Positions 1 through 64,000 of a stretch of 64,000 nt of DNA are shown one piece after another. A program made the position numbers and the translations under genes. The notes beneath the pieces were generated by a model. That model did no database searches. It was not told the origin of the DNA and saw only the letters and a list, made by a program, of their open reading frames with translations. The number at the start of each line of letters is the position of its first letter. Position 1 is the first letter of the stretch. The stretch is from a virus: the IMG/VR virus record IMGVR_UViG_3300030390_001877, positions 68,130 through 132,129 of that record; one strand, given 5' to 3'.

Positions 1-873
1 TTCGAAAGTATTAACACTATTAATTACAGTGGTAGCCTCTGAAGTGATAGCTAATTTACCACCAACAAAGGTATTAGTTATCCCCTCGCACTTTGTAAAA
101 GAACTCGCTAAATCTTCATTACTGATATTAGGAGTTATATTTGTATCCTCTGGATTAGATAATCCATCACGGGTTATGATCGCCCCTGAGAGTTGCAGTG
201 TAGAAGGGTTTATAAAATTAGAACTAGAAAAATCTAATAGAGCTGCGCTAGTAGGTAAGTCTACGTTTAAGTTAGTCCTAAACCTAGAAGCCATAGTAAA
301 ACCTACCCCTGCTTTAAATAGTGGTTCTGTCATACCAGCGTCAAGGTTACGTACAATAGATATGTCGAAGAAAAACCCACCTAACCACTCTCCCGTCAAA
401 GTTAAAGAAGGTCTACCTCCAAAACGTCCAGTACCTACTTCCAACCCTTGACGGTAATTATCTATTTCCCCTAGGCTACTGCAATCATTGTAGTTTATCT
501 TATAGAATTCAAAAGCATCAAACCCAGTGGCACTTTTTAAGTCGTACACTTTCGAGTTTGATCCTGTAACTTCTATAGCGTAGTCCGACCCTAAAACATT
601 CCCACTACCTTCCAGAGGTGATGTGAACATAGTATAATTACTTTCACTAGATATTAATTTAGAGGTGTCAAAAGTATAACCGAGTAGATTAAGACCTCCT
701 GAGGGAACTTCTATACTTTGTGTTCCCATGTCTATGATACCATCTATTAAGTAACTAACTGTGCTATCTAAAGTGCCTGCTAAATCAGAAGGAGATTCTA
801 CACGTTTTAGTTTATTGAAGGATTCCCCTCCACTACCACTACTAGAAACAATATCTTTAAATGAGATGCCCAT
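1..873 (-). CDS. Probable virion structural protein, partial (runs off the window start; not in the ORF track)
   Basis: Manual translation from ATG at 873 gives 291 open codons to position 1 (MGISFKDIVSSSGSGGESFNKLKRVESPSDLAGTLDSTVSYLIDGIIDMG...); Gly/Ser/Thr-rich; downstream end of the head operon. Confidence 0.8.
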   Translation of the reverse strand, partial: MGISFKDIVSSSGSGGESFNKLKRVESPSDLAGTLDSTVSYLIDGIIDMGTQSIEVPSGGLNLLGYTFDTSKLISSESNYTMFTSPLEGSGNVLGSDYAIEVTGSNSKVYDLKSATGFDAFEFYKINYNDCSSLGEIDNYRQGLEVGTGRFGGRPSLTLTGEWLGGFFFDISIVRNLDAGMTEPLFKAGVGFTMASRFRTNLNVDLPTSAALLDFSSSNFINPSTLQLSGAIITRDGLSNPEDTNITPNISNEDLASSFTKCEGITNTFVGGKLAITSEATTVINSVNTFE

Positions 874-874
874 A

Positions 875-1168
875 TTAAAAAGTTCCTATTGCTAAAGTTG
901 ATGAACTATCTTCTTTAACGCACTTAACCCAGATTTCTAAACTACCTTCAAGTATTCTTGGCGTACTATTCGATTCAGTTAGATCTGTTATCACAAAACC
1001 TGCAGTAGATGTTGCATCTGGTTTGGTAGAAGATTCTTGTATGCGAATACCTTGTACACCTTTGTTCTGTAATTCTAGAGCTGTACCTACGGGTATTGGT
1101 GGTGTTGAGGCTGCGTTAAGAGAGATATAATCCTCCCCTGTCACCACTAAGTCATTTAATGTTGCCAT
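875..1168 (-). CDS. Hypothetical virion-associated protein
   Basis: 97-aa ORF with RBS, in the structural operon. Confidence 0.65.
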   Translation of the reverse strand: MATLNDLVVTGEDYISLNAASTPPIPVGTALELQNKGVQGIRIQESSTKPDATSTAGFVITDLTESNSTPRILEGSLEIWVKCVKEDSSSTLAIGTF

Positions 1169-1194
1169 TATGATATTTTCCTATTTTAAAGTTA

Positions 1195-1761
1195 TTACCA
1201 GTTTTTCAAATAAATACTTTGATTATAAATGTTTACGTTATCGCCTACCGCTGTTAGGTAAATCTCAACCCCGTTATCAATACTATTTTGATCAAGGTAA
1301 AAGTCTAGATTATTGACCACCCTCTGAGGGGCTGTGCCTTTTACAAGAGGTTTAGAATCTCGGTAGATAGTTAAATAGTTTGGTATAGTTAAACTAACTT
1401 CTATAGCAACACCAGTGGCGTTTGAGGTTGCTTCTGCTACAAACTGTAATCTCACAGAACAGTTGCCAAAGATATTCTCTTTGTAAGAGTTGACACGTTG
1501 AAAAGTCGTATCCCAAATAGGATATTTTGTAGCACCTATCTGAGGTTGACGTTCAAAGTTAGCGAAGAGGAGCGGTGTATTGAAAGTTACTTTTTGAGCA
1601 ACACCTTCTAAGAGAGTTAATTTATTAAGGGGTGTGTATAAACTGTCTTGAAAGTTTTCCCATCCTGCTAGTTCGAAGTTGGAGAGGGCTGTTGCGTGTA
1701 CTGATCGTCCTGTTTGATTATCGATTACTTTATTATTAAGTAAATTTGTATTAGTAGACAT
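1195..1761 (-). CDS. Hypothetical virion structural protein (beta-rich)
   Basis: 188-aa ORF in the structural operon. Confidence 0.65.
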   Translation of the reverse strand: MSTNTNLLNNKVIDNQTGRSVHATALSNFELAGWENFQDSLYTPLNKLTLLEGVAQKVTFNTPLLFANFERQPQIGATKYPIWDTTFQRVNSYKENIFGNCSVRLQFVAEATSNATGVAIEVSLTIPNYLTIYRDSKPLVKGTAPQRVVNNLDFYLDQNSIDNGVEIYLTAVGDNVNIYNQSIYLKNW

Positions 1762-1771
1762 AAAGATTCCT

Positions 1772-2272
1772 TTAAAATTTGAAACCTACATAAGATTTGT
1801 CTTTTCTTTCGTCTGGCGTTCTCGGACTATAAGGAGATTTATCTTTGTAAGCTGTGTTACTATCTGGATTATTTCGGATTCTCTCTACCTCTGAAACACT
1901 TGTACCATTTATAATAAAACCTGACTTAGGTGATTTCTTTAAAACATCTCTGCAAGATGGTAACGCTGCTGTAGGGTTATCTAAGAAAATATCATAAGCA
2001 TTCTCCCAATCAACACCCTTGTTATAATTATTAGCGGAGACAGTAACCCCACCTATCTTTTCACTATAACTACCTCCACCACTACCATCTACAGCAGAGG
2101 ATTTTATTAACCATTCATACAAACTTGCAATAGTATTGTATATAGCCAAACAAGTGTTATCTGGGTAAACAATTAACCATTCTGTTAGGTAGTGGTTAAT
2201 AACGTTCTCAGGAATATCCCCTGACTCTAACCCCATTGCGAATAGTATTTTTGTTATTAATTCTTCGTTCAT
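1772..2272 (-). CDS. Probable head completion / head-tail adaptor protein
   Basis: Directly follows the major capsid gene; YSEKIGGVTVS segment resembles adaptor proteins. Confidence 0.55.
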   Translation of the reverse strand: MNEELITKILFAMGLESGDIPENVINHYLTEWLIVYPDNTCLAIYNTIASLYEWLIKSSAVDGSGGGSYSEKIGGVTVSANNYNKGVDWENAYDIFLDNPTAALPSCRDVLKKSPKSGFIINGTSVSEVERIRNNPDSNTAYKDKSPYSPRTPDERKDKSYVGFKF

Positions 2273-2297
2273 TTAGGTGTTCCTTTTTATTCAGGCA

Positions 2298-2332
2298 ATA
2301 AAAAAGCCCCACCCGAAAGTGGGTAGGGCTTA
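2298..2332 (-). terminator. Rho-independent terminator after the major capsid gene
   Basis: Minus strand AAGCCCTACCCAC-TTTC-GGGTGGGGCTT followed by a T run. Confidence 0.85.
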
Positions 2333-2352
2333 ATATTATTACTTACACCATA

Positions 2353-3399
2353 TTAAGTAAGTTGGATAATTGCTTCTGGTTTAGTTGCAAAATATAGCTT
2401 TTTAGCTTGAATCTCAAGAGTATGAGATTCATCATCATCAGAAGTACGTTCGAAAGCAAACATCTCTTGTCCGCCTTTATTAGCGTAAGAAAGTTTTGAA
2501 GCTGGTCCGAAGTAACCGCGAAGAAGATCACGGCCACCACGAGGTAATGCGATACCTTGACCTGCACCTAGTACTGTAACCTCTGTACCATCTGCTTCTA
2601 GGAAAGTAGGGTTATACGCTAAGAAACGTACACCACGATGTTCGAAGAAGTCTGTAACACCCCAAGAGTAGTATGCACTTAGGTCGTCACGAAGAAGTTG
2701 CTTACCAGAGTTTTGGTATTGGTTGTAAACTTCACGGAATTTAGGGTTAGCAATGATTTCGTCAAATAGAGCGTAATCTAACCAGAAGTCAACACCTTGG
2801 ATAGCTGCACCAGATTTAATACCACCAGAGATTTTACGTTTAACTTCTGCAATTTTAGCATCTAAGTCTACAGAAGCATTACCAGTGTCTAAGTCTACAG
2901 TGTAATCCGCAGCTTTATTAAGGCTATATACTGAATACATATCTGTAGCACCTGCAACAGCACCTGTAGGTAGATCACCTTTCATAGCTTTGAAACGTAA
3001 GTATTCATCACGTTGGTCATGTGCTAGACGTAAGTCTTCAAGCTTAGTAGAACGTACATTAGCAAGAGTTTCAGCAGAATCTGCTTCACCAGCCATACGT
3101 TGACCTTGGATATCATATACGTCAATATAATCCATCTCTTTGTAGAACTTCAACAGCATTGCATATTGGTCTACTTCACGGTCTTTACCAACGCCGTGTA
3201 CTTTAGACTGAGCACCACCTTCTGACATCATATTAATTTGATTTTTAATACGGTCAAAGATGATAGAATCTTGAGAAGTAGTAGTAGTGTTGAATAAGCC
3301 TTGTGAGCGGATAAAACCAAACTGGTTATCAATAACGTTTACGGCGTTAGTCCAGTCGATAATACCATTAATGTTTGAAGGATCGTGAGTTAATGCCAT
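2353..3399 (-). CDS. Major capsid protein (lambda gpE-like family)
   Basis: 348 aa; order protease-decoration-capsid; followed by a strong terminator; highly biased codon use. Confidence 0.85.
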   Translation of the reverse strand: MALTHDPSNINGIIDWTNAVNVIDNQFGFIRSQGLFNTTTTSQDSIIFDRIKNQINMMSEGGAQSKVHGVGKDREVDQYAMLLKFYKEMDYIDVYDIQGQRMAGEADSAETLANVRSTKLEDLRLAHDQRDEYLRFKAMKGDLPTGAVAGATDMYSVYSLNKAADYTVDLDTGNASVDLDAKIAEVKRKISGGIKSGAAIQGVDFWLDYALFDEIIANPKFREVYNQYQNSGKQLLRDDLSAYYSWGVTDFFEHRGVRFLAYNPTFLEADGTEVTVLGAGQGIALPRGGRDLLRGYFGPASKLSYANKGGQEMFAFERTSDDDESHTLEIQAKKLYFATKPEAIIQLT

Positions 3400-3415
3400 T
3401 TTTTATTATTCCTTA

Positions 3416-3820
3416 TTATACTTGAGCTAATACTTGGATACCAGCATTAGCTAGTAATGCATCGTACACTGCTTGTTTCTCTACATCTGTATCTACATCA
3501 GTAGCGAAAGATAGTGATTTATCTGCCACTTGAGAAGGACCAGCCATTAATACTGTCATTTCAAAGTCACCACCAACAGTAGTGTCGTCGTTAGCTAGAG
3601 TGTCGATTAAAACAGCATTAGCATTAGCAGTTGTTGCAACAGCAACTAGAATGTACTTACCAGCAACAGAAGTTGATTCTAATACAGCACCAATTTCCAA
3701 ACCCTCTGCAGGAACAGTTACAACCACTTTACGGCGTGTATAACCTGTTGCAGGAGCGTATTCATGTTTAAGAACGTCACCAACTTTAGTAGGACGACTT
3801 GCAATAAGACCTGTAGCCAT
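3416..3820 (-). CDS. Head decoration protein
   Basis: 134 aa between protease and capsid; DVLKHEY...RRKVVV, GAVL and GP motifs typical of gpD-like decoration proteins. Confidence 0.75.
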   Translation of the reverse strand: MATGLIASRPTKVGDVLKHEYAPATGYTRRKVVVTVPAEGLEIGAVLESTSVAGKYILVAVATTANANAVLIDTLANDDTTVGGDFEMTVLMAGPSQVADKSLSFATDVDTDVEKQAVYDALLANAGIQVLAQV

Positions 3821-3844
3821 TATTATTTTTCCTTATTTATTTTA

Positions 3845-5302
3845 TTAAGAGTTTTTCTTGTGACGAGCTAATAACTTTGCCATAACAGCGTCTTGGTCTT
3901 TAGCAGTACTTGTTGGTTCAACTTCTGCTTCTGCATCAGCACCAATTTCTTCACCAAAAGAAGTTTTAAGTTCTTCTACTTTAGTGTTCATTTCTGCTTG
4001 CAATGCTTCTTTTTCTGAGTTAAACTCTTCCATCTTAGTAGATAAAGTTTTCTCTAATTCAGATACACTTGCAGATGCTTGCGAGATTAAACCGCTAACT
4101 AATTCTTTGTGAACTGTATCAACGTTAGAAGCTAGTAAGAATTCTAAAACATCTTCTTGAGAATCTTTAAGGAAAGCATGTTTCGATAATTCTTTATTAA
4201 GAGACTCTTTGTGAGCTAATGCTTCTTTCTTTTCGTACTCTGCAACTTTACTAGCTAATAGTTCTTTTTCTTCTTTCTCAGCTTGTAAACTTGCTAATAC
4301 TTCTTCTTGTGCAGCTAACTTAGCTTGTAATGCGCTAAGTTCTGTCTGGTCAACTGTAGGAGTTGCCTGAGCTTCTTTAGACATAGATTGTTCCTCTGTT
4401 GTCATATTTAAAGTTTCAACTCCTGACGGAGAATTACTATTTTTACCTTTCGGCTTTATTCCCAAGTATTCTTGGAATTCATCTTCTTCCATTATCTTAT
4501 CGATAAAACCAATCGCTAAAGCCTTTTCAGCTTTCATAACCTTAGCTTGGGTATCAATAACAGTCTGAACGTCAATGTTTCTCATAGATGCAACGTGGGA
4601 AGTAAATTTTTCATAAAGTGTATCTACACTCTCTTGGATATCTGAAAGGAAACCTTCTCGGAAAGAACCATCCTTATCATAAGGAACCTTCTCACTACCT
4701 GCTGTAATGAATGTTCTCTCAAAGCCTTCCTTTTCTAGGTGCTTACTGTCATTCATAAGAGAAACAACAACACCAACACTACCTACCTCTGCTTCAGGAT
4801 TAACAACTATCTCGTGACAAGCACTTAATAAACCGTAACCTGCGCTGGCAGCCATACCATCCACGTATCCAATCATCTTGATATTATTCTTATCTGCCAA
4901 TTCACGGAGTTTATTAGCAGAGTACATCATACGGTAGGCTTGCCCGCCACCTGAATTGACTTTCATAAGAACAGTAGAAACACCTTTTTCAACAAGTTCT
5001 TCCATATCTTCGATTAAACCTACGTAGCTGCAACCGCCGCACATAGCTTCCCAACCTGTTTTCTTATAAGTAGTAGGACCTTCTACACGAAGGGTTCCTA
5101 TACCGTTAGATAACAAAGTAGTTTCTTCATCAGATATGAAATCATCTTGGTCATCATCAAAGAAAGCTTCTTTTGCGTATGAGTGTAGTAATTCTCTGTT
5201 ATCAAGAACTTCTGCAATCTCACGAGCTTTTTCTTCGATGATGAATTGAGGTTTTTCTAGGAGTGATTTAGATAGACGAGGAAGTTTATGTTTCTTAGAC
5301 AT
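3845..5302 (-). CDS. Prohead protease (S49/SppA family) fused to a C-terminal scaffolding domain
   Basis: NSGGG, GMAASAGY (catalytic Ser) and VGSVGV motifs of S49 peptidases, then an acidic coiled-coil C-terminus. Confidence 0.9.
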   Translation of the reverse strand: MSKKHKLPRLSKSLLEKPQFIIEEKAREIAEVLDNRELLHSYAKEAFFDDDQDDFISDEETTLLSNGIGTLRVEGPTTYKKTGWEAMCGGCSYVGLIEDMEELVEKGVSTVLMKVNSGGGQAYRMMYSANKLRELADKNNIKMIGYVDGMAASAGYGLLSACHEIVVNPEAEVGSVGVVVSLMNDSKHLEKEGFERTFITAGSEKVPYDKDGSFREGFLSDIQESVDTLYEKFTSHVASMRNIDVQTVIDTQAKVMKAEKALAIGFIDKIMEEDEFQEYLGIKPKGKNSNSPSGVETLNMTTEEQSMSKEAQATPTVDQTELSALQAKLAAQEEVLASLQAEKEEKELLASKVAEYEKKEALAHKESLNKELSKHAFLKDSQEDVLEFLLASNVDTVHKELVSGLISQASASVSELEKTLSTKMEEFNSEKEALQAEMNTKVEELKTSFGEEIGADAEAEVEPTSTAKDQDAVMAKLLARHKKNS

Positions 5303-5333
5303 ATTCTTTCCTTCTTTCCATACTATATGTTAT

Positions 5334-5361
5334 ATTATAACACGTTTTTAAAATTATGCAA
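5334..5361 (-). promoter_or_regulatory. Promoter for protease/capsid genes
   Basis: TTGCAT-16 nt-TATAAT on the minus strand upstream of 5302. Confidence 0.6.
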
Positions 5362-5364
5362 CCC

Positions 5365-6906
5365 TTACGCATTTTCTGTATTTGTTGCACTATTTGAACC
5401 GCCTTGCTGGGAATTTCCAGTTCCACTAGATCCAAGCCCCTCTCCTGATTTTGAGTCTCCTTTGTCACCCATTTCTAAGTATTCAAGGAGTTCTTCTTGA
5501 GAAAGATCTTCCATATGTTCTGTATCGAATCCCATCATTTCGTGCATACGAATAATATTTTCTTTTGTAAGAGCAATACCTTTAACAGACTTACCACGCT
5601 GGATAAGTTTACCTGCTTCATCATAACTAATCTTATCGATATCACCAGCTACAATTCTAGGCATATCCTCTGGAGATAGGTTAAAGTCGTTCATAACGTT
5701 AATTAACTCTGGGATGAGGTCTTTGTTCAATACATCTTCGATGACTTTGATATCAGACTTAATGTAGTGCATGTGAATAGCGTTCTTAACTTCTGCACTG
5801 TTGTAACTAACACTACCTTCACCTGTGAGTGTATGTCCTGCACCCCATATATCAAATATAGCCTTCCTACGCTTCTGTATCATCTCCATAGGGTTGAACT
5901 GCCTACCACCACCCTCTAGGCCAACTAACCTTGTAGAGTACTCAGGAACAGTACTAGAACCCTCTTGCAAGTCACTTGGACGGATGATTGAACTTTGGTC
6001 ACCATTGTGGATGTTAGCTGCTTGAGATATTAATGACTGAACCATATAATACTCATCACTAGTTGGGTCAGAAGCCGCCTTATCAAGTATATCACTTGGA
6101 ATAGCTAACTCTATTATACCAGCTAAATCTTTACTAGCGCCATTAACTTCTAAGTCTTCTAATAGGATCTTTTCTTTCCAAGCTTTATAGCATGCTTTAA
6201 GAAGAGGATTACCAAAAGGTGTACTGTCAGTAGCGTTCTCTCCAAACAACATAAACTTCTTACGGGGGATACGTTTATAACCTTCACCTGTTAAGTCTGT
6301 CGGAGAGATGAAAAAGTTATTAGAGGTTTTATTTTGAAAGAATTGATTATCTTGGCGTAAAGCAATAATACGCCTACCACCTGCATAAATTTCAAAAGGA
6401 GTAGACTTATCTAAACTTAGTTGAGGTCTGTTGGCTATATCACTAACACGATACATACCTTCCCACTCACCTCTCTCAACTTTCCTATAAACCTTCTCTG
6501 CAATACTAAAACCTTTCTCCTTAAAAGTTTCTATATTACGTATAACCTGCATGTAAGTATTACTGTCTAGAGTATTTAAACTCCATTGCAAGAACCTAGC
6601 AGCTTTTACACTATCAGGGTTGTTCTTATTATATTTAATTTTCTGATTAGCGAATGCCGACTCTATCAAATTATAAGTTAATTTAATAACAGTAGCTATT
6701 GCATCGTCATTTTTCATAGCCTCGAAAGTTTTCATACTCTGAGGCCATTGTAGCTCGTAAGGTTGTAATCTATTAACAATATCTTGGTAAAAAGCAATAC
6801 CAGATGTACCTACACCTCTTCGTGGAGTAACAGGTTTCTTAGGAGAAGTATCACTACCTTCATTGTTATTTACATTCCCACGAGAAGCGTTTCTTTTCTT
6901 AGCCAA
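5365..6906 (-). CDS. Portal protein
   Basis: 513 aa, TTG start after GGAG; between terL and protease; PFGNPLLKACYKAW motif typical of DUF935-like portals. Confidence 0.85.
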   Translation of the reverse strand: MAKKRNASRGNVNNNEGSDTSPKKPVTPRRGVGTSGIAFYQDIVNRLQPYELQWPQSMKTFEAMKNDDAIATVIKLTYNLIESAFANQKIKYNKNNPDSVKAARFLQWSLNTLDSNTYMQVIRNIETFKEKGFSIAEKVYRKVERGEWEGMYRVSDIANRPQLSLDKSTPFEIYAGGRRIIALRQDNQFFQNKTSNNFFISPTDLTGEGYKRIPRKKFMLFGENATDSTPFGNPLLKACYKAWKEKILLEDLEVNGASKDLAGIIELAIPSDILDKAASDPTSDEYYMVQSLISQAANIHNGDQSSIIRPSDLQEGSSTVPEYSTRLVGLEGGGRQFNPMEMIQKRRKAIFDIWGAGHTLTGEGSVSYNSAEVKNAIHMHYIKSDIKVIEDVLNKDLIPELINVMNDFNLSPEDMPRIVAGDIDKISYDEAGKLIQRGKSVKGIALTKENIIRMHEMMGFDTEHMEDLSQEELLEYLEMGDKGDSKSGEGLGSSGTGNSQQGGSNSATNTENA

Positions 6907-6932
6907 GATAACATCTCCTTACAGTGTACGTT

Positions 6933-7490
6933 CTAAGATAAAGCTTCTTTCAACTCTTTAATCATGTTGGGGAATGACTTAGTTTTAGTAAGTTCAACAC
7001 CATAGTTTTCAGAACAATAATCTTTTAAAGCAGACTTACTTCCTGACTTATCATCTTCATTATAAAGAGAGTTCAGGTAATCATAATCCACTTCTGGAAC
7101 AGCATCTTCTAAAACTTCTTCTGGAGATACATCCTCTTCTAGGACTACCTCTGCTGATACTACTTCTTCAACAAGAACCTTGACAGGTGTTTCCAATTCC
7201 AAAGGATCTTTCAGATAAAGATAATAACTTGAAAGGTTGACATGACTTTTAGAAAGATCTACACTTACACCATATTCTTCTTCTAAGGTACTGAATAAGT
7301 TGTACCAAGCGTGATACTGCTTAAAAGATTTATCTTCGTGTTGAATAACATATTGTGGTGAGAAAAGTGTTTTATTTACATCGATTGTATTTTTTGTTTG
7401 AAGAAGTGCTAAAGTTTTGATAAACTCGTGATAAGAATAACAAGATACTTTATATAAGTCTTCATCATAAAAATAGGGTTGTTTTTCCAT
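6933..7490 (-). CDS. Hypothetical protein with acidic repeats and a small C-terminal helical domain
   Basis: 185 aa, RBS, own promoter upstream. Confidence 0.7.
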   Translation of the reverse strand: MEKQPYFYDEDLYKVSCYSYHEFIKTLALLQTKNTIDVNKTLFSPQYVIQHEDKSFKQYHAWYNLFSTLEEEYGVSVDLSKSHVNLSSYYLYLKDPLELETPVKVLVEEVVSAEVVLEEDVSPEEVLEDAVPEVDYDYLNSLYNEDDKSGSKSALKDYCSENYGVELTKTKSFPNMIKELKEALS

Positions 7491-7560
7491 AAGGATTCCT
7501 ATTATAAAAGAGAGATGCCTGAATAGACACCTCTGAATGATTTTCCATACTATAGATAGT

Positions 7561-7589
7561 ATTCTACCACAGTTTTATACTTTTGGCAA
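7561..7589 (-). promoter_or_regulatory. Promoter upstream of the 7490/portal genes
   Basis: TTGCCA-17 nt-TAGAAT with extended -10 TG. Confidence 0.65.
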
Positions 7590-7599
7590 GAGTCCTCTT

Positions 7600-9687
7600 T
7601 TAAAACAAACGTTTTGAAGATTGTTTGCCCATAGAGGATTTCATCTTAGAGTATTGTGTGTTGCCCGAGGATAATTGTGGGATGGCTACTGCTTTGTGGA
7701 TTTTGGAAGCGCTGAGGTAATTAAAAGCTGAAGCTACTGTATCTCCGAAATCATCCTTTTTAGTTGTAGTGGATCTTTCTCCATCAAAACCTTCAAGTTG
7801 TTTCATTATGTAATTATAAGTTTTCTCTGAGAAAGTATTCTTAGCTATTTTAATAAGTCCATTCTCTGCTGCTGTTGCGAAGGGGAGAAATTTAGTTAGC
7901 TTATTTTTATTGATAGGGCAAGGGTCTTTCTTGAAAATAAAACCGTGTTCATTGAAGAATTTAGCTTGTTGATTCCAAAGAGATTTTCCTGCGGCAGCAG
8001 GGTCCTGAGGCGCTACGATGTAAACTTCATCACCGTCATACTCTGCCTGTTTAATCATTGTATTATCCCTATCACCAGACCTCTTATATATCGCCCCTTG
8101 TATATCATCTACTTCATCGTAAAAATCTTCATGATATTCACCTGCTAAAACATAATAACCGTCATGAGTCTTATACATCTTGATACAAGTTGTTGGATCA
8201 GGGTTTTTCTGCGAAGTTGTCCTTTCGGAAGCCCCGAAATCGTAAGCCCTAACAGCAAAAGCTTTAGAAGGTATCTTATCTATTTCCTGTAACCACTCCC
8301 TCTTAAAATACTTAGTCCCGAAAGCCATTTCAGCCCAACAACCGTGTAGTAGTTGTGCCCTGTCAATATCATTAAGACCTTCTAAGAATGCGAGGTAGGA
8401 TGGATTAATTTCCATCATGATCGGATTGTCGTATATAGTACCACTAACAAAAGAAAAGGATAGTATCTTACCTTCCCATCTTTCCTTAGGAATTTCCAAT
8501 CTAGTACCTAACTCTTCTCGTGAATTACCCCATATATACTCACCTGCTTCTTGTACAAAGTATCTGACTACTCCATCTTTTTCTGGGTCAGGAAAACCTT
8601 CATCATCTAAGTACCATGAGATCATATCCTTTATCTCGTGCGAAGGAGAAGGGTTACAACTTATTACCATTCTTGAGAAGTGTTTAGAAGGGGATCTTAG
8701 TCGGGACATGAAGTACTCTATCTGTTCCCATTCGAATTGTGTCTATTGTTGTTCAAAGAAGTTCGTTACTCTTCTTCCGTCTATAAAGACTGCCTTATAT
8801 CACTATAAGAGTTCAGACTATATCATCATCTACGTGAGATGCTGTGCGCTTCCACCCACTTAGGTGTACAGGTTTCATAATCCTTTCTAAAGGATCGTTT
8901 ACCTTAGTCGTTGCACCTTCAAACTGATTACTCAGTAAGCTTGGCTCAGAATTGTCTTTCGTAAAAGAGTTTCTCTGAATTCACACAGTTATCGATATGT
9001 ATCGCTACATAAAGGGGCACACTGTTTACCCTCATCTATACCAACAAATGTAAACTCTTGTCCCTGAGCATCCATCTTTGACCTAGCTACGTTCTCTGCT
9101 TGCTGGTATTTTATTTTAGCACCATTAGGAAATACTACTTCCATCTTATGATCTCTTATTGCCTTAGGTTCAGAACCTTTAGGCATCTGTTCGTAAATTG
9201 CTCTGGCGTTAGGCCAAAGTCCCCCTAATAACTGCGGGTTTGTTCTACGGTACATGATGCAGTTTGTCTTACCGTCATCTAAAAGCATTAGAGGGAGGTG
9301 ATTTAGTATGGTACTTTTCCCAGATCCTGCCAATAAATCTCTCTGGGACAGTTTCGAGTTCGTTACACTCTTCCACAGTTTCCTGTGTTGTCGGATCATA
9401 TCTTCTACTTATAAAAGTAGCCCTACGTTTCGAATTCACTTGAATCCTACTCTCAAAATGAGATGACCTCTACACCCATGAATTTAATCATTCGGCTCGG
9501 TATTGGCATATGATATAACATATCACTTAGCTTCCACCGAATTAGCAGGGGAGTTTATGGTGTGACCACAGGAATTTTAAGCCCCACCTATTACTAGTAT
9601 TTGAGTATCAGAAGCTCTTTTCAACATAAGAGCTTGCTTCTTACTTGCAGGAGAGAAAAAGGGTTTCTTTCCTTTCTGTTTTGTCAT
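7600..9687 (-). CDS. terL: Terminase large subunit, spliced: join(9687..9580, 9330..9028, 8742..7600), 517 aa
   Basis: Exon 1 MTKQKGKKPFFSPASKKQALMLKRASDTQILVIGGA + exon 2 AGSGKS... rebuilds Walker A (GGAAGSGKS); exon 2 ...FVGIDEG + exon 3 TQFEWEQIEYFMSRLRS rebuilds Walker B; exon 3 carries the RNase H-like nuclease motifs (AYDFG, KKDDFGD). Confidence 0.93.
8743..9027 (-). mobile_element. Group I intron 2 in terL (285 nt, no ORF), inserted just after the Walker B DEG
   Basis: 5' exon ends in U (GAG GGU) and intron ends in G (AACAAUAG); P GAAUUCAGAGAAA, Q AAUUCUGAGCC, R GUGCAACGACUA, S GAUAUAGUCUG; P7 GACUA/UAGUC; P3 CUGUGUG/CGCACAG; splicing restores the frame. Confidence 0.93.
9331..9579 (-). 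mobile_element. Group I intron 1 in terL (249 nt, no ORF), inserted inside Walker A
   Basis: 5' exon ends GGG GCU and intron ends AUUUAUUG; P1 GGUGGGGCU/GGUCACACC with U.G at the splice site; P10 UCCUGU/GCAGGA; P AAUUCGGUGGAAG, Q AAUACCGAGCC, R GUAGAGGUCA, S AAGAUAUGAUCC. Confidence 0.92.
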
Positions 9688-10493
9688 TTTATAAAATCCT
9701 CGTGTTTTTCTTTAAATATTTTCAATGCTTCAGGTTGTCTACTGCCTTTGCAAAATCTGCTTATCATAGATTCTGCTATACCTCGTTCAGATGAAATAAA
9801 TTTCAAAGATTTTTTGTTTATTAATCTATCTTCTATAATATCAACAACATCATGTAGACCTAGTTTAGTTGTAGGATGTTTTCTTTTTATGAAATCTCCT
9901 TTCTTGAAACCTGTTATACTAGATAACCTTCTACCTGACAACCCATCCCATAGTGTATCTGGACTGGATACAGTTAAGCCTAGATTTTCACATATACATT
10001 TATACTCTAATCCTGCATTAAAAAGAAATCCTACATATTTCCATTCATACTTGGTAAGGGAACTCAAGGTCTTCTCTTTTCCATAACTTTCTGCATAATA
10101 TTTTATAGTATTAAACTCTGAGGTAACCCACTGTAAATTGTACCACATATTATTATCTTTTGTATTATCTATATGGTCTATTACTAAACAAGAATTTTCA
10201 TCAGGAGTGTCCACTAAAAAATGTAAAGCTACTAACCTGTGTACCCTCCTGTGTTTGTATTCCCTATTGCCATGGGACATAGCTACCTCTTTATAACCAT
10301 CCTTATCTGTTTTAGGTTTAAGTATACGTTCTCTTACTTTCTTAACACCTTCTATTCTATGGCGATTAACCCAAGGAGTCTCTCTTTTCAAACTCTTAAC
10401 TCTTCCATAATTACTTATCTGATATTTACCTTCAAAGTCTTGGATATCTTTCCATTCTTCCTTAACAGGGAATGCTATGTTATTCCAAATCAT
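9684..10493 (-). CDS. Free-standing HNH homing endonuclease (NUMOD4 + HNH, I-HmuI-like)
   Basis: WKDIQDFEGKYQISNYGRVKS (NUMOD4); VHRLVALHF...IDHIDNTKDNNMWYNLQWVT (HNH); stop codon overlaps the terL ATG (ATGA). Confidence 0.92.
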   Translation of the reverse strand: MIWNNIAFPVKEEWKDIQDFEGKYQISNYGRVKSLKRETPWVNRHRIEGVKKVRERILKPKTDKDGYKEVAMSHGNREYKHRRVHRLVALHFLVDTPDENSCLVIDHIDNTKDNNMWYNLQWVTSEFNTIKYYAESYGKEKTLSSLTKYEWKYVGFLFNAGLEYKCICENLGLTVSSPDTLWDGLSGRRLSSITGFKKGDFIKRKHPTTKLGLHDVVDIIEDRLINKKSLKFISSERGIAESMISRFCKGSRQPEALKIFKEKHEDFIK

Positions 10494-10659
10494 ATTATAA
10501 ATTCCTCACATTATAATCTCCTTCCTCAAATTAATAAAAAGGAAAAGAACCTATCTGAGGAATACTATAGATTCTCTTTTTCCACTCTCAGAAACCCTGT
10601 GATCAGCAGATGTCTCTCTTAGAAAGCGTCCTTCTCGAATTATCACTAATTCATCACAT

Positions 10660-10688
10660 ATCTTACCACAAAGAACACCCTCTGTCAA
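10660..10688 (-). promoter_or_regulatory. Sigma70-type promoter driving HNH-terL
   Basis: TTGACA-17 nt-TAAGAT with extended -10 TG. Confidence 0.75.
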
Positions 10689-11297
10689 GAATAGACTTCC
10701 TCATCAGAATGCTTCTCATAAAGAACACCAAGATCTTCCAGAAGTTCTTTCTCTAAAGGAGACATATAGTCATCTCCAACACTGCCTCTCACTACCTCAA
10801 GACTCTCTATAAAACGTTCAACCTCCTTCCAAGTAGCCCTCTTCCCAACAGCACTATCTTCATAACGACATTTGTTTCTCTTAAAAATTTTATTCACAGC
10901 ACACTCTCCTCTCTAAAACTCTTCAACTCTTCAACTTTCTACGAACATTCTTCTCAGCAGTACTACTCTTTGTATGGAAATTCTTTGTAGAAAGTTCTAT
11001 ATCTCTAGGGACATACACCCCTTCTACCATGATCATTTTTGGAAGTGTGTTTTCGTAATGATCCTTGTAATCTCGGAATCCTTTACCATACTCACTTTCT
11101 TGCCCAAGACCATTTACCAGAATAATGAAATCTTTATAACCGTAATCTTTTAAATAAGATTCTGCTTCCATAAAACCTTCATACCAAGAATCCCTCATCT
11201 CCCAAATTTTAACTCTAATAAAATCTATAACCACTATTATAAGGGAAATACTCGACACAATAACAATCACACATACTAAGATTTGCATACCTAACAT
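10685..11297 (-). CDS. Two hypothetical proteins (10685-10897; 10923-11297 with N-terminal TM helix)
   Basis: ORF track, each with a GGAG/GAGG RBS. Confidence 0.7.
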
Positions 11298-11324
11298 ATC
11301 ACTCTCCTCAAATAAAACACTAAA

Positions 11325-11759
11325 TCAAACTCTCCACTTATAAAAGCAACCCTTCCATAAGCATCGCATCTTTACCCAAGAATAATACACACACTTTTTC
11401 CAGAAGTCAACCTTTGAATCAGATAATATTTTCCAATAGATTCTATGTATAGAAGGTTTATCGTATGCAAAGATTGTATGGTTCAAACGATACATCTGCC
11501 TGAGAACGTCTAACACTAACGAAGCAAGATATGTTTCGCTGTCACCAGCAGGAGTTACATTACTGCATAAAGTAAGTCCCTTATTCCAACAATACCCTTT
11601 AGAAACATATAAACTTCCATCAGGAGATAACCTTGCTAGGATCATTCTTCTTCCTTTACAGGATAAGGTATACTCTTTTCCAGAATACTCTGGAAGATGA
11701 AAGAACATTTCTTCTGAGGTGGTACTGTCATACTTCATAAGAGCGCTATCATATTTCAT
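11325..11759 (-). CDS. Hypothetical protein, DUF1353-like but with degenerate motifs
   Basis: YVSKGYCWN...LASLVLDVL resembles the vpkGf.wDG...aslvHD pattern, with D->N and H->L changes. Confidence 0.4.
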   Translation of the reverse strand: MKYDSALMKYDSTTSEEMFFHLPEYSGKEYTLSCKGRRMILARLSPDGSLYVSKGYCWNKGLTLCSNVTPAGDSETYLASLVLDVLRQMYRLNHTIFAYDKPSIHRIYWKILSDSKVDFWKKCVYYSWVKMRCLWKGCFYKWRV

Positions 11760-11796
11760 AAGAAGGTTTTCCTTTGTATCGGATTATTTATAAACT

Positions 11797-11824
11797 ATTA
11801 TAAACTTGTTTAAGGGGTTGTCAA
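11797..11824 (-). promoter_or_regulatory. Sigma70-type promoter
   Basis: TTGACA-16 nt-TATAAT. Confidence 0.65.
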
Positions 11825-11836
11825 ATTTCAGGCAAG

Positions 11837-11873
11837 AAAAAAGCCCTACGGCTACAATGAGCTTTCGGGCTTT
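11837..11873 (-). terminator. Rho-independent terminator
   Basis: Minus strand AAAGCCC...GGGCTTT stem followed by TTTTCTT. Confidence 0.7.
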
Positions 11874-12051
11874 GAGGAGAGAGGAATGTTCACAAGGAGG
11901 GAGAGTGTGTGAGAAAGGTATTCCTCTTATGAGAGTTGTAATTTAATAATTACTATTGTTATGAAATGTGTGTTTATTTACAAACAGTAACTAGAAATGG
12001 TTACTTTTGGGAATGTAACTCTTATTGGTTACATAAATTCTTATGTAAAAC

Positions 12052-12600
12052 TTAGTTTAATTGAGACGGATCTTCTTCCCAATCTGTATCTATAAGGTCT
12101 GCTGTTGAAAAAGCTTCTTCTTCCTCAGCACCACCTCCACCTTCTGCAAGAGCTTTCTTTGCTTCACGAGCTTCTTTCTTGAGGTATTTCTCGTACTCTG
12201 CAAGTTCTCGGATACGTTGCTCATTATTTTTTAGTACAGATTGAGATACACTGATTATTGTGTTTTCTTTATACTTGTCAGGTTGATAAGCGTGTTCATA
12301 TTGTTCAATCAAGAAAGGATTGTCTTTCCCCTCTGGTTGACTGAAATCAAACTTAGGATTCTCAACCCAAACCTTTTCAGCTTTACCTTTATTCTTAGGG
12401 TTCATAACTTTATGACAATCATGCAACAACCATTTAAGTAAGTCAACAGCCTTATCAACATCCTTAGCCATATTCTTCTGGCTCTTATTCCATGCATTGA
12501 TATGGTTGTTTGTCGCCTCTGTTGCGGTGCTGGGACGGCCATTCTCTATAGGAATAGGATCTGGAGCTAATTTAATCTGAGGTTTATTGCCTTGTGCCAT
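12052..12600 (-). CDS. Hypothetical protein, candidate terminase small subunit
   Basis: 182 aa; N-terminal GRPS, helical/coiled-coil middle, acidic tail; upstream of terL; assignment mainly positional. Confidence 0.35.
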   Translation of the reverse strand: MAQGNKPQIKLAPDPIPIENGRPSTATEATNNHINAWNKSQKNMAKDVDKAVDLLKWLLHDCHKVMNPKNKGKAEKVWVENPKFDFSQPEGKDNPFLIEQYEHAYQPDKYKENTIISVSQSVLKNNEQRIRELAEYEKYLKKEAREAKKALAEGGGGAEEEEAFSTADLIDTDWEEDPSQLN

Positions 12601-12611
12601 AGTGTACTTCC

Positions 12612-12902
12612 TTAATAAATATCATTTTCTAAATCAGGAATGTCCAATCCAAGATCATATATATCCAGATATTCTTCTTGCTCATCTTCCACGTTTACAA
12701 AATATTCGTTATCGAAGTATTGCACTCCTGAAGCAGCTATACACTTTGAACAGAGGTCTTCTTCTACGATAGGATAATCTGGGTTGCTACCATCTAAGGT
12801 GATCCAAGTCTTTTTAGAAGGGTCCGATTTATGTTGAGTGAGCACTCTTTTGAACATTCTTGTTGGGGCTAACATGCCTCCACAGTTTGAGCGACAATGC
12901 AT
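12612..12902 (-). CDS. Small putative Zn-binding protein
   Basis: CRSNC near the N-terminus and CSKC; strong AAGGAG RBS. Confidence 0.6.
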   Translation of the reverse strand: MHCRSNCGGMLAPTRMFKRVLTQHKSDPSKKTWITLDGSNPDYPIVEEDLCSKCIAASGVQYFDNEYFVNVEDEQEEYLDIYDLGLDIPDLENDIY

Positions 12903-12904
12903 AT

Positions 12905-13107
12905 GTCTCTCCTTAAAATTTGTTATTGTTATTATAATTGTTGCTGAAAGAAGGTGTAAAAATACCTGCTATTAGAGGTGATAACTTTACAATGTAATCC
13001 TTCCCAGCAGTAAAATCAATTAAGAAAAGGCTCTCTTATGAGAAAGAACCTTTGAGGAGAATGCCACCTTTCAGCAGCTATTATGAATTTTCTTAATTGA
13101 TCTATTT
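12905..13107 (-). ncRNA. Candidate structured (pseudoknotted) non-coding leader RNA
   Basis: About 200 nt without ATG after a consensus promoter; 14-bp perfect inverted repeat interleaved with a second 9+3-bp pairing. Confidence 0.4.
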
Positions 13108-13113
13108 GTAATA

Positions 13114-13218
13114 ATTATACTCTCTTGAAGTGTGTTTGTCAAATGTTATAACATCATCAACAATTCCTTGTGTCATTACCCTACTAAAGAGTATCCCCTG
13201 TAGAAGCACGTTTGTCAA
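13114..13218 (-). promoter_or_regulatory. Tandem sigma70-type promoters
   Basis: TTGACA(13142-13137)-17-TATAAT(13119-13114) and TTGACA(13218-13213)-17-GATACT(13195-13190). Confidence 0.8.
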
Positions 13219-13234
13219 TGAATTCTTTTAAAAT

Positions 13235-13612
13235 TTAGTAATAACTATCTTTATCATTCATGTCTACAAAGTAAACTGCTTCTGAATACCAACCGTTGCT
13301 TTCACCATTCCATCTAATAGTGACACTACTTTTGAAAGTATCAATAACGTAGAATGTCCAAGTGCCACTCTCATCAATGCAATCTTCCATCTCACCAGAC
13401 TCTTCTGAAGCACGTTCTACTTTCTGACCAACTAATTCTTGCAGATCACCACAAATATCTTCTATATAAACTTGTTCACAACAATCTTGAGGGTGGTACA
13501 TTTTATACTTACCACCACACGTTGTTTCAAAGCTAATAAAATCATCACCATCATCTTTGCTAAGCTCTACCTTGGAGATAATCTTACCTACTAAAATTTC
13601 TATTTCACTCAT
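13235..13612 (-). CDS. Conserved-type phage hypothetical protein
   Basis: MYHPQDCCEQVYIEDICGDL...SGTWTFY...RWNGESNGWYSE pattern seen in many phages. Confidence 0.75.
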   Translation of the reverse strand: MSEIEILVGKIISKVELSKDDGDDFISFETTCGGKYKMYHPQDCCEQVYIEDICGDLQELVGQKVERASEESGEMEDCIDESGTWTFYVIDTFKSSVTIRWNGESNGWYSEAVYFVDMNDKDSYY

Positions 13613-13814
13613 ATATTCTCTCCTCTTTTAAAAATAAATAACCCTATCCAAGCAGCGAAACTTGTGAGAGGCGGGTTAATTCTCTCATAAAGACACCTTG
13701 CTCATAAGAACAACGGTTTCCTAAGGTATTTTGTTGAAGCTTCAGGGCTGTTACGAATCTAACGTAATCCATAAGAACCTAAGTCACCTTATGAAGCACC
13801 ACTTCATATTTCAA

Positions 13815-13843
13815 AGTATATACCCTTTCTTAGAGTTTGTCAA
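13815..13843 (-). promoter_or_regulatory. Sigma70-type promoter
   Basis: TTGACA-17 nt-TATACT. Confidence 0.75.
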
Positions 13844-13869
13844 CCTTTTTAAAACTAACACTCCTGAGC

Positions 13870-14757
13870 TTAAACTCCCTCTCCAGAAAGTAATCCCTTC
13901 ACATAAGCAAGCTCGTCAGGGTTTCTCCATTGCAAAGTATTTACTGCCCACTGTACATAACCTCTGTCAGAAACAACACTCTCTTTCCAGCTACCTCCTT
14001 TCAGCTTACCAAACCCTACCACATCAAGTTGCTCTTCTTTCAAATAAGAGTACTCTTCTAAAAGTGTTTCTAGATAAGAAAGTTCCTCTTCTGAAAGGTC
14101 TGTGTTGTTGAAAGTGTATTCTACATAATCATAATCTTCAAGGATAATATCTTTCCAAGAGGTTCCTCTTTCATACTTCTTGCCTCCTTTACAGACAGTT
14201 GGATCATATAACAAGGTGTACGCTTCGTCAATAGTTAATTCGTTTTGAATAAGCATATGTTCTAAGACGAGTCCTGTTATAAAACAATCATATAGCGCAG
14301 AGTGCCAGTTCCCTTCAAAAGACTTCACTCTTTCATCTTGATCCAATCCAAACGTGTAGAAGAGGACACCCAGTTTATGAGAAGCCACTGTTCCTTTAGG
14401 GTATAACATTCTTGCAAGTTTTAATGTGCATAAACGTTTAATCCCTTCTGGAAAATAACTCTCTGGAAGAACAGCTTCTTCATAGGAAAGATTATGAGCA
14501 ACAACATAATCACTTTCAGCAAGAGAACACTTTGGTAACACAGCCTCTAACAGAGGCTTCCCTTTCACCATATCTTCTGTTATGTGATGAACGTTCATTG
14601 CTTCAAAGTCAATCTTCTGTTGCGGATCAACTACCTCCGAGTAAGACTCTTCTAAAACGAGATTGCTTCCAGAAGTTGTAAACTTTGCAATACCCATTTC
14701 GCAAATATTACCTTTCATAGATGCTGTTTCTGTGTCGATTATTGATATTTTATTCAT
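13870..14757 (-). CDS. DEDDh 3'-5' exonuclease (DnaQ / exonuclease X-like)
   Basis: IIDTET (Exo I), VAHNLSYE (Exo II), HSALYD (Exo III). Confidence 0.88.
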   Translation of the reverse strand: MNKISIIDTETASMKGNICEMGIAKFTTSGSNLVLEESYSEVVDPQQKIDFEAMNVHHITEDMVKGKPLLEAVLPKCSLAESDYVVAHNLSYEEAVLPESYFPEGIKRLCTLKLARMLYPKGTVASHKLGVLFYTFGLDQDERVKSFEGNWHSALYDCFITGLVLEHMLIQNELTIDEAYTLLYDPTVCKGGKKYERGTSWKDIILEDYDYVEYTFNNTDLSEEELSYLETLLEEYSYLKEEQLDVVGFGKLKGGSWKESVVSDRGYVQWAVNTLQWRNPDELAYVKGLLSGEGV

Positions 14758-15567
14758 TTAAAAGTTCCTTCTTCAAATCATCAGTTAACTCAACAATTAA
14801 TTCCTCTACTTCACCTACTTCAAAGAATTTAGGTTCAATATTGTGCAGCTTAGCCCAATCGCAAATAACCCTTTCTAGATCATCCTTCTGTTCCTCAGTA
14901 ACATCATCAAGATAACCTTCTGCAAATTCATGATCATCATAAGCCCATTCTGAAATACTGTCAAGGATACTGCTAACATTAACATATCTACTAAAATCTA
15001 CTTTGTTAACAACACCTTTGTATAAAGTGAGACTACTTGAATCTAATATTTCCGACACTTCCATATCACTTACAAGTTGTAATAACACTTCTTCAAGAGA
15101 TTCTTCTGCATGAGTCCAATCATCTTCCGAGGTGTTGTATATAATAGTTTTATCTTTAATCATAGCTTACTCTCCTCAATATCAGCCATCTTGTCAGTAA
15201 GATTACCTAGTAGCTGCTGCACCTTCTTGCGATCCTTTAAAGATTCGTTCCTGTATTCGAAATAATCATCTATCTGATTAACAAAATTTCTATATGCCCA
15301 ACGGTAACGTTCTTCTTTACGTGTACTTTCTAGAAGCTCGTCATATGTAGGACAGACTGCATACTTGTTACAAGAGTCACCTTTCTCGCCATGAGTATAT
15401 CTCACAGGTAATCCACAATTACATTTTAATTCTTTAAAAGAAACAACCCCTTCTCTAACCAATTCCTCTAACAGATTCTCACTATCTTTTAAGTTGAATT
15501 CTTCTGTTGTACATAACACGTTGGAAATATTATTATGTATTAGTTTAATGCAATCTTGTTTATTCAT
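14750..15567 (-). CDS. Two hypothetical proteins (14750-15163; 15160-15567)
   Basis: Overlapping stop/start codons, RBS. Confidence 0.7.
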
Positions 15568-15577
15568 CCGTTTTCTC

Positions 15578-15988
15578 CTAATAATTAAACACTTTTACAT
15601 GCTTATCTAATTTTGTCATATAGTCTATCATATCTTTAGTTCCTTTAGAAACACTATTCCAAAATGCTATAAGATGTGTCCCTGTACCACCCATTTCATG
15701 ATTCCGATCTATACCTGCTTTAGCGTTGTATTCTTTTCCAAACTTATTGACTTTTATGACAGCATCTGGTTTTGAAATGTCATCCCAGTCGGGTATAAAG
15801 TATTCTATCTTAACCCCTTCGTGTTTGTGTAACTCATACCACTTCTCTCCACAAGTATCTCCTCCTAAAGCTTTACCACATATGATAGTGATATTTTCTT
15901 TAGGGGTGTTTCTTGTCATGTGGTCTATACACTTAAAACCATACTCGAAGTTTTTAAAGTCTCTACCTCCTGCTACTATCAGTCTCAT
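15578..15988 (-). CDS. SLOG-superfamily protein (DUF2493/YspA-like)
   Basis: LIVAGGRDF...IICGKALGGD...AGIDRNHEMG...LIAFW..VSKGTKDMI. Confidence 0.8.
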   Translation of the reverse strand: MRLIVAGGRDFKNFEYGFKCIDHMTRNTPKENITIICGKALGGDTCGEKWYELHKHEGVKIEYFIPDWDDISKPDAVIKVNKFGKEYNAKAGIDRNHEMGGTGTHLIAFWNSVSKGTKDMIDYMTKLDKHVKVFNY

Positions 15989-17460
15989 TATAGTATCCCT
16001 TTCTCAGATAACCACTCTATTGCCTTCGTATGAGGTTTAATATGCGATTTAATATTTGTATGTTGTAAAGGGTATTTCAGGTGTATGAGGTCAACACTTG
16101 TAAAACGACTTAAAGCTACATAAGCACTATTAACACCCCAATCATTATCTTCATCTGTCATATCAAAACCCTTATAACTAATGTCTACAACAGCAGGAAC
16201 ATCAAGAGTACGACCTTGCATACGATGTATGCTAAAAGCTGCGGCTACTTTAACAGGGAGACAAACTGCCCTACCAATAACCTTACTATCTAATATAGCT
16301 TTCTCTACACCATCTTCTCCCTTTTCTGTAGATAAGAAAGATTCTCTTTGTTCAAACTCGAACATATCTACGAAGTGTGTTTCACCTACAGAAGGAAAAT
16401 GTATAAAAACCCCATCACTTAAACATTCCTCTACATAACCAAAACTTCCGTTACTGTAATCATCTGTATTAACCAAGGTGATTACAGGAAGACCTTTCTT
16501 CAAAATAAGATTCTCATCAACAGGACAATCTTTCATATTAAATTCTCCTGTAATCTTAGCTTTATATGAGAAAGGGGGCTCTGGGTTACTACGTACTGCC
16601 ATAGCGTTTGCTTCATCCACACGTTTATTAGTTGTAGTTACTAAAGGTAACCCCTCTGGTAATGCCCAAGAGTGACGTCTATTAATCCACTTAATACAGT
16701 TAGGGTAACGCTCTTCTTGTCCATAACGCATTACATTCAAGCACTCTTGGAATGTCTTTTCCGAAGTACGTAAAGGTTTAGTAAAATTATGGACTATGAA
16801 ATCTAACTTCTTAAAAGGTTTACTTTCAAAAAGAAGATGGCTTCCATATTTACTGTTCAAATAATTCTTATCTTGTTGATTTAAAACAGGGAGTAATTGA
16901 AGAAAATCTCCCTGCAAGATAAGTTTTATATTACGTTTCTTACGTTTACCTTTGATAGGTTTATTAAATCTTTCTAATCGCAACCTGATTAATTCAAGCT
17001 GATCTGGATTTAACATACCACACTCTTCAACTACAACATACTCGACAAGATCTGTTGGTGCGAATAATCCTGTACAATAAGGTTTAACTTTAGAAACATC
17101 CTTATCTTTAAACATACCTAAGCTTAAAGAGAAAACCCTGTGAGCTGTTCCATCCCCTCCTTTATTATTAAATAGTATAGAGTTAGCGATACCTGTTGTC
17201 GCACAGATGATTAACTTATCTTTTAAATATGCTTTCAAAGCTTCTAAGGTTACACTCTTACCAAAACCAGCAGGGGAAAGATTGATTACATGTCCTTTAT
17301 CCTTATCAACACAATCTCTCACATAATCTTTCTGCTCTTCTGTGAGGGGATATTTACCGTCATGTAAATACCCTTCTAAGAACTCTTCTAAACCTTCACT
17401 CAAATCTTCTCCTCCAAACGTTTCAAATGTTCTAAATAACTCTCTGCTCCAGAAAACCAC
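15988..17460 (-). CDS. SF1B helicase (Dda/Pif1/RecD-like)
   Basis: PAGFGKS Walker A, CATTGIA, VVEECGM, GDFLQLLPV, SIHRMQGRTL, AYVALSR. Confidence 0.9.
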   Translation of the reverse strand: MVFWSRELFRTFETFGGEDLSEGLEEFLEGYLHDGKYPLTEEQKDYVRDCVDKDKGHVINLSPAGFGKSVTLEALKAYLKDKLIICATTGIANSILFNNKGGDGTAHRVFSLSLGMFKDKDVSKVKPYCTGLFAPTDLVEYVVVEECGMLNPDQLELIRLRLERFNKPIKGKRKKRNIKLILQGDFLQLLPVLNQQDKNYLNSKYGSHLLFESKPFKKLDFIVHNFTKPLRTSEKTFQECLNVMRYGQEERYPNCIKWINRRHSWALPEGLPLVTTTNKRVDEANAMAVRSNPEPPFSYKAKITGEFNMKDCPVDENLILKKGLPVITLVNTDDYSNGSFGYVEECLSDGVFIHFPSVGETHFVDMFEFEQRESFLSTEKGEDGVEKAILDSKVIGRAVCLPVKVAAAFSIHRMQGRTLDVPAVVDISYKGFDMTDEDNDWGVNSAYVALSRFTSVDLIHLKYPLQHTNIKSHIKPHTKAIEWLSEKGIL

Positions 17461-17624
17461 TCTCTATCAAAAGTATATTCATCAGAAAACTCTCCTGAAT
17501 AATATAACTCCCACTCAAGGGTTTTTATTCCAGAAGGATCATCTTCAAAGAATGTACCTTTTTCAATATATTCTTCTGCCCATAATAATCCTTCCATCCA
17601 AGGTGATTTTCTCATCAATCCCAT
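17400..17624 (-). CDS. Hypothetical protein
   Basis: Short ORF overlapping its neighbours in the operon. Confidence 0.55.
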   Translation of the reverse strand: MGLMRKSPWMEGLLWAEEYIEKGTFFEDDPSGIKTLEWELYYSGEFSDEYTFDREWFSGAESYLEHLKRLEEKI

Positions 17625-18175
17625 CCTCTTAAACGTTTAATCTCACTCAAACTAATAGGTTTGTAATCAATGTTCTCACACGATACACAGAAGTAACGTT
17701 GATCAATAAGAGAAGTTACAATATTACCTTTTCGATCTTCTATATCATCGCTAACCTGTTTATCATGTAAATGCCCATGAATGCAATTCCCTCGGTAGAG
17801 TTCGTAATCTGGAACAGGTACATGTGTTAACCACAGTCCAAACTTCTTCAATACTCCGAATACATTTACATTCTTAAATTGTAATGCATATCGTGGGAGT
17901 CCTGAATGACAATGGTTACCTAAAACTAGGTTAACTTGCTGATATTTAAGTCGATACTCTTCTAATCTCCAAAATTCCCTTGTCTTAAAGAAACTATCCC
18001 CTAGTATCCACAATGTTTTCTGACGGTTACCTTCTTCTAAAATGTTGTTGTGAATATAGTTATTGTGATCCTCGTCTGAACTAAACTGTTCTCTGAATTT
18101 ATCAGAAATACCGTTGTGTCCGAAATGAGTATCCGCAATAAATGCATGCCTTTCTTCTGAAATTAAATCACTCAT
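17615..18175 (-). CDS. Calcineurin-like metallophosphoesterase
   Basis: DTHFGH, LGD, GNH, THVP, IHGHLH motifs; likely start MSDL at 18175. Confidence 0.88.
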   Translation of the reverse strand: MSDLISEERHAFIADTHFGHNGISDKFREQFSSDEDHNNYIHNNILEEGNRQKTLWILGDSFFKTREFWRLEEYRLKYQQVNLVLGNHCHSGLPRYALQFKNVNVFGVLKKFGLWLTHVPVPDYELYRGNCIHGHLHDKQVSDDIEDRKGNIVTSLIDQRYFCVSCENIDYKPISLSEIKRLRGWD

Positions 18176-20059
18176 AAATCCTCCCTCCAAACTAATTCAC
18201 CTTTCGCAATAGATTCTAACAATCCACGGAATTCATAACTTCTACATAGGCTATCTACATAAACACGGCAATTCTCTCCACGAATATATTTCCCATCAAT
18301 ATACTTGTTAGCATCATCCATTGTCAAGAAAATATTATGTGTTTCCCAGCGAGGGTTCCCGTGTAGGTAGCTCCATCCTCCGTGAGGATCTATTTGTTCA
18401 AGGGTTTGGTACGCATCGTATAAATTCGTATGACACTCTAAGAAATCTTTCTTAGAAAGGCAGTATGTATTTTTAAACAAATATCTCCACTCTTCTTCAT
18501 CATAATCATCTACAAATTCTTCTACGCTATCATAACCACTTTCATCACAAGAATTGTAAAGCTGATGTAACTCTGCATATTCTTCTTCGTAACCCCAATC
18601 AACCTTCTTAGCTTGAACTAAGTATATAGGAGCTGCTGTACAAAGATTATCTTCGTGAAGAATATGATGTTTGTGTAAGCGTGTTTGTAACTTTTCATAA
18701 GACTCTTTATTCATAATCTACTCTCCTGTAAATAACCATTTCAAATCCAACCATTCAAAGGTTAACTCTCCGAATATAAAACTTGATAACAAAGCTGTTA
18801 CCATAAATAGCACCCAACCTGCAATAAGATATACAGATTCTAAGCCGCCTCTATCTTTGTGTATACTGTAAACACCAACCCCATATAAAGCAACAATACC
18901 CCACCAAGGAGCATGTACTCCAACTAGCCAACCTATTAAAATTATGAATATAGAAGGTAAAATCATTCTTCTATCCCCTCTTTAATAGATTCATCTATAT
19001 TATTCCAAAATTTCTGTCCTTGGGGTGTGTATACCCATACAAAAGCATTAACTAAACAATCATCCCAATCCCAAGACCACCCTTTATCTACCTCATACCC
19101 CCTATAAGCCTTTGTAAGCTCTTCTAAAGCAGCTACCTTCCCTATCACACTAGATACTTCTTTAAATAGTGCTGTGTTGTTTATAAGTGCCTTATTTTCG
19201 ATATTTGATTCTTGTTTCATGTTAGCTCCTTCCAAACAGTAGACACCACTTCAACAGATTCACATTTCACCCAACCATAATTATCTTCTAAACGACATTT
19301 ATAACTATCGTAAGAATTATCTCCTTCAAACTCTTGCATCCAATAACCTACTAAATCTTCATCTACTTCACAGATGTCTTCTTTTTCAAGATTGTAATAC
19401 TTTGCGTTAGGTGAAACCTTTATAATATATCTTGTTTGCGCTATACCTTTTCGTAAGTTTACAAAAGTTGCTTCAACGTACTCTGCACACTCTAACATTT
19501 GGTGTAATTGTTGTTTATTAAAAATCATTCAATTTCTCCTCGTATAATTCAATAAAATCTTTCCAGCACATAACACCTTTCCCACCAAACTCGTTTAAGT
19601 AAGTGACAACTCCTGCTACACGATTACCTTCCTTGTCAACAGAATCTTCTTTTAAAGAGAGAACTGTTACTTGTTGGAGAATTTTTCTTTTGTAAATCAT
19701 AATTCGTTCTCCATTAAAAGTTTCATTGCTAAAGGTATTAATCTCTCTTCATCTTGAGGTAAGAAACCTTTCAAATCATAATCACCTGCATAAACAATCC
19801 ACGTTGATAAAAGTTTTTCTTCGTTTTCCCAAGATTTTATTTCTGCAGTGTTTCCTTTGAAGAAGAATCTAACTGTTGGGTTCATGTGATCATTTTCTTC
19901 ATCGTTGTCTAACATTTCACATAAAACTAACTCATCTTCTTTACGAACACCTAATTTATACAGACTGCACTCTTTCTTACAACCCCACACTTCTGCAAAG
20001 AACTTGTGACCATTAGGTAGGTGTCTAAGATTTGCGTCAAACATATTCATTCTCCTCAA
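18172..20059 (-). CDS. Run of six hypothetical proteins (18172-18714, 18718-18966 membrane, 18963-19235, 19217-19528, 19518-19700, 19697-20059)
   Basis: Tightly packed ORFs with overlapping stop/start codons and GGAG RBS. Confidence 0.7.
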
Positions 20060-20097
20060 AATATTAACTCAACAAAAAGAACCTTTCAGAAACGAAA

Positions 20098-20145
20098 AAT
20101 CCCTCCAATAGATATGAGTCTACGGGAAGGATTATTTGTTGTCAA
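20098..20145 (-). promoter_or_regulatory. Promoter whose -10 lies in the loop of a terminator-like hairpin
   Basis: TTGACA-17-TAGACT; stem AATCCTTCC/GGAGGGATT then TTT. Confidence 0.65.
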
Positions 20146-20174
20146 GGGTAACTTAAATAAATTAATTAATTTGT

Positions 20175-20636
20175 TTAATCTCTAAAACCTATCAGGTCAG
20201 TACCATCATAAATATTACTATCATTGAAACGTTGAGCTTCCGAGATAAACTCTCTATCCTCAAAAGCTTCTCTCATTTTTCTAACAATAATACGTTTAAC
20301 ATCTCTGTGAAGATTTATAATCTTATCCCCCTCCTTGATTGAGTTGTCAGAGTAGTCCTCTGCATAAAGAGATACTTTATCCATGTGTATATTCTTATAT
20401 TTTGCTTCAAGAGAACCATCTTTTTCTATAAAGTTACCTATCACACCTTTGATAAGTGTTTCAATTGCACTTACTAGTATATTAACTTGAACTGAACCGT
20501 CATCAAGATACTCTATTGTTGATGCTGGAAACATATCGTACCAATCCCCTTTTAAGAAGTGATCTGGGTCTTGTCTTACTAGGCATTCTAAAATGTAAGT
20601 GCTTTCTTTACAAAACACTTCATTACGTATTTTCAT
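20175..20636 (-). CDS. Hypothetical protein
   Basis: 153-aa ORF with AAGGA RBS. Confidence 0.7.
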   Translation of the reverse strand: MKIRNEVFCKESTYILECLVRQDPDHFLKGDWYDMFPASTIEYLDDGSVQVNILVSAIETLIKGVIGNFIEKDGSLEAKYKNIHMDKVSLYAEDYSDNSIKEGDKIINLHRDVKRIIVRKMREAFEDREFISEAQRFNDSNIYDGTDLIGFRD

Positions 20637-20684
20637 ATAATTATCCTTAGTGTTAAATTGTTACTTGTAAATAAAACCATATTC

Positions 20685-22016
20685 CTAAAATTCAATCTTG
20701 TAGTGAAAGTTATCTGTGTTACCAAAAGTTTCTACCCAAGATTTCCTCATTATGCTTATTAACTCTGCTTGATTACTCTTTTCCACAATAAAACTGTCGT
20801 GGTAACCTAGCGCAACAAAACCTTTATTCATAGAATGAACTAAAACTTTCTCACAAATATCAGAATCTAGGTTTTGAAGTATTTTGTAATTGTAACTTCC
20901 TTTACCAAAAAACTTAAGCTCCTTATTGTACTCTAAGAGTTTATCCACTACATGTTCACAGTTCATTTTTGTAATCCCTAAACCTTCTAGGAAATCTTCA
21001 TCACCACTTTTAACTATATTATACAAAGCTAGTTTGGCGTTCCTATTACTAACACAATTTATAATACACATCAAAGCTAGTTTACAGAAACCTCTTAGAT
21101 TTTTCTTACCTTTAAGTAATTCGCTTAGTTCAGAATCATACATAGAGTAGGGGTCTTTGCCGCCTAAGTCCACTCCTTGTAGCGTGCCTATGATATTAGT
21201 GTGTAAAGCTACTAAATCAACTTCTGTAACCTTATTACCGCTTATTTCTATAGTCTTTCTTAATTCTTTTCTGGCTGTCTGGAAAGATCCCACTTCATAC
21301 CATCTACCACAACCAAACAAATCATCCATATAAACTCTTTTATAGAATAATTTATGCTCTTTTCCGTCTATAGTGATTACAAACTTGTCTATAAAGTTGT
21401 TATACCTTTTAACCACCTCCCTTCTAAGCTTAACCATCTTAAACTTAGTAAGCTTTTCGTATTTATGTCTAACTTTGTTTACTTTATAACAAACCTCTAT
21501 CTCTGGTGAATCTGATCTTGGGTCTTTTGTGAGGTTTAAGATTTTATCGTCTACTAAAGATAGTAAACTTTCAGAAAATATGACTCTAGAAGATATATTA
21601 ACATCCTCTTTCATATCTTTATAACCTAGGTATGTTGTAAGGAATCCATCTTCGTCTAATGTATCTACCAATTCGCACATTCTATCTTTGTTTAACTTAA
21701 GTTTACTCTTATTAATCTTGTTAAACTTAGTGTAAGATTCCCATCTCCTAGGAAACCAAACACCTTGTTTATTAATCTTTTTGGCTTTAGCAATACATAT
21801 AGCCAACATATACATCTCATTTTCAAACTTTTTCAATGGTAGTTGTGACAGATCAGCTATAGCTCCTACAACTTTGTTAAGGTAGTTAGCTTTGTAGGGT
21901 GTGTAATATAAATTACCTACCGTGTTTATCAGTACCCAAGACCTCTCTTCTTTCTTTAATTCCTTTAGTGTTAACATTGTTTTGTTGATCTCCGTAGTAA
22001 TAACTGTAAATATCAA
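20685..22016 (-). CDS. Compact single-subunit polymerase-like protein (T7 RNAP / PolA palm motifs)
   Basis: DDLFGCGRWY, EVDLVALH, RGFCKLALM, YHDSFIV in the order of T7 RNAP DxxGR, motif A, motif B and motif C; start may be MLTLKE a few codons in. Confidence 0.6.
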   Translation of the reverse strand: MIFTVITTEINKTMLTLKELKKEERSWVLINTVGNLYYTPYKANYLNKVVGAIADLSQLPLKKFENEMYMLAICIAKAKKINKQGVWFPRRWESYTKFNKINKSKLKLNKDRMCELVDTLDEDGFLTTYLGYKDMKEDVNISSRVIFSESLLSLVDDKILNLTKDPRSDSPEIEVCYKVNKVRHKYEKLTKFKMVKLRREVVKRYNNFIDKFVITIDGKEHKLFYKRVYMDDLFGCGRWYEVGSFQTARKELRKTIEISGNKVTEVDLVALHTNIIGTLQGVDLGGKDPYSMYDSELSELLKGKKNLRGFCKLALMCIINCVSNRNAKLALYNIVKSGDEDFLEGLGITKMNCEHVVDKLLEYNKELKFFGKGSYNYKILQNLDSDICEKVLVHSMNKGFVALGYHDSFIVEKSNQAELISIMRKSWVETFGNTDNFHYKIEF

Positions 22017-22247
22017 TGTCGTTTATTTTGATGTAGTCTATACACTTTATAACATATAAAGCTACACTTAATTTACCTCGTACCTTAGATATATGATTTA
22101 ATAAAGGTTGGGGTATATGTAAATTTATCATAGGATTCCTTAGTAATAATATAATACTTATAAGAAGTAAGTAACCAACTCGGAAGAAATAGGTTAGACA
22201 AACCCTTACACCTCGGGACTTACAAGAGATATGACCCCCCTAATTTA

Positions 22248-22487
22248 CTATTCTGGAAAATCATCAAAATTGCTTGTTATTTCCCCTACAATAAGACCTA
22301 CTTTAACTCCGAATACGTGAAGCAAAACCTCCTCTATCTTCTCTATAGAGACACCATGATCTCCTTTCAGTATTATAGATAATTGTTTTCTGGTTATTCC
22401 TCCTGCAGAGCATATATCATTATAACTAAAACCTGACTCATCTTTCTGATCTTTCATAATTTGGGACAAATGCTTTCTTAAGCTCAA
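22248..22487 (-). CDS. XRE/Cro-like helix-turn-helix protein
   Basis: SYNDICSAGGITRKQLSIILKGDHGVSIEKIEEV. Confidence 0.8.
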   Translation of the reverse strand: MSLRKHLSQIMKDQKDESGFSYNDICSAGGITRKQLSIILKGDHGVSIEKIEEVLLHVFGVKVGLIVGEITSNFDDFPE

Positions 22488-22510
22488 ATTTAATCCTCCT
22501 GTAAAACTAT

Positions 22511-22539
22511 ATTATATCACATAGTATACTTATTGTAAA
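22511..22539 (-). promoter_or_regulatory. Promoter for the HTH gene
   Basis: TTTACA-17 nt-TATAAT. Confidence 0.65.
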
Positions 22540-22600
22540 CCACTTCACCCTACATTACGTATACTTGTTGCATCTTCCTGTAGTATAAATATATCACTCC

Positions 22601-23817
22601 TCACAACCTAAAACACTTATCAACAACAGCATCCAATGCAGTAGTAGCCTTCCACTCAGAGTACCACCAATAATAAAAGCTATGTCCTTCAGAGTTCTTC
22701 CCTCCAACATAATTGTACGCACCTCTTACTTCCTTGTGAATATTAGCTCTCACTTCTTCTGCAAGGAATTTCCTATTCTCCTCACCAACCATATTCAATG
22801 TTAAAAGATTCCACCCATTACAAGGTATTTTCTGAGAGTAACCTTCCACAACAACAGATGCCACCTCCAAAGCAGATTGCTTCTCCTCTTTAGAAAGAGA
22901 TACAGCGTTCAAGCCAAACCCTAAAGCAACAATCACCCCTAAAGATAACACCCCTTTAAAATGTTTCTTGTTAAGCTTAAAATTCGATAAATTCATCACA
23001 TGACACTCCTCTTCGTTGTAACACTTCTACTAAAGGGGTTATTTCCCGCTTGTAGTCCTCTGTGTGACGTTTTCTAATCTCTTTGATACGAGATATCACC
23101 TTCTCAGAAACAACGTCTTGTAGCTCTGCTACGGAAGGATTCTCCTGTTGATACAAGTATTCTTTACAAGCAAGGAATTCTTCTTTGGGGTAACATTTAC
23201 CCAGATACTCTAATCCCTCAGCAGGTAAGAAGTTCTCGGGAATATACCCGTTCTCATGGTCAAACAACCCCTCTGGGTAAAAATCAAAATAACTGTCTTT
23301 AAAAACAATCTCGCCGTCAGCATCATAAGAAACCCCAGTTACTCCCTCAGGCCATTCCTCAACATGCTTACAAATATAAATCAAATCTTTATTAAACATT
23401 CACCATCTCCTTAATCTGTTTCTTTAAATCTGCACACATTGTAATCAACTGTTTCTCTTTGTCAAGAAGTATTTCACGAACATTATTATTTTCTTCAGGT
23501 GTTGTCACTCTAAAAGACCTCACTTCCAGCCAGTAACCCTCTTCCTCTCGATTACTCTTATGAACAACATCATACCACATATCTTCTTTTATGAAGGTGT
23601 TGTAGTTAACCATAGGGTGTATACCTTCCACTAACTGGACAAGGTGTTTGTTAAGCTCGAATATATCTATCCCAAGATGTATTTCCACTACAAGAACAGA
23701 ACTACCGTCTGAATAGTCTCCCTCAGATATAATCAATAATTCCCGTTGTACCTTTTCTAGTTCATATTCCTGATCCTTGAGGGATCTTGTTAAGTCATAT
23801 AACTTTTGAGTGTTCAT
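22601..23817 (-). CDS. Three hypothetical proteins (22601-22999 with TM/signal-like segment; 22977-23399; 23392-23817)
   Basis: Overlapping ORFs with RBS. Confidence 0.7.
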
Positions 23818-23847
23818 ATTATTCTCCTAAATAATTAACGTTCAATA

Positions 23848-23914
23848 AGAATACATCTTCTAAATTACAGTGTCAACCTCTAATATTGATTATTTTTAGG
23901 TAAGGTGTTATAAT
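23848..23914. promoter_or_regulatory. Back-to-back divergent promoters
   Basis: Minus: TTGACA(23876-23871)-17-TATTCT; plus: TTGATT(23886)-17-TATAAT(23909-23914). Confidence 0.7.
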
Positions 23915-23981
23915 ATTTACTTGCAGAGGGTTATCTATAACTTCTGTTATACCCACAAACTTTTATAAGGAATATTTATAA

Positions 23982-24338
23982 ATGTCTCCTGAAGTGTTGG
24001 TGGTTTTGTTCAAGTATGGATGGATACCTGTCTCAGGGTGGTTTCTTTGGTTAAAGCAACAAGATAAGATCAAACTAGACAACACATACACTAAAGAAGA
24101 AACTAAAGAACAGATCAAGTCACATATAGATCCTCTTAAGACTTCTCATGAACTAAAACACCAAAATCTAGAAGAAAAACTAAACTCTATTCAAAGTATG
24201 TTGACTATATTAAACAGTCAACGTCAAGAAGATAAAGAAAAGAGTGATGCAAAAGACGCAGCTTTATTAGAAGTGTTATCTAAGATGCAAACTAGTATAG
24301 CTGTAATAGAATCTAAAATCGACAAAAAGGAAAAATGA
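23982..24338 (+). CDS. Membrane-anchored coiled-coil protein (lysis-cassette type)
   Basis: N-terminal hydrophobic helix then coiled coil; first gene of the holin island. Confidence 0.6.
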   Translation: MSPEVLVVLFKYGWIPVSGWFLWLKQQDKIKLDNTYTKEETKEQIKSHIDPLKTSHELKHQNLEEKLNSIQSMLTILNSQRQEDKEKSDAKDAALLEVLSKMQTSIAVIESKIDKKEK

Positions 24339-24409
24339 TAATGCCTAACGACCTAACTCCTCCAGATAAAAAAGATAAACCAAAAACACCGCCAGATAAA
24401 CAAGAGTAA
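24335..24409 (+). CDS. 24-aa Pro/Lys/Asp-rich peptide MIMPNDLTPPDKKDKPKTPPDKQE (not in the ORF track)
   Basis: ATG overlaps the upstream TGA (ATGA coupling); fills the gap to the next gene. Confidence 0.5.
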   Translation: MIMPNDLTPPDKKDKPKTPPDKQE

Positions 24410-24414
24410 GCTTC

Positions 24415-24897
24415 GTGACCATCAGTTACATGCTGCAGGTGGTAGATTATTATGATGTTGTGTTCTTTGCAGTTATATTTCTACAAGAACACATAAAAGA
24501 TTTTATCTCTACTGTAGTATGTTTCCTGATGAGTTATACAAGCATGTTACTGATACCTTTCATAATGATAAACTACGGGTATGACTTCTACTCCTCTGCA
24601 ATGTTCTATGAAGCGATATTCTTCTTCCTGTCTGTATTCTTAATAGGAAGTAAAGTTGGAGTGATTCTTTGCATAACAACTTTTACGGGATTTTTTATAA
24701 ACTTTGTGGGTTATATGACCCCTACTGGAGATTTCTATATCTGGTACAGAGACTCTTATGGGTTATTGAACGTTATTATGTTCGAAATATTAGTTTGGTC
24801 ATGTATAGTAAACTCAAGATTAAAACCTTTTATAGATAAAATAAACCTGAAAATAACAAACTATTTAGAAAATAAATCGAGGAGAAAAGAATGTTAA
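24415..24897 (+). CDS. Multi-pass membrane protein
   Basis: Four to five hydrophobic segments, basic C-terminus. Confidence 0.7.
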   Translation: MTISYMLQVVDYYDVVFFAVIFLQEHIKDFISTVVCFLMSYTSMLLIPFIMINYGYDFYSSAMFYEAIFFFLSVFLIGSKVGVILCITTFTGFFINFVGYMTPTGDFYIWYRDSYGLLNVIMFEILVWSCIVNSRLKPFIDKINLKITNYLENKSRRKEC

Positions 24898-25355
24898 CCC
24901 TTTTACAAGGTGTCCTTACAGCAGGAATACCTTTTTTGAAACAATGGTGGGTTGGTAAGCAAGAAGAAGCTAAAAGGAAGCTGGAGATTAAGCAGCAAGT
25001 TGTTGCTACCAAACAACAAATACTTCTAGAAACAGCTAAATCTTCTATCACAAACACCTCCGAAAGAATTAAACAAATGGCAAATAGTTTTAAAGATGAG
25101 TTTACAATGATCGTAATCTTCTGGCCTTTTGTGACATCAATTATATCCCCTTATATAGATTTATACTTCGCTTTGAAAACAAGCTCTTATCAACAAGGTA
25201 TGTTGGCAGAGGCATCTTTAGCAGCAATACAATCTTTAAATCAGTTCCCTTTGTGGTACACATTGATCGTAATCCTGATGATATTATATTCTTGGGGAGC
25301 TTCTAAGGAAGTAATTGAGAAGTTTTTTGATATGTTTAATTTTAGGAAGAAATAA
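24891..25355 (+). CDS. Holin, 3-TM gene-transfer-agent-like family
   Basis: Coiled coil followed by SFKDEF (WKDE-like) and two TM helices ending in WG...EK. Confidence 0.65.
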   Translation: MLTLLQGVLTAGIPFLKQWWVGKQEEAKRKLEIKQQVVATKQQILLETAKSSITNTSERIKQMANSFKDEFTMIVIFWPFVTSIISPYIDLYFALKTSSYQQGMLAEASLAAIQSLNQFPLWYTLIVILMILYSWGASKEVIEKFFDMFNFRKK

Positions 25356-25364
25356 GGAACAGTA

Positions 25365-26228
25365 ATGGCATCGTCCGAAGAATTAGAGAGTATCGAGTGG
25401 GCTTCTACACTTGAATACGATAACACAGTAGATGAAGCAAATAGAACAAATATAATACCTGAAATAAAAACAAGCGGATTAAAAGATAACCAACCTCTCC
25501 CCCGACAATGGCTTAATCAGCAATTCTATAATATTTGGCAAGTATGTCTATCCTTTCAATCAGACTTTGATGCTTTGGAGATTGATTTATCTGACTTACA
25601 ATCGCAAATAGATGCTAACAAAGATTCTATTACTACGAACAAATCCGAACAAAATGTTGTTAATAATGATTTACAATCTCAGATAGACGCTTTGGAATTA
25701 ATTATTCTTGAGAAGATTTTCTCTGTCGGTAGTACTTGGAATACTAAAACAGAAGAAGACCCTGCCGTTAGGTTTGGTTTCGGGACTTGGGTGAAGCTGG
25801 ATGGAAGATTTATAGCAGGTAGTAGTGAAACTGACGCTGCATTCCAACCTCTAGGAGCTTTAGGTGGTAATAAGAATCACACCCATACAGACAATTTCTC
25901 TGTAGCCTCTCATACATTGACAGAAGCAGAAGTACCTACTTATGTCCATAATCATGAATTCAGAGATAGATATCATGCAGAAGATAGTACATCCTCTGAT
26001 ATGGTACAAGCTACTAATAAAGAAAATATGCCAGCAGGTTACAACGGTAACGCAGGTAGTGGGGTTAGTGATTTAGACAATAACCAATGGTTATATTATG
26101 ATACTAACACAGAAAATGCTACTTTTGGCGGGGGTGGTGGTCACTCGCACGTGTTAAATGGTAATATCGATTCTGCAAGTAACCTACCTCCTTATGCAGT
26201 TTTCCACGTTTGGGAGCGTATATCTTAA
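25365..26228 (+). CDS. Baseplate / short tail-fibre protein with T4 gp10-like C-terminal domain
   Basis: PAVRFGFGTWVKLDGRFIAG...GGNKNH...HTLTEAEVP...NLPPYAVFHVWERI. Confidence 0.75.
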   Translation: MASSEELESIEWASTLEYDNTVDEANRTNIIPEIKTSGLKDNQPLPRQWLNQQFYNIWQVCLSFQSDFDALEIDLSDLQSQIDANKDSITTNKSEQNVVNNDLQSQIDALELIILEKIFSVGSTWNTKTEEDPAVRFGFGTWVKLDGRFIAGSSETDAAFQPLGALGGNKNHTHTDNFSVASHTLTEAEVPTYVHNHEFRDRYHAEDSTSSDMVQATNKENMPAGYNGNAGSGVSDLDNNQWLYYDTNTENATFGGGGGHSHVLNGNIDSASNLPPYAVFHVWERIS

Positions 26229-26277
26229 TGGGTAAAATTATTAGAAGAATTTATAACAACAACAAAGGAATTTTAAG

Positions 26278-28284
26278 ATGTCAATAATTTTAAGTGATGT
26301 TTATACAGGAAGGGTTGATACGACAGACCCTAATTATCCAAACGGTAAACCTCGTAACAAAGTGGGTGCTGTAGATGGGACAGGTACTCCTTATGAAGAG
26401 AAATACTTTCAGGATATAAGTGGTGCTTTCCAAGCTTTACTTGTCGAAGGAGGTATTACTGCATCAGGTAACCCTGATAACGCTAATGTTTCTGATATAC
26501 GTGATGCTATCCTGAAGATGATCCGAAAACCCTTAGTTTTGAAGGTGTTTCAATCCCCTACAGATGGTTTGACGGAGATTAACACGCGCACCTTGCTTGG
26601 TGGTGAGGTGTATGAAATACGAAAAGTTAGTGATAACAGCTTTGCTACTATTTACAGTGATAAAGAGGGTTTAAACCCAATCACACAAGACGGCACGAGT
26701 AATGTTTCAGGTAGTGATGGGGTTGTTGAGTTTTATATTGCCGATGGGGATTATTACGTTGACGTTGGAGTTGTTTCAAAATCTTTTAGTGTTGGTCACG
26801 CTTCGGACTTGTCCTCTATTTATATATTTAATACTGTTGAAGGTTTTAAATCCAGCAAGATTGAATTTCCAGACGGTAAAACTATTCACATAAAAGAGCG
26901 TGATTCTGATTTCATCAAGATAACAGGAACCTCTACAGCTAACAATTTTAGCGTAATTGCTAGTAACGAAATAGACCAGAGTGTAGAGTATGTACCAAAT
27001 TTAGGGGTAGCTAGTGTTTACGGTTTAGGCGCTACAGCAGCGGCAGCTAATTTTGCTCAATCTAATTACAGCGCCATAGATTTTGGTAATTACGAGTACA
27101 CTACAACCGAAAAAATATCAATATCGAATGGGGTAGCTATCCACTCTCAGGGCGCTAAGATTTTGAAAAATTATGACGGTATAGGCATTGAGTTTACCAA
27201 TCAATCTGCAACAGTAGATGTATTTGGTCGATTGGATGTCATAGGTTTTGGTGATTTTGCGGGTAATGGTTTGGTTGAGTCAGTATCTCCACTAGCTCAC
27301 GGCATAAGCATAAAAAGTAGTCGCGTAAGAGTTCATGGGGCACTTTGGTCGTATAATCATGTGGGTGATGCTGTTAACTTTGACTCTGATAACCACGGCA
27401 ACTCAAACAAGTCTGACTTTAATGAGTTGAGAGGGAACTCATCAAACGGGTATGGTATACGGTGTACAGGAACGAGTGATGATACGTCCGTTTGGCGTAT
27501 TGGTTTTTACGCACAGGGAAACTTTAAATCGGGCTTTTCCACATCATCTGATTTTATGGGGCGCAACTGGAATGGTTTAATTTATAGTGAAAGCAATTGC
27601 AACGACACAACATCTACAGAGGTGGACATTGAAAAGTTGCGCGAGTCTGACTTGGTGATATATGCAGAAGCAGGTGTTGGTTCTTTGGAGGTTATGCTGG
27701 GTGAAAACACCAGTAACTTAGAGATTACAAGTCTGCGGTCTAATCTTGATAGTGACAACTCTCTGGCTCAAAATAACAGATGGAAAAGAGGCTCGCTAGC
27801 TGTTAACCCAGGGGTTTCTGGTGGTTCTAGAGTTGGTGAGGTGGGTGGTTTTAAGTTCGGAAGAGCTAGGGGTGGGAATGGTGGCGAGGGGGTGAAGGTT
27901 CCCATGAAGGGTTCGGACTCAACATTTGGACATTTTGTGGCAGTAAACAGCCAATCATCCCCATTTACCCCCTATCTAGGATTTGAGACAGAGAATCTAT
28001 CATCGTTTATCAGGGTGGGGGACCAAGATTTTAGAGTTAATTCTAACGGTGATGACTTTATACACAAGACAGAGACGGACTTCGAGATAGGGACAACTAA
28101 TACGGCTTACAAAACCAAAGTCAATATGTTTGGTAATGTAGCTATCTTTGTAAGGTCATCAAGTCCAGAGGGGCAGCAACCCGCTTCAACTGGGTCTATA
28201 TGCTTGGTAAATGGTGGTGGGGCTGGCACGTCATTCTATGTCAAAGAATCTGGAACAGGGAGCACGGGGTGGGTTGGTAAATAA
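26278..28284 (+). CDS. Tail fibre / tailspike receptor-binding protein
   Basis: N-terminal anchor (DPNYPNGKPRN...DGTP...SGNPDN), Gly/Asn/Ser-rich beta-helix-like body, C-terminal YVKESGTGSTGW. Confidence 0.85.
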   Translation: MSIILSDVYTGRVDTTDPNYPNGKPRNKVGAVDGTGTPYEEKYFQDISGAFQALLVEGGITASGNPDNANVSDIRDAILKMIRKPLVLKVFQSPTDGLTEINTRTLLGGEVYEIRKVSDNSFATIYSDKEGLNPITQDGTSNVSGSDGVVEFYIADGDYYVDVGVVSKSFSVGHASDLSSIYIFNTVEGFKSSKIEFPDGKTIHIKERDSDFIKITGTSTANNFSVIASNEIDQSVEYVPNLGVASVYGLGATAAAANFAQSNYSAIDFGNYEYTTTEKISISNGVAIHSQGAKILKNYDGIGIEFTNQSATVDVFGRLDVIGFGDFAGNGLVESVSPLAHGISIKSSRVRVHGALWSYNHVGDAVNFDSDNHGNSNKSDFNELRGNSSNGYGIRCTGTSDDTSVWRIGFYAQGNFKSGFSTSSDFMGRNWNGLIYSESNCNDTTSTEVDIEKLRESDLVIYAEAGVGSLEVMLGENTSNLEITSLRSNLDSDNSLAQNNRWKRGSLAVNPGVSGGSRVGEVGGFKFGRARGGNGGEGVKVPMKGSDSTFGHFVAVNSQSSPFTPYLGFETENLSSFIRVGDQDFRVNSNGDDFIHKTETDFEIGTTNTAYKTKVNMFGNVAIFVRSSSPEGQQPASTGSICLVNGGGAGTSFYVKESGTGSTGWVGK

Positions 28285-28603
28285 ACAGCTAAAGCCCCTC
28301 AACTTGGCTACTTCCCCTTCTTTACATTGTAAAAGTTAACACCGATTGGGTGCTCCTATAACTGACAATAGCGGCAACATTTACACAGGGAGGTGGCGGT
28401 GTAAATGTGATCTGGATGGTAACAAGGGGTTATTGCTTGCGCTACGCTAGATTTACATTTAGATTAATGATTAAAATTGAACCTATGTTATTATTTACTA
28501 ATACAAGTAACTCATAGGCTCTAATTATGGCAATACCTAATTTCATAAGTGGTTTGATCAAATAGAATCAGATCCGTTCATAGATTACAACCTACTAAAA
28601 CCC

Positions 28604-28660
28604 TTGACACAACCGCAAAAACAAACTAAGCTCTCCCATATTAATTTATGAGGAGAGCTT
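28604..28660 (+). promoter_or_regulatory. Promoter overlapping a hairpin that also covers the RBS of 28665
   Basis: TTGACA-17-TAAGCT; AAGCTCTCC...GGAGAGCTT followed by TTTT. Confidence 0.65.
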
Positions 28661-28664
28661 TTTT

Positions 28665-30563
28665 ATGCCTAAAATTCCTATGTTCACAACAGATAACCTT
28701 CATATAGACGAACGTATTCAAGTGGAACAACTTTCCGAGACTCTCGGAGAGGATGTCATTCAATATATAGATTACTCTATTATCAAACAGAGAGCCTTTC
28801 TCGTAGCGTCTCTGGAACAATTTGAGGGAATGTATCACTATGATTCAGGAAAGCCCCTCAGGTATGGTGACGGCTCTCTGTTAGCAAGTTTTGACTGTCA
28901 GCATAAAGAATATTTATTAAAAGTGACAATTAATGCTTTACAGAAGGATTTAGATGAACTAGACTCTTCTCTAATGTATGATTTACAACAAAGAGGAATT
29001 TTATTATGAATGATGTAAGTGTTCTAAGTGTGTTTTTAACAATAGTAGTTGGGGTTCTAATAGTAGGAACACTACGTATAGGAAGTTTCCGTTTGAAAGC
29101 AAATAAATATGTAGAGGAAGGTGTCCCTAAACTAATCACCTTGAAAAAATGGTGGCATCTTATTTATGAAGTTTACCCTTATGAAATAGAAAAGGATTAC
29201 AATTGGACGAAGATTAAATCTGATATTCAAAAAGGTGTCCCTCCTGAATTAGCAACTCTTAGAGAAAAAGCCGTTGCTTTGGAAATGTTGCAACATGAAT
29301 TTAGTGAACACTACGTATCTTATATAACCCTTCGAGATGAGGAAGGAATTTTCTTTGAAAGTTTAGATGCTTACACAGAATACACTTTATCAGAATTACA
29401 ACATCTGGAAAATGATTTCTTTCTTTCACAGATGTTATCTTCTTGGGAGGATGACGAGTTAGCAGAACTGAAACGTGCTCTAGAAGATCCTGACAGCTTT
29501 AACGAGGAGAACACTGATGGAAAGTAATTATTTCTACAAAACATTGTTCATCTTCACAACAAATAATCCTTTAGATGAAAATACTTTTGAATTAAAGGTT
29601 GACTTCTCTAGAGAACAAATGTTATCTTATGAAGATATTAAACGTGAAGCTTATTATCTTGCTTCAAAGGAAGTATTTCCTAAAGAGTATTCCCATTTTA
29701 GTAAGATAAAATCTTTCGAGGTGTTATCAAAAAGTATTATTACAGAGGAGAATTGATATGTTAAATAAATTAGATCCATGTTACCCGAACAATTTCACCA
29801 AGAAGAGTGTACGTTGCAGAAAACCCTGTAAGGATAAAGGAACGATTGGTATCCTTGAATATGGTAACACTGCAATAGGTTTTCGTTTTAAATGTGATGA
29901 ATCTTTGTGGGAAGAGTTATGTATTTGGTGGGAAAAAGAGGACTCTGAGAAAGGGAAAGATTTTAATGTAGAGTTGTTTCCTTATAAAGGAGAGGTAGAT
30001 CTTATCTTCTTCGAACCATTGCCTTATTACAAACCTAAGAAGCCTGTAGAGAACTCTTATGATGCAAGTGATGTGTTAGCTGCCAAGTATATAGAACACC
30101 TCCCAGAATGCGTTACAAGTGGTTTAAAAGAGGAAGATATCTTTGCATACATCACTGATTGGGATTATATTCCTGATGATAGGTTTGTCTGTGAAAAAGG
30201 ACGTTAACTATGCAGAAGTATGAAACTTTTCGGGAGGAGGGTTGGAAATGCTATTCTAATGAACCTTGTTTTGAAGGAGATTCTCCCTCTGCAAAAGTGA
30301 TATCCTATTTCGTGAAACGGACACGTTTAGATGACAACGGAGGAAGTGCTGTTCCAAAAGAAGTAGTCTTTTCGCACAAGTGTAATGTCGATTGGATAGA
30401 AGAACGTCTTAATCACGTAATTCGTTATGGAAAGAAGAGTAATGATTACACAACGTATATTTTAGCAGGATTGCAACTTTATGTTGACGAGATTCGAAAA
30501 GGAGGTTACACTGCGGGAATATTATCTGGACAAGAAATGGGAATGTTGATCCCTAAGAAATAA
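28665..30563 (+). CDS. Five hypothetical proteins (28665-29009, 29006-29527 N-terminal TM, 29517-29756, 29758-30207, 30210-30563)
   Basis: Packed ORFs with RBS. Confidence 0.7.
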
Positions 30564-30584
30564 TTTTAATTTGAGGAGAGTTTT

Positions 30585-31823
30585 ATGAAAGAGTTATTAG
30601 AAGAGTTACAATTGAAAGCTAAAATAGCAGAGCAGAAAAAACACCTAAGGCAAGCTAAGCAAGTAGAAAACCTTACAAGCGATGTTAGTGACTTATATAG
30701 TAACCTAGAACAATTAGGTGTTTACTTGGCAGGAGGTGCTATTACAAGTGTATTCACTAATAAAGAAGTTAATGACTTAGATTTATATTTTAGAGATATT
30801 GATTCTTTAAAAGTGTTTATTTTATCTGCATTTGGAGTTTTAGAAGATAGTGTATATCTTAATGATGAACGCTTTGAAAATGTTGTTGATTTAGATAGTC
30901 ACGCTTTAATCTGCAATGGATATACGAAGAAGAGTATTATGTTTCAAACAAAAGCTACTGCACAACAGATTCAACTTATACATTGTGGTTTCTTTGAAAA
31001 ACCAGAGGATATCTTTGACACGTTTGACTACACTATTAATATGGGGGTGTATGATTATAAAGAAAAGATGTTTGTGCTACACGAAGATTTCTTAACAGAC
31101 AATTCTTGTCGTAAATTAACAGTTAACCCAAAAACAGCTTTTCCTATTATAAGTCAACTCCGTATAGACAAATATAAGCAACGAGGGTATTCTATTAATC
31201 GTAAGGAGTTTTTAAAATTAAGCTTGGCTGTTGCAAATTTAAACCTCTCTAGCTGGAAAGAGACTAAAGAAGCGATGGGGGGTATGTATGGTTACACTAT
31301 GGAAGAGTTATTTGATGAAGAAAAAGAGTTCTCCTTTGAGGAATTATTCTCTCAAATCGAAGATTTAGAGTATAAACTTTCAAATCATAAACCTTTTGAA
31401 GCAGTTTATGACTACGAAACACTTATTGAACATATTAATGATTTACACGGAAGGGCTTCTTCTGGTGAAAGGTATTACTACTACAAGGTGGTTAACCCTA
31501 CAAATGACCCCGATGTTTTCGAAAGTCATTATAAGAGTAGTTTTAAATACAAAGTGGGTGAGAAAGTTAAGTGTGATCAAAAAGGTATTTATTTATACAA
31601 AACTCTTGAGAAAGCAAAGAAGCACTATGATGGAAAGGTTGTGATCAAATTACAAACTACCTCTGGTGAACGTGCTAACCTTACATCTGATTTTGGGGGT
31701 GGGAAACATAGGACTAATGATGAGTTGTTAGTTGTAGGTAAAGTGGAAGGGATGTTACCAGTAGCAACTACCCCTGTACCATCTTTCGCAGCAGCACCTT
31801 TCCCAACTACACCAAACTTTTAA
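30585..31823 (+). CDS. Pol beta-superfamily nucleotidyltransferase (CCA-adding / poly(A) polymerase head-like) with C-terminal extra domain
   Basis: YLAGGAITS...NDLDLYF (hG[GS]...DxD), QLI, FDYTINM, RIDKYKQRGY. Confidence 0.75.
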   Translation: MKELLEELQLKAKIAEQKKHLRQAKQVENLTSDVSDLYSNLEQLGVYLAGGAITSVFTNKEVNDLDLYFRDIDSLKVFILSAFGVLEDSVYLNDERFENVVDLDSHALICNGYTKKSIMFQTKATAQQIQLIHCGFFEKPEDIFDTFDYTINMGVYDYKEKMFVLHEDFLTDNSCRKLTVNPKTAFPIISQLRIDKYKQRGYSINRKEFLKLSLAVANLNLSSWKETKEAMGGMYGYTMEELFDEEKEFSFEELFSQIEDLEYKLSNHKPFEAVYDYETLIEHINDLHGRASSGERYYYYKVVNPTNDPDVFESHYKSSFKYKVGEKVKCDQKGIYLYKTLEKAKKHYDGKVVIKLQTTSGERANLTSDFGGGKHRTNDELLVVGKVEGMLPVATTPVPSFAAAPFPTTPNF

Positions 31824-31836
31824 GGAAAACAATTTT

Positions 31837-34011
31837 ATGCAAATGAATGATTTAGAAAAAGAATACATCCAGACGAGAGAACACTTTTACAGAAGCACCT
31901 CTATGAAAACGTATCGGGATGGAAGAGATACACTTAACCAAGGGTGTAACCTTTCAGAAGAGTTGTTTGCCTCTGAGAATGACTCTGTGAGGAAGGGGTT
32001 CTATGGAGAGAGTTGTGATTATGTTTACGAGGAGTGGAACTGATATGAAAGTAACTAAGTCTTTAGTGGAAAGTATTCTTGTAGAAGATATCCCCAGATT
32101 AGATCCTGTAACCATCTTAGTAAATAATCTCGGAGAAGGGCGAGCTGAAGTAACAATTAAGTGTTATGATAAAAGTTGGACAGCTTATTGGGGTAGTATG
32201 GGTGGCAGTGTTGAGGAATTCTTCTCCAGAGTAAATGTTGGTTATCTGGTTAATTGCTTTGATAGGGGTATTCGTTCTGAAAGTGATGAGAAGGATACTG
32301 ATGCTATGCGAGAAGTTTTTGTTAAGAAGATACGGAAGTTTATCTTAGAGAAGCGTAGAGAGTCTTACATTTTAAAAGAAGAATCTCGTAACGCTTGGGA
32401 CGAAGTTGACATTATTAACATGTATTGTGTTGCACCAGAACACGACCATGAATGTTTTAATTGGGATGTAGGTCATTGTTCTGTAGATCCTAATATTTGG
32501 AAACCTATCTTCGGAGGTTATTGTATGGACGATGAATACTATAAGGAAGAATTCCAACAATGGTTATGGGATAATGTCCCTTTTGAGTACGAACCTAATT
32601 ATGAATATAAATACCTTTGCAGAATAGTTGAGGTTGTTAAGAAAGTTTTGGAGGAGAAAAGTTTATGACTATTAAATATGAAGATGCAAGTATGTTGAAG
32701 TATTATTGGAAAGAAAAAGGTGATATGGCAAGGTATTCAGGTTATGAAAAGTTATTACCTTTGCTGGAAGAAGAATACCCTTTACTGTTAGAAGGTCTTA
32801 ACAAGACTAAACAAGGAGAGGATTTAGTAGAGATTATGTTAGATAAGATTATTTCTGAGAGTGATTACGATGAAGACTAAAGTACACCTTAGTAGGTTAG
32901 GTATTATCTCAGGAGATAGTAAACGTTTATTAGAGGATTACGTTTACACAGGGGCATTCTCTCAAAGGAAGTCTTATGATGAGTGGGTTGTTGATTGGAG
33001 CGACATTGAATTAGATCTGGATATGAGAGATTTGTTTATCCTTTCTCATAAGTTTGAGATACGTGTTGGAGATGGTTGGATTGAGTTGGAGGAGATTTTA
33101 TGAGTGAACCTGCTTATGTATTAGTTTGTAGTAAAACTAAGTTGATAAAGAATGATGGTAAAACAGGAATGCTTTGTATCTTTGATACAGAGGAACAAGC
33201 TGAAGGGGTTAGATCTACTTATAAAGGCACAGAAGAAACATACATTATGAAATGTAATCTTAAATTTACAGACAAGGAAATGTTATGAGTGATATAGAAA
33301 GACGTAAAGCGACTTTAACTTTAGTGAAGAATGTTGAAAACAAACCTGTCAATATTTTCAATTATATTTACATGGAGTGTGACATAGATATTGTGGATAT
33401 TGTCACAGAAGAGCAAGCCTATTACGTGTTGTGTGATTATTTAGAATATGAAAACATTGATGAAAAGTATTATTGGTTTGAGGGTAAACTTTATAAAGAG
33501 TATTCTTCTAAGGATATAGATCCTTCCTTTCACAAAGAAGCACACTTATTGAATAGTAATTGCATCTCATTAGATTGTACTTGGTATAATGGAGGTGGGA
33601 GTTTCCAAGAGGTTGCCTGTGAAGCGTTGAAAGAATTAGAGGAGAGATTGAAGAGTTATGTTTAAATGGTTTGGAAATAAAAAAGTAATGACTGTTAACG
33701 GGGTTGAATGGAACCCTATGACAAAATCTTATGACGATATACGTGAGTTTCACAATTCTTTAGATGGAAATTACACAGTAAGGACAACTGGTAGAAAGGG
33801 TTTAATGATGGATGATGGATCTACTGCTTACGGTAGATATTTTGTAGTGTTCATCTCTGGGCATTGGGGTTTAGATTTAGGTGAATATTACTATAAAGAC
33901 CTACCTGAGTGGTGTAGTAAAGGAGTTTATTTAGATGTGCCGAACCCTATAAGAGTAAGAAGATATAAAGGTTCTGACCGTAAATCATACAAATCTTTAC
34001 GTAAAAGATAG
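31837..34011 (+). CDS. Seven hypothetical proteins (31837-32043, 32045-32668, 32665-32880, 32870-33103, 33100-33288, 33285-33665, 33658-34011)
   Basis: Overlapping stop/start codons and GGAG RBS. Confidence 0.7.
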
Positions 34012-34039
34012 ATTTAAAATAAGTAAGAGAGGAGATGTT

Positions 34040-35389
34040 ATGGATAATATTTTAAACATTTTAAAAGAGTTGGAAAACACTCCGAGTAGTAATGATAAAC
34101 TTGCAATATTAAAACGTGAGGAAGGTAATACTGTTTTAAAAGAGGTGTTTCGTCTAGCATACAATACTACTATCCAATTTGGGGTTAAGAAGATTCCTGA
34201 CTATAAACAGGATAGTATTTACAACGTACAAATGAATAACTTTGAATATATGTGTAACCTTTTAAAACAATTATCTTCACGAGAGTTAACAGGTGACAAG
34301 GCAAAATTTTCTATAAGCTACTTCTTATCTAGTGTAAGTGAAGCTACTGCAGAAGTGTTTATACGTATTCTTAAAAAGGATCTACGTTGTAATACAGGTA
34401 AATCTTTAGCGAATAAAGTTTGGAAAGGTTTGATTCCTGTGACACCTAGACAAGGTGCTTGTTCTATGAACGAAAAGTCTCTAGAACGTATGAAGAATAT
34501 TAAACATTTAGCAGTGGAGTTGAAATCAGACGGTTCTTATGCTGCGAGTGTTTGTAACGATAATTCAACAATGCTATCTAGAAATGGTAACCCACTTGTA
34601 ATAGAAAGTCTTTCTGAACACTTATCTTGTGGAGCATTCCACGGATTTGCTCTGGAAGGGGAGTTGGTGTATTCTTTAGAAAAAGCAGAACGTGAAGCAG
34701 GTAATGGTGTTATCACAAAGATTGTGAAGGGTACTGCTTCTGAGGAAGAAAAAGGAGATGCTTTATACCAAGTGTGGGATTGTGTTGATCAGGAGCATTA
34801 CTGTGCAAAAGGAGAATATCCTGTATCAAATACACAACGTAGATCGTTACTTGAAGGGATGATTTCTCAATACAACAAATGGTGTGATAGTAATAATGTC
34901 TCACCTAGAATACACCTTATTGAACGAAAAGAAAATGTAACTGTGGATGAGGCTTTTGAAATCTTCGAGCAGTATGTTAGAGAAGGCTTTGAAGGTGCGA
35001 TCGCTAAAGATATGTCATCTACTTGGAAAGATGTAGGAAAACCTTCTTGGAACATAAAGATCAAAAGAAAAGAGACTGCCGACCTAAAAGTAGTTGGTTG
35101 GTATAAAGGTGAAATTGGTACAAAGTATGAGAACTTTTTGGGAGGATTTCATTGCGAATCAAGTTGTGGGAAGATAAAGGTCAATGTTGGAAGTGGATTT
35201 TCTGATGAAGAACGTTTTACTTTACCAGAGAATCTGCCAGAAGTTATTGAAGTTGAGTATGACTCTGTTACGGAAGATAAGAAAACTAAACAGAAAAGTT
35301 TATTCCTACCTATTTACAAACGTCCACGTTATGATAAGATAGAGTCAGATTCGTATGAAGATATTTTAGATAAACAACGTATTAAATGA
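34040..35389 (+). CDS. lig: ATP-dependent DNA ligase
   Basis: ELKSDG (KxDG), LEGELV, EGAIAK, KIK, VNVGSGF, LFLPIY OB-fold motifs. Confidence 0.93.
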   Translation: MDNILNILKELENTPSSNDKLAILKREEGNTVLKEVFRLAYNTTIQFGVKKIPDYKQDSIYNVQMNNFEYMCNLLKQLSSRELTGDKAKFSISYFLSSVSEATAEVFIRILKKDLRCNTGKSLANKVWKGLIPVTPRQGACSMNEKSLERMKNIKHLAVELKSDGSYAASVCNDNSTMLSRNGNPLVIESLSEHLSCGAFHGFALEGELVYSLEKAEREAGNGVITKIVKGTASEEEKGDALYQVWDCVDQEHYCAKGEYPVSNTQRRSLLEGMISQYNKWCDSNNVSPRIHLIERKENVTVDEAFEIFEQYVREGFEGAIAKDMSSTWKDVGKPSWNIKIKRKETADLKVVGWYKGEIGTKYENFLGGFHCESSCGKIKVNVGSGFSDEERFTLPENLPEVIEVEYDSVTEDKKTKQKSLFLPIYKRPRYDKIESDSYEDILDKQRIK

Positions 35390-35398
35390 GGAGAAAAT

Positions 35399-36523
35399 AT
35401 GACTGCAATGATTACACCTAAACAAGATTTATATATGGACGGCACAGAAGATTGTTTTGCAAAGAAAGGTAAGTGGTATGTGAGCAAAGGACAAGATAAG
35501 TTTGGTGATTTTATGTTTATTGATGAGATGAAGCAAGATCATTATTACGAAGAAGATAATTTAAACAAAGACTTCCACACAATTGATTTTGAGAAAGGGT
35601 TTTCTTATAAATTTAAAGATCAAGAATATTCTATTAAGGATTATAAGTGGGGATGTGAAACTAAAGTTCCTGTAGAGACTTGTGTTATCTGTATTGAAAG
35701 AGGTTATTGGGAAATCACACGTTACTCAAATGAAAAGGAGAAATCTATTTTATCAAGTTTCCCTGTTCCAGAAAATAATAGCCCAAAATACAACCCTGTG
35801 AAGAATATCTCTCGGGAAAAGTATTATCGTTGTGCAAAACGTAATCCTAATCTCTGTGATCAGTTTAATTCTGATAAAGGTATTCTTTTTATGAGTGAGT
35901 CTTCTTGTGGAAAGTATTACTATTGGGAAGGGTATAATTCTGATAATAGTATCATCTATCTCCGAGGAGAGAAATCTTGGGTGGAGGGTAAGTATGTGAA
36001 GGCAGTAGCTGCTAAAAGTAAGAAACCCAGAGAGGTAAGTAGTGATGTGAAGAGGGTTATTGATAAGATTAAGGATAATTTGAAAGAGGAGGTGGTTTCA
36101 GGAGAAAGTAAAACCTCCCGCTTTGAGGTTAATGAAAATGGAAGTTTAGCTATACCTAAGGGTATGACTGCTAATGAAGTAATGGAGTATATTTGTGATT
36201 ATGTAGATTACTTAGATGAGTGTGAAAAAGATGTCCTTAAAAGTAAAGAAGACGAGGAAAATCTATCTACTTGGACAGATAAACATTATGATTTCAATTA
36301 TACTTTGACAGAAGAAGATATTGAGAAGGGTATTCTTAAGATCGATCCTTACTTTGTTAACCGAATGTGGAGAATTAATTCTTGGGATGATACAGGGGCT
36401 GCTTTCCATAGCCTGAAGAACTATGCTAGAATCTGTAACGGGAAGAATCCTTTAGAACGGGATTTGAAAAGCTTATATAAACAGGTTAAAAGATTATGTG
36501 AATTACATAAGGTTGAGTTATGA
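35399..36523 (+). CDS. Hypothetical multidomain protein (C-terminus DUF3310-like)
   Basis: 374 aa; IDPYFV...AFHSLKNYAR...KNPLERDL at the C-terminus. Confidence 0.55.
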   Translation: MTAMITPKQDLYMDGTEDCFAKKGKWYVSKGQDKFGDFMFIDEMKQDHYYEEDNLNKDFHTIDFEKGFSYKFKDQEYSIKDYKWGCETKVPVETCVICIERGYWEITRYSNEKEKSILSSFPVPENNSPKYNPVKNISREKYYRCAKRNPNLCDQFNSDKGILFMSESSCGKYYYWEGYNSDNSIIYLRGEKSWVEGKYVKAVAAKSKKPREVSSDVKRVIDKIKDNLKEEVVSGESKTSRFEVNENGSLAIPKGMTANEVMEYICDYVDYLDECEKDVLKSKEDEENLSTWTDKHYDFNYTLTEEDIEKGILKIDPYFVNRMWRINSWDDTGAAFHSLKNYARICNGKNPLERDLKSLYKQVKRLCELHKVEL

Positions 36524-39109
36524 TACTTTTATTTTTCACACAAATGTTAGCTTCTGCAGGATATGTTCTTTTCAGGTGCTTGCAACAACTTAACAGTGTT
36601 TATCTGAGATGGTTGTGGATACTTCCTACAAGCTTGTGTATAGCTCTGTGCGAGGTGTTTGTTATCCAGATGATTGCTACCTCAGATTTATCTAAGATGT
36701 GGCTGGTGTTGAGTACAGGACTTGGTGGGACGATTGGTTGCTTTGGTGCAATGTATATTTCGAATAAGTGGGGTAAGAAATGAATGAGACTTTAGATAAA
36801 CAGTTAATAAAATCTGTCATAAAAGAGATGATTGAGAAAGGAGAAATTACTCTGAGACTAGATACCACTATGTACCAGTTTGATTATGGTAACAATGTCA
36901 CTAATGCAGAAGATGTTAAAAATATTATGGACGATGTAGATATTATCATGGAGGTATCAGATGACTAAGAAAGATTTATCTGAAATGCGTAATACTTTTG
37001 ATATGGGAGAACTTGATGAATGGTTTGAAAATAATCAACATCATTACGTCCTTGTGAAGAAAGATGAACTTAAATCTTTAGAAGAGTCTCTAGATGAAGC
37101 TAATGACCTTTTATGTAGAGTATGGGATTCAGGTATCAAACTGGATGAACTTGAGACACCTATTCACGAATATTTAGTGGGAGCGAGTAATGAGTAGACC
37201 TTTATATGTTGATGGAAAGGATTTGGAAAGTTTACAACAAGAATCTTTCTTAGACTCTGATAGGGTGGTATATAACCTTGTAGAAGATATTATCTGTTTA
37301 AAAGAAGAACTTTCTCAAGCAATAGATATTATTGAAGAGTGCGGTATTGATTACGAAGAAATGTTATCTTACAGAGAGGATTACAAATGAAAAGAAAGAA
37401 TGCTTTACACGAAGGTCTCTACGAAGAGGTCTCTATTGAAGAACAGAGAATCTTGTTTGAAGAGTTAGAAACTTCCTTGCGAGAGGCAAGAGAGGATTTT
37501 GAGAAGAGTAAACGTAACCTTAAGGCGTGTGAAGCTGCGAAAGAGTGGTTTTTAGAAGAGAGTGATTTGGAGGGAGAGGAATGATGTCTGAGTGGAAAGT
37601 ACTTTTAAAGAGAGATGTTGTTGAAGAGAAGGTTATTACTTTGAGTAAGGAGGAATTCTCTTCTCAAAAAGAAGCTAACAAATACGTTGCTGAAGCTATG
37701 CAGAACTTTAGTTTCGGAGAGATAAACTTCCCTATAACTTTTAATGAAGAAGTTATAACAGTGGAAGGTGAGTATTCGGATTATTGGTTGGAGGAATAAT
37801 AATGACTAGTGAAGTGGAAAACATTTGTGAAGCATATAATTCTGCAATAGAGTTTGCTTTGGAAGAGAGATCTGATACAGCGCAATATTTTCTTCAACTT
37901 TGGATGGAAGGTTGTTGGCCTGAGATTAAAGAAGAGTTTCCAAAGTTTAATTTGAGTACGGCTGTTTCCTGTGGGTATGTTGAGGAAGATTGATGAAAAA
38001 GTATTTTCTAAAGTATGAGATTGGAGCGGGTATGTTTGGTACAGAATTGTACGAAGCGTCCACCCTTGAAAAGGCAGAAGAATATGCGAGGGATGCTTGT
38101 ATTGATTTGGCAAGTAGTTATGGCTATTATCAAGATATGGATTATTTCGGGGAGATGGACTCTGTTGCAAACGAAAATTCTTGGGATGAAGATGATCAGG
38201 AATATACTGATATTGGATTCTTAGAGTATTTTGCAGAAGAGTACGACCCTGAAGAACATGATGATTTATTGTAGAGGAGAAGATTGATGAAATTCGAATC
38301 ACTATTAGAAGAAGGTAAGTATAAGGTTTTATACGACGAAGGTAATATCGAGATACTTCGGTACGGTGAACCTTGGAGGAATGAGACAGGTGATGGATTT
38401 CTTCATGCGTTGTTGATGTCACACATAGATTTAGAGATGGAATTATTTGAAATGAAAAAGGTATTTAGAGGAGAAGGAAATTGAGTAAATTAACACCACA
38501 AGATTATATTTATAAAAGTATTATTGAAGATGTGTTGGGTTGTCAGGACGATATCACTTTAAACTGTACATTAACGTTATTTAATGCTTCTGAAATTTAT
38601 AATAATCCTGAAGAGTACTTTACAGGGACGGATTACCCAAGAGATTATATTTATGAAGCTACTTATGAATATCGTCATACTGGGGAGGCGTGTAATCTTT
38701 ACTCTAATAAAAGTAGCCGTCATTATGATGACACTTTCGTTGTGAAACAGATAGAAGATGTTTGGGTTGGGTGGACTTACTGGACAGGAGGAGGAAAACA
38801 TGGAGAACCTGAAGCAATTGATTGGATTAGTGACGCTGAGTTTGTAAAGGTACAATCTGAGGAAGTGGTTACTGTTGTGAAGAGGACTTTTAAGAGAGGA
38901 GAGGAAATTTGAGTAAGCTAGTTATTTACCGAGAAGGGACTAAATCTGAGATGAAAGATAAATACCCTTCAGCAGATGTTTATCTTAACGTGAAACGTAG
39001 AAGTTTTGATGATATACAAGGAATGCGTTTTACAGAGATAGTTGTTTGTGAAGGGTGTACTACTTTAGACGAGTTGAGTGCTAAGAAATTTTTAATTGAA
39101 GGAGAGTGA
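36520..39109 (+). CDS. Run of eleven small hypothetical proteins (36520-36783 3-TM; 36780-36968; 36961-37197; 37190-37390; 37387-37584; 37581-37799; ~37799-37993; 37990-38274; 38284-38484; 38481-38912; 38909-39109)
   Basis: Acidic small ORFs, nearly all coupled by ATGA/TTGA overlaps. Confidence 0.7.
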
Positions 39110-40092
39110 ATTTGAGTAATATTAAGTTGAAGAATAACCCTGAGTTAGTGGAAGCTATTGAGAAAGTGTTAAATTCTGGGGAGAGTATCCGTTCTGCTGC
39201 GAGGGAAGTGCTGGGGTCAGAGACCCGAGAGAGTTCAATTCGTGCAGCGATTAAACGTGGGGATGTGGTTGTGGGAGGAGGGACCGTCAATGATTTACGT
39301 AACATCCCTAAACCTAAAGTCCTAATCTTGGACATAGAAAGTTCTCCTTTAAAATCATACACTTGGAGTCTCTTTAACAATTTCGTAGCTTTGAACCAAG
39401 TTAACGCAGAGTGGTTTTTATTATCTTACTCTGCAAAGTGGTTAGGGGAAGATGAAATATTCTATGACGACATGCGTGGGAAGGTTGATTCTGAGGACGA
39501 TACCCATTTGTTAGCACAGTTGTGGCAACTACTCAATGATGCCGATATAGTGGTAGGGCAAAATAGTAAACGTTTTGATACTAAGAAGATTAATGCACGA
39601 TTCATTATGAATGGTTATAAGCCACCTTCTAGTTATAAACAGATTGACACGTTGGAAATTGCTAAACGTCATTTTGCTTTTACATCCAATAAACTTGAGT
39701 GGCTTAGTGATAAATTAAATCAGAATTACAAGAAACTTAGTCATAGTAACTTCGCAGGGTTTGAGTTGTGGAAAGGTATGTTAGAGGATAATATTGATGC
39801 TTGGGAAGAGTGTGAAGATTACAATAAGCATGATGTGTTAGCTACAGAAGAGCTATATCTGACATTAGCACCTTGGGACAGTAAGCACCCTAACTTTAAC
39901 CTTTATCACCACGAAAGTGAGCATATTTGTCGATGTGGTAGTAAGAATGTAGTACGTCACGGTTATGCTTATACAGGTAAGAGTAAATTCCAAAGATGGC
40001 GTTGTGAAGATTGTGGTGCTGAATCTCGGGACAGTATTAATCTATTTGATAAAGAAAAACGTAAATCTTTACATCTAAATATAATTAACTAG
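39106..40092 (+). CDS. HTH + DEDD (RNase H-like/DnaQ) exonuclease + C-terminal Zn ribbon
   Basis: SIRSAAREV (HTH); ILDIES, GQNSKRFD, QIDTL, YNKHDVLATE; C-terminal CRCG...CEDCG. Confidence 0.85.
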   Translation: MNLSNIKLKNNPELVEAIEKVLNSGESIRSAAREVLGSETRESSIRAAIKRGDVVVGGGTVNDLRNIPKPKVLILDIESSPLKSYTWSLFNNFVALNQVNAEWFLLSYSAKWLGEDEIFYDDMRGKVDSEDDTHLLAQLWQLLNDADIVVGQNSKRFDTKKINARFIMNGYKPPSSYKQIDTLEIAKRHFAFTSNKLEWLSDKLNQNYKKLSHSNFAGFELWKGMLEDNIDAWEECEDYNKHDVLATEELYLTLAPWDSKHPNFNLYHHESEHICRCGSKNVVRHGYAYTGKSKFQRWRCEDCGAESRDSINLFDKEKRKSLHLNIIN

Positions 40093-40140
40093 TTGACAAA
40101 CAATCCACCTCTCTGTAATATACATCTTATCGCAGAGAGG
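40093..40140 (+). promoter_or_regulatory. Promoter with -10 in a hairpin loop
   Basis: TTGACA-17-TAATAT; stem CCTCTCTG/CAGAGAGG. Confidence 0.7.
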
Positions 40141-40215
40141 ATACCCTTAAAGGATAACACTTTCCCAAAAGGAATACGCTTGTCAGAAGATTAACATTTT
40201 AACAGGAGAATATTT

Positions 40216-40616
40216 ATGAATCGTTTAGCAAAAGATTTCTTTATAAACACACTACTCGCCTTAGCAGGTATACATTTGTTTGGGGAGGGTCTAGACTTTA
40301 TAGAACATGTAATTATCGGATTATGTACTATACTTTTCGTAAGAGGTGGGTACTATTTTATTAAAGAAGGTTTCAAACACTTATTTGGAGAAGATAAATG
40401 AAAACTATAGCAGCAATTTTAGGAATAATTTTTATGTTCGTAGGTATAGTAGGACTTTGGTCAGCATCCTTTTTATGGGTAGGTCACGCTATCTATGAAC
40501 TGATTAAAACTGACCAAGGGTTCTTTACGGTATTCTTTAGCAATTTAGGTTTATGGGTAGTACAGATGTTACTAAGCTGGTTACTACTAATAGTTGGTCG
40601 TGTTGCAGTAGATTAA
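40216..40616 (+). CDS. Two small membrane proteins (40216-40401; 40398-40616)
   Basis: Two hydrophobic helices each. Confidence 0.7.
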
Positions 40617-40654
40617 TATTTAACAAACAATCACAATCTAGGAGAAACAATTTT

Positions 40655-41539
40655 ATGAAACAATTTTCAGCATACACATTCACAGGTAACTTGACTCTTT
40701 CAGAAGAAACAATCCTTGGTAAAGTATATCGTCCTTTATCAAAATTAGAGCATCAACAGGTAAGCTTCACACCTTTGTTCGATGAAACTTATTTACAAGA
40801 GGTTTCTACCAAAAATACATCTTTTCAAGTAGCTAAAGTTTTACTTGAAACACGTAAAGAACCTGATAAGAATGTACTCCGTGATAAAGTGGTGGAACGT
40901 TTACAAGAGAACCCTTCCCACGATCCAGAAGTTGTTGAAGAGGAAACCTATCAAGAGTTAAAACTTCTAGCAGGAACTAAACTCCAATCAACAATGGTGT
41001 TCGTGGATAATACTTCTGGTAAGATGTTACTATCTTGTACACGTAAACTTGCTGATGAGGTGATGGAAGACTTATTAGAAGTTTTTGGTGGTGATTATGA
41101 GGAACTCACTCTTATCAAAAGTGAACCTGTAATCGGAGAGAAACTTCTTACAAAATGGGTGGCTTCTGATGAATTACCAGAACCTTTCTGTTTAGGAGAA
41201 ACTACTCATCTAGGTAAACGTTCTGAATTAGATAAATCTCCGAAGAATGCTAATATCAAGATTGATAAGGTTTATGCTAATGATGAGGAAGTGTTGCAGC
41301 ATATTTCTAATGGTAATGTGGTTAAATTAGTCCAGCTAGAATTTGACGGTTTGGTAGACCTGCTTTTAACAAGTGATATGTTTATCAAAGGTGTTAAATT
41401 TAAAGAGAGTGCTGCTTTCAAAGAAGATGTAGGTACTTCGGATAGTGTTAACTTTATGACACAACATCAGTTGCAACTACCATTAATTTTTGATATAGTT
41501 AATTCTTTAGAGAAAGAGTTCTCTGAAACAACAATTTAA
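40655..41539 (+). CDS. rdgC: RdgC-like recombination-associated protein
   Basis: LTKWVASDELPEPFCLGE and VVKLVQLEF...FIKGVKF match the RdgC pattern; start ATG at 40655 after GGAG. Confidence 0.7.
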   Translation: MKQFSAYTFTGNLTLSEETILGKVYRPLSKLEHQQVSFTPLFDETYLQEVSTKNTSFQVAKVLLETRKEPDKNVLRDKVVERLQENPSHDPEVVEEETYQELKLLAGTKLQSTMVFVDNTSGKMLLSCTRKLADEVMEDLLEVFGGDYEELTLIKSEPVIGEKLLTKWVASDELPEPFCLGETTHLGKRSELDKSPKNANIKIDKVYANDEEVLQHISNGNVVKLVQLEFDGLVDLLLTSDMFIKGVKFKESAAFKEDVGTSDSVNFMTQHQLQLPLIFDIVNSLEKEFSETTI

Positions 41540-41552
41540 TCTTAAATAATCG

Positions 41553-41589
41553 TTGACAAACAGATGAGACTCTTGTAATATAGGGTCTC
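41553..41589 (+). promoter_or_regulatory. Promoter with -10 in a hairpin loop
   Basis: TTGACA-17-TAATAT; stem GAGACTCT/AGGGTCTC. Confidence 0.7.
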
Positions 41590-41616
41590 TTATTAAAAGT
41601 AAAAGGAAAATATTTA

Positions 41617-42177
41617 ATGTTAGAAGAAGTTTATAAAACACTGTCGATAGGTATCATAGTGACATTCTTAAGTTGTATGGCGTTCTTAGGTAATCAAATA
41701 AGTCCTGTACTAAATGTAGTAGGTTTTATCATAGCAGCCTTACTTGCTATGTGGAAACCTAATAAATATACATTTTACACATTCACTTTTGCAACTGGTA
41801 TGTTATTATCCTTAAGTATACTACTAGTCAGTGTCAGTACTGTTATTGCAGCTATGGCAGGTACGGTGTTAATCTTTGTAGGTTTAACTACCTATGTACT
41901 TAAGAGTGGGAAGGATTTCTCTGAATGGTTGAAGCCTTTGCTGTATGCTTTGATCGGATTAATAGTATTACAACTTGCAAATTTATTCTTTTTAGGTAAT
42001 GAAACTCTAGAATCAGTGACCAGTGTATTAGGTGTTATGATTTTCTCAGGGTTAATTCTTGCAGATACATCTCAAATCGTAAATGGCACTTTTAAAAATA
42101 AATATGAAGCTGCCTTATCAATGCATTTGAATATAGTAAACCTATTCTTACATATGCTAGGTGTGTTAGAAGACTAA
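41617..42177 (+). CDS. BAX inhibitor-1 / YccA family membrane protein
   Basis: GTVLIFVGLTTYVLKSGKDFS, GVMIFSGLILADTSQI, AALSMHLNIVNLF. Confidence 0.85.
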   Translation: MLEEVYKTLSIGIIVTFLSCMAFLGNQISPVLNVVGFIIAALLAMWKPNKYTFYTFTFATGMLLSLSILLVSVSTVIAAMAGTVLIFVGLTTYVLKSGKDFSEWLKPLLYALIGLIVLQLANLFFLGNETLESVTSVLGVMIFSGLILADTSQIVNGTFKNKYEAALSMHLNIVNLFLHMLGVLED

Positions 42178-42190
42178 CCAATAAACATAG

Positions 42191-42218
42191 AAGCCTCTCT
42201 TCGGAGGGGTTTCCTTTA
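42191..42218 (+). terminator. Terminator after the YccA-like gene
   Basis: AAGCCTCTC-TTCG-GAGGGGTTT then CCTTT. Confidence 0.65.
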
Positions 42219-42275
42219 AGGAGAAATTATGACCCTAATTATAGATTTACTTTCAGAAGAAGTGAGGTCATCTTT

Positions 42276-42533
42276 ATGAAACAAACTTTCGAATCAATAT
42301 GGGAAGAACTCTTCCCTGATAACGAAACACATGACCCAGAAGGTTATATGACTTTAGAATAAGAATGTTCTAAGGAAGTCTACCAACATCAGATTGAATC
42401 TTTTAAACAGGTGATATCTCGTTTAGAAAATTACCCTTCTTGCATGAGTTGTTATCTTACCCAAGAAGAAATGGTAATAGGTAATAGTATGAAAGAGAAT
42501 CTGATACGTATTTTGAAGGAGGAGGTGTTGTGA
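42276..42533 (+). pseudogene. Small ORF interrupted by an in-frame TAA at 42360-42362
   Basis: MKQTFESIWEELFPDNETHDPEGYMTLE*ECSKEVYQHQ...ILKEEVL*; RBS GAGG upstream. Confidence 0.55.
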
Positions 42534-42596
42534 AAAATAATTTTTAAAGTTTATCTTATTAACAAACAATTTTAATTTTAGAAGGAAAATCAATTT

Positions 42597-43190
42597 ATGA
42601 AAAATATCTTAATCGCAACAGTACTACTTGCAGCAACAGCTTTTAACGTACAGGCAATCTCTTACACAAAAGGTTACTCTGATACAGTAGGTAGTAGTCA
42701 TTCATCTACAACTGTAGATAACGTAACTCAACGTATCATCAAAGAGCGTGCTGTTATCACAGATACTACTATTGGTGGTGGTAGTGATGATAATCGTTGT
42801 ACAGGTTTGAATTGTGGTTCTGCTGATAACATCACAACTTCTCGTGAGGTGGTCTCTCGTAACACTAACTTACGTGTTACAGAAACAGGTTTGAATCAAA
42901 CAACAGGTAATACTAAAAATTGTACTAGCTTTGGTAACGTTAATGGTTTAAACTTCTCAGAAGGTACTGGTACAAGCGTAGCATCTACTGCGGGTAGTTC
43001 TGTATTAGCTGCAACTGGTGATGTCAACAGTGTAACTCGTACCACAACACATACAACAAATGGTGGTGCAGAAGTAGGTAAGAGTCATAAAGTTGACAAA
43101 TCTTTCACAAGTATTTCTGAATTAACTAAGTCTTCTTCAGCATCTGCTACGAACACATCAACCTTTACTAGCAGTACTGGGTACAACTAA
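42597..43190 (+). CDS. Secreted Thr/Ser/Gly-rich beta-type protein
   Basis: Sec signal peptide MKNILIATVLLAATAFNVQA; strongly biased codons; followed by a terminator at about 43201-43232. Confidence 0.75.
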   Translation: MKNILIATVLLAATAFNVQAISYTKGYSDTVGSSHSSTTVDNVTQRIIKERAVITDTTIGGGSDDNRCTGLNCGSADNITTSREVVSRNTNLRVTETGLNQTTGNTKNCTSFGNVNGLNFSEGTGTSVASTAGSSVLAATGDVNSVTRTTTHTTNGGAEVGKSHKVDKSFTSISELTKSSSASATNTSTFTSSTGYN

Positions 43191-43244
43191 AATACTTTAA
43201 AGAGCCTCATCCATTGTGGGTGGGGTTTTTCTTTTATAAAAAGC

Positions 43245-43273
43245 TTGTATATTACGATAAGTAGTGTTATCAT
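43245..43273 (+). promoter_or_regulatory. Promoter for 43304
   Basis: TTGTAT-17-TATCAT. Confidence 0.55.
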
Positions 43274-43303
43274 AAAAGCTAATTTAAAGATAGGAGAATA
43301 TTT

Positions 43304-44233
43304 ATGATAAAATTATCACTGGCGATTGCAGTAGCATCTGTAACCCTTGTAACAACATTACCAACTTACGCAAAAGAACCAGCTAGTGTAAATGGAATTA
43401 CCTCTAATGATGTTGCTAATATGACTAACGCCCCTGTAATAAATTCTGTTGGACAAAACACTACTGTTCAGGTAAATCAGAATGATCACGAACAAGTGGA
43501 AGATTTGAAATGCCCTTTACCAACATTATCAGCTACAGCAGGGTATAACGTTCAGCAAGCAGATAACAATTACAACAACTACCGAACAGAAGGACAAGGG
43601 GTTAATGCTGTTATAGGGTTCTCTATGCCAGTAGGTGCTGAAGTTAAGTGTGGTGACTTGTTCAAAGCAAAGATGGTTATTGTTCAGAATAATATCCTTG
43701 ATGCAAAAGTAGGTCAGTGTTTGAAATGGGATAAGATGGGTTACACTCTTAATAGAGATAAACTTTTCCAGAATAATCTTATTACAAAAGAGCAGAATAA
43801 AAGTTTAATGTTTTGTGAATATGTATCTAAAGTGGAAGAGCGTAACCCAGAACAATTCAAACAGGATATCAAGTACCTTACTCAAGAGAATAATCAATTG
43901 AAGAATGAACTTGCCTCTTCTAAGGAAGTGACACCTCCTAAAGTGAAAGGTTACAGAGAGTATCGTATTCGTTTTAAAGATTGGGTATCCAGTTGTAACA
44001 CAGGTTGTAATGGCGAGTATAAGTTCATCAAAGAATACCTAAGTGCAGTACAAAGTAATTCTTCTAAAGGTGTAAAACTATTTGCAGAACCATACGGAAA
44101 TGATAAAGTATCTGTTTATGTAAGAGGAAGTTGGAACACTTGGACAGAGGCTGAGATGGAGAGACAACGTTATGTTGTGGCGGGACTTCCTGCGAAGATT
44201 GTTGGTGTTAGAGGGAGTGAGATTTATGAGTGA
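43304..44233 (+). CDS. Secreted Cys-containing protein with coiled coil and possible SPOR-like C-terminus
   Basis: Signal peptide MIKLSLAIAVASVTLVTTLPTYA; CPLPT, beta-hairpin, several Cys, coiled coil, YRIRF...YVRGSW...EAE. Confidence 0.7.
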   Translation: MIKLSLAIAVASVTLVTTLPTYAKEPASVNGITSNDVANMTNAPVINSVGQNTTVQVNQNDHEQVEDLKCPLPTLSATAGYNVQQADNNYNNYRTEGQGVNAVIGFSMPVGAEVKCGDLFKAKMVIVQNNILDAKVGQCLKWDKMGYTLNRDKLFQNNLITKEQNKSLMFCEYVSKVEERNPEQFKQDIKYLTQENNQLKNELASSKEVTPPKVKGYREYRIRFKDWVSSCNTGCNGEYKFIKEYLSAVQSNSSKGVKLFAEPYGNDKVSVYVRGSWNTWTEAEMERQRYVVAGLPAKIVGVRGSEIYE

Positions 44234-44272
44234 GTTTTATTTTAAAGATGTTATATTTGGATAGGAGAAATT

Positions 44273-45676
44273 ATGACAAATAAGTTTAGTAAGAAAGCGT
44301 TCAACCCTTCTCAGGGAGGTAGTTTTGTAGAGGAAGAAAACAAAGAACATAAACGTTTTAAGATGTGTTACTCTGATCACGACACGCATGTAGTACGTTG
44401 TGCAAAGATGATGCAAGAAGATTATATTGAAGCTAGGCACATATCCTCTGGTAGAGTAAAAGAGTTTCCAAACAAGACTTGCTTTGGGGTGAACAAGAAG
44501 GGTATCCTAGAGCTGACAGAAGATGATTTATCAAGTAATAAACGTACTGATGACAAAGGTCGTCCATATAAGTGGTTGGCTTGGACAAACAAGGATCGTC
44601 AAGAAAAAGGTCAATCTGTTTTTAGAGCAGAAGATTTTGAAGTTTTATCTAAGGCGCGTCTTAATCCAGAATTTGACACCTTTGAAGAAGCTTTGGATGC
44701 TGCCGAGAAGATCTTTGCCTCTCATATTAAAGCTTTGAAGCGTAACATGGATTCAGAAGATTATACACTCCTTATCAGTGGTAAAGGTAATTACAGGGAT
44801 TACGAATCAAAGACTGTAGGTTATAAATCTTCTCGTGGTGAAAAACCAATATATTTCCAAGAGTTCAAAGATAAAATTTCCGAGGTTTATAAAAATAAGA
44901 TTTGGTGGGCTAAAGATAACGAAGCAGAGGATCTTATCCAATACATAGCTAAACAACAAACAGCTTTGTATGGATATGATCAAACTAAATGGGACTCTTG
45001 TGCTGCATATATTGACAAGGATGTAACTCAGTGTTATATTCCAGCTAAATCTTACGATAATTATGAAGATGGCTGGTTTGGGGGTGACCTATTTTATTGC
45101 GAGAAAACTCTGGTAGCTCAAACTATATCAGGAGATCCTACTGATACAATAGAGGGATTACCTTCTCTTACAGAGTCTGTAACTAAACATTTTGGATTAC
45201 GTAAATCGAGTGGTGTAAGTAAATCAACAGCAGAGAAACTACTAGATGGTAGTGAAACCTTCCAAGAAATGTGGAAGCGTGCAGTATACTGTTACCAACA
45301 ATATTATGGTTTTGATAAAGAGTATAACTTTAAAGATGTTCACGGAGAAGACCAGTGTTGGACGTGGATTGACTATATGCAACAATGTTATGTTTTAGTT
45401 AAGATGCAGGAATACGAAGGTCAAATTCCATGTGTACGTGAATATCTTTCTGAGATAGGTGTTCCTTGGAAAGACGAGATTAAGTATGGAGAGATTGAGA
45501 TTGATACGGAAGGTTTGGTAAACAATCTTAAAATATGTAAATCTACTTTAGCGGAACTAGAGTCAATATTGAAATCTTATAAGAGTCTTCCCAAACCTAA
45601 ACTTATCGATAAGTTAGATGAAGCTGTTAAACTCAAAGATGAATTGAAAGGTAATATAAGTTTATTGGAGGTGTGA
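44273..45676 (+). CDS. 5'-3' exonuclease / flap endonuclease (T5 D15 / T7 gp6-like)
   Basis: GKGNYR, YKSSRGEKP, EAEDLI, IDKDVTQ, GDPTDTIEGLP. Confidence 0.85.
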   Translation: MTNKFSKKAFNPSQGGSFVEEENKEHKRFKMCYSDHDTHVVRCAKMMQEDYIEARHISSGRVKEFPNKTCFGVNKKGILELTEDDLSSNKRTDDKGRPYKWLAWTNKDRQEKGQSVFRAEDFEVLSKARLNPEFDTFEEALDAAEKIFASHIKALKRNMDSEDYTLLISGKGNYRDYESKTVGYKSSRGEKPIYFQEFKDKISEVYKNKIWWAKDNEAEDLIQYIAKQQTALYGYDQTKWDSCAAYIDKDVTQCYIPAKSYDNYEDGWFGGDLFYCEKTLVAQTISGDPTDTIEGLPSLTESVTKHFGLRKSSGVSKSTAEKLLDGSETFQEMWKRAVYCYQQYYGFDKEYNFKDVHGEDQCWTWIDYMQQCYVLVKMQEYEGQIPCVREYLSEIGVPWKDEIKYGEIEIDTEGLVNNLKICKSTLAELESILKSYKSLPKPKLIDKLDEAVKLKDELKGNISLLEV

Positions 45677-45705
45677 AATCATTAATTATGTAGAAGGAGA
45701 ATAAT

Positions 45706-46026
45706 ATGAAAAGTTTAAAACAATATGTGGGAGAATATTCTATTGAAAAAGGTTACTCTTTAGAAGAGGAATTCCTTTACGAAACGTTTATAGAATGCCT
45801 GTCAGAAGGTGTTGTTCAAGAAGAAACTGTAGACGAACGCCGCTGGTATAAGGTACGTTATGTTGTTCACAAAGTAACTATTGAAGGGCAAGAAAGATTT
45901 TTCCAAACATACGATTACCATATTACAGGAGATAATTGTGCTAGGGATATGGGCTTGGATATGCCAACATTAGATTCAGTAGTAGAAGTTTTCCCAGAAG
46001 AAATTACAACAACAATTTACCGATAA
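45706..46026 (+). CDS. Hypothetical protein
   Basis: 106-aa ORF with RBS. Confidence 0.7.
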   Translation: MKSLKQYVGEYSIEKGYSLEEEFLYETFIECLSEGVVQEETVDERRWYKVRYVVHKVTIEGQERFFQTYDYHITGDNCARDMGLDMPTLDSVVEVFPEEITTTIYR

Positions 46027-46036
46027 GGAGAGTAGT

Positions 46037-46705
46037 ATGTCACGAGTAAATAAAGAAGAATTAGGTAACGCATTAACATATCTTTACGAAAGCACCCTAG
46101 ATTTCAATCGTATTGGTGGGAAAAGTATTCACCCAGACTACACAGAATCTCAAAAAGGGGTTATCCTTGAGGAAGGTAAGGAAACTATTAAAGCATTGAT
46201 TGAAAAGGATTTGAAAGAACTTATTGACGGGTGTCTGGATGTCTGTGTAACGGCTTCTTTCATGGTGATGATCCTTGATGGTAATGATTCTCTTACAAAA
46301 GGTCACACAAACCTTTTCAATGTAGATGGACGTTCTCAAGAAGTTATCGCTGGGAGTTTATTAACTTGCTTGCTTAAAGAGGATTGGATTGGAGTATTAG
46401 AGTGTGCAGAAGATTTACTCTACCTCTCTGAAGGAGACACTATTCATAACGTATACGAGGTTGCGAACAGTAATTTATCAAAATACGTACCTGTTACTTT
46501 ATTAGACGACCCTGAGGAAATGTGTGAGACTATTGAATCAGAAGATCGTTATACGGGAGTAGAATACTCTATTAATAAGAAGTCTAATGGGGAGGAAGTT
46601 TATGTTTTCACAGCAACTTACGATTTGAAAGAGAAGCATGCTTTTGACAAACCTAAAATTGTCAAACCAAAAGGATTCTTCAAAGAACCTAATTTAATTG
46701 TATAA
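46037..46705 (+). CDS. MazG-like NTP pyrophosphohydrolase
   Basis: ILEEGKET...ELIDGCLDV and EVANSNLSK. Confidence 0.75.
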   Translation: MSRVNKEELGNALTYLYESTLDFNRIGGKSIHPDYTESQKGVILEEGKETIKALIEKDLKELIDGCLDVCVTASFMVMILDGNDSLTKGHTNLFNVDGRSQEVIAGSLLTCLLKEDWIGVLECAEDLLYLSEGDTIHNVYEVANSNLSKYVPVTLLDDPEEMCETIESEDRYTGVEYSINKKSNGEEVYVFTATYDLKEKHAFDKPKIVKPKGFFKEPNLIV

Positions 46706-46716
46706 GAGGATTTCTT

Positions 46717-47431
46717 ATGAAAAACCTATCAGAAGACCCTCTCACACAAGAACTTATTCTTCTCAATGTTGCCATTGAAAAAGGTAACTTTATTCTAATG
46801 GATAACTCTTGTGTGATACCAATCTCCCTAGAAGATGATACTCTTCTTTACGTGGAGGATGGTCAGTACAGTGTTTGTAATATTAATAATCATGTTTTTG
46901 GAGAGTGTTAATAATGAAAGAAAGTTTATTTGAGAAGATTAAGTCTGTCCTTGAAGAGATAGATGTTTGCTATCCTTATATGGAATGTTGTGAAGGAGAG
47001 TTCTTTGCAAATAATCATGAGTTTTATTATGTTTCAAGAGGAGATGTTTACTCAGGAGAAGTTAAGGAAGGTGTTGCGACTAAAGATGACTGCACTTTCA
47101 TAAATTATGACACGGGTTGCGGTGAGACTATTACAAAAGTGTTACTTACTAAAAACAGAATATCACCTGATCTATTCTACGAGAAATATGAGGATTGTAT
47201 GTAATGCGTGATATGAGAGGTGTTATTATTGAAGAAAAAGATACTATTGCTTACGGTAAATCTTCTAGACATGATCCTATTGCAATCGGAGAAGTAGTAA
47301 GCATTTCTGATGACGGTGTAATCCTTGTGAAAGGGGTGAACAACTCTAAAGGAGGTTATATAAGTAAACCTGAAAGGATTATTGTTTTGCCGAGTCATTA
47401 TAAGGAGAAGGGTGTTGACAGTACCGAGTAA
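46717..47431 (+). CDS. Three hypothetical proteins (46717-46911, 46905-47204, 47195-47431)
   Basis: Overlapping small ORFs. Confidence 0.65.
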
Positions 47432-47999
47432 GAGTGATATTGCTAAACGTAAGAAGAAGTTAGATACTTGGTTGAAAGGGTTGGAAGAAGATGGTAGTAT
47501 GTCTGAGAAGAAGTTATGTACTCTTCTGAGGAGTTCTGTTAGGAACGTTTGGATGCGACACGCAGTTAAGCTTTCCTACCTATATAGTAAAACATACCCT
47601 GATATGGACAATTCTACTAGAACTAAGTGGCTTATAGATTGTGAACATTGCGGAGAAGCGTTTAAAACTAGTGACGTACAGGTTGACCATATTGTAGGTG
47701 AACATAGTCTATTAACTCTAGAGGATGTTGTTCCTTTCGCAAGAAGTATTCTCGGAGTAAGTCATAGTGATCTAAGAATTCTCTGTGTTCCCTGTCACGA
47801 AGCGATCACCTATGCCGAACGTTATGGTTTATCTATAGAAGAGGCTTTTGCTGAGAAGAAGGTTATTGCTAAAATAAAGCAAACCGTTGCAAAACAAAAA
47901 GCTGAGTTGAAAAAGTTTGGATATAAGCCTGCAGAGTGCTCTAATGAAGATAAACGTAGAGCTTTGTATAGATTACTTTTGAAAGATGGGAAAATTTAA
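47412..47999 (+). CDS. HNH-family endonuclease with Zn finger
   Basis: CEHCG...QVDHIVG...LRILCVPCH; GTG/TTG start after GGAG. Confidence 0.8.
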   Translation: MLTVPSKSDIAKRKKKLDTWLKGLEEDGSMSEKKLCTLLRSSVRNVWMRHAVKLSYLYSKTYPDMDNSTRTKWLIDCEHCGEAFKTSDVQVDHIVGEHSLLTLEDVVPFARSILGVSHSDLRILCVPCHEAITYAERYGLSIEEAFAEKKVIAKIKQTVAKQKAELKKFGYKPAECSNEDKRRALYRLLLKDGKI

Positions 48000-48008
48000 A
48001 ATATAAGG

Positions 48009-48048
48009 TTGACAATCACAAAGAGGCTTGCTAGTGTAGGAGTCTCTT
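48009..48048 (+). promoter_or_regulatory. Promoter with -10 in a hairpin loop
   Basis: TTGACA-17-TAGTGT; stem AAGAGGCTT/GAGTCTCTT. Confidence 0.6.
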
Positions 48049-48066
48049 ATCAAACAGGAGAATAAT

Positions 48067-49230
48067 ATGAGTAAAGTTAAAAAGTTGACAGGTAAAGAAG
48101 TGATGGATTTATTTTCATCAGGGGAGAGAGCAGGGGCTTACGTTAGAGTAAGTTTTCTGAAAGACTTTTTAGGTAATATCTACCTAGCGGAGGAGGATGC
48201 TCTTGAAGGTAAAAATATATTACCAGAGGGCCATTGGTTAGGGATGGATTATACAGACTATGGTATGGGCTTACCCACGTTGTATTCCAGTCACGGGTGT
48301 GATGACCAACCTGATCAAGTGACTATAGGTATTCATGAGGATACAATCCAAGGTGAGCTTTCTGAGGGTGAACTTTGGGTGTGGGAGGCGTAAATTTTTA
48401 ATTAAGAGGTGGTTATGAAAACAGCAATCCCAGCTCAGATAATATCTTGAGAAAGGGTGTCTTTGCATCAGGGATGGTGTAATCAAGAAACAACCCCCTG
48501 AAATAAAAGATTTTGATGCAGTATATTATTACGAAAATAATTGTATTTGTTCTAGAAATTATGTACACTTGGAAGAGGATGATCGATGAGTAAAGATAAC
48601 AATTTAACAGAAGTAGATTTCGGATTAGGGGTTGATAAACCTATTGCAATTATTAATTATGAAAATAAAGAAATTATCCAAGAGTTTAATGATGCATTAG
48701 ATGCTGCTCAATGGTTAGCTGTTGCAGGAGATGTGTATACCTTGGTAAATAGAGAAGTTAATTACGAAGATGATGAAGATTTCGATAAATGGCTTGAAGA
48801 AAGTAGTGTTGGTAAGGAGAATATTTAATATGAAAAGTATGTTTGATAAAGGTAGAGAAGACTTCCTAAAAGGTGTATCTTATAAAGGAAACACTTCTGC
48901 AGAGTGGATTCGTGGATGGGATTATGAGAATCGTCTAACACGTTGTAACTTTTCTAATTATGATTGGAACTTATCTGGGAGAGTAGCTACTTCTTCTGAT
49001 ATGAGAACTTTATTTCGATAGGAGAGGATATGTTTAAATTTAAAGATTTTACAGAAGACGATATTGTATGTACGAGTGAACCTTTGTATGATATTTTTGA
49101 GGGAGGTTATATCTGTCCTTTTAAATTACTGGAAAATGATTGGGAAGCGAAGAAAGTACAAGAAGCTATTAATCTAGTGCATAATTTTCTTGCTTGTGCT
49201 GAAAATGTTGGTGTAGTAGAAGTTGTTTGA
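48067..49230 (+). CDS. Four hypothetical proteins (48067-48393, 48586-48828, 48830-49021, 49030-49230)
   Basis: ORFs with GGAG RBS. Confidence 0.65.
48415..48589 (+). pseudogene. Possible degraded small ORF (in-frame TGA plus frameshift in a C5 run)
   Basis: GAGG RBS + MKTAIPAQIIS*ERVSLHQGWCNQETTP / EIKDFDAVYYYEN...EEDDR*, whose stop overlaps the next ATG. Confidence 0.35.
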
Positions 49231-49239
49231 GGAGAGAAT

Positions 49240-49722
49240 ATGTTTGATTGGATATTAAGATTATTTAAGAAGAAACCTAAGAAAGCCTCTTATAAGAAAA
49301 CAGACTTTACAAAGTATCGGTACTATAAAGGTGAACGTCAATACTATTGTTCTGAAACAAATGAGTGGTTATATTGGTATCTTCTTTTAGATATTGTTAC
49401 AGATGACTCTGGTGAAAGTGTGAACCTAGACTCAATGAGTGAACGACAAGAATTGGACTTTGCTAACACAGGTTACACTACCCAAGAAGTGGTTGAGTCA
49501 GCACAAAGATATACTTCTTCAGAAGGTTATCAATCTGCAAGGGAGAGTATTATTGAAGAGTGTTATTCTAATAGAGGTAGTTATTCTTCTCCAAGCTACT
49601 CTAGTGGAGGTAGTTATTCTTCAGATAATAGTTATTCTTCTGGAAGTAGTAGTAGTAGTTCTTACGATAGTAGTTCTAGTGGAAGTTGTTCTAGCTCAAG
49701 CAGTGGTGGAGGTTGTGATTGA
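49240..49722 (+). CDS. Hypothetical protein with Ser/Gly/Tyr low-complexity tail ending GGGCD
   Basis: ORF track translation. Confidence 0.7.
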   Translation: MFDWILRLFKKKPKKASYKKTDFTKYRYYKGERQYYCSETNEWLYWYLLLDIVTDDSGESVNLDSMSERQELDFANTGYTTQEVVESAQRYTSSEGYQSARESIIEECYSNRGSYSSPSYSSGGSYSSDNSYSSGSSSSSSYDSSSSGSCSSSSSGGGCD

Positions 49723-50567
49723 ATAGTGTAGATAAACAGTATAACTCTTTAGGTAAGTCTCTTTTAGAAGAAGGTGTTTGGGTAACAAATGAACGTACAG
49801 GTAAGAGATGCCTTACTGGAGAGACAGTTATTTTCACATACGATTTACGGACAGAACCTTTCTCGATTATCACCTCTAGACAAGCACCTTTCAAATTAGG
49901 TGTTGCGGAAGTTATTGGTTATTGGCAAGGTAAGACCAGTGCTGCAGATTTCCGTAAGCTTGGTACGAAAAGTTGGGATGCTAATGCTAATCTGAACAAA
50001 GCTTGGTTAGAAAACCCTAATCGTAAAGGTGAGGATCAGATGGGCAAGGTTTATGGCTACTTTGGTCACAACTTTGGAGGAGTGAATCAATTTGAGAAAG
50101 TTTATAACAATCTTCGTAAAGGTATAGATGATCGAGGGGAAATTATTACTTACTGGAAGCCTGATCAATTTGAGGAAGGTTGCCTGCGCCCCTGCTTGCA
50201 CTCTGTTCAATTCAATCTTCTTGGCGATGTGTTACATATGACGGCAACCCAAAGATCGTGTGACGTCCCCTTAGGGTTAGTTGCGAATACACAAGAGTGC
50301 TGGTTTATGTTAGAGTTGATGGCACAGATCACAGGTAATAAGGTTGGAAAGGTCACACACGTGATTAATCAACCTCATATTTACGAAGACCAAATAGGTA
50401 ACTTCATAATGCAAATGGAACGTGGTGCTGTAGACTGCTCTCCTAAATTAACTATCTGCGAGAGTGTTAAAACTTGGGAAGATGTTATGTCTTTGGAAGA
50501 TACTAGTAAATTTACCTTGACAAACTATGAACACCTTGGTAAGATTAGTTTTCCATTTAGTGAATAG
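49719..50567 (+). CDS. thyA: Thymidylate synthase
   Basis: RTG, LRPCLH, QRSCDVPLG, HIYEDQ. Confidence 0.95.
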   Translation: MNSVDKQYNSLGKSLLEEGVWVTNERTGKRCLTGETVIFTYDLRTEPFSIITSRQAPFKLGVAEVIGYWQGKTSAADFRKLGTKSWDANANLNKAWLENPNRKGEDQMGKVYGYFGHNFGGVNQFEKVYNNLRKGIDDRGEIITYWKPDQFEEGCLRPCLHSVQFNLLGDVLHMTATQRSCDVPLGLVANTQECWFMLELMAQITGNKVGKVTHVINQPHIYEDQIGNFIMQMERGAVDCSPKLTICESVKTWEDVMSLEDTSKFTLTNYEHLGKISFPFSE

Positions 50568-50576
50568 GAGAATATT

Positions 50577-50783
50577 ATGAATCAAGATATTATTGAATAT
50601 TTAGAAGGTTATTGGGAAGAGTATAAATTAAAGAGTGTATACTTTTTCGAAAAGACCTCTAACTCAGGGATTATAACTTTCTTCCCTGAAAGTAATAGTC
50701 TTTATATCGGAGAGGAGGGATATGGTTACGAAGTACAGATACAAGACCTTCAACACTTAATTCAATTGGAGGCGTTATTATGA
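50577..50783 (+). CDS. Hypothetical protein
   Basis: Small ORF between thyA and DHFR. Confidence 0.65.
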   Translation: MNQDIIEYLEGYWEEYKLKSVYFFEKTSNSGIITFFPESNSLYIGEEGYGYEVQIQDLQHLIQLEALL

Positions 50784-51289
50784 TCAAAGGTATTATTTGC
50801 ATCGACAAGAATGGTGGTATTGGGAAGGGTAACTCTCTCCTAACACACCTCCCGAAAGATTTACAACATTTCAAAGATGTCACTTCTGGCAAGAGTGTTG
50901 TTATGGGCAGTAAGACGTTTTACAGCTTACCCTTTAAATTAGGATTACCAGATAGAGAAAATTATGTACTTTCTTCTAAACTTAACGGTGTTGTATGGAG
51001 TAATGAGGGGTATCTAGATTTTATAACAGAAGGTGGTTTAGAAGAGTTAAAGCATAATATGAGTGGTGATACTGGTTGCGATCTGTTCATCATAGGAGGA
51101 GCGTCAATCTATTCTCAACTAGAACACTTTGTAGAAGAATGGATTATTACAGAGATTGATCACGTTTTCGAAGAAGCAGATGTTTTCTTCAAGCCAGACT
51201 TGACAAACTTTTATGATACGTTACAATTCAAAGATGTTTCCAGCGAGGAATATTCTGCAACAGTGAGTGTTTGGAGGAAGAAACAATAG
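50780..51289 (+). CDS. folA: Dihydrofolate reductase
   Basis: GGIGKGNSL...DLQHFK..T.GKSVVMGSKTF.SLP...LPDRENYVLS, IIGGASIY, DVFF. Confidence 0.93.
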   Translation: MIKGIICIDKNGGIGKGNSLLTHLPKDLQHFKDVTSGKSVVMGSKTFYSLPFKLGLPDRENYVLSSKLNGVVWSNEGYLDFITEGGLEELKHNMSGDTGCDLFIIGGASIYSQLEHFVEEWIITEIDHVFEEADVFFKPDLTNFYDTLQFKDVSSEEYSATVSVWRKKQ

Positions 51290-51394
51290 CTTTTAAAGTA
51301 AGTATCTCCTTACAACAAAAACCTATTGACAAAAGTATTATACTATGAAATAATACATGTCCTTTGAAACACCTTCCTAATTAGGAGAAGTATA

Positions 51395-51824
51395 TTGAAA
51401 CAAAAGAATTTTAAATGGAAAGCATTGGGGTTTGCAACCCTGCAAGAATATGAAGGATGGAAGTTTATGAATAATGAGGCAACTGTTTTCGATGAAATCG
51501 AGATGAGTAATCCTGAATTAGGTCATGATATCACCACAGGGAAAGAAACTTTAGAACATTTACGCAACACAGGAGAAGTAGTATATGAAGCAGTCTGATG
51601 AAGAACGTACATTTGTTATTGAAGGTAAGCATGATCTAAACAACGTATATAATCTTGCACAAATGGTTATTGATACAGAAAGTTATGTCACTTCTTCTGG
51701 AAAGGAGGTTTCTACTCCGAAGATACAAGATGCTAAGAATATTCAAGCTATGATAGAGAGTGCTACTGAGGACAAGGTTATTTTTAAAGAGAGTGAAGTT
51801 CTTTGCTTAGAAGGGGTTGTTTGA
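51395..51824 (+). CDS. Two hypothetical proteins (51395-51598, 51585-51824)
   Basis: ORF track, RBS, TTGACA upstream. Confidence 0.6.
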
Positions 51825-51827
51825 TTA

Positions 51828-54800
51828 ATGAATATTACTACAATAATAAAAAGTAACGGAGATGAAGTACCTTTTGACCCTAGTAAACTTAACCGCATGG
51901 CTGAGTGGGGTAATACTGTAGGTGTATGTTGGTCTGAGTTAGTGTTTGATGCCCTTAAAAAGGTAACTGACAAATGTAAAACTAAAGACTTGCAACAAGC
52001 ACTAATTGACGCTTGTGCCGAAAAACAAACTAAAGAACATATGGATATGGCAGGTAGGCTTTACTTAGGGTCTCTTTATAAAACTGTTCACGGAGGTTTT
52101 GAAACACGTCCTAATTTAACAGATTTCTACTATGATATGCTATCCAAAGGAGTATGGGAAAAGTTAAACTATGACGACACTGAGTTAGAGTACTTAAACG
52201 ATGTTTTAGATAATGATAAAGATTTGAATTACAAATTATCTACTATTAAACAGATCAGCATGAAGTATTCTAAGAAGTTTCAAGGTGAAGTTTGTGAGAC
52301 ACCTCAATATACTTTTATGGGTATAGCTATGAAAGCTATGGAAGCTCAACCTGAGGAACGTAGATTAGAAGATGTAACCAAACTTTATACATATTTAAGC
52401 GATCTAAAGATTAATATGCCAACACCTTTCCTAGCAGGTTTACGGACTTCCTTTAAAGGTTTTGCTAGTTGTTGTGTTATTAAATCTGAGGATACAGCAG
52501 ATTCTATAGAGAATTTAGTTCACGCAGCTTATAGATTCACTACTGCCTCAAGTGGAATTGGCTGTACATTAACAACTAGGTCTGTAAAAGATTCTATCCG
52601 TATGCAGCCAAGTAAACATACAGGTAAGATACCTTATTATAGATATTTACAAGGAGCAGTTAAATCTACCAAACAAGAGGTTAGAGGTGGAGGTGGTACA
52701 GTTCACTTTACGGTATTAGACCCTGAAGTTGAAACTTTACTTAGATTGAAACACCCTACGACAGTAGAAGACAGACGTATACGAGGTTTAGATTATTCTC
52801 TAGGGGCTACTAAGCTTTTAGCTGAGAAAGCTGCTTTAAAGAAAGAGTGGATGTTAGTTTCATACTACGATTCACCTGAACTTTATGAAGCTCATTTTAA
52901 AGGTTATGATGAATTTAAAAAAGCTTATCAAGAGTATGAGAAAAGTAATTCTCCTAGGAAGTACGTAAATGCTTTTGACGTATTGAAATTATTCTTAACT
53001 CAACGTGGTGATACAGGAAGAGTTTACCACACTTGGTTAGATGAAATGAACACGCATACTTCTTTTAAAGATCCTATTTATAGTAGTAATCTGTGTGTTG
53101 CACCTGAGACGCAGATTCTGACAGATAAAGGTTATCTAACAATTGCAGAATTGGAAGGTGAAACTGTTAATGTGTGGAATGGTGAAGAATTCTCCGAAAC
53201 TATTGTTCTTAAAACAGGTAAGGATCAAGAACTTGTAAAAGTTCTTACAGACAATGGAGAAGAATTAGAATGCACCAAGTATCATAAATTTTACGTAAAA
53301 ACTGGATACCACAAAGCAGGAATAAAGGAAGTGAAAGCTTTTGAATTACAACCAGAGGATAAGTTAATAAAGTGGGAGTTGCCAACCATCGAAGGAAATA
53401 AGGTGTTGCAATTCCCTTACGATAACGGTATTTTTTCCGCAGATGGTACGGAAGTTTTAAAAGCAGGAGAGAACCATAACCACCAACAAGTTATCCTGAT
53501 GGATCAGAAATTGCAAACTGAAAGTAGATTATCTTGTAGGTATAGTAAAAGGTTAGATCAAAAGGCTACACAGGGACGGATAGTACTTACTACAAACCTC
53601 TTACAAACTAAATACTTTGTCCCTAATGAAGAATATACTGTTGCTTCCCGTATGGACTGGTTGGCTGGGTATTTAGACGGGGATGGTTGCTATACTAAAA
53701 GTGGTACAATACAAGCTGCAAGTGTAGAGAAGGATTTCCTGTTACGGATTAAGCGTATGTTGGATTGTAGTGGAGTATTTTCGTCAGTTAGATTCGGTAG
53801 AGAGGAAAAAGAAAGTACTATGCCACCTCGACACAATGGTACTGGAAAAGGACGAGTATGTTCTTGTAAAACTCTCTGGGTACTTACCATTGCAAGTAAG
53901 GAGGTGGATAAGCTATTAGATTTAGGTTTGGTTACCGAAAGATTACCTCTTGTTCGGAGCATTACTGACAGAAGCTGTAACCATTTCGTGAAGGTACTAG
54001 ATGTTATAGGCCAAGGCCGCAAAGCTGACACATTCTGTTTTACAGAAAAACAACGTGGAATGGGTATGTTCAACGGTATACTAACAGGCCAATGCCAAGA
54101 AATTTTCTTACCCACTAAAGGGTTTGAAAACATTGTAGATATGTACGATGCAACAAAAGGGGTAGAAGCAGGAGAAATAGCTTTATGTTTCCTAAGCTGT
54201 CTTGTTGCGGGACGTGTATCCGAAGAAGAGTACGAAGATGTAGCATATTATAGTCTACTTGCGGTTGATAATGTTATAGATTTGATGGAATACCCTTTCC
54301 CTCAGGTAGAGAACACTGCTAAGGGTAGACGAAGTGTTGGTATAGGTATTACTAATCTGGCACACGACTTGGCTGTAAAAGGTTTAAGTTATTCTAGCTT
54401 AGAAGGTAAAAATTATATGCATAGGTTAGCTGAGATGCATAGTTATTATCTTCACAAGGCAAGTTTACGTTTAGCTAAAGAAAAAGGTAATTGTTCTCTG
54501 ATAAATAGAACTAAATACCCTGATGGTTGGTTACCTATTGACACATACAACAAAAATGTTGATGGTGTTCATACACAAGGTTTGCAGTTTGATTGGGAAG
54601 GTTTACGTAAAGGTATTATCGAGAACGGAGGAATTCGTAACTCTGTATTAGAAGCTACACCACCTGCAGAAAGTTCTTCTCAGGCTAGTGAAACTACTAA
54701 TAGTTTATATCCTATACGAGAGTATTACACAACTAAGCGTTCTGGTAGTATAGTCAATATCTTTGCAGCACCAGATATTGACAACCCAGTAATTAAAAGT

Positions 54801-55112
54801 AATTATGAACTAGCCTATGATGTTCCGTCTAAGGACATAATAGATTGTTATGCTATTTTCCAAAAATTCCACGGACAAGGTATCAGTGGAGATCTTTACA
54901 CGGATTATAGTAAGTACCCTAACGAGAAAGTTCCTCTGTCTGTTATGGTGGATTTATACTTTTATTGTGTTAAGATGGGTTTGAAAAGTTTGTATTACCA
55001 AAACAGTAAAGGTGGTATTAAAGAAGGGAGTAACGTACTGGATGATGTAACCTCTACTAAAATAGACAGTTTACCAGATGAAGAAGATGACTGTGAAAGT
55101 TGTAAAATGTAG
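51828..55112 (+). CDS. nrdA: Class Ia ribonucleotide reductase alpha subunit with ATP cone and intein
   Basis: ATP cone, ETPQY, PTPFLAG, FASCC, SNL|CQE after intein removal, GIGITNL, LKSLYY, C-terminal CESC. Confidence 0.95.
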   Translation: MNITTIIKSNGDEVPFDPSKLNRMAEWGNTVGVCWSELVFDALKKVTDKCKTKDLQQALIDACAEKQTKEHMDMAGRLYLGSLYKTVHGGFETRPNLTDFYYDMLSKGVWEKLNYDDTELEYLNDVLDNDKDLNYKLSTIKQISMKYSKKFQGEVCETPQYTFMGIAMKAMEAQPEERRLEDVTKLYTYLSDLKINMPTPFLAGLRTSFKGFASCCVIKSEDTADSIENLVHAAYRFTTASSGIGCTLTTRSVKDSIRMQPSKHTGKIPYYRYLQGAVKSTKQEVRGGGGTVHFTVLDPEVETLLRLKHPTTVEDRRIRGLDYSLGATKLLAEKAALKKEWMLVSYYDSPELYEAHFKGYDEFKKAYQEYEKSNSPRKYVNAFDVLKLFLTQRGDTGRVYHTWLDEMNTHTSFKDPIYSSNLCVAPETQILTDKGYLTIAELEGETVNVWNGEEFSETIVLKTGKDQELVKVLTDNGEELECTKYHKFYVKTGYHKAGIKEVKAFELQPEDKLIKWELPTIEGNKVLQFPYDNGIFSADGTEVLKAGENHNHQQVILMDQKLQTESRLSCRYSKRLDQKATQGRIVLTTNLLQTKYFVPNEEYTVASRMDWLAGYLDGDGCYTKSGTIQAASVEKDFLLRIKRMLDCSGVFSSVRFGREEKESTMPPRHNGTGKGRVCSCKTLWVLTIASKEVDKLLDLGLVTERLPLVRSITDRSCNHFVKVLDVIGQGRKADTFCFTEKQRGMGMFNGILTGQCQEIFLPTKGFENIVDMYDATKGVEAGEIALCFLSCLVAGRVSEEEYEDVAYYSLLAVDNVIDLMEYPFPQVENTAKGRRSVGIGITNLAHDLAVKGLSYSSLEGKNYMHRLAEMHSYYLHKASLRLAKEKGNCSLINRTKYPDGWLPIDTYNKNVDGVHTQGLQFDWEGLRKGIIENGGIRNSVLEATPPAESSSQASETTNSLYPIREYYTTKRSGSIVNIFAAPDIDNPVIKSNYELAYDVPSKDIIDCYAIFQKFHGQGISGDLYTDYSKYPNEKVPLSVMVDLYFYCVKMGLKSLYYQNSKGGIKEGSNVLDDVTSTKIDSLPDEEDDCESCKM
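53094..54092 (+). mobile_element. Intein (333 aa) with LAGLIDADG endonuclease and C-terminal Gln
   Basis: Begins CVAPETQILT, TKYHKF (block B), GIFSADG and WLAGYLDGDG, ends MFNGILTGQ followed by extein Cys. Confidence 0.93.
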
Positions 55113-55140
55113 TGTTGGTGTAGAATAGGAGTATAAATTT

Positions 55141-56478
55141 TTGGATACAAGTAATGTATTAAATATAGATAACACAGGTTGGAAAACAGGTAAGTACGAT
55201 TTGTTTCTAGGAGAAGAGTTAGGGTTACACGACTCTATCAACAGACCTTATCCACAACTTTTTGAATTATTCAAAAGATTGAAAAGTTTAGATTGGGCAG
55301 AGGATGAGATCGAATTAGAGAAATCAAGATTAGATTTTTTAAGTTGTGATAAGAATAGTTATGATGTTATGATTAAGACCTTATCTTTCCAGTACGAAGC
55401 AGATAGTTTAGCATCACGTTCTATTATATCTCTTTTTGCACCTTTTATATCTAACAGCGACCTAAGTCAGATGATGCTTAAGTGGAGTGAAAATGAAGCT
55501 CTCCACGCATTAACTTATTCAGAGATTATAAGGCAATGTATACCCAATCCTGACGACATTTTTGAAGAGATAGTCGCAGATAAGAATATTACTGACAGAT
55601 CACGTATAATTGCAGAGAACTTCTCTAAGCTGAAGACATTAGGGGCTAAGTATACTCTTGATAAAAGCTCGGTTGATAGGCGTGAAGTACAAAGGACTAT
55701 TTTATTAAGTTTATCTGCTTTGTATTGTCTAGAAGCTTTAGAGTTTATGGCATCATTCAGTTGTACTTTCTCTTTAGCTGAAAGAGATTTATTCGAAGGG
55801 GTTGCTAGTCTTGTACAAAAGATTATGATAGATGAGTCCATTCATACTAAAATGGATGAAGCAATACTTGATATACTTTTAGCTGATGAAGAGTGGTTAT
55901 CAGTTTACGAAGAGATCAAACCTGAAGTACAAGAGTTAGTAGACAGTGTGTACGAACAAGAACTATCTTGGTCAGAGTATATTTTCGAAGATGGGAGAAG
56001 TATACTTGGCCTGACAACACCTTTACTAAAAGATTGGGTCACTTACAAAGCTAATGTTATTTATAATAAGTTGGATTTGATTAAACCTTTCACAGAAGTT
56101 AAGGCTAACCCTCTTAAGTGGATGGATAAATGGGAAGATATAGATTCTAACCAACAAGCTGCTCAGGAAGCCTCTTTGAATAATTACAGGCTAAACTCTG
56201 TAGTAGATGATACGAAAGATGAGATTATCTTTGATTTTGGAGACAGAGAAAAAGCACTACCTAGTAGAGTTGTTGTTTACTCTAAAGAATCTTGCCCTTT
56301 CTGTGATAAATTGAAAGATTTCCTGAAAAGTAAAAACGTGTTCATAGAAGAGGTGAATATACTAGAGAGGGGTAAAGATTATCTTTTATCTAAAGGATTC
56401 ACTACTGTACCTCAAGTGTTTTCAGAGGAAGGTAATTATCTAGGTGATTGTACTTCACTAATGAAAACTTATAAATGA
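55141..56478 (+). CDS. nrdB: Class Ia ribonucleotide reductase beta subunit fused to a C-terminal glutaredoxin
   Basis: W.EDEI, ENEALHALTY, LEALEF..SF, DESIH; then VVVYSKESCPFC...TVPQVF...GD. Confidence 0.93.
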   Translation: MDTSNVLNIDNTGWKTGKYDLFLGEELGLHDSINRPYPQLFELFKRLKSLDWAEDEIELEKSRLDFLSCDKNSYDVMIKTLSFQYEADSLASRSIISLFAPFISNSDLSQMMLKWSENEALHALTYSEIIRQCIPNPDDIFEEIVADKNITDRSRIIAENFSKLKTLGAKYTLDKSSVDRREVQRTILLSLSALYCLEALEFMASFSCTFSLAERDLFEGVASLVQKIMIDESIHTKMDEAILDILLADEEWLSVYEEIKPEVQELVDSVYEQELSWSEYIFEDGRSILGLTTPLLKDWVTYKANVIYNKLDLIKPFTEVKANPLKWMDKWEDIDSNQQAAQEASLNNYRLNSVVDDTKDEIIFDFGDREKALPSRVVVYSKESCPFCDKLKDFLKSKNVFIEEVNILERGKDYLLSKGFTTVPQVFSEEGNYLGDCTSLMKTYK

Positions 56479-57197
56479 CACTTGACAAGAAAGGAAACTT
56501 TGTGGTAAAACAACCCAAATCAGAAGATGAATGTTACGAAGAGGATAATCTCAAGGAGAATACCCATTCTAAAAAGAAATATTCTCCTAAGAAACGTACA
56601 TTAGATGATAAGAAGCGTAGAAAAGCTAAACGTGCTTTGAAGCGTAGTTTTGAAGATTAAAATATTTTGAACAGGGATGTTCTTTTCAATAGGAGAAAAA
56701 TATGTCAGAAGAATACGTAAATGTTGGAACAGAGGGTCACATTGATTATGGTAATCCCCCTCAAAAACTAACACAATCACAAGTAGATGAAGCTTGTGGA
56801 AAGGCTAAAGCCCTTTGGGAAGATAAACTTTCTGAAAGTGGATTATCTCAAGAAGATTTTATTATCAAAGATGAAACAGGTTGGGTCACAGAATTCCTTG
56901 CCTACATGGAACTTGCAAAAAGGAATGTTGAGGGAGAAGGCTTAGTTATGCGAGAGATTGTTTCTGGAGTGGATATTGATTTAGGGGATAATGATGGTTA
57001 AGGGTATGTTAAAACTAGTTACTGGATTCTTAGATCGTTTCATGTGGCCTATGGTCATGATATTGTCTTGGGGAGGTACTCTCTTAGAAGATGGTGTTGG
57101 TTATTATGATGTAATCTTCTGGTTAAGTGTTGCTGTTATGAGTATACTAAATAAATTAAGTGGAGTTACTCTTGTAAAGGTTGTAGAAGATGAATAA
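56475..57197 (+). CDS. Three hypothetical proteins (56475-56660 basic; 56702-57001; 56991-57197 membrane)
   Basis: ORF track. Confidence 0.6.
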
Positions 57198-57666
57198 AAC
57201 TTTCGTATACCAAAGGCTTGCTCACGGAGAGGATTCTTCTTACGGAGTGTTGTATGACCCAGAAGGTGTTCAACAATGCTTTATTGTAGAGGATGAACCT
57301 CGTGAAGTGAAGGTTGATGGTGAAACACGTATCCATAAAGGTAAATACCTACTTAAACAAAGAAAAGTATTATCTGGTATGACAAAACGTTACCGTGAAA
57401 AGTATGATTGGTTTAAATGGCATCTTGAGTTACAAGACGTTCCTGATTTTGAGTATGTTTACTTACATATCGGAAATTTTGAACGTAATTCTGAAGGTTG
57501 CTTGCTTTGTAATTACAATATTGTAACTTCTGGGAAAGAATACTACGGAGGGAACTCTACTCAAGCATTCAAAGACTTCTACGAGAAAGTAAATAAACTC
57601 TTAGAAGAGGGTTATGAAGTGTATGTGGATATTCGTGATGAGAGTTTTGTTTTAGAACCTTTCTAA
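57190..57666 (+). CDS. DUF5675-like protein (L,D-transpeptidase-like fold; candidate peptidoglycan enzyme)
   Basis: SYGVL...CFIVED...KVDGETRIHKGKY...LQDVPDFEYVYLHIGN...SEGCLL. Confidence 0.65.
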   Translation: MNKTFVYQRLAHGEDSSYGVLYDPEGVQQCFIVEDEPREVKVDGETRIHKGKYLLKQRKVLSGMTKRYREKYDWFKWHLELQDVPDFEYVYLHIGNFERNSEGCLLCNYNIVTSGKEYYGGNSTQAFKDFYEKVNKLLEEGYEVYVDIRDESFVLEPF

Positions 57667-57739
57667 GGAGAAATAATGTTCGCAAAACTAAATGGTATGG
57701 AAAGTTCTTTTATTGAAATGAGATTATAAGGGGAAGTGT

Positions 57740-58585
57740 ATGGGCAAAAGTGATGTACGTTTACTAAAAGATATTGGAGTTCCTGTAGAAGAAATCCCAG
57801 CGTGTAAGAAAAGAAATCGGCACACTGTCCAAGATTGTAAAGAAGCTAAGAAAAAGCATTTAGGGAGAGATAATATTAAGAACGAAAAACATAAAGAAAC
57901 ACGCCGTCAAAGTGTAATACCTCTGTCAGCTAAATCTGATAATCAGCGAAAAGCTTTGAGATACTTCCCAGAAAAACAACTCACTCTGCTTAGTGGTAGT
58001 GCAGGTGTTGGGAAGACAGAGTTGGCCTGTTGGTGGGCATCTAAACTCTATTTAGAGGGTAAGATTGATAATATAGTTATTACCCGCCCTCATAAACACT
58101 TAGGGGAAGATTACGGCGCTGTTAAAGGTAATGATGCTGAAAAATTACTACCCTTCTGTATGAGTATGCTGATGAAATTTAAAAAGTACCTTGGTGTTGG
58201 TATCCTTCGTTCAGACTTCAAACTTGACGGTTTTGATACGTTATTCTCAGAAGCCAATGGTATCCAGATTGTACCTATTGAGAAGATTCAGGGTTTGTCT
58301 TTTGACGAAAGAACTTTAGTGATAGCGGACGAACTGCAGAACGCTACAATATCACAAGTTAAATCCTTATGTACACGTTGTGAACTAGGATCAGCTCTGA
58401 TTTTGTGCGGTGATGCCATACAATCAGCTTTAAAAGGTAAGAATGGTTTGAGTTATATAGAAGAAGTATTCACTGAACACCCTTATGAGAGTATTGGTGT
58501 GGTTAAGTTCACCCCAGAAGATAATTGCCGAGAAGGTGTTACTAAGCATCTTACAGGTATCTTCGAACAAGATGGACAGTGGTGA
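57740..58585 (+). CDS. phoH: PhoH-family ATPase
   Basis: GSAGVGKT, ITRP, QGLSF, ADELQN, CTR, LCGDAIQS. Confidence 0.92.
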   Translation: MGKSDVRLLKDIGVPVEEIPACKKRNRHTVQDCKEAKKKHLGRDNIKNEKHKETRRQSVIPLSAKSDNQRKALRYFPEKQLTLLSGSAGVGKTELACWWASKLYLEGKIDNIVITRPHKHLGEDYGAVKGNDAEKLLPFCMSMLMKFKKYLGVGILRSDFKLDGFDTLFSEANGIQIVPIEKIQGLSFDERTLVIADELQNATISQVKSLCTRCELGSALILCGDAIQSALKGKNGLSYIEEVFTEHPYESIGVVKFTPEDNCREGVTKHLTGIFEQDGQW

Positions 58586-58589
58586 TTAA

Positions 58590-58829
58590 ATGAACCAACA
58601 AGAATTCAAACAACTCTCTGACCAGATGATACCTTCTCTGCAAAAGAAACTTGATGAAAAAGGTGATGGTCAGCAGGTTATACAATTTCAGAAGAATCCT
58701 TTCCAACCAGATAACACTCTTATTGGAATAACTCTTTTCGAAGGAAGTGACTCTTGTGAAGTGTATTCACTTTTTAACGATGGAAATTCCGCCTACTGGA
58801 GTTTTCAAAATGTACAACGATTTAAGTAG
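58590..58829 (+). CDS. Hypothetical protein
   Basis: 79-aa ORF. Confidence 0.65.
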   Translation: MNQQEFKQLSDQMIPSLQKKLDEKGDGQQVIQFQKNPFQPDNTLIGITLFEGSDSCEVYSLFNDGNSAYWSFQNVQRFK

Positions 58830-58841
58830 AGGGAATAATAT

Positions 58842-59726
58842 ATGACTACAGTAGTAATTCATGATAACAAGGTGTACTGTGATTCACAGGCAACTGCGGG
58901 TAATATGATCTCAGATTATGATGTTGATAAGGCTGTGAACTTAGGTCAATGTATCGTTGTTGGTGCAGGACGTTGGTCTCATGTTGTAAAGTTCCAGAAT
59001 TGGGTAGCAGATAACGTGATGGCAGAAATCGCTCAACAAGAGCATCCTTATGCACAAATCCAGATGCCCGAGGAAATGGTTGAAGAAGATTTCCAAGGAG
59101 CTATCCTTTACCCCGATGGTGTTGTGGTGATGTTCGAAGGTGCTCGGGATAGTTATGAGTGTAATCAGCCTGTATTCCTTGGTAGCGGAACATCTTTTGC
59201 AGCAGGCGCTATTGCAGCAGGGGCAGACGGTGTTCAGGCAGTAATGTCTGCTATCCAACTAGACCCTTACTCAGGTGGCGATGTCAAAGTAGAAGGTTTC
59301 GAGGAAGAAAAAGAACCTCTTACAAAAGAGACCCTTTCTGAAATGTCTAAAGAAGATATTATTGCAACACTGTTCCCTGATGATAACGATTCTTGTGAAA
59401 ACAAGGTTGTTTCAGAAGAAACTCTTCAAGAAGTAGTATCAACCTTAGAAGAAGAGGAAGCTTGTCAGAGTATTACTGTTCTAGGTAAAGATGGTGAACC
59501 TTACGGAGAATTATTCTATCGTTGGGAAGATGGTGAACTTATTGATTTAGAGTTAATCATTGGTGATGAAGATATTATACCAATCAGTGTGTATGCTTTA
59601 GAAGATTACTCTTTATATAATATTCGTAGTTTAATGGATGATTTAGGTGTAGAGTATAAACGTAACCAAGGTAAGAAGAATCTTTCTAAAAAGTTAGTTG
59701 ATTATTTAGAGAATCATATTCAATAA
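58842..59726 (+). CDS. HslV-like Ntn-hydrolase protease with acidic C-terminal extension
   Basis: M-TT N-terminus, DSQAT, GAG, LGSGTSFAAGA, DPYSGG. Confidence 0.75.
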   Translation: MTTVVIHDNKVYCDSQATAGNMISDYDVDKAVNLGQCIVVGAGRWSHVVKFQNWVADNVMAEIAQQEHPYAQIQMPEEMVEEDFQGAILYPDGVVVMFEGARDSYECNQPVFLGSGTSFAAGAIAAGADGVQAVMSAIQLDPYSGGDVKVEGFEEEKEPLTKETLSEMSKEDIIATLFPDDNDSCENKVVSEETLQEVVSTLEEEEACQSITVLGKDGEPYGELFYRWEDGELIDLELIIGDEDIIPISVYALEDYSLYNIRSLMDDLGVEYKRNQGKKNLSKKLVDYLENHIQ

Positions 59727-59729
59727 CTG

Positions 59730-59782
59730 TTGACAAACAATAAGCCCTTTGCTAAGATTGAATCCTTGGTAGAGGGCTTTTT
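59730..59782 (+). promoter_or_regulatory. Promoter with -10 in the loop of a terminator hairpin
   Basis: TTGACA-17-TAAGAT; stem AAGCCCTTT/AGAGGGCTT then TTT. Confidence 0.7.
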
Positions 59783-59800
59783 AACGAGAGGAGGAATATT

Positions 59801-60282
59801 ATGAGAAAACGGGATAAATTTAAAACTATATCACCATTTATATTTACACTTTTGTGGTTAGGTATATTCGACAAGCTAAACATTACTGCTTCAGAGGGGT
59901 ATGCTGTTCCCGTAGTAGCTACTTTTATGTTGTTAGTTGGTGGGAGTATAATGATTACAGATTATATGTTAGATTTCTTTGATAAGAATGATAATGAAGA
60001 GGATGACTTATGAATAGCATAGACGAATTTAATGAAAATAACCCTTTGCTGGTAGATCCTACTTTCTGGGGTAATAGTGTTTATGGTAAGTTAGAAGATA
60101 GTAAGGAAGGAGAGTTACTTAAATTAAGTAAAATTGTTAATGTAGGTACTGTTCTTATAACAACATTAAACTCTCAGTATAGGTATGCTTTCACAAGCAG
60201 TGACGCTGCTGATTATTTCTTTAAAAGAGTAAGAGAATTAAAAAAAGGATGGGACTATTTCATGAAAGGAGAAAAACAATGA
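59801..60282 (+). CDS. Two hypothetical proteins (59801-60013 membrane; 60010-60282)
   Basis: ORF track. Confidence 0.65.
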
Positions 60283-60863
60283 ATAAAAGTTTAATGTTCA
60301 GTAGTGAGAATCAAAAATGGGCGACTAGAGAAGTCACTTTTCGAAGCATCGAACAACAGTTAGGACGTTCTTACAATGTAGATCCTTGTTGTGAGGAATC
60401 CACTGCAAAATGTAAATTATTTATCACACAAGAAGATGACTTGTTCAAAGTGGATAGTATTAGGGAGAAGTTTAACCTTGATAGGGTAGAGATGTTTGTC
60501 AACCCTCCTTATGGAACTATGCAGAGGAAATTCGTTGAAAAGGTTATTACTTTGTGTGAAGAAGGTAATGTTTTTGCAGATATTCTTATCCCCTCTCGCA
60601 CAGATACGCAACTCTTCCACGATATTATTCTTCCTAAAGCAAATGCTGTTTACTTTGTAAAAGGACGTATCACTTTTGGAGACAATGCTTACTGGGAATG
60701 GGTTTGGGAGCAAGAATATATTGACGGAAAGAAGAACTCTTTGTATAAGAAGATTGGTAAGATGAATCCTGCTCCATTCCCCTCTATGGTGGTTAGTGTT
60801 GGTGGTAGAGGTATTTTTCAGATGAGTACGTTAGAATTAGAGAAGGAGAAGTATAATGAGTAG
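60279..60863 (+). CDS. Phage Dam-type DNA N6-adenine methyltransferase
   Basis: KWAT, VDPCC, FVNPPYG, LIPSRTDT..FH, FVKGRITF. Confidence 0.88.
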   Translation: MNKSLMFSSENQKWATREVTFRSIEQQLGRSYNVDPCCEESTAKCKLFITQEDDLFKVDSIREKFNLDRVEMFVNPPYGTMQRKFVEKVITLCEEGNVFADILIPSRTDTQLFHDIILPKANAVYFVKGRITFGDNAYWEWVWEQEYIDGKKNSLYKKIGKMNPAPFPSMVVSVGGRGIFQMSTLELEKEKYNE

Positions 60864-62123
60864 TATTTTTGATTTAACATCGGCTACGTATTTGAAAAGT
60901 GTATTACCTATTGGAGGTATTTACCTATGTTACCTGCCCGACAACAAAGCTTTTCATAGTTATATGTATGAGGTGGTAGAAGTTGTGAAGGTTAAACAAC
61001 CAAACGGTGAGTGGGTAGACGGGTTGTGTTACAGAGGAAAGGGAGGGGTGTTCGTTAGAACTTTAGATATGTTCTCTAAAGATAAGTGGAAATTTAAAAT
61101 TGGGTTGGGAGGTTGATATGAGCACAACATACGTTGCAAAACTAGTATACGGAGTAAAAGAATCTTTGGCAGAGTTCTACTGTAAACAAGATAAGATTGA
61201 TTTGAAAAATGATTGTGAAATTAATAATGTAAACTATTATTACAATTTAGGTGTTTTTGGTGTAGAGTTAGAATCTTCTGAGGAAGGAGACCTCACTAAG
61301 GTAAACTTAGACACTTTTATGAGAGAACACAGTGTTGCAGATGTAATAAAGAATCACGAAGAGTGTAAAATATACCTTTGTGTAGATAGCTATTAAGGAG
61401 AAACAATATGAATGAAGAAATAAATTGGGACGATGCTCCAGAGGGGTATGATCTACACGTTAAAATGAAAACTGAAAATTACTTAGTCAACCACTTTGTT
61501 AAAAACTTAGATAATGGTCACTATTCCCTTCCTAACGGGTGGATATTGAATACCTCCTTATGTCATCAACACGGAATTGTCACAGAGAGACCCTCTCAAG
61601 AAGAAGAACCGTCTCTAATGGATAAAGACTCTCTACAAGGACAACTTTCTCACATAGGAAACCTTCTGCACAATTTATCTTGTTCAATGGAGAATGAAGC
61701 ACATCAAGATGCAGTAGGTATTATGGCAAGTCGATTATGGGAAATGTCTAAACTATTATGCAAACAAACACCTGAACAAAGACTTCGTGCAAAAGTATGG
61801 GACGTTGTTGCAGAAACAGATATCCGTGAATCAGAGATAGATGCCATCACAACAGATATTCTTGAGAGATTTAATTTGGAGGAGAAATGATATTATCAAA
61901 AGAAGAACTTTTATCAGCACATAACAACGGCACTTTAGAAGGGTTACTTCTCGGACATGGAATACTTCCTCTGAAAGCGTTAGAATATGTTCTGGAAGAG
62001 GAAACTTCTGAGAGGGATAACCTCTTAGCTCAGATAGAAACCCTTGAAAACGGTATAAACTCTTTGCATGAGAAGATTGAGGACTTACAAGAGGAACTTG
62101 ACGAGAAGAGTGGTTCTCTGTAA
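60856..62123 (+). CDS. Four hypothetical proteins (60856-61116, 61118-61396, 61408-61890, 61887-62123)
   Basis: Packed ORFs with RBS. Confidence 0.7.
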
Positions 62124-62245
62124 GCGTTTCTGAGGTACATTTATGTACTACCCACTACGATGACCTTCTTAAAAGGAGAAATCCTCTTAGAAACGTATTG
62201 TGGTAGGTAGGATTTGATTTAATATAGATATTATAGGAGAGTATA

Positions 62246-62788
62246 ATGGAGAATAAATTAAGAAAGTTTAAATTGGTTAATAGGGAGGGTTTTATTAACT
62301 CTTATAGTCTTAATAAACACCTCCTGAGATTTTTAGAAGAAGGTTGTTTTATAGGTTACATATCAGAGGGCAACGAACTTATCTATAAACATAATAGTGA
62401 CCGAATTCTTATTGAAGAAGATGAGTTCCAATTCTTCAAAGAAATACCTCTTGAACAAGAACAACACTATTGGAAAGAAAATACTCCTCTCGAAAAGTCT
62501 CTCATCGTAGGTAAGAAATGTCAGGGAGATAAACCTTTCCAGATAGAACACGTTGGAGAAGAGATTGTTCTATTGAAAGAAGTGGATTCTGGGAAGGAAA
62601 GCTGCACAACAAAAGATAATCTTAAGAGTTTATTACCTAACGAAGAGGTAATCTTGTTTCAAAAGGTATTATCTAAGTGGAAAGGAATCACTTTGGATAA
62701 TGCTTATGACAACAGAGGGAGTGTTGTTAATTTAGAAAGGTTTTATCTTGTTGTGAAAGAAGTGTTTGACGAACATTATAAATCTTAA
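62246..62788 (+). CDS. Hypothetical protein
   Basis: 180-aa ORF, AGGAG RBS. Confidence 0.7.
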   Translation: MENKLRKFKLVNREGFINSYSLNKHLLRFLEEGCFIGYISEGNELIYKHNSDRILIEEDEFQFFKEIPLEQEQHYWKENTPLEKSLIVGKKCQGDKPFQIEHVGEEIVLLKEVDSGKESCTTKDNLKSLLPNEEVILFQKVLSKWKGITLDNAYDNRGSVVNLERFYLVVKEVFDEHYKS

Positions 62789-62791
62789 AAT

Positions 62792-62815
62792 AAAGGAGGC
62801 TTTCACCTCCTTTTT
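62792..62815. terminator. Bidirectional terminator between convergent genes
   Basis: AAAGGAGG-CTTTCA-CCTCCTTT with flanking A and T runs. Confidence 0.85.
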
Positions 62816-62820
62816 AACGT

Positions 62821-63249
62821 CTATAATTTGATAAAATATTTCTCGTCATCAAGGGTTGTGTTGAAAAGACCACTCTTTACCCAACCGCCACTCCCATCTC
62901 CCCAGAAGTCTGCACTCAATCCTTGTTCATCTGTTTTATAGAATATACCTGTCATACGTCCTCTGTGAGAAGCCCCTTCTGGGATGTTACGTTTGATAAA
63001 AGATTTCCACTCTTCTGCACGTATTGTATCAGCAGAGCGAATATACTTTTCTTTGTAAGATTCACTCTCTATAACAGAAGCCACTCTATCCTCAAAAGAT
63101 AACATCTCTTCTTTAGTAAATACTTTTGAATAATCCACTCCAATACAAGCAGTATTTTTAACAGGGGTTTTATTTTCTATACGAGTTTTCTCTTTCTGAG
63201 AGTACTCTTGTGCTGCAGATTCTAATGCTTGGAATAAATCTTGTTTCAT
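62821..63249 (-). CDS. Hypothetical protein (isolated minus-strand gene)
   Basis: 142 aa with own promoter and terminator. Confidence 0.75.
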   Translation of the reverse strand: MKQDLFQALESAAQEYSQKEKTRIENKTPVKNTACIGVDYSKVFTKEEMLSFEDRVASVIESESYKEKYIRSADTIRAEEWKSFIKRNIPEGASHRGRMTGIFYKTDEQGLSADFWGDGSGGWVKSGLFNTTLDDEKYFIKL

Positions 63250-63278
63250 AAGGTTTCCTTTGTTAAATATGATTAATC

Positions 63279-63380
63279 ATCCTACCAAACAAACTTATTC
63301 TTGTCAAATATGCTTTTTATTAAATAAACAACCTTTTTATCAAATTAGTTGTTGACAAAAGTGTTTTAGGTAGGTATTAT
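63279..63380. promoter_or_regulatory. Divergent sigma70-type promoters
   Basis: Minus TTGACA(63307-63302)-17-TAGGAT; plus TTGACA(63352)-17-TATTAT. Confidence 0.75.
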
Positions 63381-63428
63381 TATGAAGAATATTATTTAAG
63401 GAAATTAATTTAAAGGAGAGGTAAAAAT

Positions 63429-64000
63429 ATGATAGAAGAAGATGGTTATTTCCTACGGATAGGGTTGACCTTGGAAGAAATGGCAACAATACCCGAAGAG
63501 TACAAACATACTACAAAATTAGGAGACTTTATGTTACTGGGTAATGAAAAAGAAATCTCCTTATTAGAACACATACTTTTTGTAGATTTAAGTGATTATT
63601 GTTTTGACTGGTTCATAGTTAGTAAATTAGAAGAGGAGAACACTAATGGAAAGTAAAACTATTCAAATGGGAGGTTATAATATTAAGATGAAAGATGGAT
63701 ACTATGTTATCAAAGAACAACGCATCTCAGAAGAAGGGAACTCTTACGAAACAATGAGTAAAACTTTCTCAAACGAAGAATACACTCTGAAATGGCTATC
63801 CTCTAATGGACATAACTCTTCTGTAGAGGGGGTTCTGTTTGAATTGAAAGAAGATTACTTTAATAATTGGAATACTCAGAGTTTGAGTCGTCTGAGGACA
63901 GCTAATAAACGTAAGGAGAGTAGTAAATAATGGAGTTTAATGGAACAGTGTTAGTAAGTAACCGTAAGATAGAAAACGCCTTAAGTAATTACACCTCTTT
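63429..64000 (+). CDS. Two hypothetical proteins (63429-63656, 63646-63930) and a partial ORF from 63930 (MEFNGTVLVSNRKIEN...)
   Basis: ORF track plus manual reading of the window end. Confidence 0.65.

Follow-up and report, generated by a model that had tools for sequence, protein, structure and literature searches.

Two predicted ORF-less group I introns in the terminase large subunit gene of an uncultured marine myophage

The terminase large subunit gene (terL) described here very probably carries two group I introns that lack open reading frames and is spliced to yield TerL; we put the probability of this reading at about 0.9. That the first intron is mobile in company with the homing endonuclease gene (HEG) directly upstream is a more tentative proposal. 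The two-intron interpretation is supported by a covariance model, by covariation among related introns, by alignment with the TerL of Cronobacter phage CR8, by intron-minus alleles and by homology to the terL intron of the Vibrio cholerae phage ICP1. The window, by which we mean the whole 64-kb stretch analysed, comprises bases 68130-132129 of a 132,129-bp IMG/VR viral genome that has direct terminal repeats and is rated complete. Judged by its TerL, portal and neighbouring proteins, the source genome appears to be that of an uncultured marine myophage allied to rV5, qdvp001 and ICP1. Its nearest public TerL, in phage and viral collections, is only ~60-63% identical over the third exon.

A terminase gene in three exons

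The gene lies on the minus strand in the following segments:
9687-9580, minus strand: terL exon 1; 108 nt, 36 aa, C-terminus ...QILVIGGA, the first half of Walker A (from the list of open reading frames)
9579-9331, minus strand: intron 1; 249 nt, ORF-less, group IA-like (P7.1/P7.2 present, no P2), beginning with an in-frame UAA and ending in G
9330-9028, minus strand: terL exon 2; 303 nt, 101 aa, AGSGKSTILN...FTFVGIDEG, from the Walker A lysine to Walker B
9027-8743, minus strand: intron 2; 285 nt, ORF-less, group IA-type, with P2 and P7.1/P7.2, ending in G
8742-7600, minus strand: terL exon 3; 1143 nt, 380 aa plus stop, beginning TQFEWEQIEY...

A sequence-only reading of the same DNA had proposed these exon coordinates and end residues, and all of them agree with the list of open reading frames and the translation. 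Both interruptions are in phase 0, and the joined frame runs for 517 aa to a single terminal stop. The joining of exons restores GAAGSGKS and FVGIDE. That reading had also placed the introns in the two Walker motifs. For intron 1 this is exact, since it interrupts Walker A itself (G-A|A-G-S-G-K-S). Intron 2 leaves the DE pair of Walker B whole and follows that Asp-Glu at a distance of one codon (IDEG|T).

Profile matches tie the exons together. Exon 2 covers Pfam Terminase_6N positions 7-104 and PHROG 979 positions 175-273; exon 3, which encodes the remainder of the ATPase domain and an RNaseH-like nuclease domain, matches Terminase_6N 111-214, Terminase_6C and PHROG 979 (E 7.3e-129). The PHROG 979 profile crosses the second junction seamlessly, with exon 2 reaching position 273 and exon 3 resuming at 274. 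Alignment with an intron-less homologue had been suggested as a check, and the TerL of CR8, encoded by a gene without either intron, proved continuous over both junctions: the joined frame is 50% identical to it (E 3e-175), with no gap at the first (QILVIGGAAGSGKS vs QILVMGGAAGSGKS) or the second (FTFVGIDEGTQFEWEQ vs FTFIGVDEGTQFEWEQ). Exon 1, in which the frame meets a UAA directly after ...VIGGA, aligns to CR8 TerL residues 5-28, and short exons homologous to it precede the intron in PH357, ICP1, qdvp001 and contig L018. By its domains, the joined product would be a T4-type large terminase (Terminase_6N/Terminase_6C) with Walker A and Walker B motifs and a C-terminal nuclease.

Ribozyme structure, intron-minus alleles and predicted splicing

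The guide and hairpin elements to which we refer below are:
9572-9559, minus strand: intron 1 internal guide (RNAalifold and pair counts)
9022-9013, minus strand: intron 2 internal guide (cmscan alignment, RNAalifold and reading of the sequence)
9357-9373, minus strand: P9.x hairpin segment of intron 1, GAAGAGUGUAACGAACU (pattern search)
8760-8774, minus strand: P9.x hairpin segment of intron 2, GAAGAGUAACGAACU (pattern search)

A scan with the Rfam group I model RF00028, proposed as a check on both introns, placed one above the gathering score of 50 and one below it: intron 2 scored 90.5 bits over its full length (model positions 1-253), and intron 1 scored 40.1 bits (E 4.8e-8 in 3.2 kb). Intron 2 is a textbook match to this model. 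Its P1 pairs GCCCCU (9018-9013) with exon GAGGGU (9033-9028), and the cmscan alignment sets the P1 U·G exactly at GAGGGU|AAA. P7 is GACUA/UAGUC, and P2, P7.1/P7.2, P8 and P9 were found, with GNRA loops; a candidate P10 can pair GUGU (9022-9019) with ACAC of exon 3 (8742-8739). We aligned intron 2 with those of Vibrio phage 249E41-1 and contigs L018 and L022, which share its DEx|T position exactly. In RNAalifold predictions on this alignment the P1 U·G (U12·G22) is invariant, three P1 pairs are compensatory, and the P3 helix has four compensatory pairs. Outside the window, the source genome contains two further RF00028 matches, one of them 76% identical to intron 2.

The case for intron 1 comes from its family. 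We aligned it with the introns of PH357, ICP1, P018-4, 1.161.O and qdvp001 (alignment A1), and RNAalifold independently predicted P1, P3, P4, P5, P6, P7.1, P7.2, P8 and P9. Once P7 and P10 were included as pseudoknots, pairing extended to 97.7% of cells; in controls with partners slid by 1-3 columns it was 32-40%. Compensatory change was seen in 23 of the 59 pairs, and none of 500 shuffles equalled the observed values. P1, P7 and P10 all covary. P1 pairs GGUCACACC (9567-9559) with exon GGUGGGGCU (9588-9580), with one G·A mismatch and with a U·G at the splice site that is invariant in the family (U12·G26 in A1); the pair at exon position -4 appears as G-C, A-U or U-A. P10 pairs CCUGU (9572-9568) with GCAGG of exon 2 (9330-9326), a double change specific to the window, with GCUGG and CCAGU found elsewhere. 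The RF00028 alignment of intron 1 (9372-9639) puts P1 within exon 1, a placement that the RNAalifold prediction and the covarying P1 overrule.

The family is widespread, occurring in 228 phage records from Vibrio (ICP1 included), Rheinheimera, Aeromonas and Pseudoalteromonas phages. A search with the core pattern recovered seven further viral contigs with an intron at GGxGCU|...G|GCUGG, in all seven at the identical codon boundary. At the GGA|AG site that the two phages share, 82% of the length of intron 1 aligns with the ICP1 terL intron, at ~75% identity. The ICP1 intron went undetected by RF00028 even at E<0.001, though its splicing is experimentally validated. RF00028 scores this Walker A family under its threshold and is thus a poor detector of it, and the sub-threshold score of intron 1 is therefore no counter-evidence.

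The P1, P10, P3 and P7 elements listed in the sequence-only reading are thus present and covary. Its remark that the two introns share a P9 segment is also accurate: GAAGAG(N0-2)TAACGAACT has two matches in the 64-kb window, each intron having one towards its 3' end, and 100 shuffles gave none. In each intron the segment folds to a hairpin with a GUAACGA-type loop. As that reading had it, the 5' exons terminate in U and the introns in G at both junctions. We reject an intein or a frameshift as explanations, the inserts being non-coding ribozymes.

Together these features suggest how TerL would be made. Transcription would yield a precursor in which both introns, as ORF-less group I ribozymes of IA type, would each fold into a P1-P9 core. 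An exogenous G would first attack the bond that follows the U of the P1 U·G; the freed exon would then attack the bond that follows the terminal intron G. The first junction so formed, in Walker A, would read GGG GCU|GCA GGA, and the second, a codon beyond the DE of Walker B, GAG GGU|ACA CAA. The 517-aa TerL with an intact P-loop would be encoded only by the doubly spliced mRNA, and translation of unspliced RNA would stop after 36 aa. By homology to ICP1, the RNA of this phage is probably spliced. The sole matching contig from an RNA library (156 nt, marine metatranscriptome X19) lies within exon 2 (9096-9251) and spans no junction.

Alternatively, no RNA splicing might occur, and TerL might be assembled from two or three polypeptides made separately, with the in-frame ATGs at 9399 and 8709 as starts. 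The corresponding ORFs exist (8989-9399, 136 aa; 7600-8709, 369 aa) and are reported by gene callers, and phages are known to have functional enzymes in split form (reference 8 as cited in PMC10448857). Nevertheless, we regard this as very improbable. The inserts are covarying group I ribozymes whose splice geometry restores the codons exactly, the ATG at 9399 is part of the ribozyme's conserved J8/7-P7 strand, the product begun there would read LLAGSGKS and would be missing the first P-loop Gly, and the homologous ICP1 gene is spliced.

Relatives that have one intron, the other or neither offer a further line of evidence for two introns at these junctions. Related-phage contigs from two marine metagenomes (X6 records 13 and 15, X7 record 17) precisely lack 9331-9579 and retain the Gly-Gly-Ala-Ala-Gly-Ser codons in synonymous form; viral contig L024 precisely lacks 8743-9027, with flanking exons 74% identical. 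For both introns, then, intron-less alleles (X6/X7, L024 and CR8) show precise absence with the frame intact. Contig L018, in turn, is collinear with the window over the endonuclease gene, both introns and all exons, at 69% nucleotide identity and with identical intron sites.

These relatives also bear on whether the locus is sound. The record is an uncultured viral genome with no isolate, and a decaying pseudogene or an artefact of assembling a metagenome-derived contig might be invoked. We give this almost no credence: 100% of the sampled words are present in three source runs, the genome is called complete and has terminal repeats, the three exons all have open frames, and isolate phages and an independent contig (69% nucleotide identity) keep the layout.

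It had been proposed that the need for two splicing events could make this a late-gene control point. In its fuller form, splicing of the two introns would be a regulatory checkpoint, by GTP sensing or timing, that gates DNA packaging. Active TerL requires the removal of both introns, and a similar 'molecular switch' hypothesis has been discussed for the Bastillevirinae, in which some introns are spliced only later in infection (PMC11878797). Late-gene control through splicing is speculative, however, and we consider the checkpoint improbable. Close relatives do without intron 1 (X6, X7), without intron 2 (L024, PH357, ICP1) or without both (CR8), and in the terL of SIOphi spliced transcripts alone were seen (PMC11878797). 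Because each intron is patchy among close relatives, we favour selfish elements over a conserved control device. The introns would be selfish mobile elements residing in the most conserved DNA of terL.

Among relatives, introns occur in Walker A at two positions separated by one codon: GGA|A for the family of the window and GGAA|G for VnaP and R16F. There are likewise two Walker B sites 6 nt apart, DEx|T (the window, L018, L022, L023 and 249E41-1) and D|E (qdvp001, P018-4, L025 and L026); in qdvp001 and L025 the second intron accordingly lies 6 nt upstream of the window's and has a different guide sequence. Across the alternative Walker A and Walker B sites the ribozyme cores are related and the guide sequences differ. 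The terL gene is an intron hot spot in this clade, with the codons of both motifs as recurrent targets and two alternative sites per motif. Identity between the window and L025 is 80-83% over exon 1, intron 1 and exon 2 and declines to 58% at the 3' end; the ATPase domain, being more conserved, would give such a gradient as well, and we make no claim of a co-conversion tract.

For tailed phages, terL is the standard marker of phylogeny and packaging strategy, and we see the chief value of this locus in annotation and comparative work. The expectation that automated annotation would show terL as broken is borne out among relatives: 'terminase large subunit' CDS fragments number three in qdvp001, four in VnaP and five in R16F. 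In several Vibrio phage records the terL start is called at a spurious ATG within the intron. Records from this clade routinely give terL as 2-5 fragments, or in a truncated form that starts at an intra-ribozyme ATG. The deposited records of qdvp001, L018, L022, L023 and L025 carry no intron annotation, and the R16F genome paper leaves introns unmentioned. The terL introns of this clade are under-annotated, not unknown.

The upstream endonuclease gene and proposed intron mobility

Directly upstream of exon 1, and overlapping the terL start codon with its own stop (ATGA), is a free-standing gene for a probable homing endonuclease:
9684..10493, minus strand: NUMOD4 plus HNH_3 endonuclease gene, 269 aa (Pfam NUMOD4 2.1e-17, HNH_3 3.2e-6; PHROG HNH endonuclease families)

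The protein aligns with I-HmuI (PDB 1U3E) at E 1.3e-18 and 34% identity over ~180 aa, with the DH..N..N motif aligned. With its NUMOD4 and HNH parts and its conserved catalytic His and Asn, it would be an I-HmuI-like HNH homing endonuclease. Matches of its C-terminus to designed PPR proteins in the PDB are repeat noise, no single stretch being significant.

An HEG lies directly upstream of exon 1 at every intron-1 locus we examined, and the genes belong to at least three nuclease classes:
NUMOD4-HNH upstream: the window, L015 and L018
GIY-YIG upstream: L022 and L023
T5orf172 upstream: ICP1, PH357, qdvp001, L016, L024 and L025
T5orf172-like upstream, classed by eye: L026

Here, as at these loci, a free-standing HEG stands beside an intron-bearing gene, and neither intron (249 and 285 nt) contains an HEG reading frame. 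The pattern fits collaborative homing or HEG turnover, without being proof of them. Intron 1 belongs to a widespread family that, at the loci examined, always occupies the Walker A site, always with an HEG directly upstream (here an I-HmuI-like NUMOD4-HNH), and that has most likely spread by collaborative homing or by endonuclease-driven gene conversion. That the HNH protein itself drives the mobility of intron 1 is only suggested, and we give it about even odds of being the mobility partner.

The introns could also be real and the NUMOD4-HNH protein no homing partner at all, the gene being either an independent HEG at a hot spot upstream of terL or a packaging accessory nuclease like HK97 gp74. 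We take this seriously, at somewhat less than an even chance. Vibrio phage 184E37.1 has a 52%-identical HNH gene upstream of an uninterrupted terL that is only 32% identical to ours. L018 and L022, nearly identical in terL, have upstream endonucleases of different classes, and both HEG turnover and an HK97-type role were raised by Barth et al. (PMC10448857). Pointing the other way are the presence of an upstream HEG at all intron-1 loci examined, and X7 record 17, a relative in which the HNH gene and intron 1 are absent together and intron 2 is present. Moreover, the protein is I-HmuI-like (NUMOD4, 269 aa) and in this differs from the short HNH proteins of the HK97 type, and the direct terminal repeats of the genome suggest that a cos-cleavage helper is not obviously needed. 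The link between the HNH gene and the intron is not obligatory, because 184E37.1 and apparently X6 record 15, which seems to retain HNH-like sequence, have the one without intron 1.

It is tempting to speculate further on mobility by homing, that intron 1 and the gene slot upstream of it form one composite mobile unit for which at least three unrelated endonuclease classes have repeatedly been recruited to the Walker A sequence, and that the single HNH protein may also co-convert intron 2, 303 nt downstream. We offer this tentatively and think it rather unlikely. TerL lineages that share the intron-1 arrangement are as little as 27% identical. If the composite unit is real, the loci would be a natural series for testing the origin of mobile introns along the Bonocora-Shub pathway.

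Relation to known systems

The closest precedent is ICP1, in which removal of the terL intron was established by RNA-seq, RT-PCR and Sanger sequencing (Barth, Dunham & Seed 2023, PMC10448857). Its authors read the intron and the adjacent T5orf172 HEG as collaborative homing or HEG turnover (PMC10448857). The ribozymes are homologous and are inserted in both phages between the two Ala codons of GGA|AG(S/G)GKS, in ICP1 between FYGGA and AGGGKS. Both genes have an N-terminal exon of 33-36 aa, an ORF-less intron, and an upstream HEG overlapping the start of exon 1. The two differ in the HEG, which is NUMOD4-HNH (I-HmuI-like) in the window and T5orf172 in ICP1, and in the second intron at Walker B, which ICP1 lacks. 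The TerL lineage of the window is nearer qdvp001 and rV5, and the experimental demonstration of splicing belongs to ICP1 only. In Vibrio phage qdvp001 (KT932418) and contigs L018, L022, L023 and L025, terL is likewise divided in three by one intron at each Walker motif.

Multi-intron terL genes are also found in the Bastillevirinae (SIOphi and phiAGATE), where splicing has been demonstrated (PMC11878797). These and the Twort-like Staphylococcus phages have 2-3 group I introns in terL, self-splicing in vitro and in vivo, and their introns concentrate in conserved DNA-metabolism genes. They are, however, phages of Firmicutes with an unrelated TerL lineage, and their introns are mostly longer (mean ~800 nt) and often HEG-bearing. 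Exon skipping was seen in SIOphi, whereas nothing hints at skipping of exon 2 in the window, where the P10 guide of intron 1, CCUGU, mismatches the start of exon 3, ACACA.

For the arrangement of intron and endonuclease, the precedents of collaborative homing are the gene 5.3 HEG with the DNA polymerase intron in T3/T7-like phages and F-CphI with the psbA intron in cyanophages (Bonocora & Shub 2009 and Zeng et al. 2009, as cited in PMC10448857). In the window, too, the interrupted gene is conserved, the group I introns are ORF-less and a free-standing HEG lies next to the gene. It differs in having two introns per HEG. Collaborative homing is defined by an HEG that cuts intron-minus alleles at the insertion site, an activity that for the HEG of the window is only a possibility. 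I-HmuI, the HNH nicking endonuclease of the SPO1 DNA polymerase intron, shares the NUMOD4 plus HNH architecture; it is encoded inside its own intron, unlike the free-standing gene of the window, and the C-terminal DNA-binding part is different.

In summary, the two-intron terL of this phage, with insertions at Walker A and Walker B, is a further example of the documented multi-intron terL genes and reveals no new mechanism. What appears new relative to ICP1, the HNH in place of a T5orf172 partner and the Walker B intron, is also present in public sequences (L018 and, in part, qdvp001). The locus also enlarges by one the set of Walker A introns whose upstream homing endonucleases are interchangeable.

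Annotation and detection of the Walker A introns

The conserved ribozyme core of intron 1, which interrupts the Walker A motif of terL, supplies an ATG in the frame of exon 2:

window 9399: ATG within AGAUAUGAUCC, J8/7-P7 strand

This is the start of 'terL' as called by gene callers (ORF 8989-9399). The sequences in at least 14 records of Vibrio phages (F89-F102; OZ195714 and others) have been rotated so that base 1 lies inside the intron, and exon 1 is lost from these records. The current RF00028 model is blind to the Walker A intron family: at E<0.001, the search returned no match to the experimentally validated terL intron of phage ICP1, nor to its homologue in PH357. The deposited sequence of Vibrio phage qdvp001 (1890-1900) would end its Walker A intron at ...UUACAA/GCU, with the terminal G absent, and the corresponding end in L016, a closely related contig, reads ...CGCAAG/GCU; the missing G may be an error in the sequencing, or the 3' site may be non-canonical.

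Insertion sites and related introns

Two Walker B intron sites, 6 nt apart, are used among the relatives: D/E in qdvp001, two intron-bearing viral contigs (L025, L026) and a further relative (L013), versus DEx/T in the window (9028/9027). The intron cores at both sites are related (for qdvp001, identity is 78% from position 38 onward), with guide sequences re-targeted between the two sites, and the qdvp001 intron forms a perfect 9-bp P1 with CUCGUAGAU. Two further RF00028 matches lie elsewhere in this phage's genome, beyond the window:

G000:C1:61907-62158, minus strand: group I intron L008, 70 bits
G000:C1:44646-44934, plus strand: group I intron L009, 53.7 bits

L008 shares 76% identity with terL intron 2, but its guide sequence is unlike that of intron 2 (L008 exon, CCAGAU).

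At the Walker A site, a marine metagenome contig of a relative (X7 record 17) lacks both intron 1 and the HNH gene. It differs from the window at only 2 of 96 bases of exon 1 (window 9580-9675) but at about 10% of positions across exons 2 and 3, and synonymous changes affect all four codons on the immediate 3' side of the insertion site. Recombination or co-conversion may have had its boundary at the insertion site.

The HNH gene upstream of terL

Two predicted signals flank the HNH gene and terL, each a consensus match only:

window 10660-10688, minus strand: promoter-like site, TTGACA-17-TAAGAT with TG, 5' of the HNH gene
window 7511-7534, minus strand: terminator-like hairpin just past the terL stop

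These matches, of kinds no commoner in the window than in shuffles, suggest that the two genes may form one transcription unit. An HNH gene of this kind also adjoins terL in Vibrio phage 184E37.1 (MW824371):

184E37.1, 2783-5174: NUMOD4-HNH gene and terL

Here an endonuclease 52% identical to that of the window lies immediately 5' of terL and overlaps it, and terL, only 32% identical to that of the window, is uninterrupted. This HNH lineage therefore follows the slot upstream of terL, intron-free loci included.

Follow-up and report, generated by a model that had tools for sequence, protein, structure and literature searches.

An HNH nuclease gene and two introns at the terminase gene terL of a marine phage appear to be three loosely associated mobile elements and not one unit. 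The reading favoured here, to which I would give about an even chance, is that a free-standing homing HNH gene occupies a slot 5' of terL and cuts P-loop DNA, with one intron (intron 1) loosely associated with it and the other (intron 2) independent of it. The window, meaning the whole stretch of DNA that was analysed, comprises 64,000 nucleotides (positions 68,130 to 132,129 of IMG/VR record IMGVR_UViG_3300030390_001877), and every feature of the HNH-terL locus lies on its minus strand.

Architecture of the HNH-terL locus

The NUMOD4/HNH_3 nuclease gene is an ORF of 269 aa with Pfam support that runs from 10493 to 9684. As an earlier note on this DNA had described, it stands before terL, and its TGA (9686-9684) overlaps the terL ATG (9687-9685) as an ATGA at 9687-9684, an overlap that would couple HNH translation to terL. 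The gene is preceded by a leader (10494..10688) with a promoter-like site at its start and the HNH ribosome-binding site. The HNH gene is probably transcribed together with terL; the 'terL promoter' of the same note, TTGACA-17-TAAGAT at 10688..10660, turned out to be a consensus match only, and scanning the region for sigma-70 sites gave 18 such matches against 15.4 +/- 3.5 in shuffled controls, that is, no excess. The leader was 94.9% identical to that of the HNH orthologue in L114, a locus represented by one 3.2-kb metagenomic contig, with the identity starting exactly at the -35 hexamer.

Exon 1 of terL (9687..9580, 36 aa) has an N-terminus that is kept in relatives and ends in ..ILVIGGA, the first half of the P-loop. 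Intron 1 (9579..9331, 249 nt) interrupts the Walker A (P-loop) codons, and its insertion site was measured at 104-105 nt from the HNH stop, in agreement with the ~105 nt given earlier. Exon 2 (9330..9028, 101 aa) extends from AGSGKST to Walker B (..FVGIDEG), just past which intron 2 (9027..8743, 285 nt) is inserted. Exon 3 (8742..7600, 380 aa) encodes the remaining ATPase domain and the RNaseH-like nuclease domain; its product matched Pfam Terminase_6N and Terminase_6C, and its alignment with TerL of phage 184E37.1, which is encoded without introns, begins at EW.QI. The earlier statement that neither intron has an ORF was also correct for both, apart from exon read-through.

Megablast of the region against GenBank phages returned short intron matches only and no close relative. 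The nearest relatives differed by segment: exon 2 was 81% identical to L016 and 58% to L012, and for exon 3 this order was reversed.

A homing-type nuclease gene in an exchangeable slot

The HNH protein matched NUMOD4 (PF07463, E 2.1e-17, above cut-off) and HNH_3 (PF13392, E 3e-6, 27.1 bits against a cut-off of 24.8) in Pfam, matched HNH endonuclease families in PHROG, and aligned to I-HmuI (PDB 1U3E) over residues 13-189 with an E-value of 1.3e-18, residues 13-35 falling on the I-HmuI N-terminus and the DH..N..N motif on that of 1U3E. From N- to C-terminus it comprises a NUMOD4 module for DNA binding, the catalytic HNH motif, and a helix-turn-helix region. H107, N115, N119, and N128 were invariant among 23 orthologues, and the catalytic and C-terminal residues are invariant even though the orthologues are only 45-65% identical, which points to purifying selection on the gene. 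The DNA-binding regions of the orthologues are conserved as well, while the terL genes next to them share little DNA outside motifs.

The ORF behaves as an I-HmuI-type free-standing homing endonuclease gene with predicted activity. [quoted passage not shown]

HNH orthologues were found directly 5' of terL in all 14 of the 14 contexts fetched, and additionally in L012, which together cover at least four terL lineages. TerL at these loci was 30-70% identical to that of the window and the upstream neighbours were unrelated, which leaves terL as the only neighbour common to all orthologues. The content of the slot is exchangeable. L012 and L028 share 95% identity on either side of the nuclease cassette but differ in the cassette itself, a 103-aa ORF plus HNH in L012 being replaced by a GIY-YIG gene in L028, exactly from the upstream ribosome-binding site to the terL ATG, with both introns unchanged across the exchange. 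A divergence gradient beside the swapped cassette, as would mark a co-conversion tract, was not seen between L012 and L028.

Among relatives, three unrelated nuclease families (HNH, as in Vibrio phage 184E37, GIY-YIG, as in Vibrio phage eugene 12A10, and T5orf172) occupy the same slot, and the same two introns are also found alongside T5orf172 nucleases. Most close relatives carry some nuclease there, Shewanella phage 1/4 and L034/35 carry none, and the HNH gene must have been gained or lost at least 8 times on the TerL tree. Free-standing homing genes typically come and go at one fixed site between conserved genes and are replaced there by other nuclease genes. With the observed cassette exchange, this pattern supports the earlier description of the HNH gene as free-standing and mobile; its link is specifically to the 5' side of terL.

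Two introns with separate histories

Intron 1 reached 40.1 bits (local E 6.6e-9) with Rfam RF00028, short of the gathering score of 50, and its class therefore rests on core, covariation, P1 and P10, terminal G, and homology to the ICP1 intron. When 12 sequences were aligned, compensatory changes were present at 25 of the 42 predicted pairs. The last 9 nt of exon 1 pair with the intron guide sequence to form P1, and synonymous changes in the exons are matched by changes in both P1 (A-U to G-C) and P10 (U-A to A-U); the conserved core, the U-G pair of P1 at the 5' splice site, P10, and the terminal G are all present. Over 82% of its length, the intron shares 75% identity with the terL intron of Vibrio phage ICP1, which is spliced in vivo (PMC10448857). 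These features argue for a group I intron despite the sub-threshold score, and the window copy is predicted to splice at a junction that is fixed by intronless relatives, in which ..IGGA and AGSGKS.. are read as one unbroken stretch.

A near-identical copy of intron 1 is in L114, with 96.5% identity over 229 nt, in a TerL that is only 30% identical. That locus is likewise HNH-linked, its flanking exons are unrelated to those of the window except for 9 nt, and the similarity between the two forms two separate patches rather than a single block. Exact-word scans for the window/L114 intron strain recovered only L016 in IMG/VR, and no match in JGI metagenome contigs. Intron 1 would thus be a separate element that has itself recently moved.

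Intron 2 scored 90.5 bits against RF00028 (threshold 50, E 7e-22) over 9037..8793. Exon 2 ends in ..GGT, with a U before the 5' splice site, and the intron ends in ..TAG, its 3' end having been placed via reading frame, terminal G, and homologues; with the intron removed, the spliced frame agrees with intronless TerL. Homologues at the same site were present in L009, L012, L016, L107, and L117, and in its 3' part intron 2 shows homology to an intron of L037/L038 that occupies the identical site and encodes an HNH protein. Intron 2 was absent from five loci that do carry the HNH gene and a P-loop intron (L106, L108, L109, L113, and L114), and L106 is ~90% identical to L012 but lacks exactly this intron. 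Intron 2 and the upstream HNH gene are clearly not co-inherited; the intron is an independent element, derived from one that encodes an HNH protein but itself ORF-less, and it has no specific tie to the upstream gene.

P-loop interruption and a proposed mechanism

The P-loop was interrupted in 13 of the 15 loci with the HNH family of the window, at no fewer than four different positions, by introns or probable inteins, and by both in one locus. The term 'probable inteins' for the insertions in L116 and L111 is based on anatomy only, as Pfam recognised no intein in either and the best PDB match was an intein at E 0.022. HNH genes in front of an uninterrupted P-loop were confined to 184E37.1/L001 and L112, both of one terL lineage, and P-loop introns with no detectable upstream nuclease occurred in Barba phages, L064, L077, L082, L087, and L037/38.

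The check named in the earlier note, whether HNH and introns co-occur across related genomes, gave a mixed result. In raw counts, HNH was associated with P-loop interruption at an odds ratio of 10.8 (p 0.001). Independent contrasts, which take relatedness into account (8 pairs, ~2.6 concordant, 0 discordant), gave p ~0.25, which is not significant at low power. Orthologues before an uninterrupted terL, and the retention of intron 1 after a nuclease swap, also count against strict co-occurrence.

Because terL is the sole shared neighbour and 13 of 15 P-loops are interrupted, the most economical inference is that the HNH target lies in P-loop (Walker A) coding DNA. The near-identical intron 1 in a 30%-identical, likewise HNH-linked terL would fit such a target. 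Separately, the target could lie elsewhere in terL, and the P-loop is known as a hot spot for introns and inteins irrespective of neighbouring genes.

In a mixed infection, the HNH protein would nick or cut terL of phages without the HNH gene, most likely in or next to P-loop coding DNA some 105 nt downstream of the HNH gene, and recombinational repair off the HNH-bearing genome would then transfer the nuclease gene to the other phage, together with more or less of the adjoining terL. Intron 1 probably hitch-hikes on these repair events, shields the site, or does both, which would amount to loose collaborative homing of HNH and intron 1 and not to a fixed unit. I-HmuI and I-HmuII cut both intron-plus and intron-minus alleles (PMC3428280), which means that enzymes of this kind are not necessarily blocked by an intron.

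A wider reading is put forward only tentatively: terL P-loop DNA may be a contested site, where the ~25-nt P-loop of HNH-carrying genomes is nearly always broken by whichever self-splicing elements are available and interruption confers immunity. A conserved HNH family would then hop among unrelated terL genes, always landing in the 5' slot, and intron 1 would pass between terL genes whose common sequence about its insertion site amounts to no more than ~14 nt, which would imply nick-stimulated microhomology repair or reverse splicing and not classical homing. A search for a 'resistant' P-loop DNA signature, which compared intronless phages that carry a nuclease, one phage that has none, and the window junction as spliced, yielded nothing decisive. 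If the HNH protein does cut the P-loop DNA of rivals, this locus and its relatives would form a natural series at a single essential site, in which one nuclease family faces introns, inteins, and resistant codon variants, and which could be used to ask whether self-splicing elements confer immunity to homing endonucleases and how introns without ORFs continue to spread.

Alternative explanations

The strict form of cooperation proposed in the earlier note, in which a single nuclease, cutting at Walker A or B, moves its own gene and the two introns together as a co-inherited unit, now appears very improbable and is largely refuted by the presence/absence patterns. All three elements do lie within ~1.75 kb (9027-10688 plus intron 2), so that long co-conversion tracts could carry them together, and the HNH gene and both introns also co-occur in L012, L107, and L117. 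Set against this are the five HNH-bearing relatives without intron 2, the lack of exactly intron 2 in L106, the cassette swap that leaves both introns in place, and the different nearest relatives of exon 2 and exon 3. I regard the opposite reading, co-residence without cooperation, as rather unlikely. The HNH target would then lie away from any intron insertion site, for example in exon 1, at the empty slot, or in some other part of terL, the introns would be older residents that have lost their own endonuclease genes, and the elements would gather at terL merely because it is essential and conserved. Co-residence accords with introns unaltered by the HNH to GIY-YIG swap and shared with T5orf172 loci, with the kinship of intron 2 to an HNH-encoding intron of the same site, with P-loop introns that have no upstream nuclease, and with the non-significant tree-aware association; a nuclease-turnover alternative of this kind was also stated for ICP1 by Barth et al. 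(PMC10448857). It is harder to reconcile with the interruption of 13 of 15 P-loops by elements of several kinds, inserted at several positions, with the near-identical intron 1 in two unrelated terL genes that both have the same HNH family, and with HNH DNA-binding regions that stay conserved where terL DNA does not.

Two further explanations give the nuclease a job other than homing. HK97 gp74 helps terminase cut DNA, and its gene is an HNH gene directly 5' of the terminase genes, as is the case here. That the window HNH is likewise a working packaging part and not selfish would be in keeping with its translationally coupled position immediately 5' of terL and with the filled slot of most close relatives, and selfish and packaging views are not mutually exclusive (PMC10448857). 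This is nevertheless the least probable of the explanations considered, given that nucleases of three unrelated folds can replace one another in the slot, that Shewanella phage 1/4 and L034/35 do without any, and that TerL retains its own nuclease domain (Pfam). The window protein is of the NUMOD4/HNH_3, I-HmuI-like type, of a different HNH subfamily and size from the small PF01844 type, and its 269 aa contain no PF01844 match; the HK97 gp74 type is conserved and works with terminase as its partner, in contrast to the window gene, which unrelated nucleases can replace. A gp74-like accessory role was rejected, the nuclease family being different and the gene dispensable in relatives. The HNH protein might instead be mainly a weapon against co-infecting phages or satellites, or a domesticated factor in CapR-like gene regulation, with homing secondary, and the purifying selection on its catalytic and C-terminal residues would suit such a role, as would the domestication that ICP1-type nuclease domains have undergone (PMC10448857). 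I judge this improbable, as no satellite or defence context was found in the window, and strict slot specificity with cassette turnover is a homing signature.

Comparison with known systems

The homing of the HNH gene with a loosely associated intron 1, as favoured here, has precedents in collaborative (trans) homing, for which PMC3984707 summarises F-CphI with the psbA intron in S-PM2 and the DNA-polymerase introns of T3/phiI/W31 (Zeng et al. 2009; Bonocora & Shub 2009), systems in which the endonuclease was shown to cut at the intron insertion site. The window has the same layout of a free-standing endonuclease gene adjoining a gene with an ORF-less intron; it differs in that its HNH has a candidate and not a mapped cut site, that HNH and introns are demonstrably separable, and that there are two introns. 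T4 offers trans homing by mobE with I-TevIII and free-standing seg and mob endonucleases (PMC2790892, PMC2988022). There too, co-conversion with a free-standing HNH gene that is flanked by conserved genes can carry along a neighbouring ORF-less or defective intron, although T4 belongs to another phage group, the target is nrdB and not terL, and the window is known from sequence alone.

The layout of a nuclease gene plus a split terL, here with an HNH gene, is already known from ICP1, where a T5orf172 homing-endonuclease gene sits beside the N-terminal exon of a terL with an ORF-less intron, an arrangement termed collaborative-homing-like by its authors (Barth, Dunham & Seed 2023, PMC10448857). 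Architecture and intron homology are shared, but the nuclease there is T5orf172/CapR and not NUMOD4-HNH, TerL is ~30% identical, the second intron past Walker B is a feature of the window, and splicing is experimental in ICP1 and predicted from DNA here. To the arrangement reported for ICP1, the window contributes a case with an HNH nuclease and a case with two introns, and the near-isogenic pairs show the nuclease and each intron turning over independently.

Anatomy of the terL locus

The IMG/VR record is complete (132,129 bp with direct terminal repeats), the window being its bases 68130-132129, and the closest TerLs to the window's belong to marine Vibrio, Shewanella, and Pseudoalteromonas myophages (e.g. 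qdvp001 and Shewanella phage 1/4, ~59% identity). All gene and intron features described by the earlier note were found, on the minus strand. The HNH gene (10493..9684, 269 aa; NUMOD4 E 2e-17, HNH_3 E 3e-6) indeed overlaps terL, its TGA and the ATG at 9687 forming ATGA. Exon 1 of terL (9687..9580, 36 aa) ends in ..ILVIGGA and is followed by intron 1 (9579..9331) in the P-loop codons; exon 2 (9330..9028) runs from AGSGKST.. to ..FVGIDEG, intron 2 (9027..8743; Rfam group I, 90.5 bits) lies just after Walker B, and exon 3 (8742..7600) starts with TQFEWEQ.. and has its stop at 7600. Both splice junctions are fixed by intronless relatives, which read through as ..IGGA/AGSGKS.. and ..DE..EW.Q.. (slashes mark insertion points), and neither intron contains an ORF, as had been claimed. 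The proposed terL promoter fared less well: there is a consensus match at 10688..10660, but such matches are no commoner in the region than in shuffled sequence. The 195-nt leader 5' of HNH (10494-10688) is without a long ORF and may hold a promoter or regulatory element travelling with the nuclease gene. The stretch between a conserved 144-aa ORF (11759..11325) and terL (9688-11324) is variable; it holds a 124-aa membrane-type ORF, a 70-aa ORF, and HNH in the window, a 103-aa ORF and HNH in the relative L012, and only a GIY-YIG gene in the relative L028.

With an Rfam group I score of 40.1 bits (local E 6.6e-9), intron 1 falls below the gathering score. Despite this, comparative evidence places it among genuine group I introns: the ICP1 terL intron, which RNA-seq and RT-PCR showed to be spliced (PMC10448857), matches 82% of intron 1 at 75% identity, and a 12-member alignment has compensatory changes in 25 of 42 predicted pairs. 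P1 and P10 also co-vary with synonymous exon changes, in that the P1 guide is GGTTCCAC where the exon has GGA and GGTCACAC where it has GGG, while in P10 exon 2 GCTGG pairs with CCAGT and GCAGG with CCTGT (window and L114).

A nuclease slot upstream of terL

The position directly 5' of terL is filled in relatives by a nuclease gene, usually overlapping the terL start, from one of three families that are unrelated to each other: NUMOD4-HNH (L012, Vibrio phage 184E37.1), GIY-YIG with helix-turn-helix modules (1.187.O, eugene 12A10, L027/L028), or T5orf172/MUG113 with zinc-finger modules (qdvp001, R16F, VnaP, RYC, PH357, L015, L016, ICP1). No nuclease was found in this slot in Shewanella phage 1/4 and L034/35, a class defined by tblastn against a reference set and by Pfam searches restricted to the larger upstream ORFs; many of the compared loci are metagenomic fragments. 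The window's arrangement is already known in kind from ICP1, where a T5orf172 nuclease gene sits beside the N-terminal terL exon and an ORF-less intron (Barth, Dunham & Seed 2023, PMC10448857). ICP1_2006_C is arranged likewise, with exon 1 (33 aa) overlapped by a T5orf172/CapR ORF of 429 aa and the homologous intron next, whereas the window has HNH instead of T5orf172 and an extra intron.

The flanks of L012 and L028 match at 95% on either side; in between, bounded exactly by the upstream ribosome-binding site and the terL ATG, a GIY-YIG gene in L028 replaces the L012 cassette (103-aa ORF and HNH), with both introns kept. The flanks of 184E37.1 and eugene 12A10 share 88-94% identity, while the nuclease (HNH versus GIY-YIG) and ~95% of terL differ, which argues that a whole essential gene was swapped together with its neighbouring nuclease, and that the nuclease gene lies at a boundary of genetic exchange. 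Homology is back over the final ~80 nt of terL.

The HNH family and interrupted P-loops

HNH residues 13-189 align to I-HmuI (PDB 1U3E, E 1.3e-18), a span that covers the NUMOD4 strands and the HNH motif and reaches into the C-terminal helix-turn-helix. Metagenomes hold ~30 clusters of orthologues (45-65% identity). Across 23 of these there is no variation at the catalytic His and Asn or at many C-terminal positions, which suggests that the enzyme is active and that its mode of DNA binding is conserved. HNH stands directly 5' of terL in 14/14 orthologue contexts fetched, and in L012. Since TerL is diverse at these loci (30-70% identity to the window's protein) and what lies upstream is unrelated, terL is the only constant neighbour of HNH, whose distribution on a TerL tree requires at least 8 gains or losses.

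A P-loop group I intron is present at the HNH loci of the window, L012, L106-L110, L113, L114, and L117, and these introns occupy four positions (GGA/AGSGKS, GGAA/GSGKS, ~GGAAG/SGKS, and ..FGG/KS). L116 and L111 have a probable intein in the P-loop instead (GGAAG/C...GN/SGKS), and L047 apparently an intron plus a LAGLIDADG-type probable intein, the intein calls being drawn from anatomy with weak sequence support. The in-frame insertions (L116:3435-4424, 330 aa; L111:4375-4812, 146 aa; L047 ~2900-4290) have Cys as their first residue (Ala in L047) and Asn as their last, followed by Ser, and excision restores GGAAG/SGKS. Only one lineage with HNH, 184E37.1 and L112, has an uninterrupted P-loop. 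L110 carries a TnpB/IS605 OrfB-type gene (L110:526-1632) ~2 kb 5' of its HNH-terL module.

Across 71 de-duplicated loci, P-loop interruption went with the presence of any upstream nuclease (odds ratio 10.4, Fisher p 1.3e-5), and the P-loop was interrupted in 13/15 loci with the HNH family versus 21/56 others (odds ratio 10.8, p 0.001). These are raw associations; in phylogenetically independent pairs, too few of which were informative, p was ~0.6 for any nuclease and ~0.25 for the HNH family. P-loop introns without a detectable upstream nuclease occur in Barba phages, L064, L077, L082, L087, and L037/38. Two patterns go somewhat beyond the literature searched, though neither is proven: in unrelated terLs, the presence of one HNH family goes with an interrupted P-loop, and one intron strain is common to unrelated terLs.

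The latter comes from L114, a single 3.2-kb contig with a TerL 30% identical to the window's and an unrelated exon 1. High identity is confined to two separate patches, the leader from the -35 hexamer (94.9%) with the first 135 nt of HNH (89.6%), and the last 9 nt of exon 1 with 229 nt of intron 1 (96.5%); elsewhere the HNH gene body is 66% identical and exon 2 unrelated. Intron 1 therefore appears to have moved recently between unrelated, HNH-bearing terLs, and not in one contiguous block with the nuclease.

Proposed mechanism and alternatives

I give roughly even odds to HNH being a free-standing I-HmuI-type homing endonuclease that targets the terL of HNH-less phages. It would nick or cut that terL, probably in or near P-loop DNA ~105 nt from its own gene, and then spread through recombinational repair. 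Intron 1 would be independently mobile, and may hitch-hike on the repair, shield the site, or both; protection is not a given, because I-HmuI and I-HmuII also cut intron-plus alleles (PMC3428280). Collaborative homing is defined by a nuclease target at the intron insertion site (PMC3984707). The main competitor, appreciably less probable, is co-residence with no functional tie, a product of nuclease turnover; the L012/L028 exchange and the nuclease-free P-loop introns sit easily with it, the raw association less so. That HNH is a weapon or domesticated factor seems improbable, and a packaging accessory like HK97 gp74 more improbable still; a place immediately 5' of terL would suit the accessory, and turnover of the nuclease cassette suits neither well.

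The earlier proposal that one HNH mobilises itself and both introns as a strict three-part unit is also improbable, only marginally less so than the accessory role. The window does hold all three parts, but intron 2 is missing in HNH-bearing relatives (L106, L108, L109, L113, L114), and both introns are found alongside all three nuclease families. L106 is ~90% identical to L012 throughout and is without exactly intron 2. The 3' part of the window's intron 2 has homology to an intron at the same site in L037/L038 that encodes its own HNH. Intron 2 therefore seems to be descended from a conventional mobile intron, minus the ORF, and would be unrelated to the putative partnership of HNH and intron 1. 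HNH_3-encoding group I introns lie at the Walker B site in L037/L038 (~4965-6000) and also in L101 (~5015-6000), where the 3' part again shows homology to the window's intron 2.

The window's terL (7600-9687) is itself a mosaic. Exon 2 DNA is 81% identical to L016 versus 58-60% to L012/L027; exon 2 and intron 1 are nearest L016 (81-82% DNA identity) and exon 3 is nearest L012/L027 (72%), with a breakpoint near intron 2. Elsewhere in the genome, beyond the window, two more matches to group I introns exceed the Rfam threshold (G000:C1:60890-62158 and C1:44646-44934), one in the tape-measure gene beside an HNH_3 ORF and the other after a family-A DNA polymerase ORF.

Follow-up and report, generated by a model that had tools for sequence, protein, structure and literature searches.

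A minimal family-A polymerase of the divPolA2 family, encoded in a three-gene phage cassette

We analyzed a 64,000-nucleotide stretch of viral DNA (the window) and find, at 20685..21977 on the minus strand, a gene for a divPolA2 / TV-Pol-type minimal family-A polymerase (430 aa plus stop). Sequence comparison places the protein in divPolA2, an already described family, and residue conservation indicates that its active site is catalytically intact; the gene complement of the phage establishes that it is an accessory enzyme. The role that we favor, tentatively and at somewhat below an even chance, is that of a short-product, low-processivity primase-polymerase that would start chains at particular DNA sites for the phage replisome.

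Results

Polymerase gene and its start

The 443-aa open reading frame described in the first-pass annotation is real and occupies 20685..22016 (minus strand), with an in-frame TTG at 22016 as the first possible start. The 13 additional residues that initiation at this TTG would supply have no counterpart in relatives, which begin at Met14, and ATG 21977 is the likely start, giving a 430-aa protein as in homologues. The protein matches phrog_4756 over its full length (E 9e-91), and sequence searching yields 1,831 matching cluster representatives (50% identity clusters; E ≤ 0.001). No match to the protein was found in Pfam at E ≤ 1, in the PDB by sequence search with either the single protein or the family profile, or in a viral contig scan with the window protein as query; NCBIfam and PADLOC gave no significant match, and Pfam found no domain in longer family members (520–560 aa).

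Membership of divPolA2 and relationship to TV-Pols

The divPolA2 family was described by Yutin et al. (2024, Virol J 21:200, PMC11348598); it was first seen in Rheinheimera barbaviruses and has as its representative AUR84708, from Vibrio phage 1.063.O (MG592441.1). The family profile of the window polymerase detects MG592441 at 25475–26680 (minus strand), which is the AUR84708.1 coding sequence, with E 2.1e-57 across profile positions 43–423, and BLASTP aligns the window protein itself with AUR84708 at E 1e-11, with 23% identity over 213 aa of the core. A barbavirus protein is, in addition, among the BFVD structural matches of the window polymerase. The likeness extends to the properties that Yutin et al. 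set out for divPolA2s: a length of ~430 aa, conserved palm residues, no exonuclease, an N-terminal globular domain, co-occurrence with a regular DNA polymerase, more than one paralogue (two or three) in the genomes of some phages, and DNA and RNA polymerases alike as top structural matches. The same paper reports that divPolA2s lack a thumb homologous to that of other DNA polymerases, and the thumb of the window protein is predicted to be much reduced. The window sub-clade is distinguished from AUR84708 by the combination His/Met/Asn/HDS in place of Glu/Thr/Tyr/FDE. Of the earlier description 'uncharacterised minimal polymerase', the parts that hold are that the enzyme is minimal, exonuclease-less, and biochemically uncharacterised; the part that does not hold is that it is undescribed, the family being divPolA2 (PMC11348598).

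Profile comparisons provide moderate support for a relationship to the TV-Pol family (Iyer, Abhiman and Aravind, 2008, Biol Direct 3:39, PMC2579912). In hhalign, the family profile aligns with the clade of gp030 of Microcystis phage Ma-LMM01 at E 8.2e-5 (probability 61%, 172 columns), and the alignment passes through all motifs in register; the single-sequence comparison gives E 0.0023, and an HMM search of the Ma-LMM01 record gives a match inside gp030 only (E 0.019). The corresponding hhalign comparisons with T7 RNA polymerase (RNAP; E 0.21, wrong register), T7 DNA polymerase (DNAP; E 0.57), and the phage's own PolA (E 0.13) are not significant. Like TV-Pols, the window enzyme has a minimal superfamily-A core (400–600 aa in TV-Pols) with no nuclease and an N-terminal domain (optional in TV-Pols), has the Arg hairpin, the pair of palm Asp residues, and a fingers region in which an Asp and RxxxK are conserved, and is additional to its host's own replication set; the linkage of TV-Pols to resolvases and transposases in bacteria is paralleled by that of bacterial members of the window family to serine recombinases. 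Idiosyncrasies shared by gp030 and the window clade are a His at D+5, an Asn at K+8, LQ...DS, and HDG. There are also differences: the sequence link is remote; the gp030 N-terminal domain did not align with that of the window family, and TV-PolN is predicted to be all-helical; and no gene for a D5-type helicase, resolvase, integrase, or transposase, of the kinds linked to TV-Pols, adjoins the window polymerase. TV-Pols have a bihelical coiled-coil thumb module; at the corresponding place in the window protein, a single short helix is predicted.

Nearly all members of a group of 115–140-kb marine phages carry the family, and it is widespread in marine Vibrio, Aeromonas, Pseudoalteromonas, and Shewanella phages, in small podoviruses, and in bacterial islands. 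The bacterial copies sit beside serine recombinases, and the examined regions of the islands hold no recognizable replication gene. In one complete 27.7-kb podovirus genome (G001), the family enzyme is the only polymerase-like gene, with no PF00476 and no PF03175 match.

Conservation of the active site

All five peptides quoted in the first-pass annotation are present, at DDLFGCGRWY (starting at residue 218), EVDLVALH (252), RGFCKLALMCIIN (295), LQNLDSDI (367), and YHDSFIV (392), and belong to columns that are invariant among 86 relatives, so that they are not there by chance. (Residue numbers follow the 430-aa protein; the 86 relatives are 19–81% identical.) The invariant residues are G224, R225, R240, D254, Y277, R295, K299, H393, and D394. 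They fall into the motifs expected of a palm and fingers: the GGR hairpin, with G224-R225 within strand 223–228 (R225 codon 21303–21305); motif A, E252-x-D254 (D254 codon 21216–21218); the conserved fingers Asp motif, D-P-Y277; motif B, R295/K299/M303/N307; the motif LQ368-x2-D371-S between motifs B and C; and motif C, H393-D394-S395 (D394 codon 20796–20798). The spacing of R, K, and M and the HDS(F) motif agree with T7 RNAP, as had been stated earlier, and the Asn reported at the position of T7 Y639 is borne out as Asn307 (Asn in 56, Phe in 15, and Tyr in 14 of the 86 relatives). The Pol I steric-gate position is occupied by His259 (His in 76/86, Gln in 7/86), and the position of Klenow F762 and T7 M635 is Met or Leu in the clade.

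Predicted fold

The AlphaFold model of the polymerase (pLDDT 96, pTM 0.91) is a confident one, and in it the core, aa 157–430 (20688..21509, minus strand), is predicted to be a family-A palm plus fingers with a much-reduced thumb, fitted about equally by DNA and RNA polymerases. In VIA comparisons of the core (~157–430), Z scores are 15.1 for apicoplast Pol, 14.1 for Aquifex Pol I, and 12.7 for T7 DNAP, and 13.7 for yeast mtRNAP, 12.8 for T7 RNAP, and 7.8 for the N4 enzyme, on a scale where unrelated folds start near Z 6; the similarity to known polymerases is confined to palm plus fingers. The top matches in Foldseek against the PDB are all PolA. The label 'T7-RNAP-like' is right as to a shared superfamily and too narrow as a description, since family-A DNA polymerases fit equally well or better, and a closer kinship to T7 RNAP than to Pol I does not stand, the fold matches being equal and hhalign significant to neither. 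The stretch that leads from the N-terminal domain to the GGR hairpin, where a thumb would lie, has a single 15-residue helix (182–196) in the model.

The N-terminal domain, aa 1–156 (21510..21977, minus strand), is predicted to be a separate domain (pLDDT 87 when modeled alone) and may be winged-helix-like, an assignment that is weak. Its matches are all of winged-helix type (CodY, SarA/MarR, PadR, the ORC/Cdc6 winged helix, and TFE), with VIA Z ≤ 5.8 and Foldseek E ≥ 0.07; Gly118, in a wing motif L-x2-x-G-Y/F-I, is invariant. As proposed earlier, there is no 3'-5' exonuclease domain, the N-terminal 156 residues yielding winged-helix-type matches only, and the T7-type N-terminal promoter-binding domain is absent from an enzyme half the size of T7 RNAP.

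The window enzyme has the palm plus fingers in common with T7-like single-subunit RNAPs (T7 RNAP, mtRNAP, N4 RNAPII, and vRNAP), along with motifs T/DxxGR, A, B, and C, HDS, and a Met corresponding to M635; it differs from them at Y639 (Asn in the window enzyme) and G542 (His), and has no match to the RNA_pol profile PF00940 at E ≤ 1. Family-A DNA polymerases (Klenow, Taq, T7 gp5, and apicoplast Pol) are the best structural matches (Z 15.1–12.7) and share the catalytic Asp pair, the Arg hairpin, the O-helix R/K, and the Q-helix Gln, but the window enzyme differs from them in having neither 3'-5' nor 5'-3' exonuclease, a thumb predicted to be much reduced, no PF00476 match, His for the steric-gate Glu, and Asn for the O-helix Tyr.

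A three-gene cassette

The polymerase is the last gene of a three-gene cassette, the first being a Cro/C1 (XRE)-type helix-turn-helix (HTH) gene of 79 aa at 22248..22487 (minus strand). The HTH gene was correctly noted in the first-pass annotation, with Cro/C1-type matches that are weak: HTH_26 (E 0.009) and HTH_3 (E 0.21) both fall short of the Pfam cut-offs, phrog_8994 is matched at E 4e-10, and phrogs labeled 'transcriptional regulator' are matched at E ~1e-3. Its product is 42% identical to that of an HTH_3-flagged gene in the same position in L005, a siphovirus-like phage contig. Between the HTH gene and the polymerase lies a conserved 72-aa gene, at 21913..22131 (minus strand), which overlaps the start of the polymerase gene by 65 nt; this overlap suggests that the two are probably translationally coupled. 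The 72-aa protein shows 44–53% identity to its positional counterpart in L005 and 81–82% identity to two database relatives (P0162 and P0163), and has no match in Pfam, NCBIfam, or PADLOC. A small ORF overlapping the polymerase is also present in L007, L017, and ICP1, where ORF99 overlaps gp100 by 44 nt. Complex prediction for the polymerase with the 72-aa protein gave a score of 0.01, which weighs neither for nor against binding. We do not claim a ribbon-helix-helix (RHH) label for the 72-aa protein; the resemblance is one of sequence pattern only.

A promoter scan and repeat search define, at 22511..22570 (minus strand), a putative sigma70-like promoter that would drive the cassette (TTTACA-17-TATAAT with TG; 11/12 consensus matches). 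Direct and inverted repeats with a GTATAC core (22523–22537 and 22551–22570) overlap the predicted promoter and look like operators. A 116-bp intergenic spacer at 22132..22247 (GC 0.353), which contains a short palindrome (22152–22169) and −10-like A/T words, is a possible internal promoter or operator. The HTH gene, small ORF, and polymerase are conserved together as a cassette, also as ICP1 gp98–gp100, and the cassette is shared at 42–53% identity between the window myovirus and siphovirus-like L005. In view of this joint conservation, the HTH gene plausibly regulates the polymerase, as had been proposed. Genes further downstream of the polymerase are also common to L005. The 153-aa protein encoded at 20175–20636, downstream of the polymerase, is phrog_14156 and has no significant match in Pfam, NCBIfam, or PADLOC. 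Neither the HTH/overlapping small-ORF cassette nor a winged-helix-like reading of the N-terminal domain is found in the available text of PMC11348598.

The region 22020–22240 had been proposed as an AT-rich gap and possible origin of replication. Its GC content (0.317) is close to those of the gene (0.323) and the region (0.344), and it is mostly coding, holding the conserved 72-aa ORF; being neither AT-rich nor non-coding, and with no iterons found there, it does not bear out an origin. When the spacers flanking the polymerase gene and its relatives were searched for iterons and origins, only promoter-like and operator-like repeats emerged; an Rfam search of 19500–24500 gave no match, and a terminator scan at the locus detected no terminator-like site.

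The phage genome

The phage encodes its own PolA (782 aa; G000:C1:42325-44673), which is the genome's only PF00476 match, together with an exonuclease subunit, a primase/helicase of 1,025 aa, and a second divPolA2 paralogue (phrog_4756; G000:C1:21545-22834) that has Glu at the steric gate and HDD as motif C, as in Pol I. We therefore conclude that the window polymerase is an accessory enzyme; PolA, the exonuclease subunit, and the primase-helicase rule out that it is the replicative polymerase or the sole primase. The gene lies within a co-directional early operon, and the closest helicase, a Dda/PIF1-type SF1 enzyme, is encoded at 15988–17460 of the window, 3.2 kb downstream of the polymerase. 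In three phage contexts, namely the window, L005 (adjacent), and L007, an SF1 helicase gene shares the operon of the polymerase or lies close by. The window copy has neither a recombinase nor a transposase gene as a neighbor, and no repeats flank it.

In keeping with the sigma70-type promoters suggested earlier, upstream regions in the phage are enriched 9–10-fold for TTGACAA (−35) and 6.6-fold for TGTTATAA (extended −10). In a whole-genome repeat search, no word of at least 16 nt occurs three times and there is no multi-copy element of at least 18 bp; with sigma70 words enriched as well, a T7-style promoter family in this genome is rejected. A search of the genome for PF00940 gave no match, and control genomes likewise gave no signal.

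Discussion

According to the priming role that we favor, the N-terminal domain would direct the polymerase to particular DNA sites, the polymerase would begin nucleic-acid chains there, and the phage replisome would then extend them; the outcome would be replication initiation, comparable to that by T7 RNAP at the T7 origin and by CcPol-MP for SCCmec, and the two small cassette proteins would hold polymerase expression early and tightly controlled. T7 RNAP and mtRNAP also prime DNA replication, T7 RNAP at the T7 origin. What points to priming is that CcPol, the only TV-Pol to have been assayed, acts as a primase-polymerase when joined by a small partner (PMC7581432); that the 27.7-kb podovirus has the family enzyme as its sole polymerase-like gene; that island copies lie beside serine recombinases with no recognizable replication gene in the examined regions; that three phage contexts have an SF1 helicase gene in the operon or close to it; and, coarsely, that ICP1 gp100 is near an early theta-origin peak. 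The gp100 gene lies at 53.1–54.8 kb, within several kb of the coverage peak 'near the 60 kb position', a coarse distance, as the published coordinates may derive from a different isolate.

CcPol-MP, the SCCmec primase-polymerase (Bebel et al., 2020, PMC7581432; Rice, 2022, bioRxiv 10.1101/2022.12.02.518924), is the only relative to have been assayed: CcPol, a truncated mobile-element family-A polymerase that is counted among the TV-Pols and has a shortened thumb, shares its locus with genes for a small partner and a helicase. It strongly prefers dNTPs (PMC7581432) and does not prime by itself. It keeps the E710 and F762 of Pol I (as E174 and F225), whereas the window clade has His and Met/Leu there; since the clade lacks this ribose-discriminating Glu and Phe, the properties of CcPol are not simply transferable. 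Further, MP is an OB-fold SSB whose gene lies downstream of CcPol, ahead of that for a helicase, whereas the conserved small gene of the window lies upstream and overlaps the polymerase start, and CcPol retains an exonuclease remnant where the window enzyme has the domain predicted to be winged-helix-like. Other points weigh against priming: the phage primase-helicase makes general priming unnecessary, no iterons or origin-like structure adjoins the gene, the winged-helix assignment is weak (Z ≤ 5.8), CcPol needs a partner and none is established for the window enzyme, and Yutin et al. saw variable gene neighborhoods and favored roles in repair or as an RNA polymerase (PMC11348598).

Each of those two roles seems to us unlikely, to a similar degree. 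A primer-dependent, dNTP-using DNA polymerase specialized in repairing phage DNA, filling gaps in it, or bypassing lesions would account for the best structural matches being family-A DNA polymerases, for a bulky steric gate (His or Gln) where RNA polymerases have Gly, for the Glu gate of the second paralogue (HDD) and of AUR84708 (FDE), as in Pol I, and for the dNTP preference of CcPol, and a repair role is put forward in PMC11348598; this reading leaves unexplained the conserved DNA-binding-like N-terminal domain, the tight repressor-type cassette, and why small islands and a small complete phage have the enzyme as their only polymerase-like gene, and repair genes (nuclease, ligase, or other) show no consistent linkage to it. 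The other role, also raised by Yutin et al., is that of a miniature DNA-dependent RNA polymerase: it would be a helper transcriptase for a subset of phage genes, with the N-terminal domain recognizing promoters. In its favor are HDS as in T7 RNAP, Met/Leu at the F762/M635 position, absence of the steric-gate Glu, and the fold matches to mtRNAP (Z 13.7) and T7 RNAP (Z 12.8). The G001 podovirus contains, moreover, a ~75-nt element with a ...TATATAGAAT... core in four copies on the late-gene strand, but two of the four have an exact TATAAT, so that it may be a host-type promoter. The phage genome has no multi-copy element or phage-specific promoter family and is enriched for upstream sigma70 −35 and extended −10 words; the lack of a PF00940 match, the out-of-register hhalign comparison with T7 RNAP (E 0.21), Asn at the Y639 equivalent, His rather than Gly at the steric gate, and an N-terminal domain unrelated to that of T7-like RNAPs (PMC11348598) also count against transcription.

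More improbable still is a selfish, mobile cassette: lodged in the phage genome, it would replicate itself in the manner of a TV-Pol element, with the polymerase copying the element instead of serving the phage. TV-Pols have been proposed as replicases of replicative transposons (PMC2579912) and are extra genes beside transposases in phages (Ma-LMM01), and the sharing of the cassette by a myovirus and a siphovirus-like contig at 42–53% identity, the serine recombinases beside bacterial copies, and the two paralogues per genome would all suit mobility. The window copy, however, adjoins no recombinase, transposase, or flanking repeats, it lies in a co-directional early operon whose downstream genes are shared with L005 too, and near-universality in 115–140-kb marine phages fits vertical inheritance. 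As for a polymerase fold that is catalytically dead and has taken on DNA binding or a structural role, the loss of the catalytic Asp in some PolA-like proteins of Bacillota elements offers a precedent, but the two Asp residues of the palm, the Arg of the hairpin, and RxxxK are invariant in 86/86 diverse relatives, and we regard it as highly improbable.

Primer-synthesis and helper-transcriptase ideas have already been offered in the literature. A bolder proposal, which we hold to be rather unlikely, is that the His/Met/Asn/HDS sub-clade would be the smallest known single-subunit DNA-dependent RNA polymerase/primase, with the winged-helix-like head as site guide, perhaps together with the co-translated 72-aa protein, and that paired paralogues would divide the work into RNA priming (the window enzyme) and DNA extension (the Glu/HDD type). 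If this were true, the paired paralogues would preserve the ancestral primase-plus-polymerase duality proposed by Iyer et al.

For the window itself, the gain is a correct annotation: the locus holds a cassette for an accessory polymerase of the divPolA2/TV-Pol kind, and nothing found there points to an origin. ICP1 gp100, a homologue with an overlapping upstream ORF in a genetically tractable cholera phage, makes the question of function testable, and the family could provide a very small polymerase for biotechnology. Finally, the family represents the minimal catalytic core common to DNA polymerase I and T7-type RNA polymerases, and its choice between NTPs and dNTPs and its manner of starting chains bear on how Pol I and T7-type enzymes diverged.

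A conserved PolA-like protein of 430 aa

The window contains, at 20685..22016 on the minus strand, an ORF of 443 aa whose product carries all of the motif peptides quoted in the first-pass annotation. Because relatives, close and distant alike, begin at Met14, translation likely starts at the ATG at 21977, yielding a 430-aa polymerase (20685..21977; numbering used here). In an alignment of 86 relatives with 19-81% identity to the window protein, G224-R225 (T/DxxGR-type hairpin), R240, D254 (motif A), Y277, R295 and K299 (motif B), and H393-D394 (motif C) are invariant, and conservation reaches 90% or more at E252, Q368, D371, and S372. We infer from this conservation that the polymerase motifs are real and under selection and, since the catalytic residues are invariant, that the protein is very probably an active enzyme. 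It has a very large family: of 1.84 billion cluster representatives searched, 1,831 matched at E<=0.001, and among the 150 matches listed almost all have lengths of 400-560 aa. The family corresponds to phrog_4756 (E 9e-91), which is annotated 'unknown function'. Pfam, NCBIfam, and PADLOC contain no model for it, and a sequence search of the PDB gave no match.

A polymerase core with a putative winged-helix domain

An AlphaFold2 model computed with the 86-sequence alignment as input is of very high confidence (pLDDT 96, pTM 0.91). In VIA comparisons of this predicted model, residues ~157-430 resemble the palm and fingers of family-A polymerases, matching apicoplast Pol (Z 15.1; 236 residues aligned, rmsd 4.0), Aquifex Pol I (Z 14.1), yeast mitochondrial RNAP (Z 13.7), Pol nu (Z 13.6), Klenow (Z 13.4), T7 RNAP (Z 12.8; 248 residues, rmsd 3.4), T7 DNAP (Z 12.7), and N4 RNAPII and N4 mini-vRNAP (Z 7.8), over a background of unrelated folds from Z ~6 downward. 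Every top Foldseek match in the PDB is a PolA. In the model, DNA and RNA polymerases of the PolA superfamily are effectively tied as structural matches; the initial description 'T7-RNAP-like' is therefore too narrow.

The expected thumb site holds, in the predicted model, a single short helix (182-196). The N-terminal 156 residues, modelled separately (pLDDT 87), resemble winged-helix DNA-binding domains alone, and weakly (Z<=5.8, Foldseek E>=0.07; CodY, SarA/MarR, PadR, ORC/Cdc6 WH, and TFE), so that a winged-helix reading would hold at the level of topology only. With matches solely to winged-helix domains, an exonuclease remnant is ruled out, in agreement with the earlier statement that no exonuclease domain is evident.

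Relationship to divPolA2 and TV-Pol

Two PolA-like families have been described computationally. TV-Pols, as defined by Iyer, Abhiman and Aravind 2008, are transposon and virus proteins of 400-600 aa, some with an extra N-terminal domain, frequently linked to resolvases or transposases, present as extra genes where the normal replication set is kept, and predicted to be primase-polymerases (PMC2579912). CcPol of SCCmec, by the statement of Bebel et al. 2020 the only TV-Pol characterised, is a dNTP-using polymerase (PMC7581432). According to Yutin et al. 2024 (PMC11348598), divPolA2 is an extra divergent PolA of phages having a regular DNA polymerase; some genomes have two or three paralogues, and the neighbourhoods vary. 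The protein is described there as having an active palm and a globular domain at the N-terminus but neither canonical thumb nor exonuclease. Its structural matches include DNA polymerases as well as RNA polymerases of mitochondria or N4, and the authors suggest that it acts either as a DNA polymerase in repair or as an RNA polymerase.

A family profile built from the window protein and its relatives matches the published divPolA2 representative, AUR84708 (MG592441.1, 25469-26761), over nearly its full length (E 2.1e-57), BLASTP of the window protein against AUR84708 gives E 1e-11, and structural matches in BFVD include a barbavirus protein. On these matches, we assign the window protein to divPolA2. 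Searching the Ma-LMM01 record with the profile gave a sole candidate, in gp030, a hypothetical protein adjoining IS605-type transposases. By hhalign, the window family aligns with gp030 plus four homologues at E 8.2e-5 (probability 61%, 172 columns, all motifs in register) and with the single gp030 sequence at E 0.0023 (78 columns), whereas single-sequence controls (T7 RNAP, T7 DNAP, and the phage's own PolA) reach just E 0.1-0.6 over 31-39 columns. Both clades have His five residues past the motif-A Asp, Asn eight residues past the motif-B Lys, an LQ...DS helix, and HDG/HDS as motif C. The TV-Pol link is remoter than the divPolA2 link, yet specific. The window polymerase is minimal, as first proposed, and possibly chain-starting; it is not a new kind of enzyme, but adds a member to a family already described computationally (TV-Pol 2008, divPolA2 2024).

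The steric-gate position is His in 76 of the 86 relatives, and the Y766/Y639 site is Asn in 56, bearing out the Asn noted there at first. At the F762 position the window clade has Met or Leu, comparable to T7 RNAP M635, and its motif C, HDS, is the same in T7 RNAP. CcPol, in contrast, retains Pol I E710 and F762.

The polymerase gene lies in a conserved cassette

The stretch 22020-22240 had been read as an AT-rich gap and possible origin. Its GC content, 0.317, is about that of the polymerase gene (0.323), and the larger part of the stretch belongs to a 72-aa gene (21913..22131, minus strand) overlapping the polymerase start by 65 nt. No iterons were found in the spacers beside the polymerase gene, and the searched region around it has no Rfam match; the origin reading is not supported. 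The 72-aa ORF has database relatives at 81-82% identity and is 44-53% identical to its positional counterpart in a siphovirus-like contig (L005); a small upstream ORF overlapping the polymerase start recurs in another phage context (L007), a bacterial locus (L017), and ICP1. The XRE HTH gene noted earlier (22248..22487, minus strand) is 42% identical to an HTH_3-flagged gene at the corresponding place in L005. Upstream is a sigma70-like promoter (22539-22511, minus strand; 11/12 consensus matches, with TG), which GTATAC-cored repeats overlap; no terminator-like sites were found at the cassette. Promoter, HTH gene, 72-aa gene, and polymerase, in this order, therefore form a conserved cassette.

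An accessory enzyme in a phage with its own replication genes

The window covers the second half of a marine-metagenome virus record (132,129 bp) whose ends share a 93-bp terminal repeat, probably mere assembly circularisation. The genome is of myovirus type (tail sheath, baseplate genes). It encodes a 782-aa PolA (G000:C1:42325-44673, whole-record coordinates), a polymerase exonuclease subunit (window 13870-14757, minus strand; phrog_192), a 1,025-aa primase/helicase (G000:C1:39203-42280; L013:1203-4280), a Dda/PIF1-like helicase, and, outside the window, a second phrog_4756 paralogue (429 aa; G000:C1:21545-22834, L012:2545-3834, minus strand; E 1e-112). The window polymerase is therefore an accessory enzyme. 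The second paralogue is very divergent (27% identity across the core), with motif A 'YDYKGFEP' (Pol I-like; Glu at D+5, the steric-gate site) and motif C 'HDD'. No upstream ORF overlaps this paralogue, and a GIY-YIG-like 97-aa ORF lies directly upstream.

The exonuclease-subunit gene is nearly 40 kb from the PolA gene, and the replicative polymerase is a split enzyme of two genes. The primase/helicase ORF is unusually long, matching phrog_239 in two stretches; its centre (aa ~371-729) matches terminase-like phrogs and may be an intein or inserted domain. The ORF for the large terminase (369 aa) covers only profile positions 285-629 of 642 in phrog_979 and has an HNH endonuclease gene directly upstream (pair at window 7600-8709 and 9684-10493, minus strand); possibly, the terminase is split or a homing element interrupts it. 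Four ATAATTCCTATTTA copies on one strand (G000:C1:7004-7716, ~215-260 bp spacing) suggest a regulatory or origin-like region with repeats, well away from the polymerase gene.

Relatives in islands and on a plasmid

Family members occur in bacterial islands of Pseudoalteromonas sp. A601 (L017, 9500-19800) and Vibrio vulnificus (L018, 800-20200). These islands, of ~10-19 kb with serine recombinases at their flanks, carry tape-measure, baseplate-hub, and Dit-like tail genes; no head gene was recognised among the genes scanned, and the islands could therefore be satellites or resemble tailocins. In L018, a ~270-bp duplication with promoter-like boxes lies directly upstream of the polymerase gene. 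Thioclava electrotropha plasmid pTElox9 (NZ_CP053563.1 34925-35860; L016, L021) carries a member (profile E 2.8e-52) that appears N-terminally truncated by an IS21 insertion and adjoins a DNA methyltransferase and a DEAD-box helicase.

Possible chain initiation or transcription

The window polymerase possibly starts nucleic-acid chains, as a primase-polymerase. The sole assayed TV-Pol, CcPol, primes, although not on its own: de novo priming needs binding to a small partner, MP (PMC7581432). A complete 27.7-kb podovirus (G001, IMGVR_UViG_3300036546_000088; loci L019, L024, L025) has its divPolA2 (523 aa) as only polymerase-like gene; the bacterial copies are found in small islands that recombinases flank and that contain tail genes, with no recognisable replication gene in the regions examined; and SF1 helicases repeatedly occur near family members. 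ICP1 gp100 is no more than several kb away from the early coverage peak of the theta origin, which has been reported 'near the 60 kb position'; the comparison is coarse, and the published coordinates may belong to another isolate. Against chain initiation, the phage already has a primase-helicase, no origin-like DNA adjoins the polymerase gene, and CcPol depends on MP for priming.

The alternative, that window-type enzymes are RNA polymerases, finds no support in this genome, which has no word of at least 16 nt present three times and no multi-copy element of at least 18 bp, and in which the upstream-enriched words are TTGACAA and TGTTATAA. In G001, a ~75-nt element present four times on the late-gene strand (near 75-165, 17530-17620, 19287-19375, and 23705-23795) keeps the idea alive, but two of the four copies contain an exact TATAAT; the element may serve either as a promoter specific to the phage or as one of the host -10 type. 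It comprises AGAGAAcATATTATATAGAATAtAA, a small CCCTT/AAGGG hairpin, and AAGGGTaGGTTyAATAAA, and in three of four copies the next large ORF follows after ~200-225 nt.

ICP1 gp100 (555 aa, annotated hypothetical; NC_015157.1 52702-54780, L029) matches the family strongly (E 1.2e-68) and shares the layout seen in the window: a sigma70 promoter, ORF98, and ORF99, which overlaps gp100 by 44 nt. ICP1 gp100 offers a tractable system for testing the polymerase family, in which NTP vs. dNTP use and priming by window-type polymerases, a worthwhile question, can be tested.
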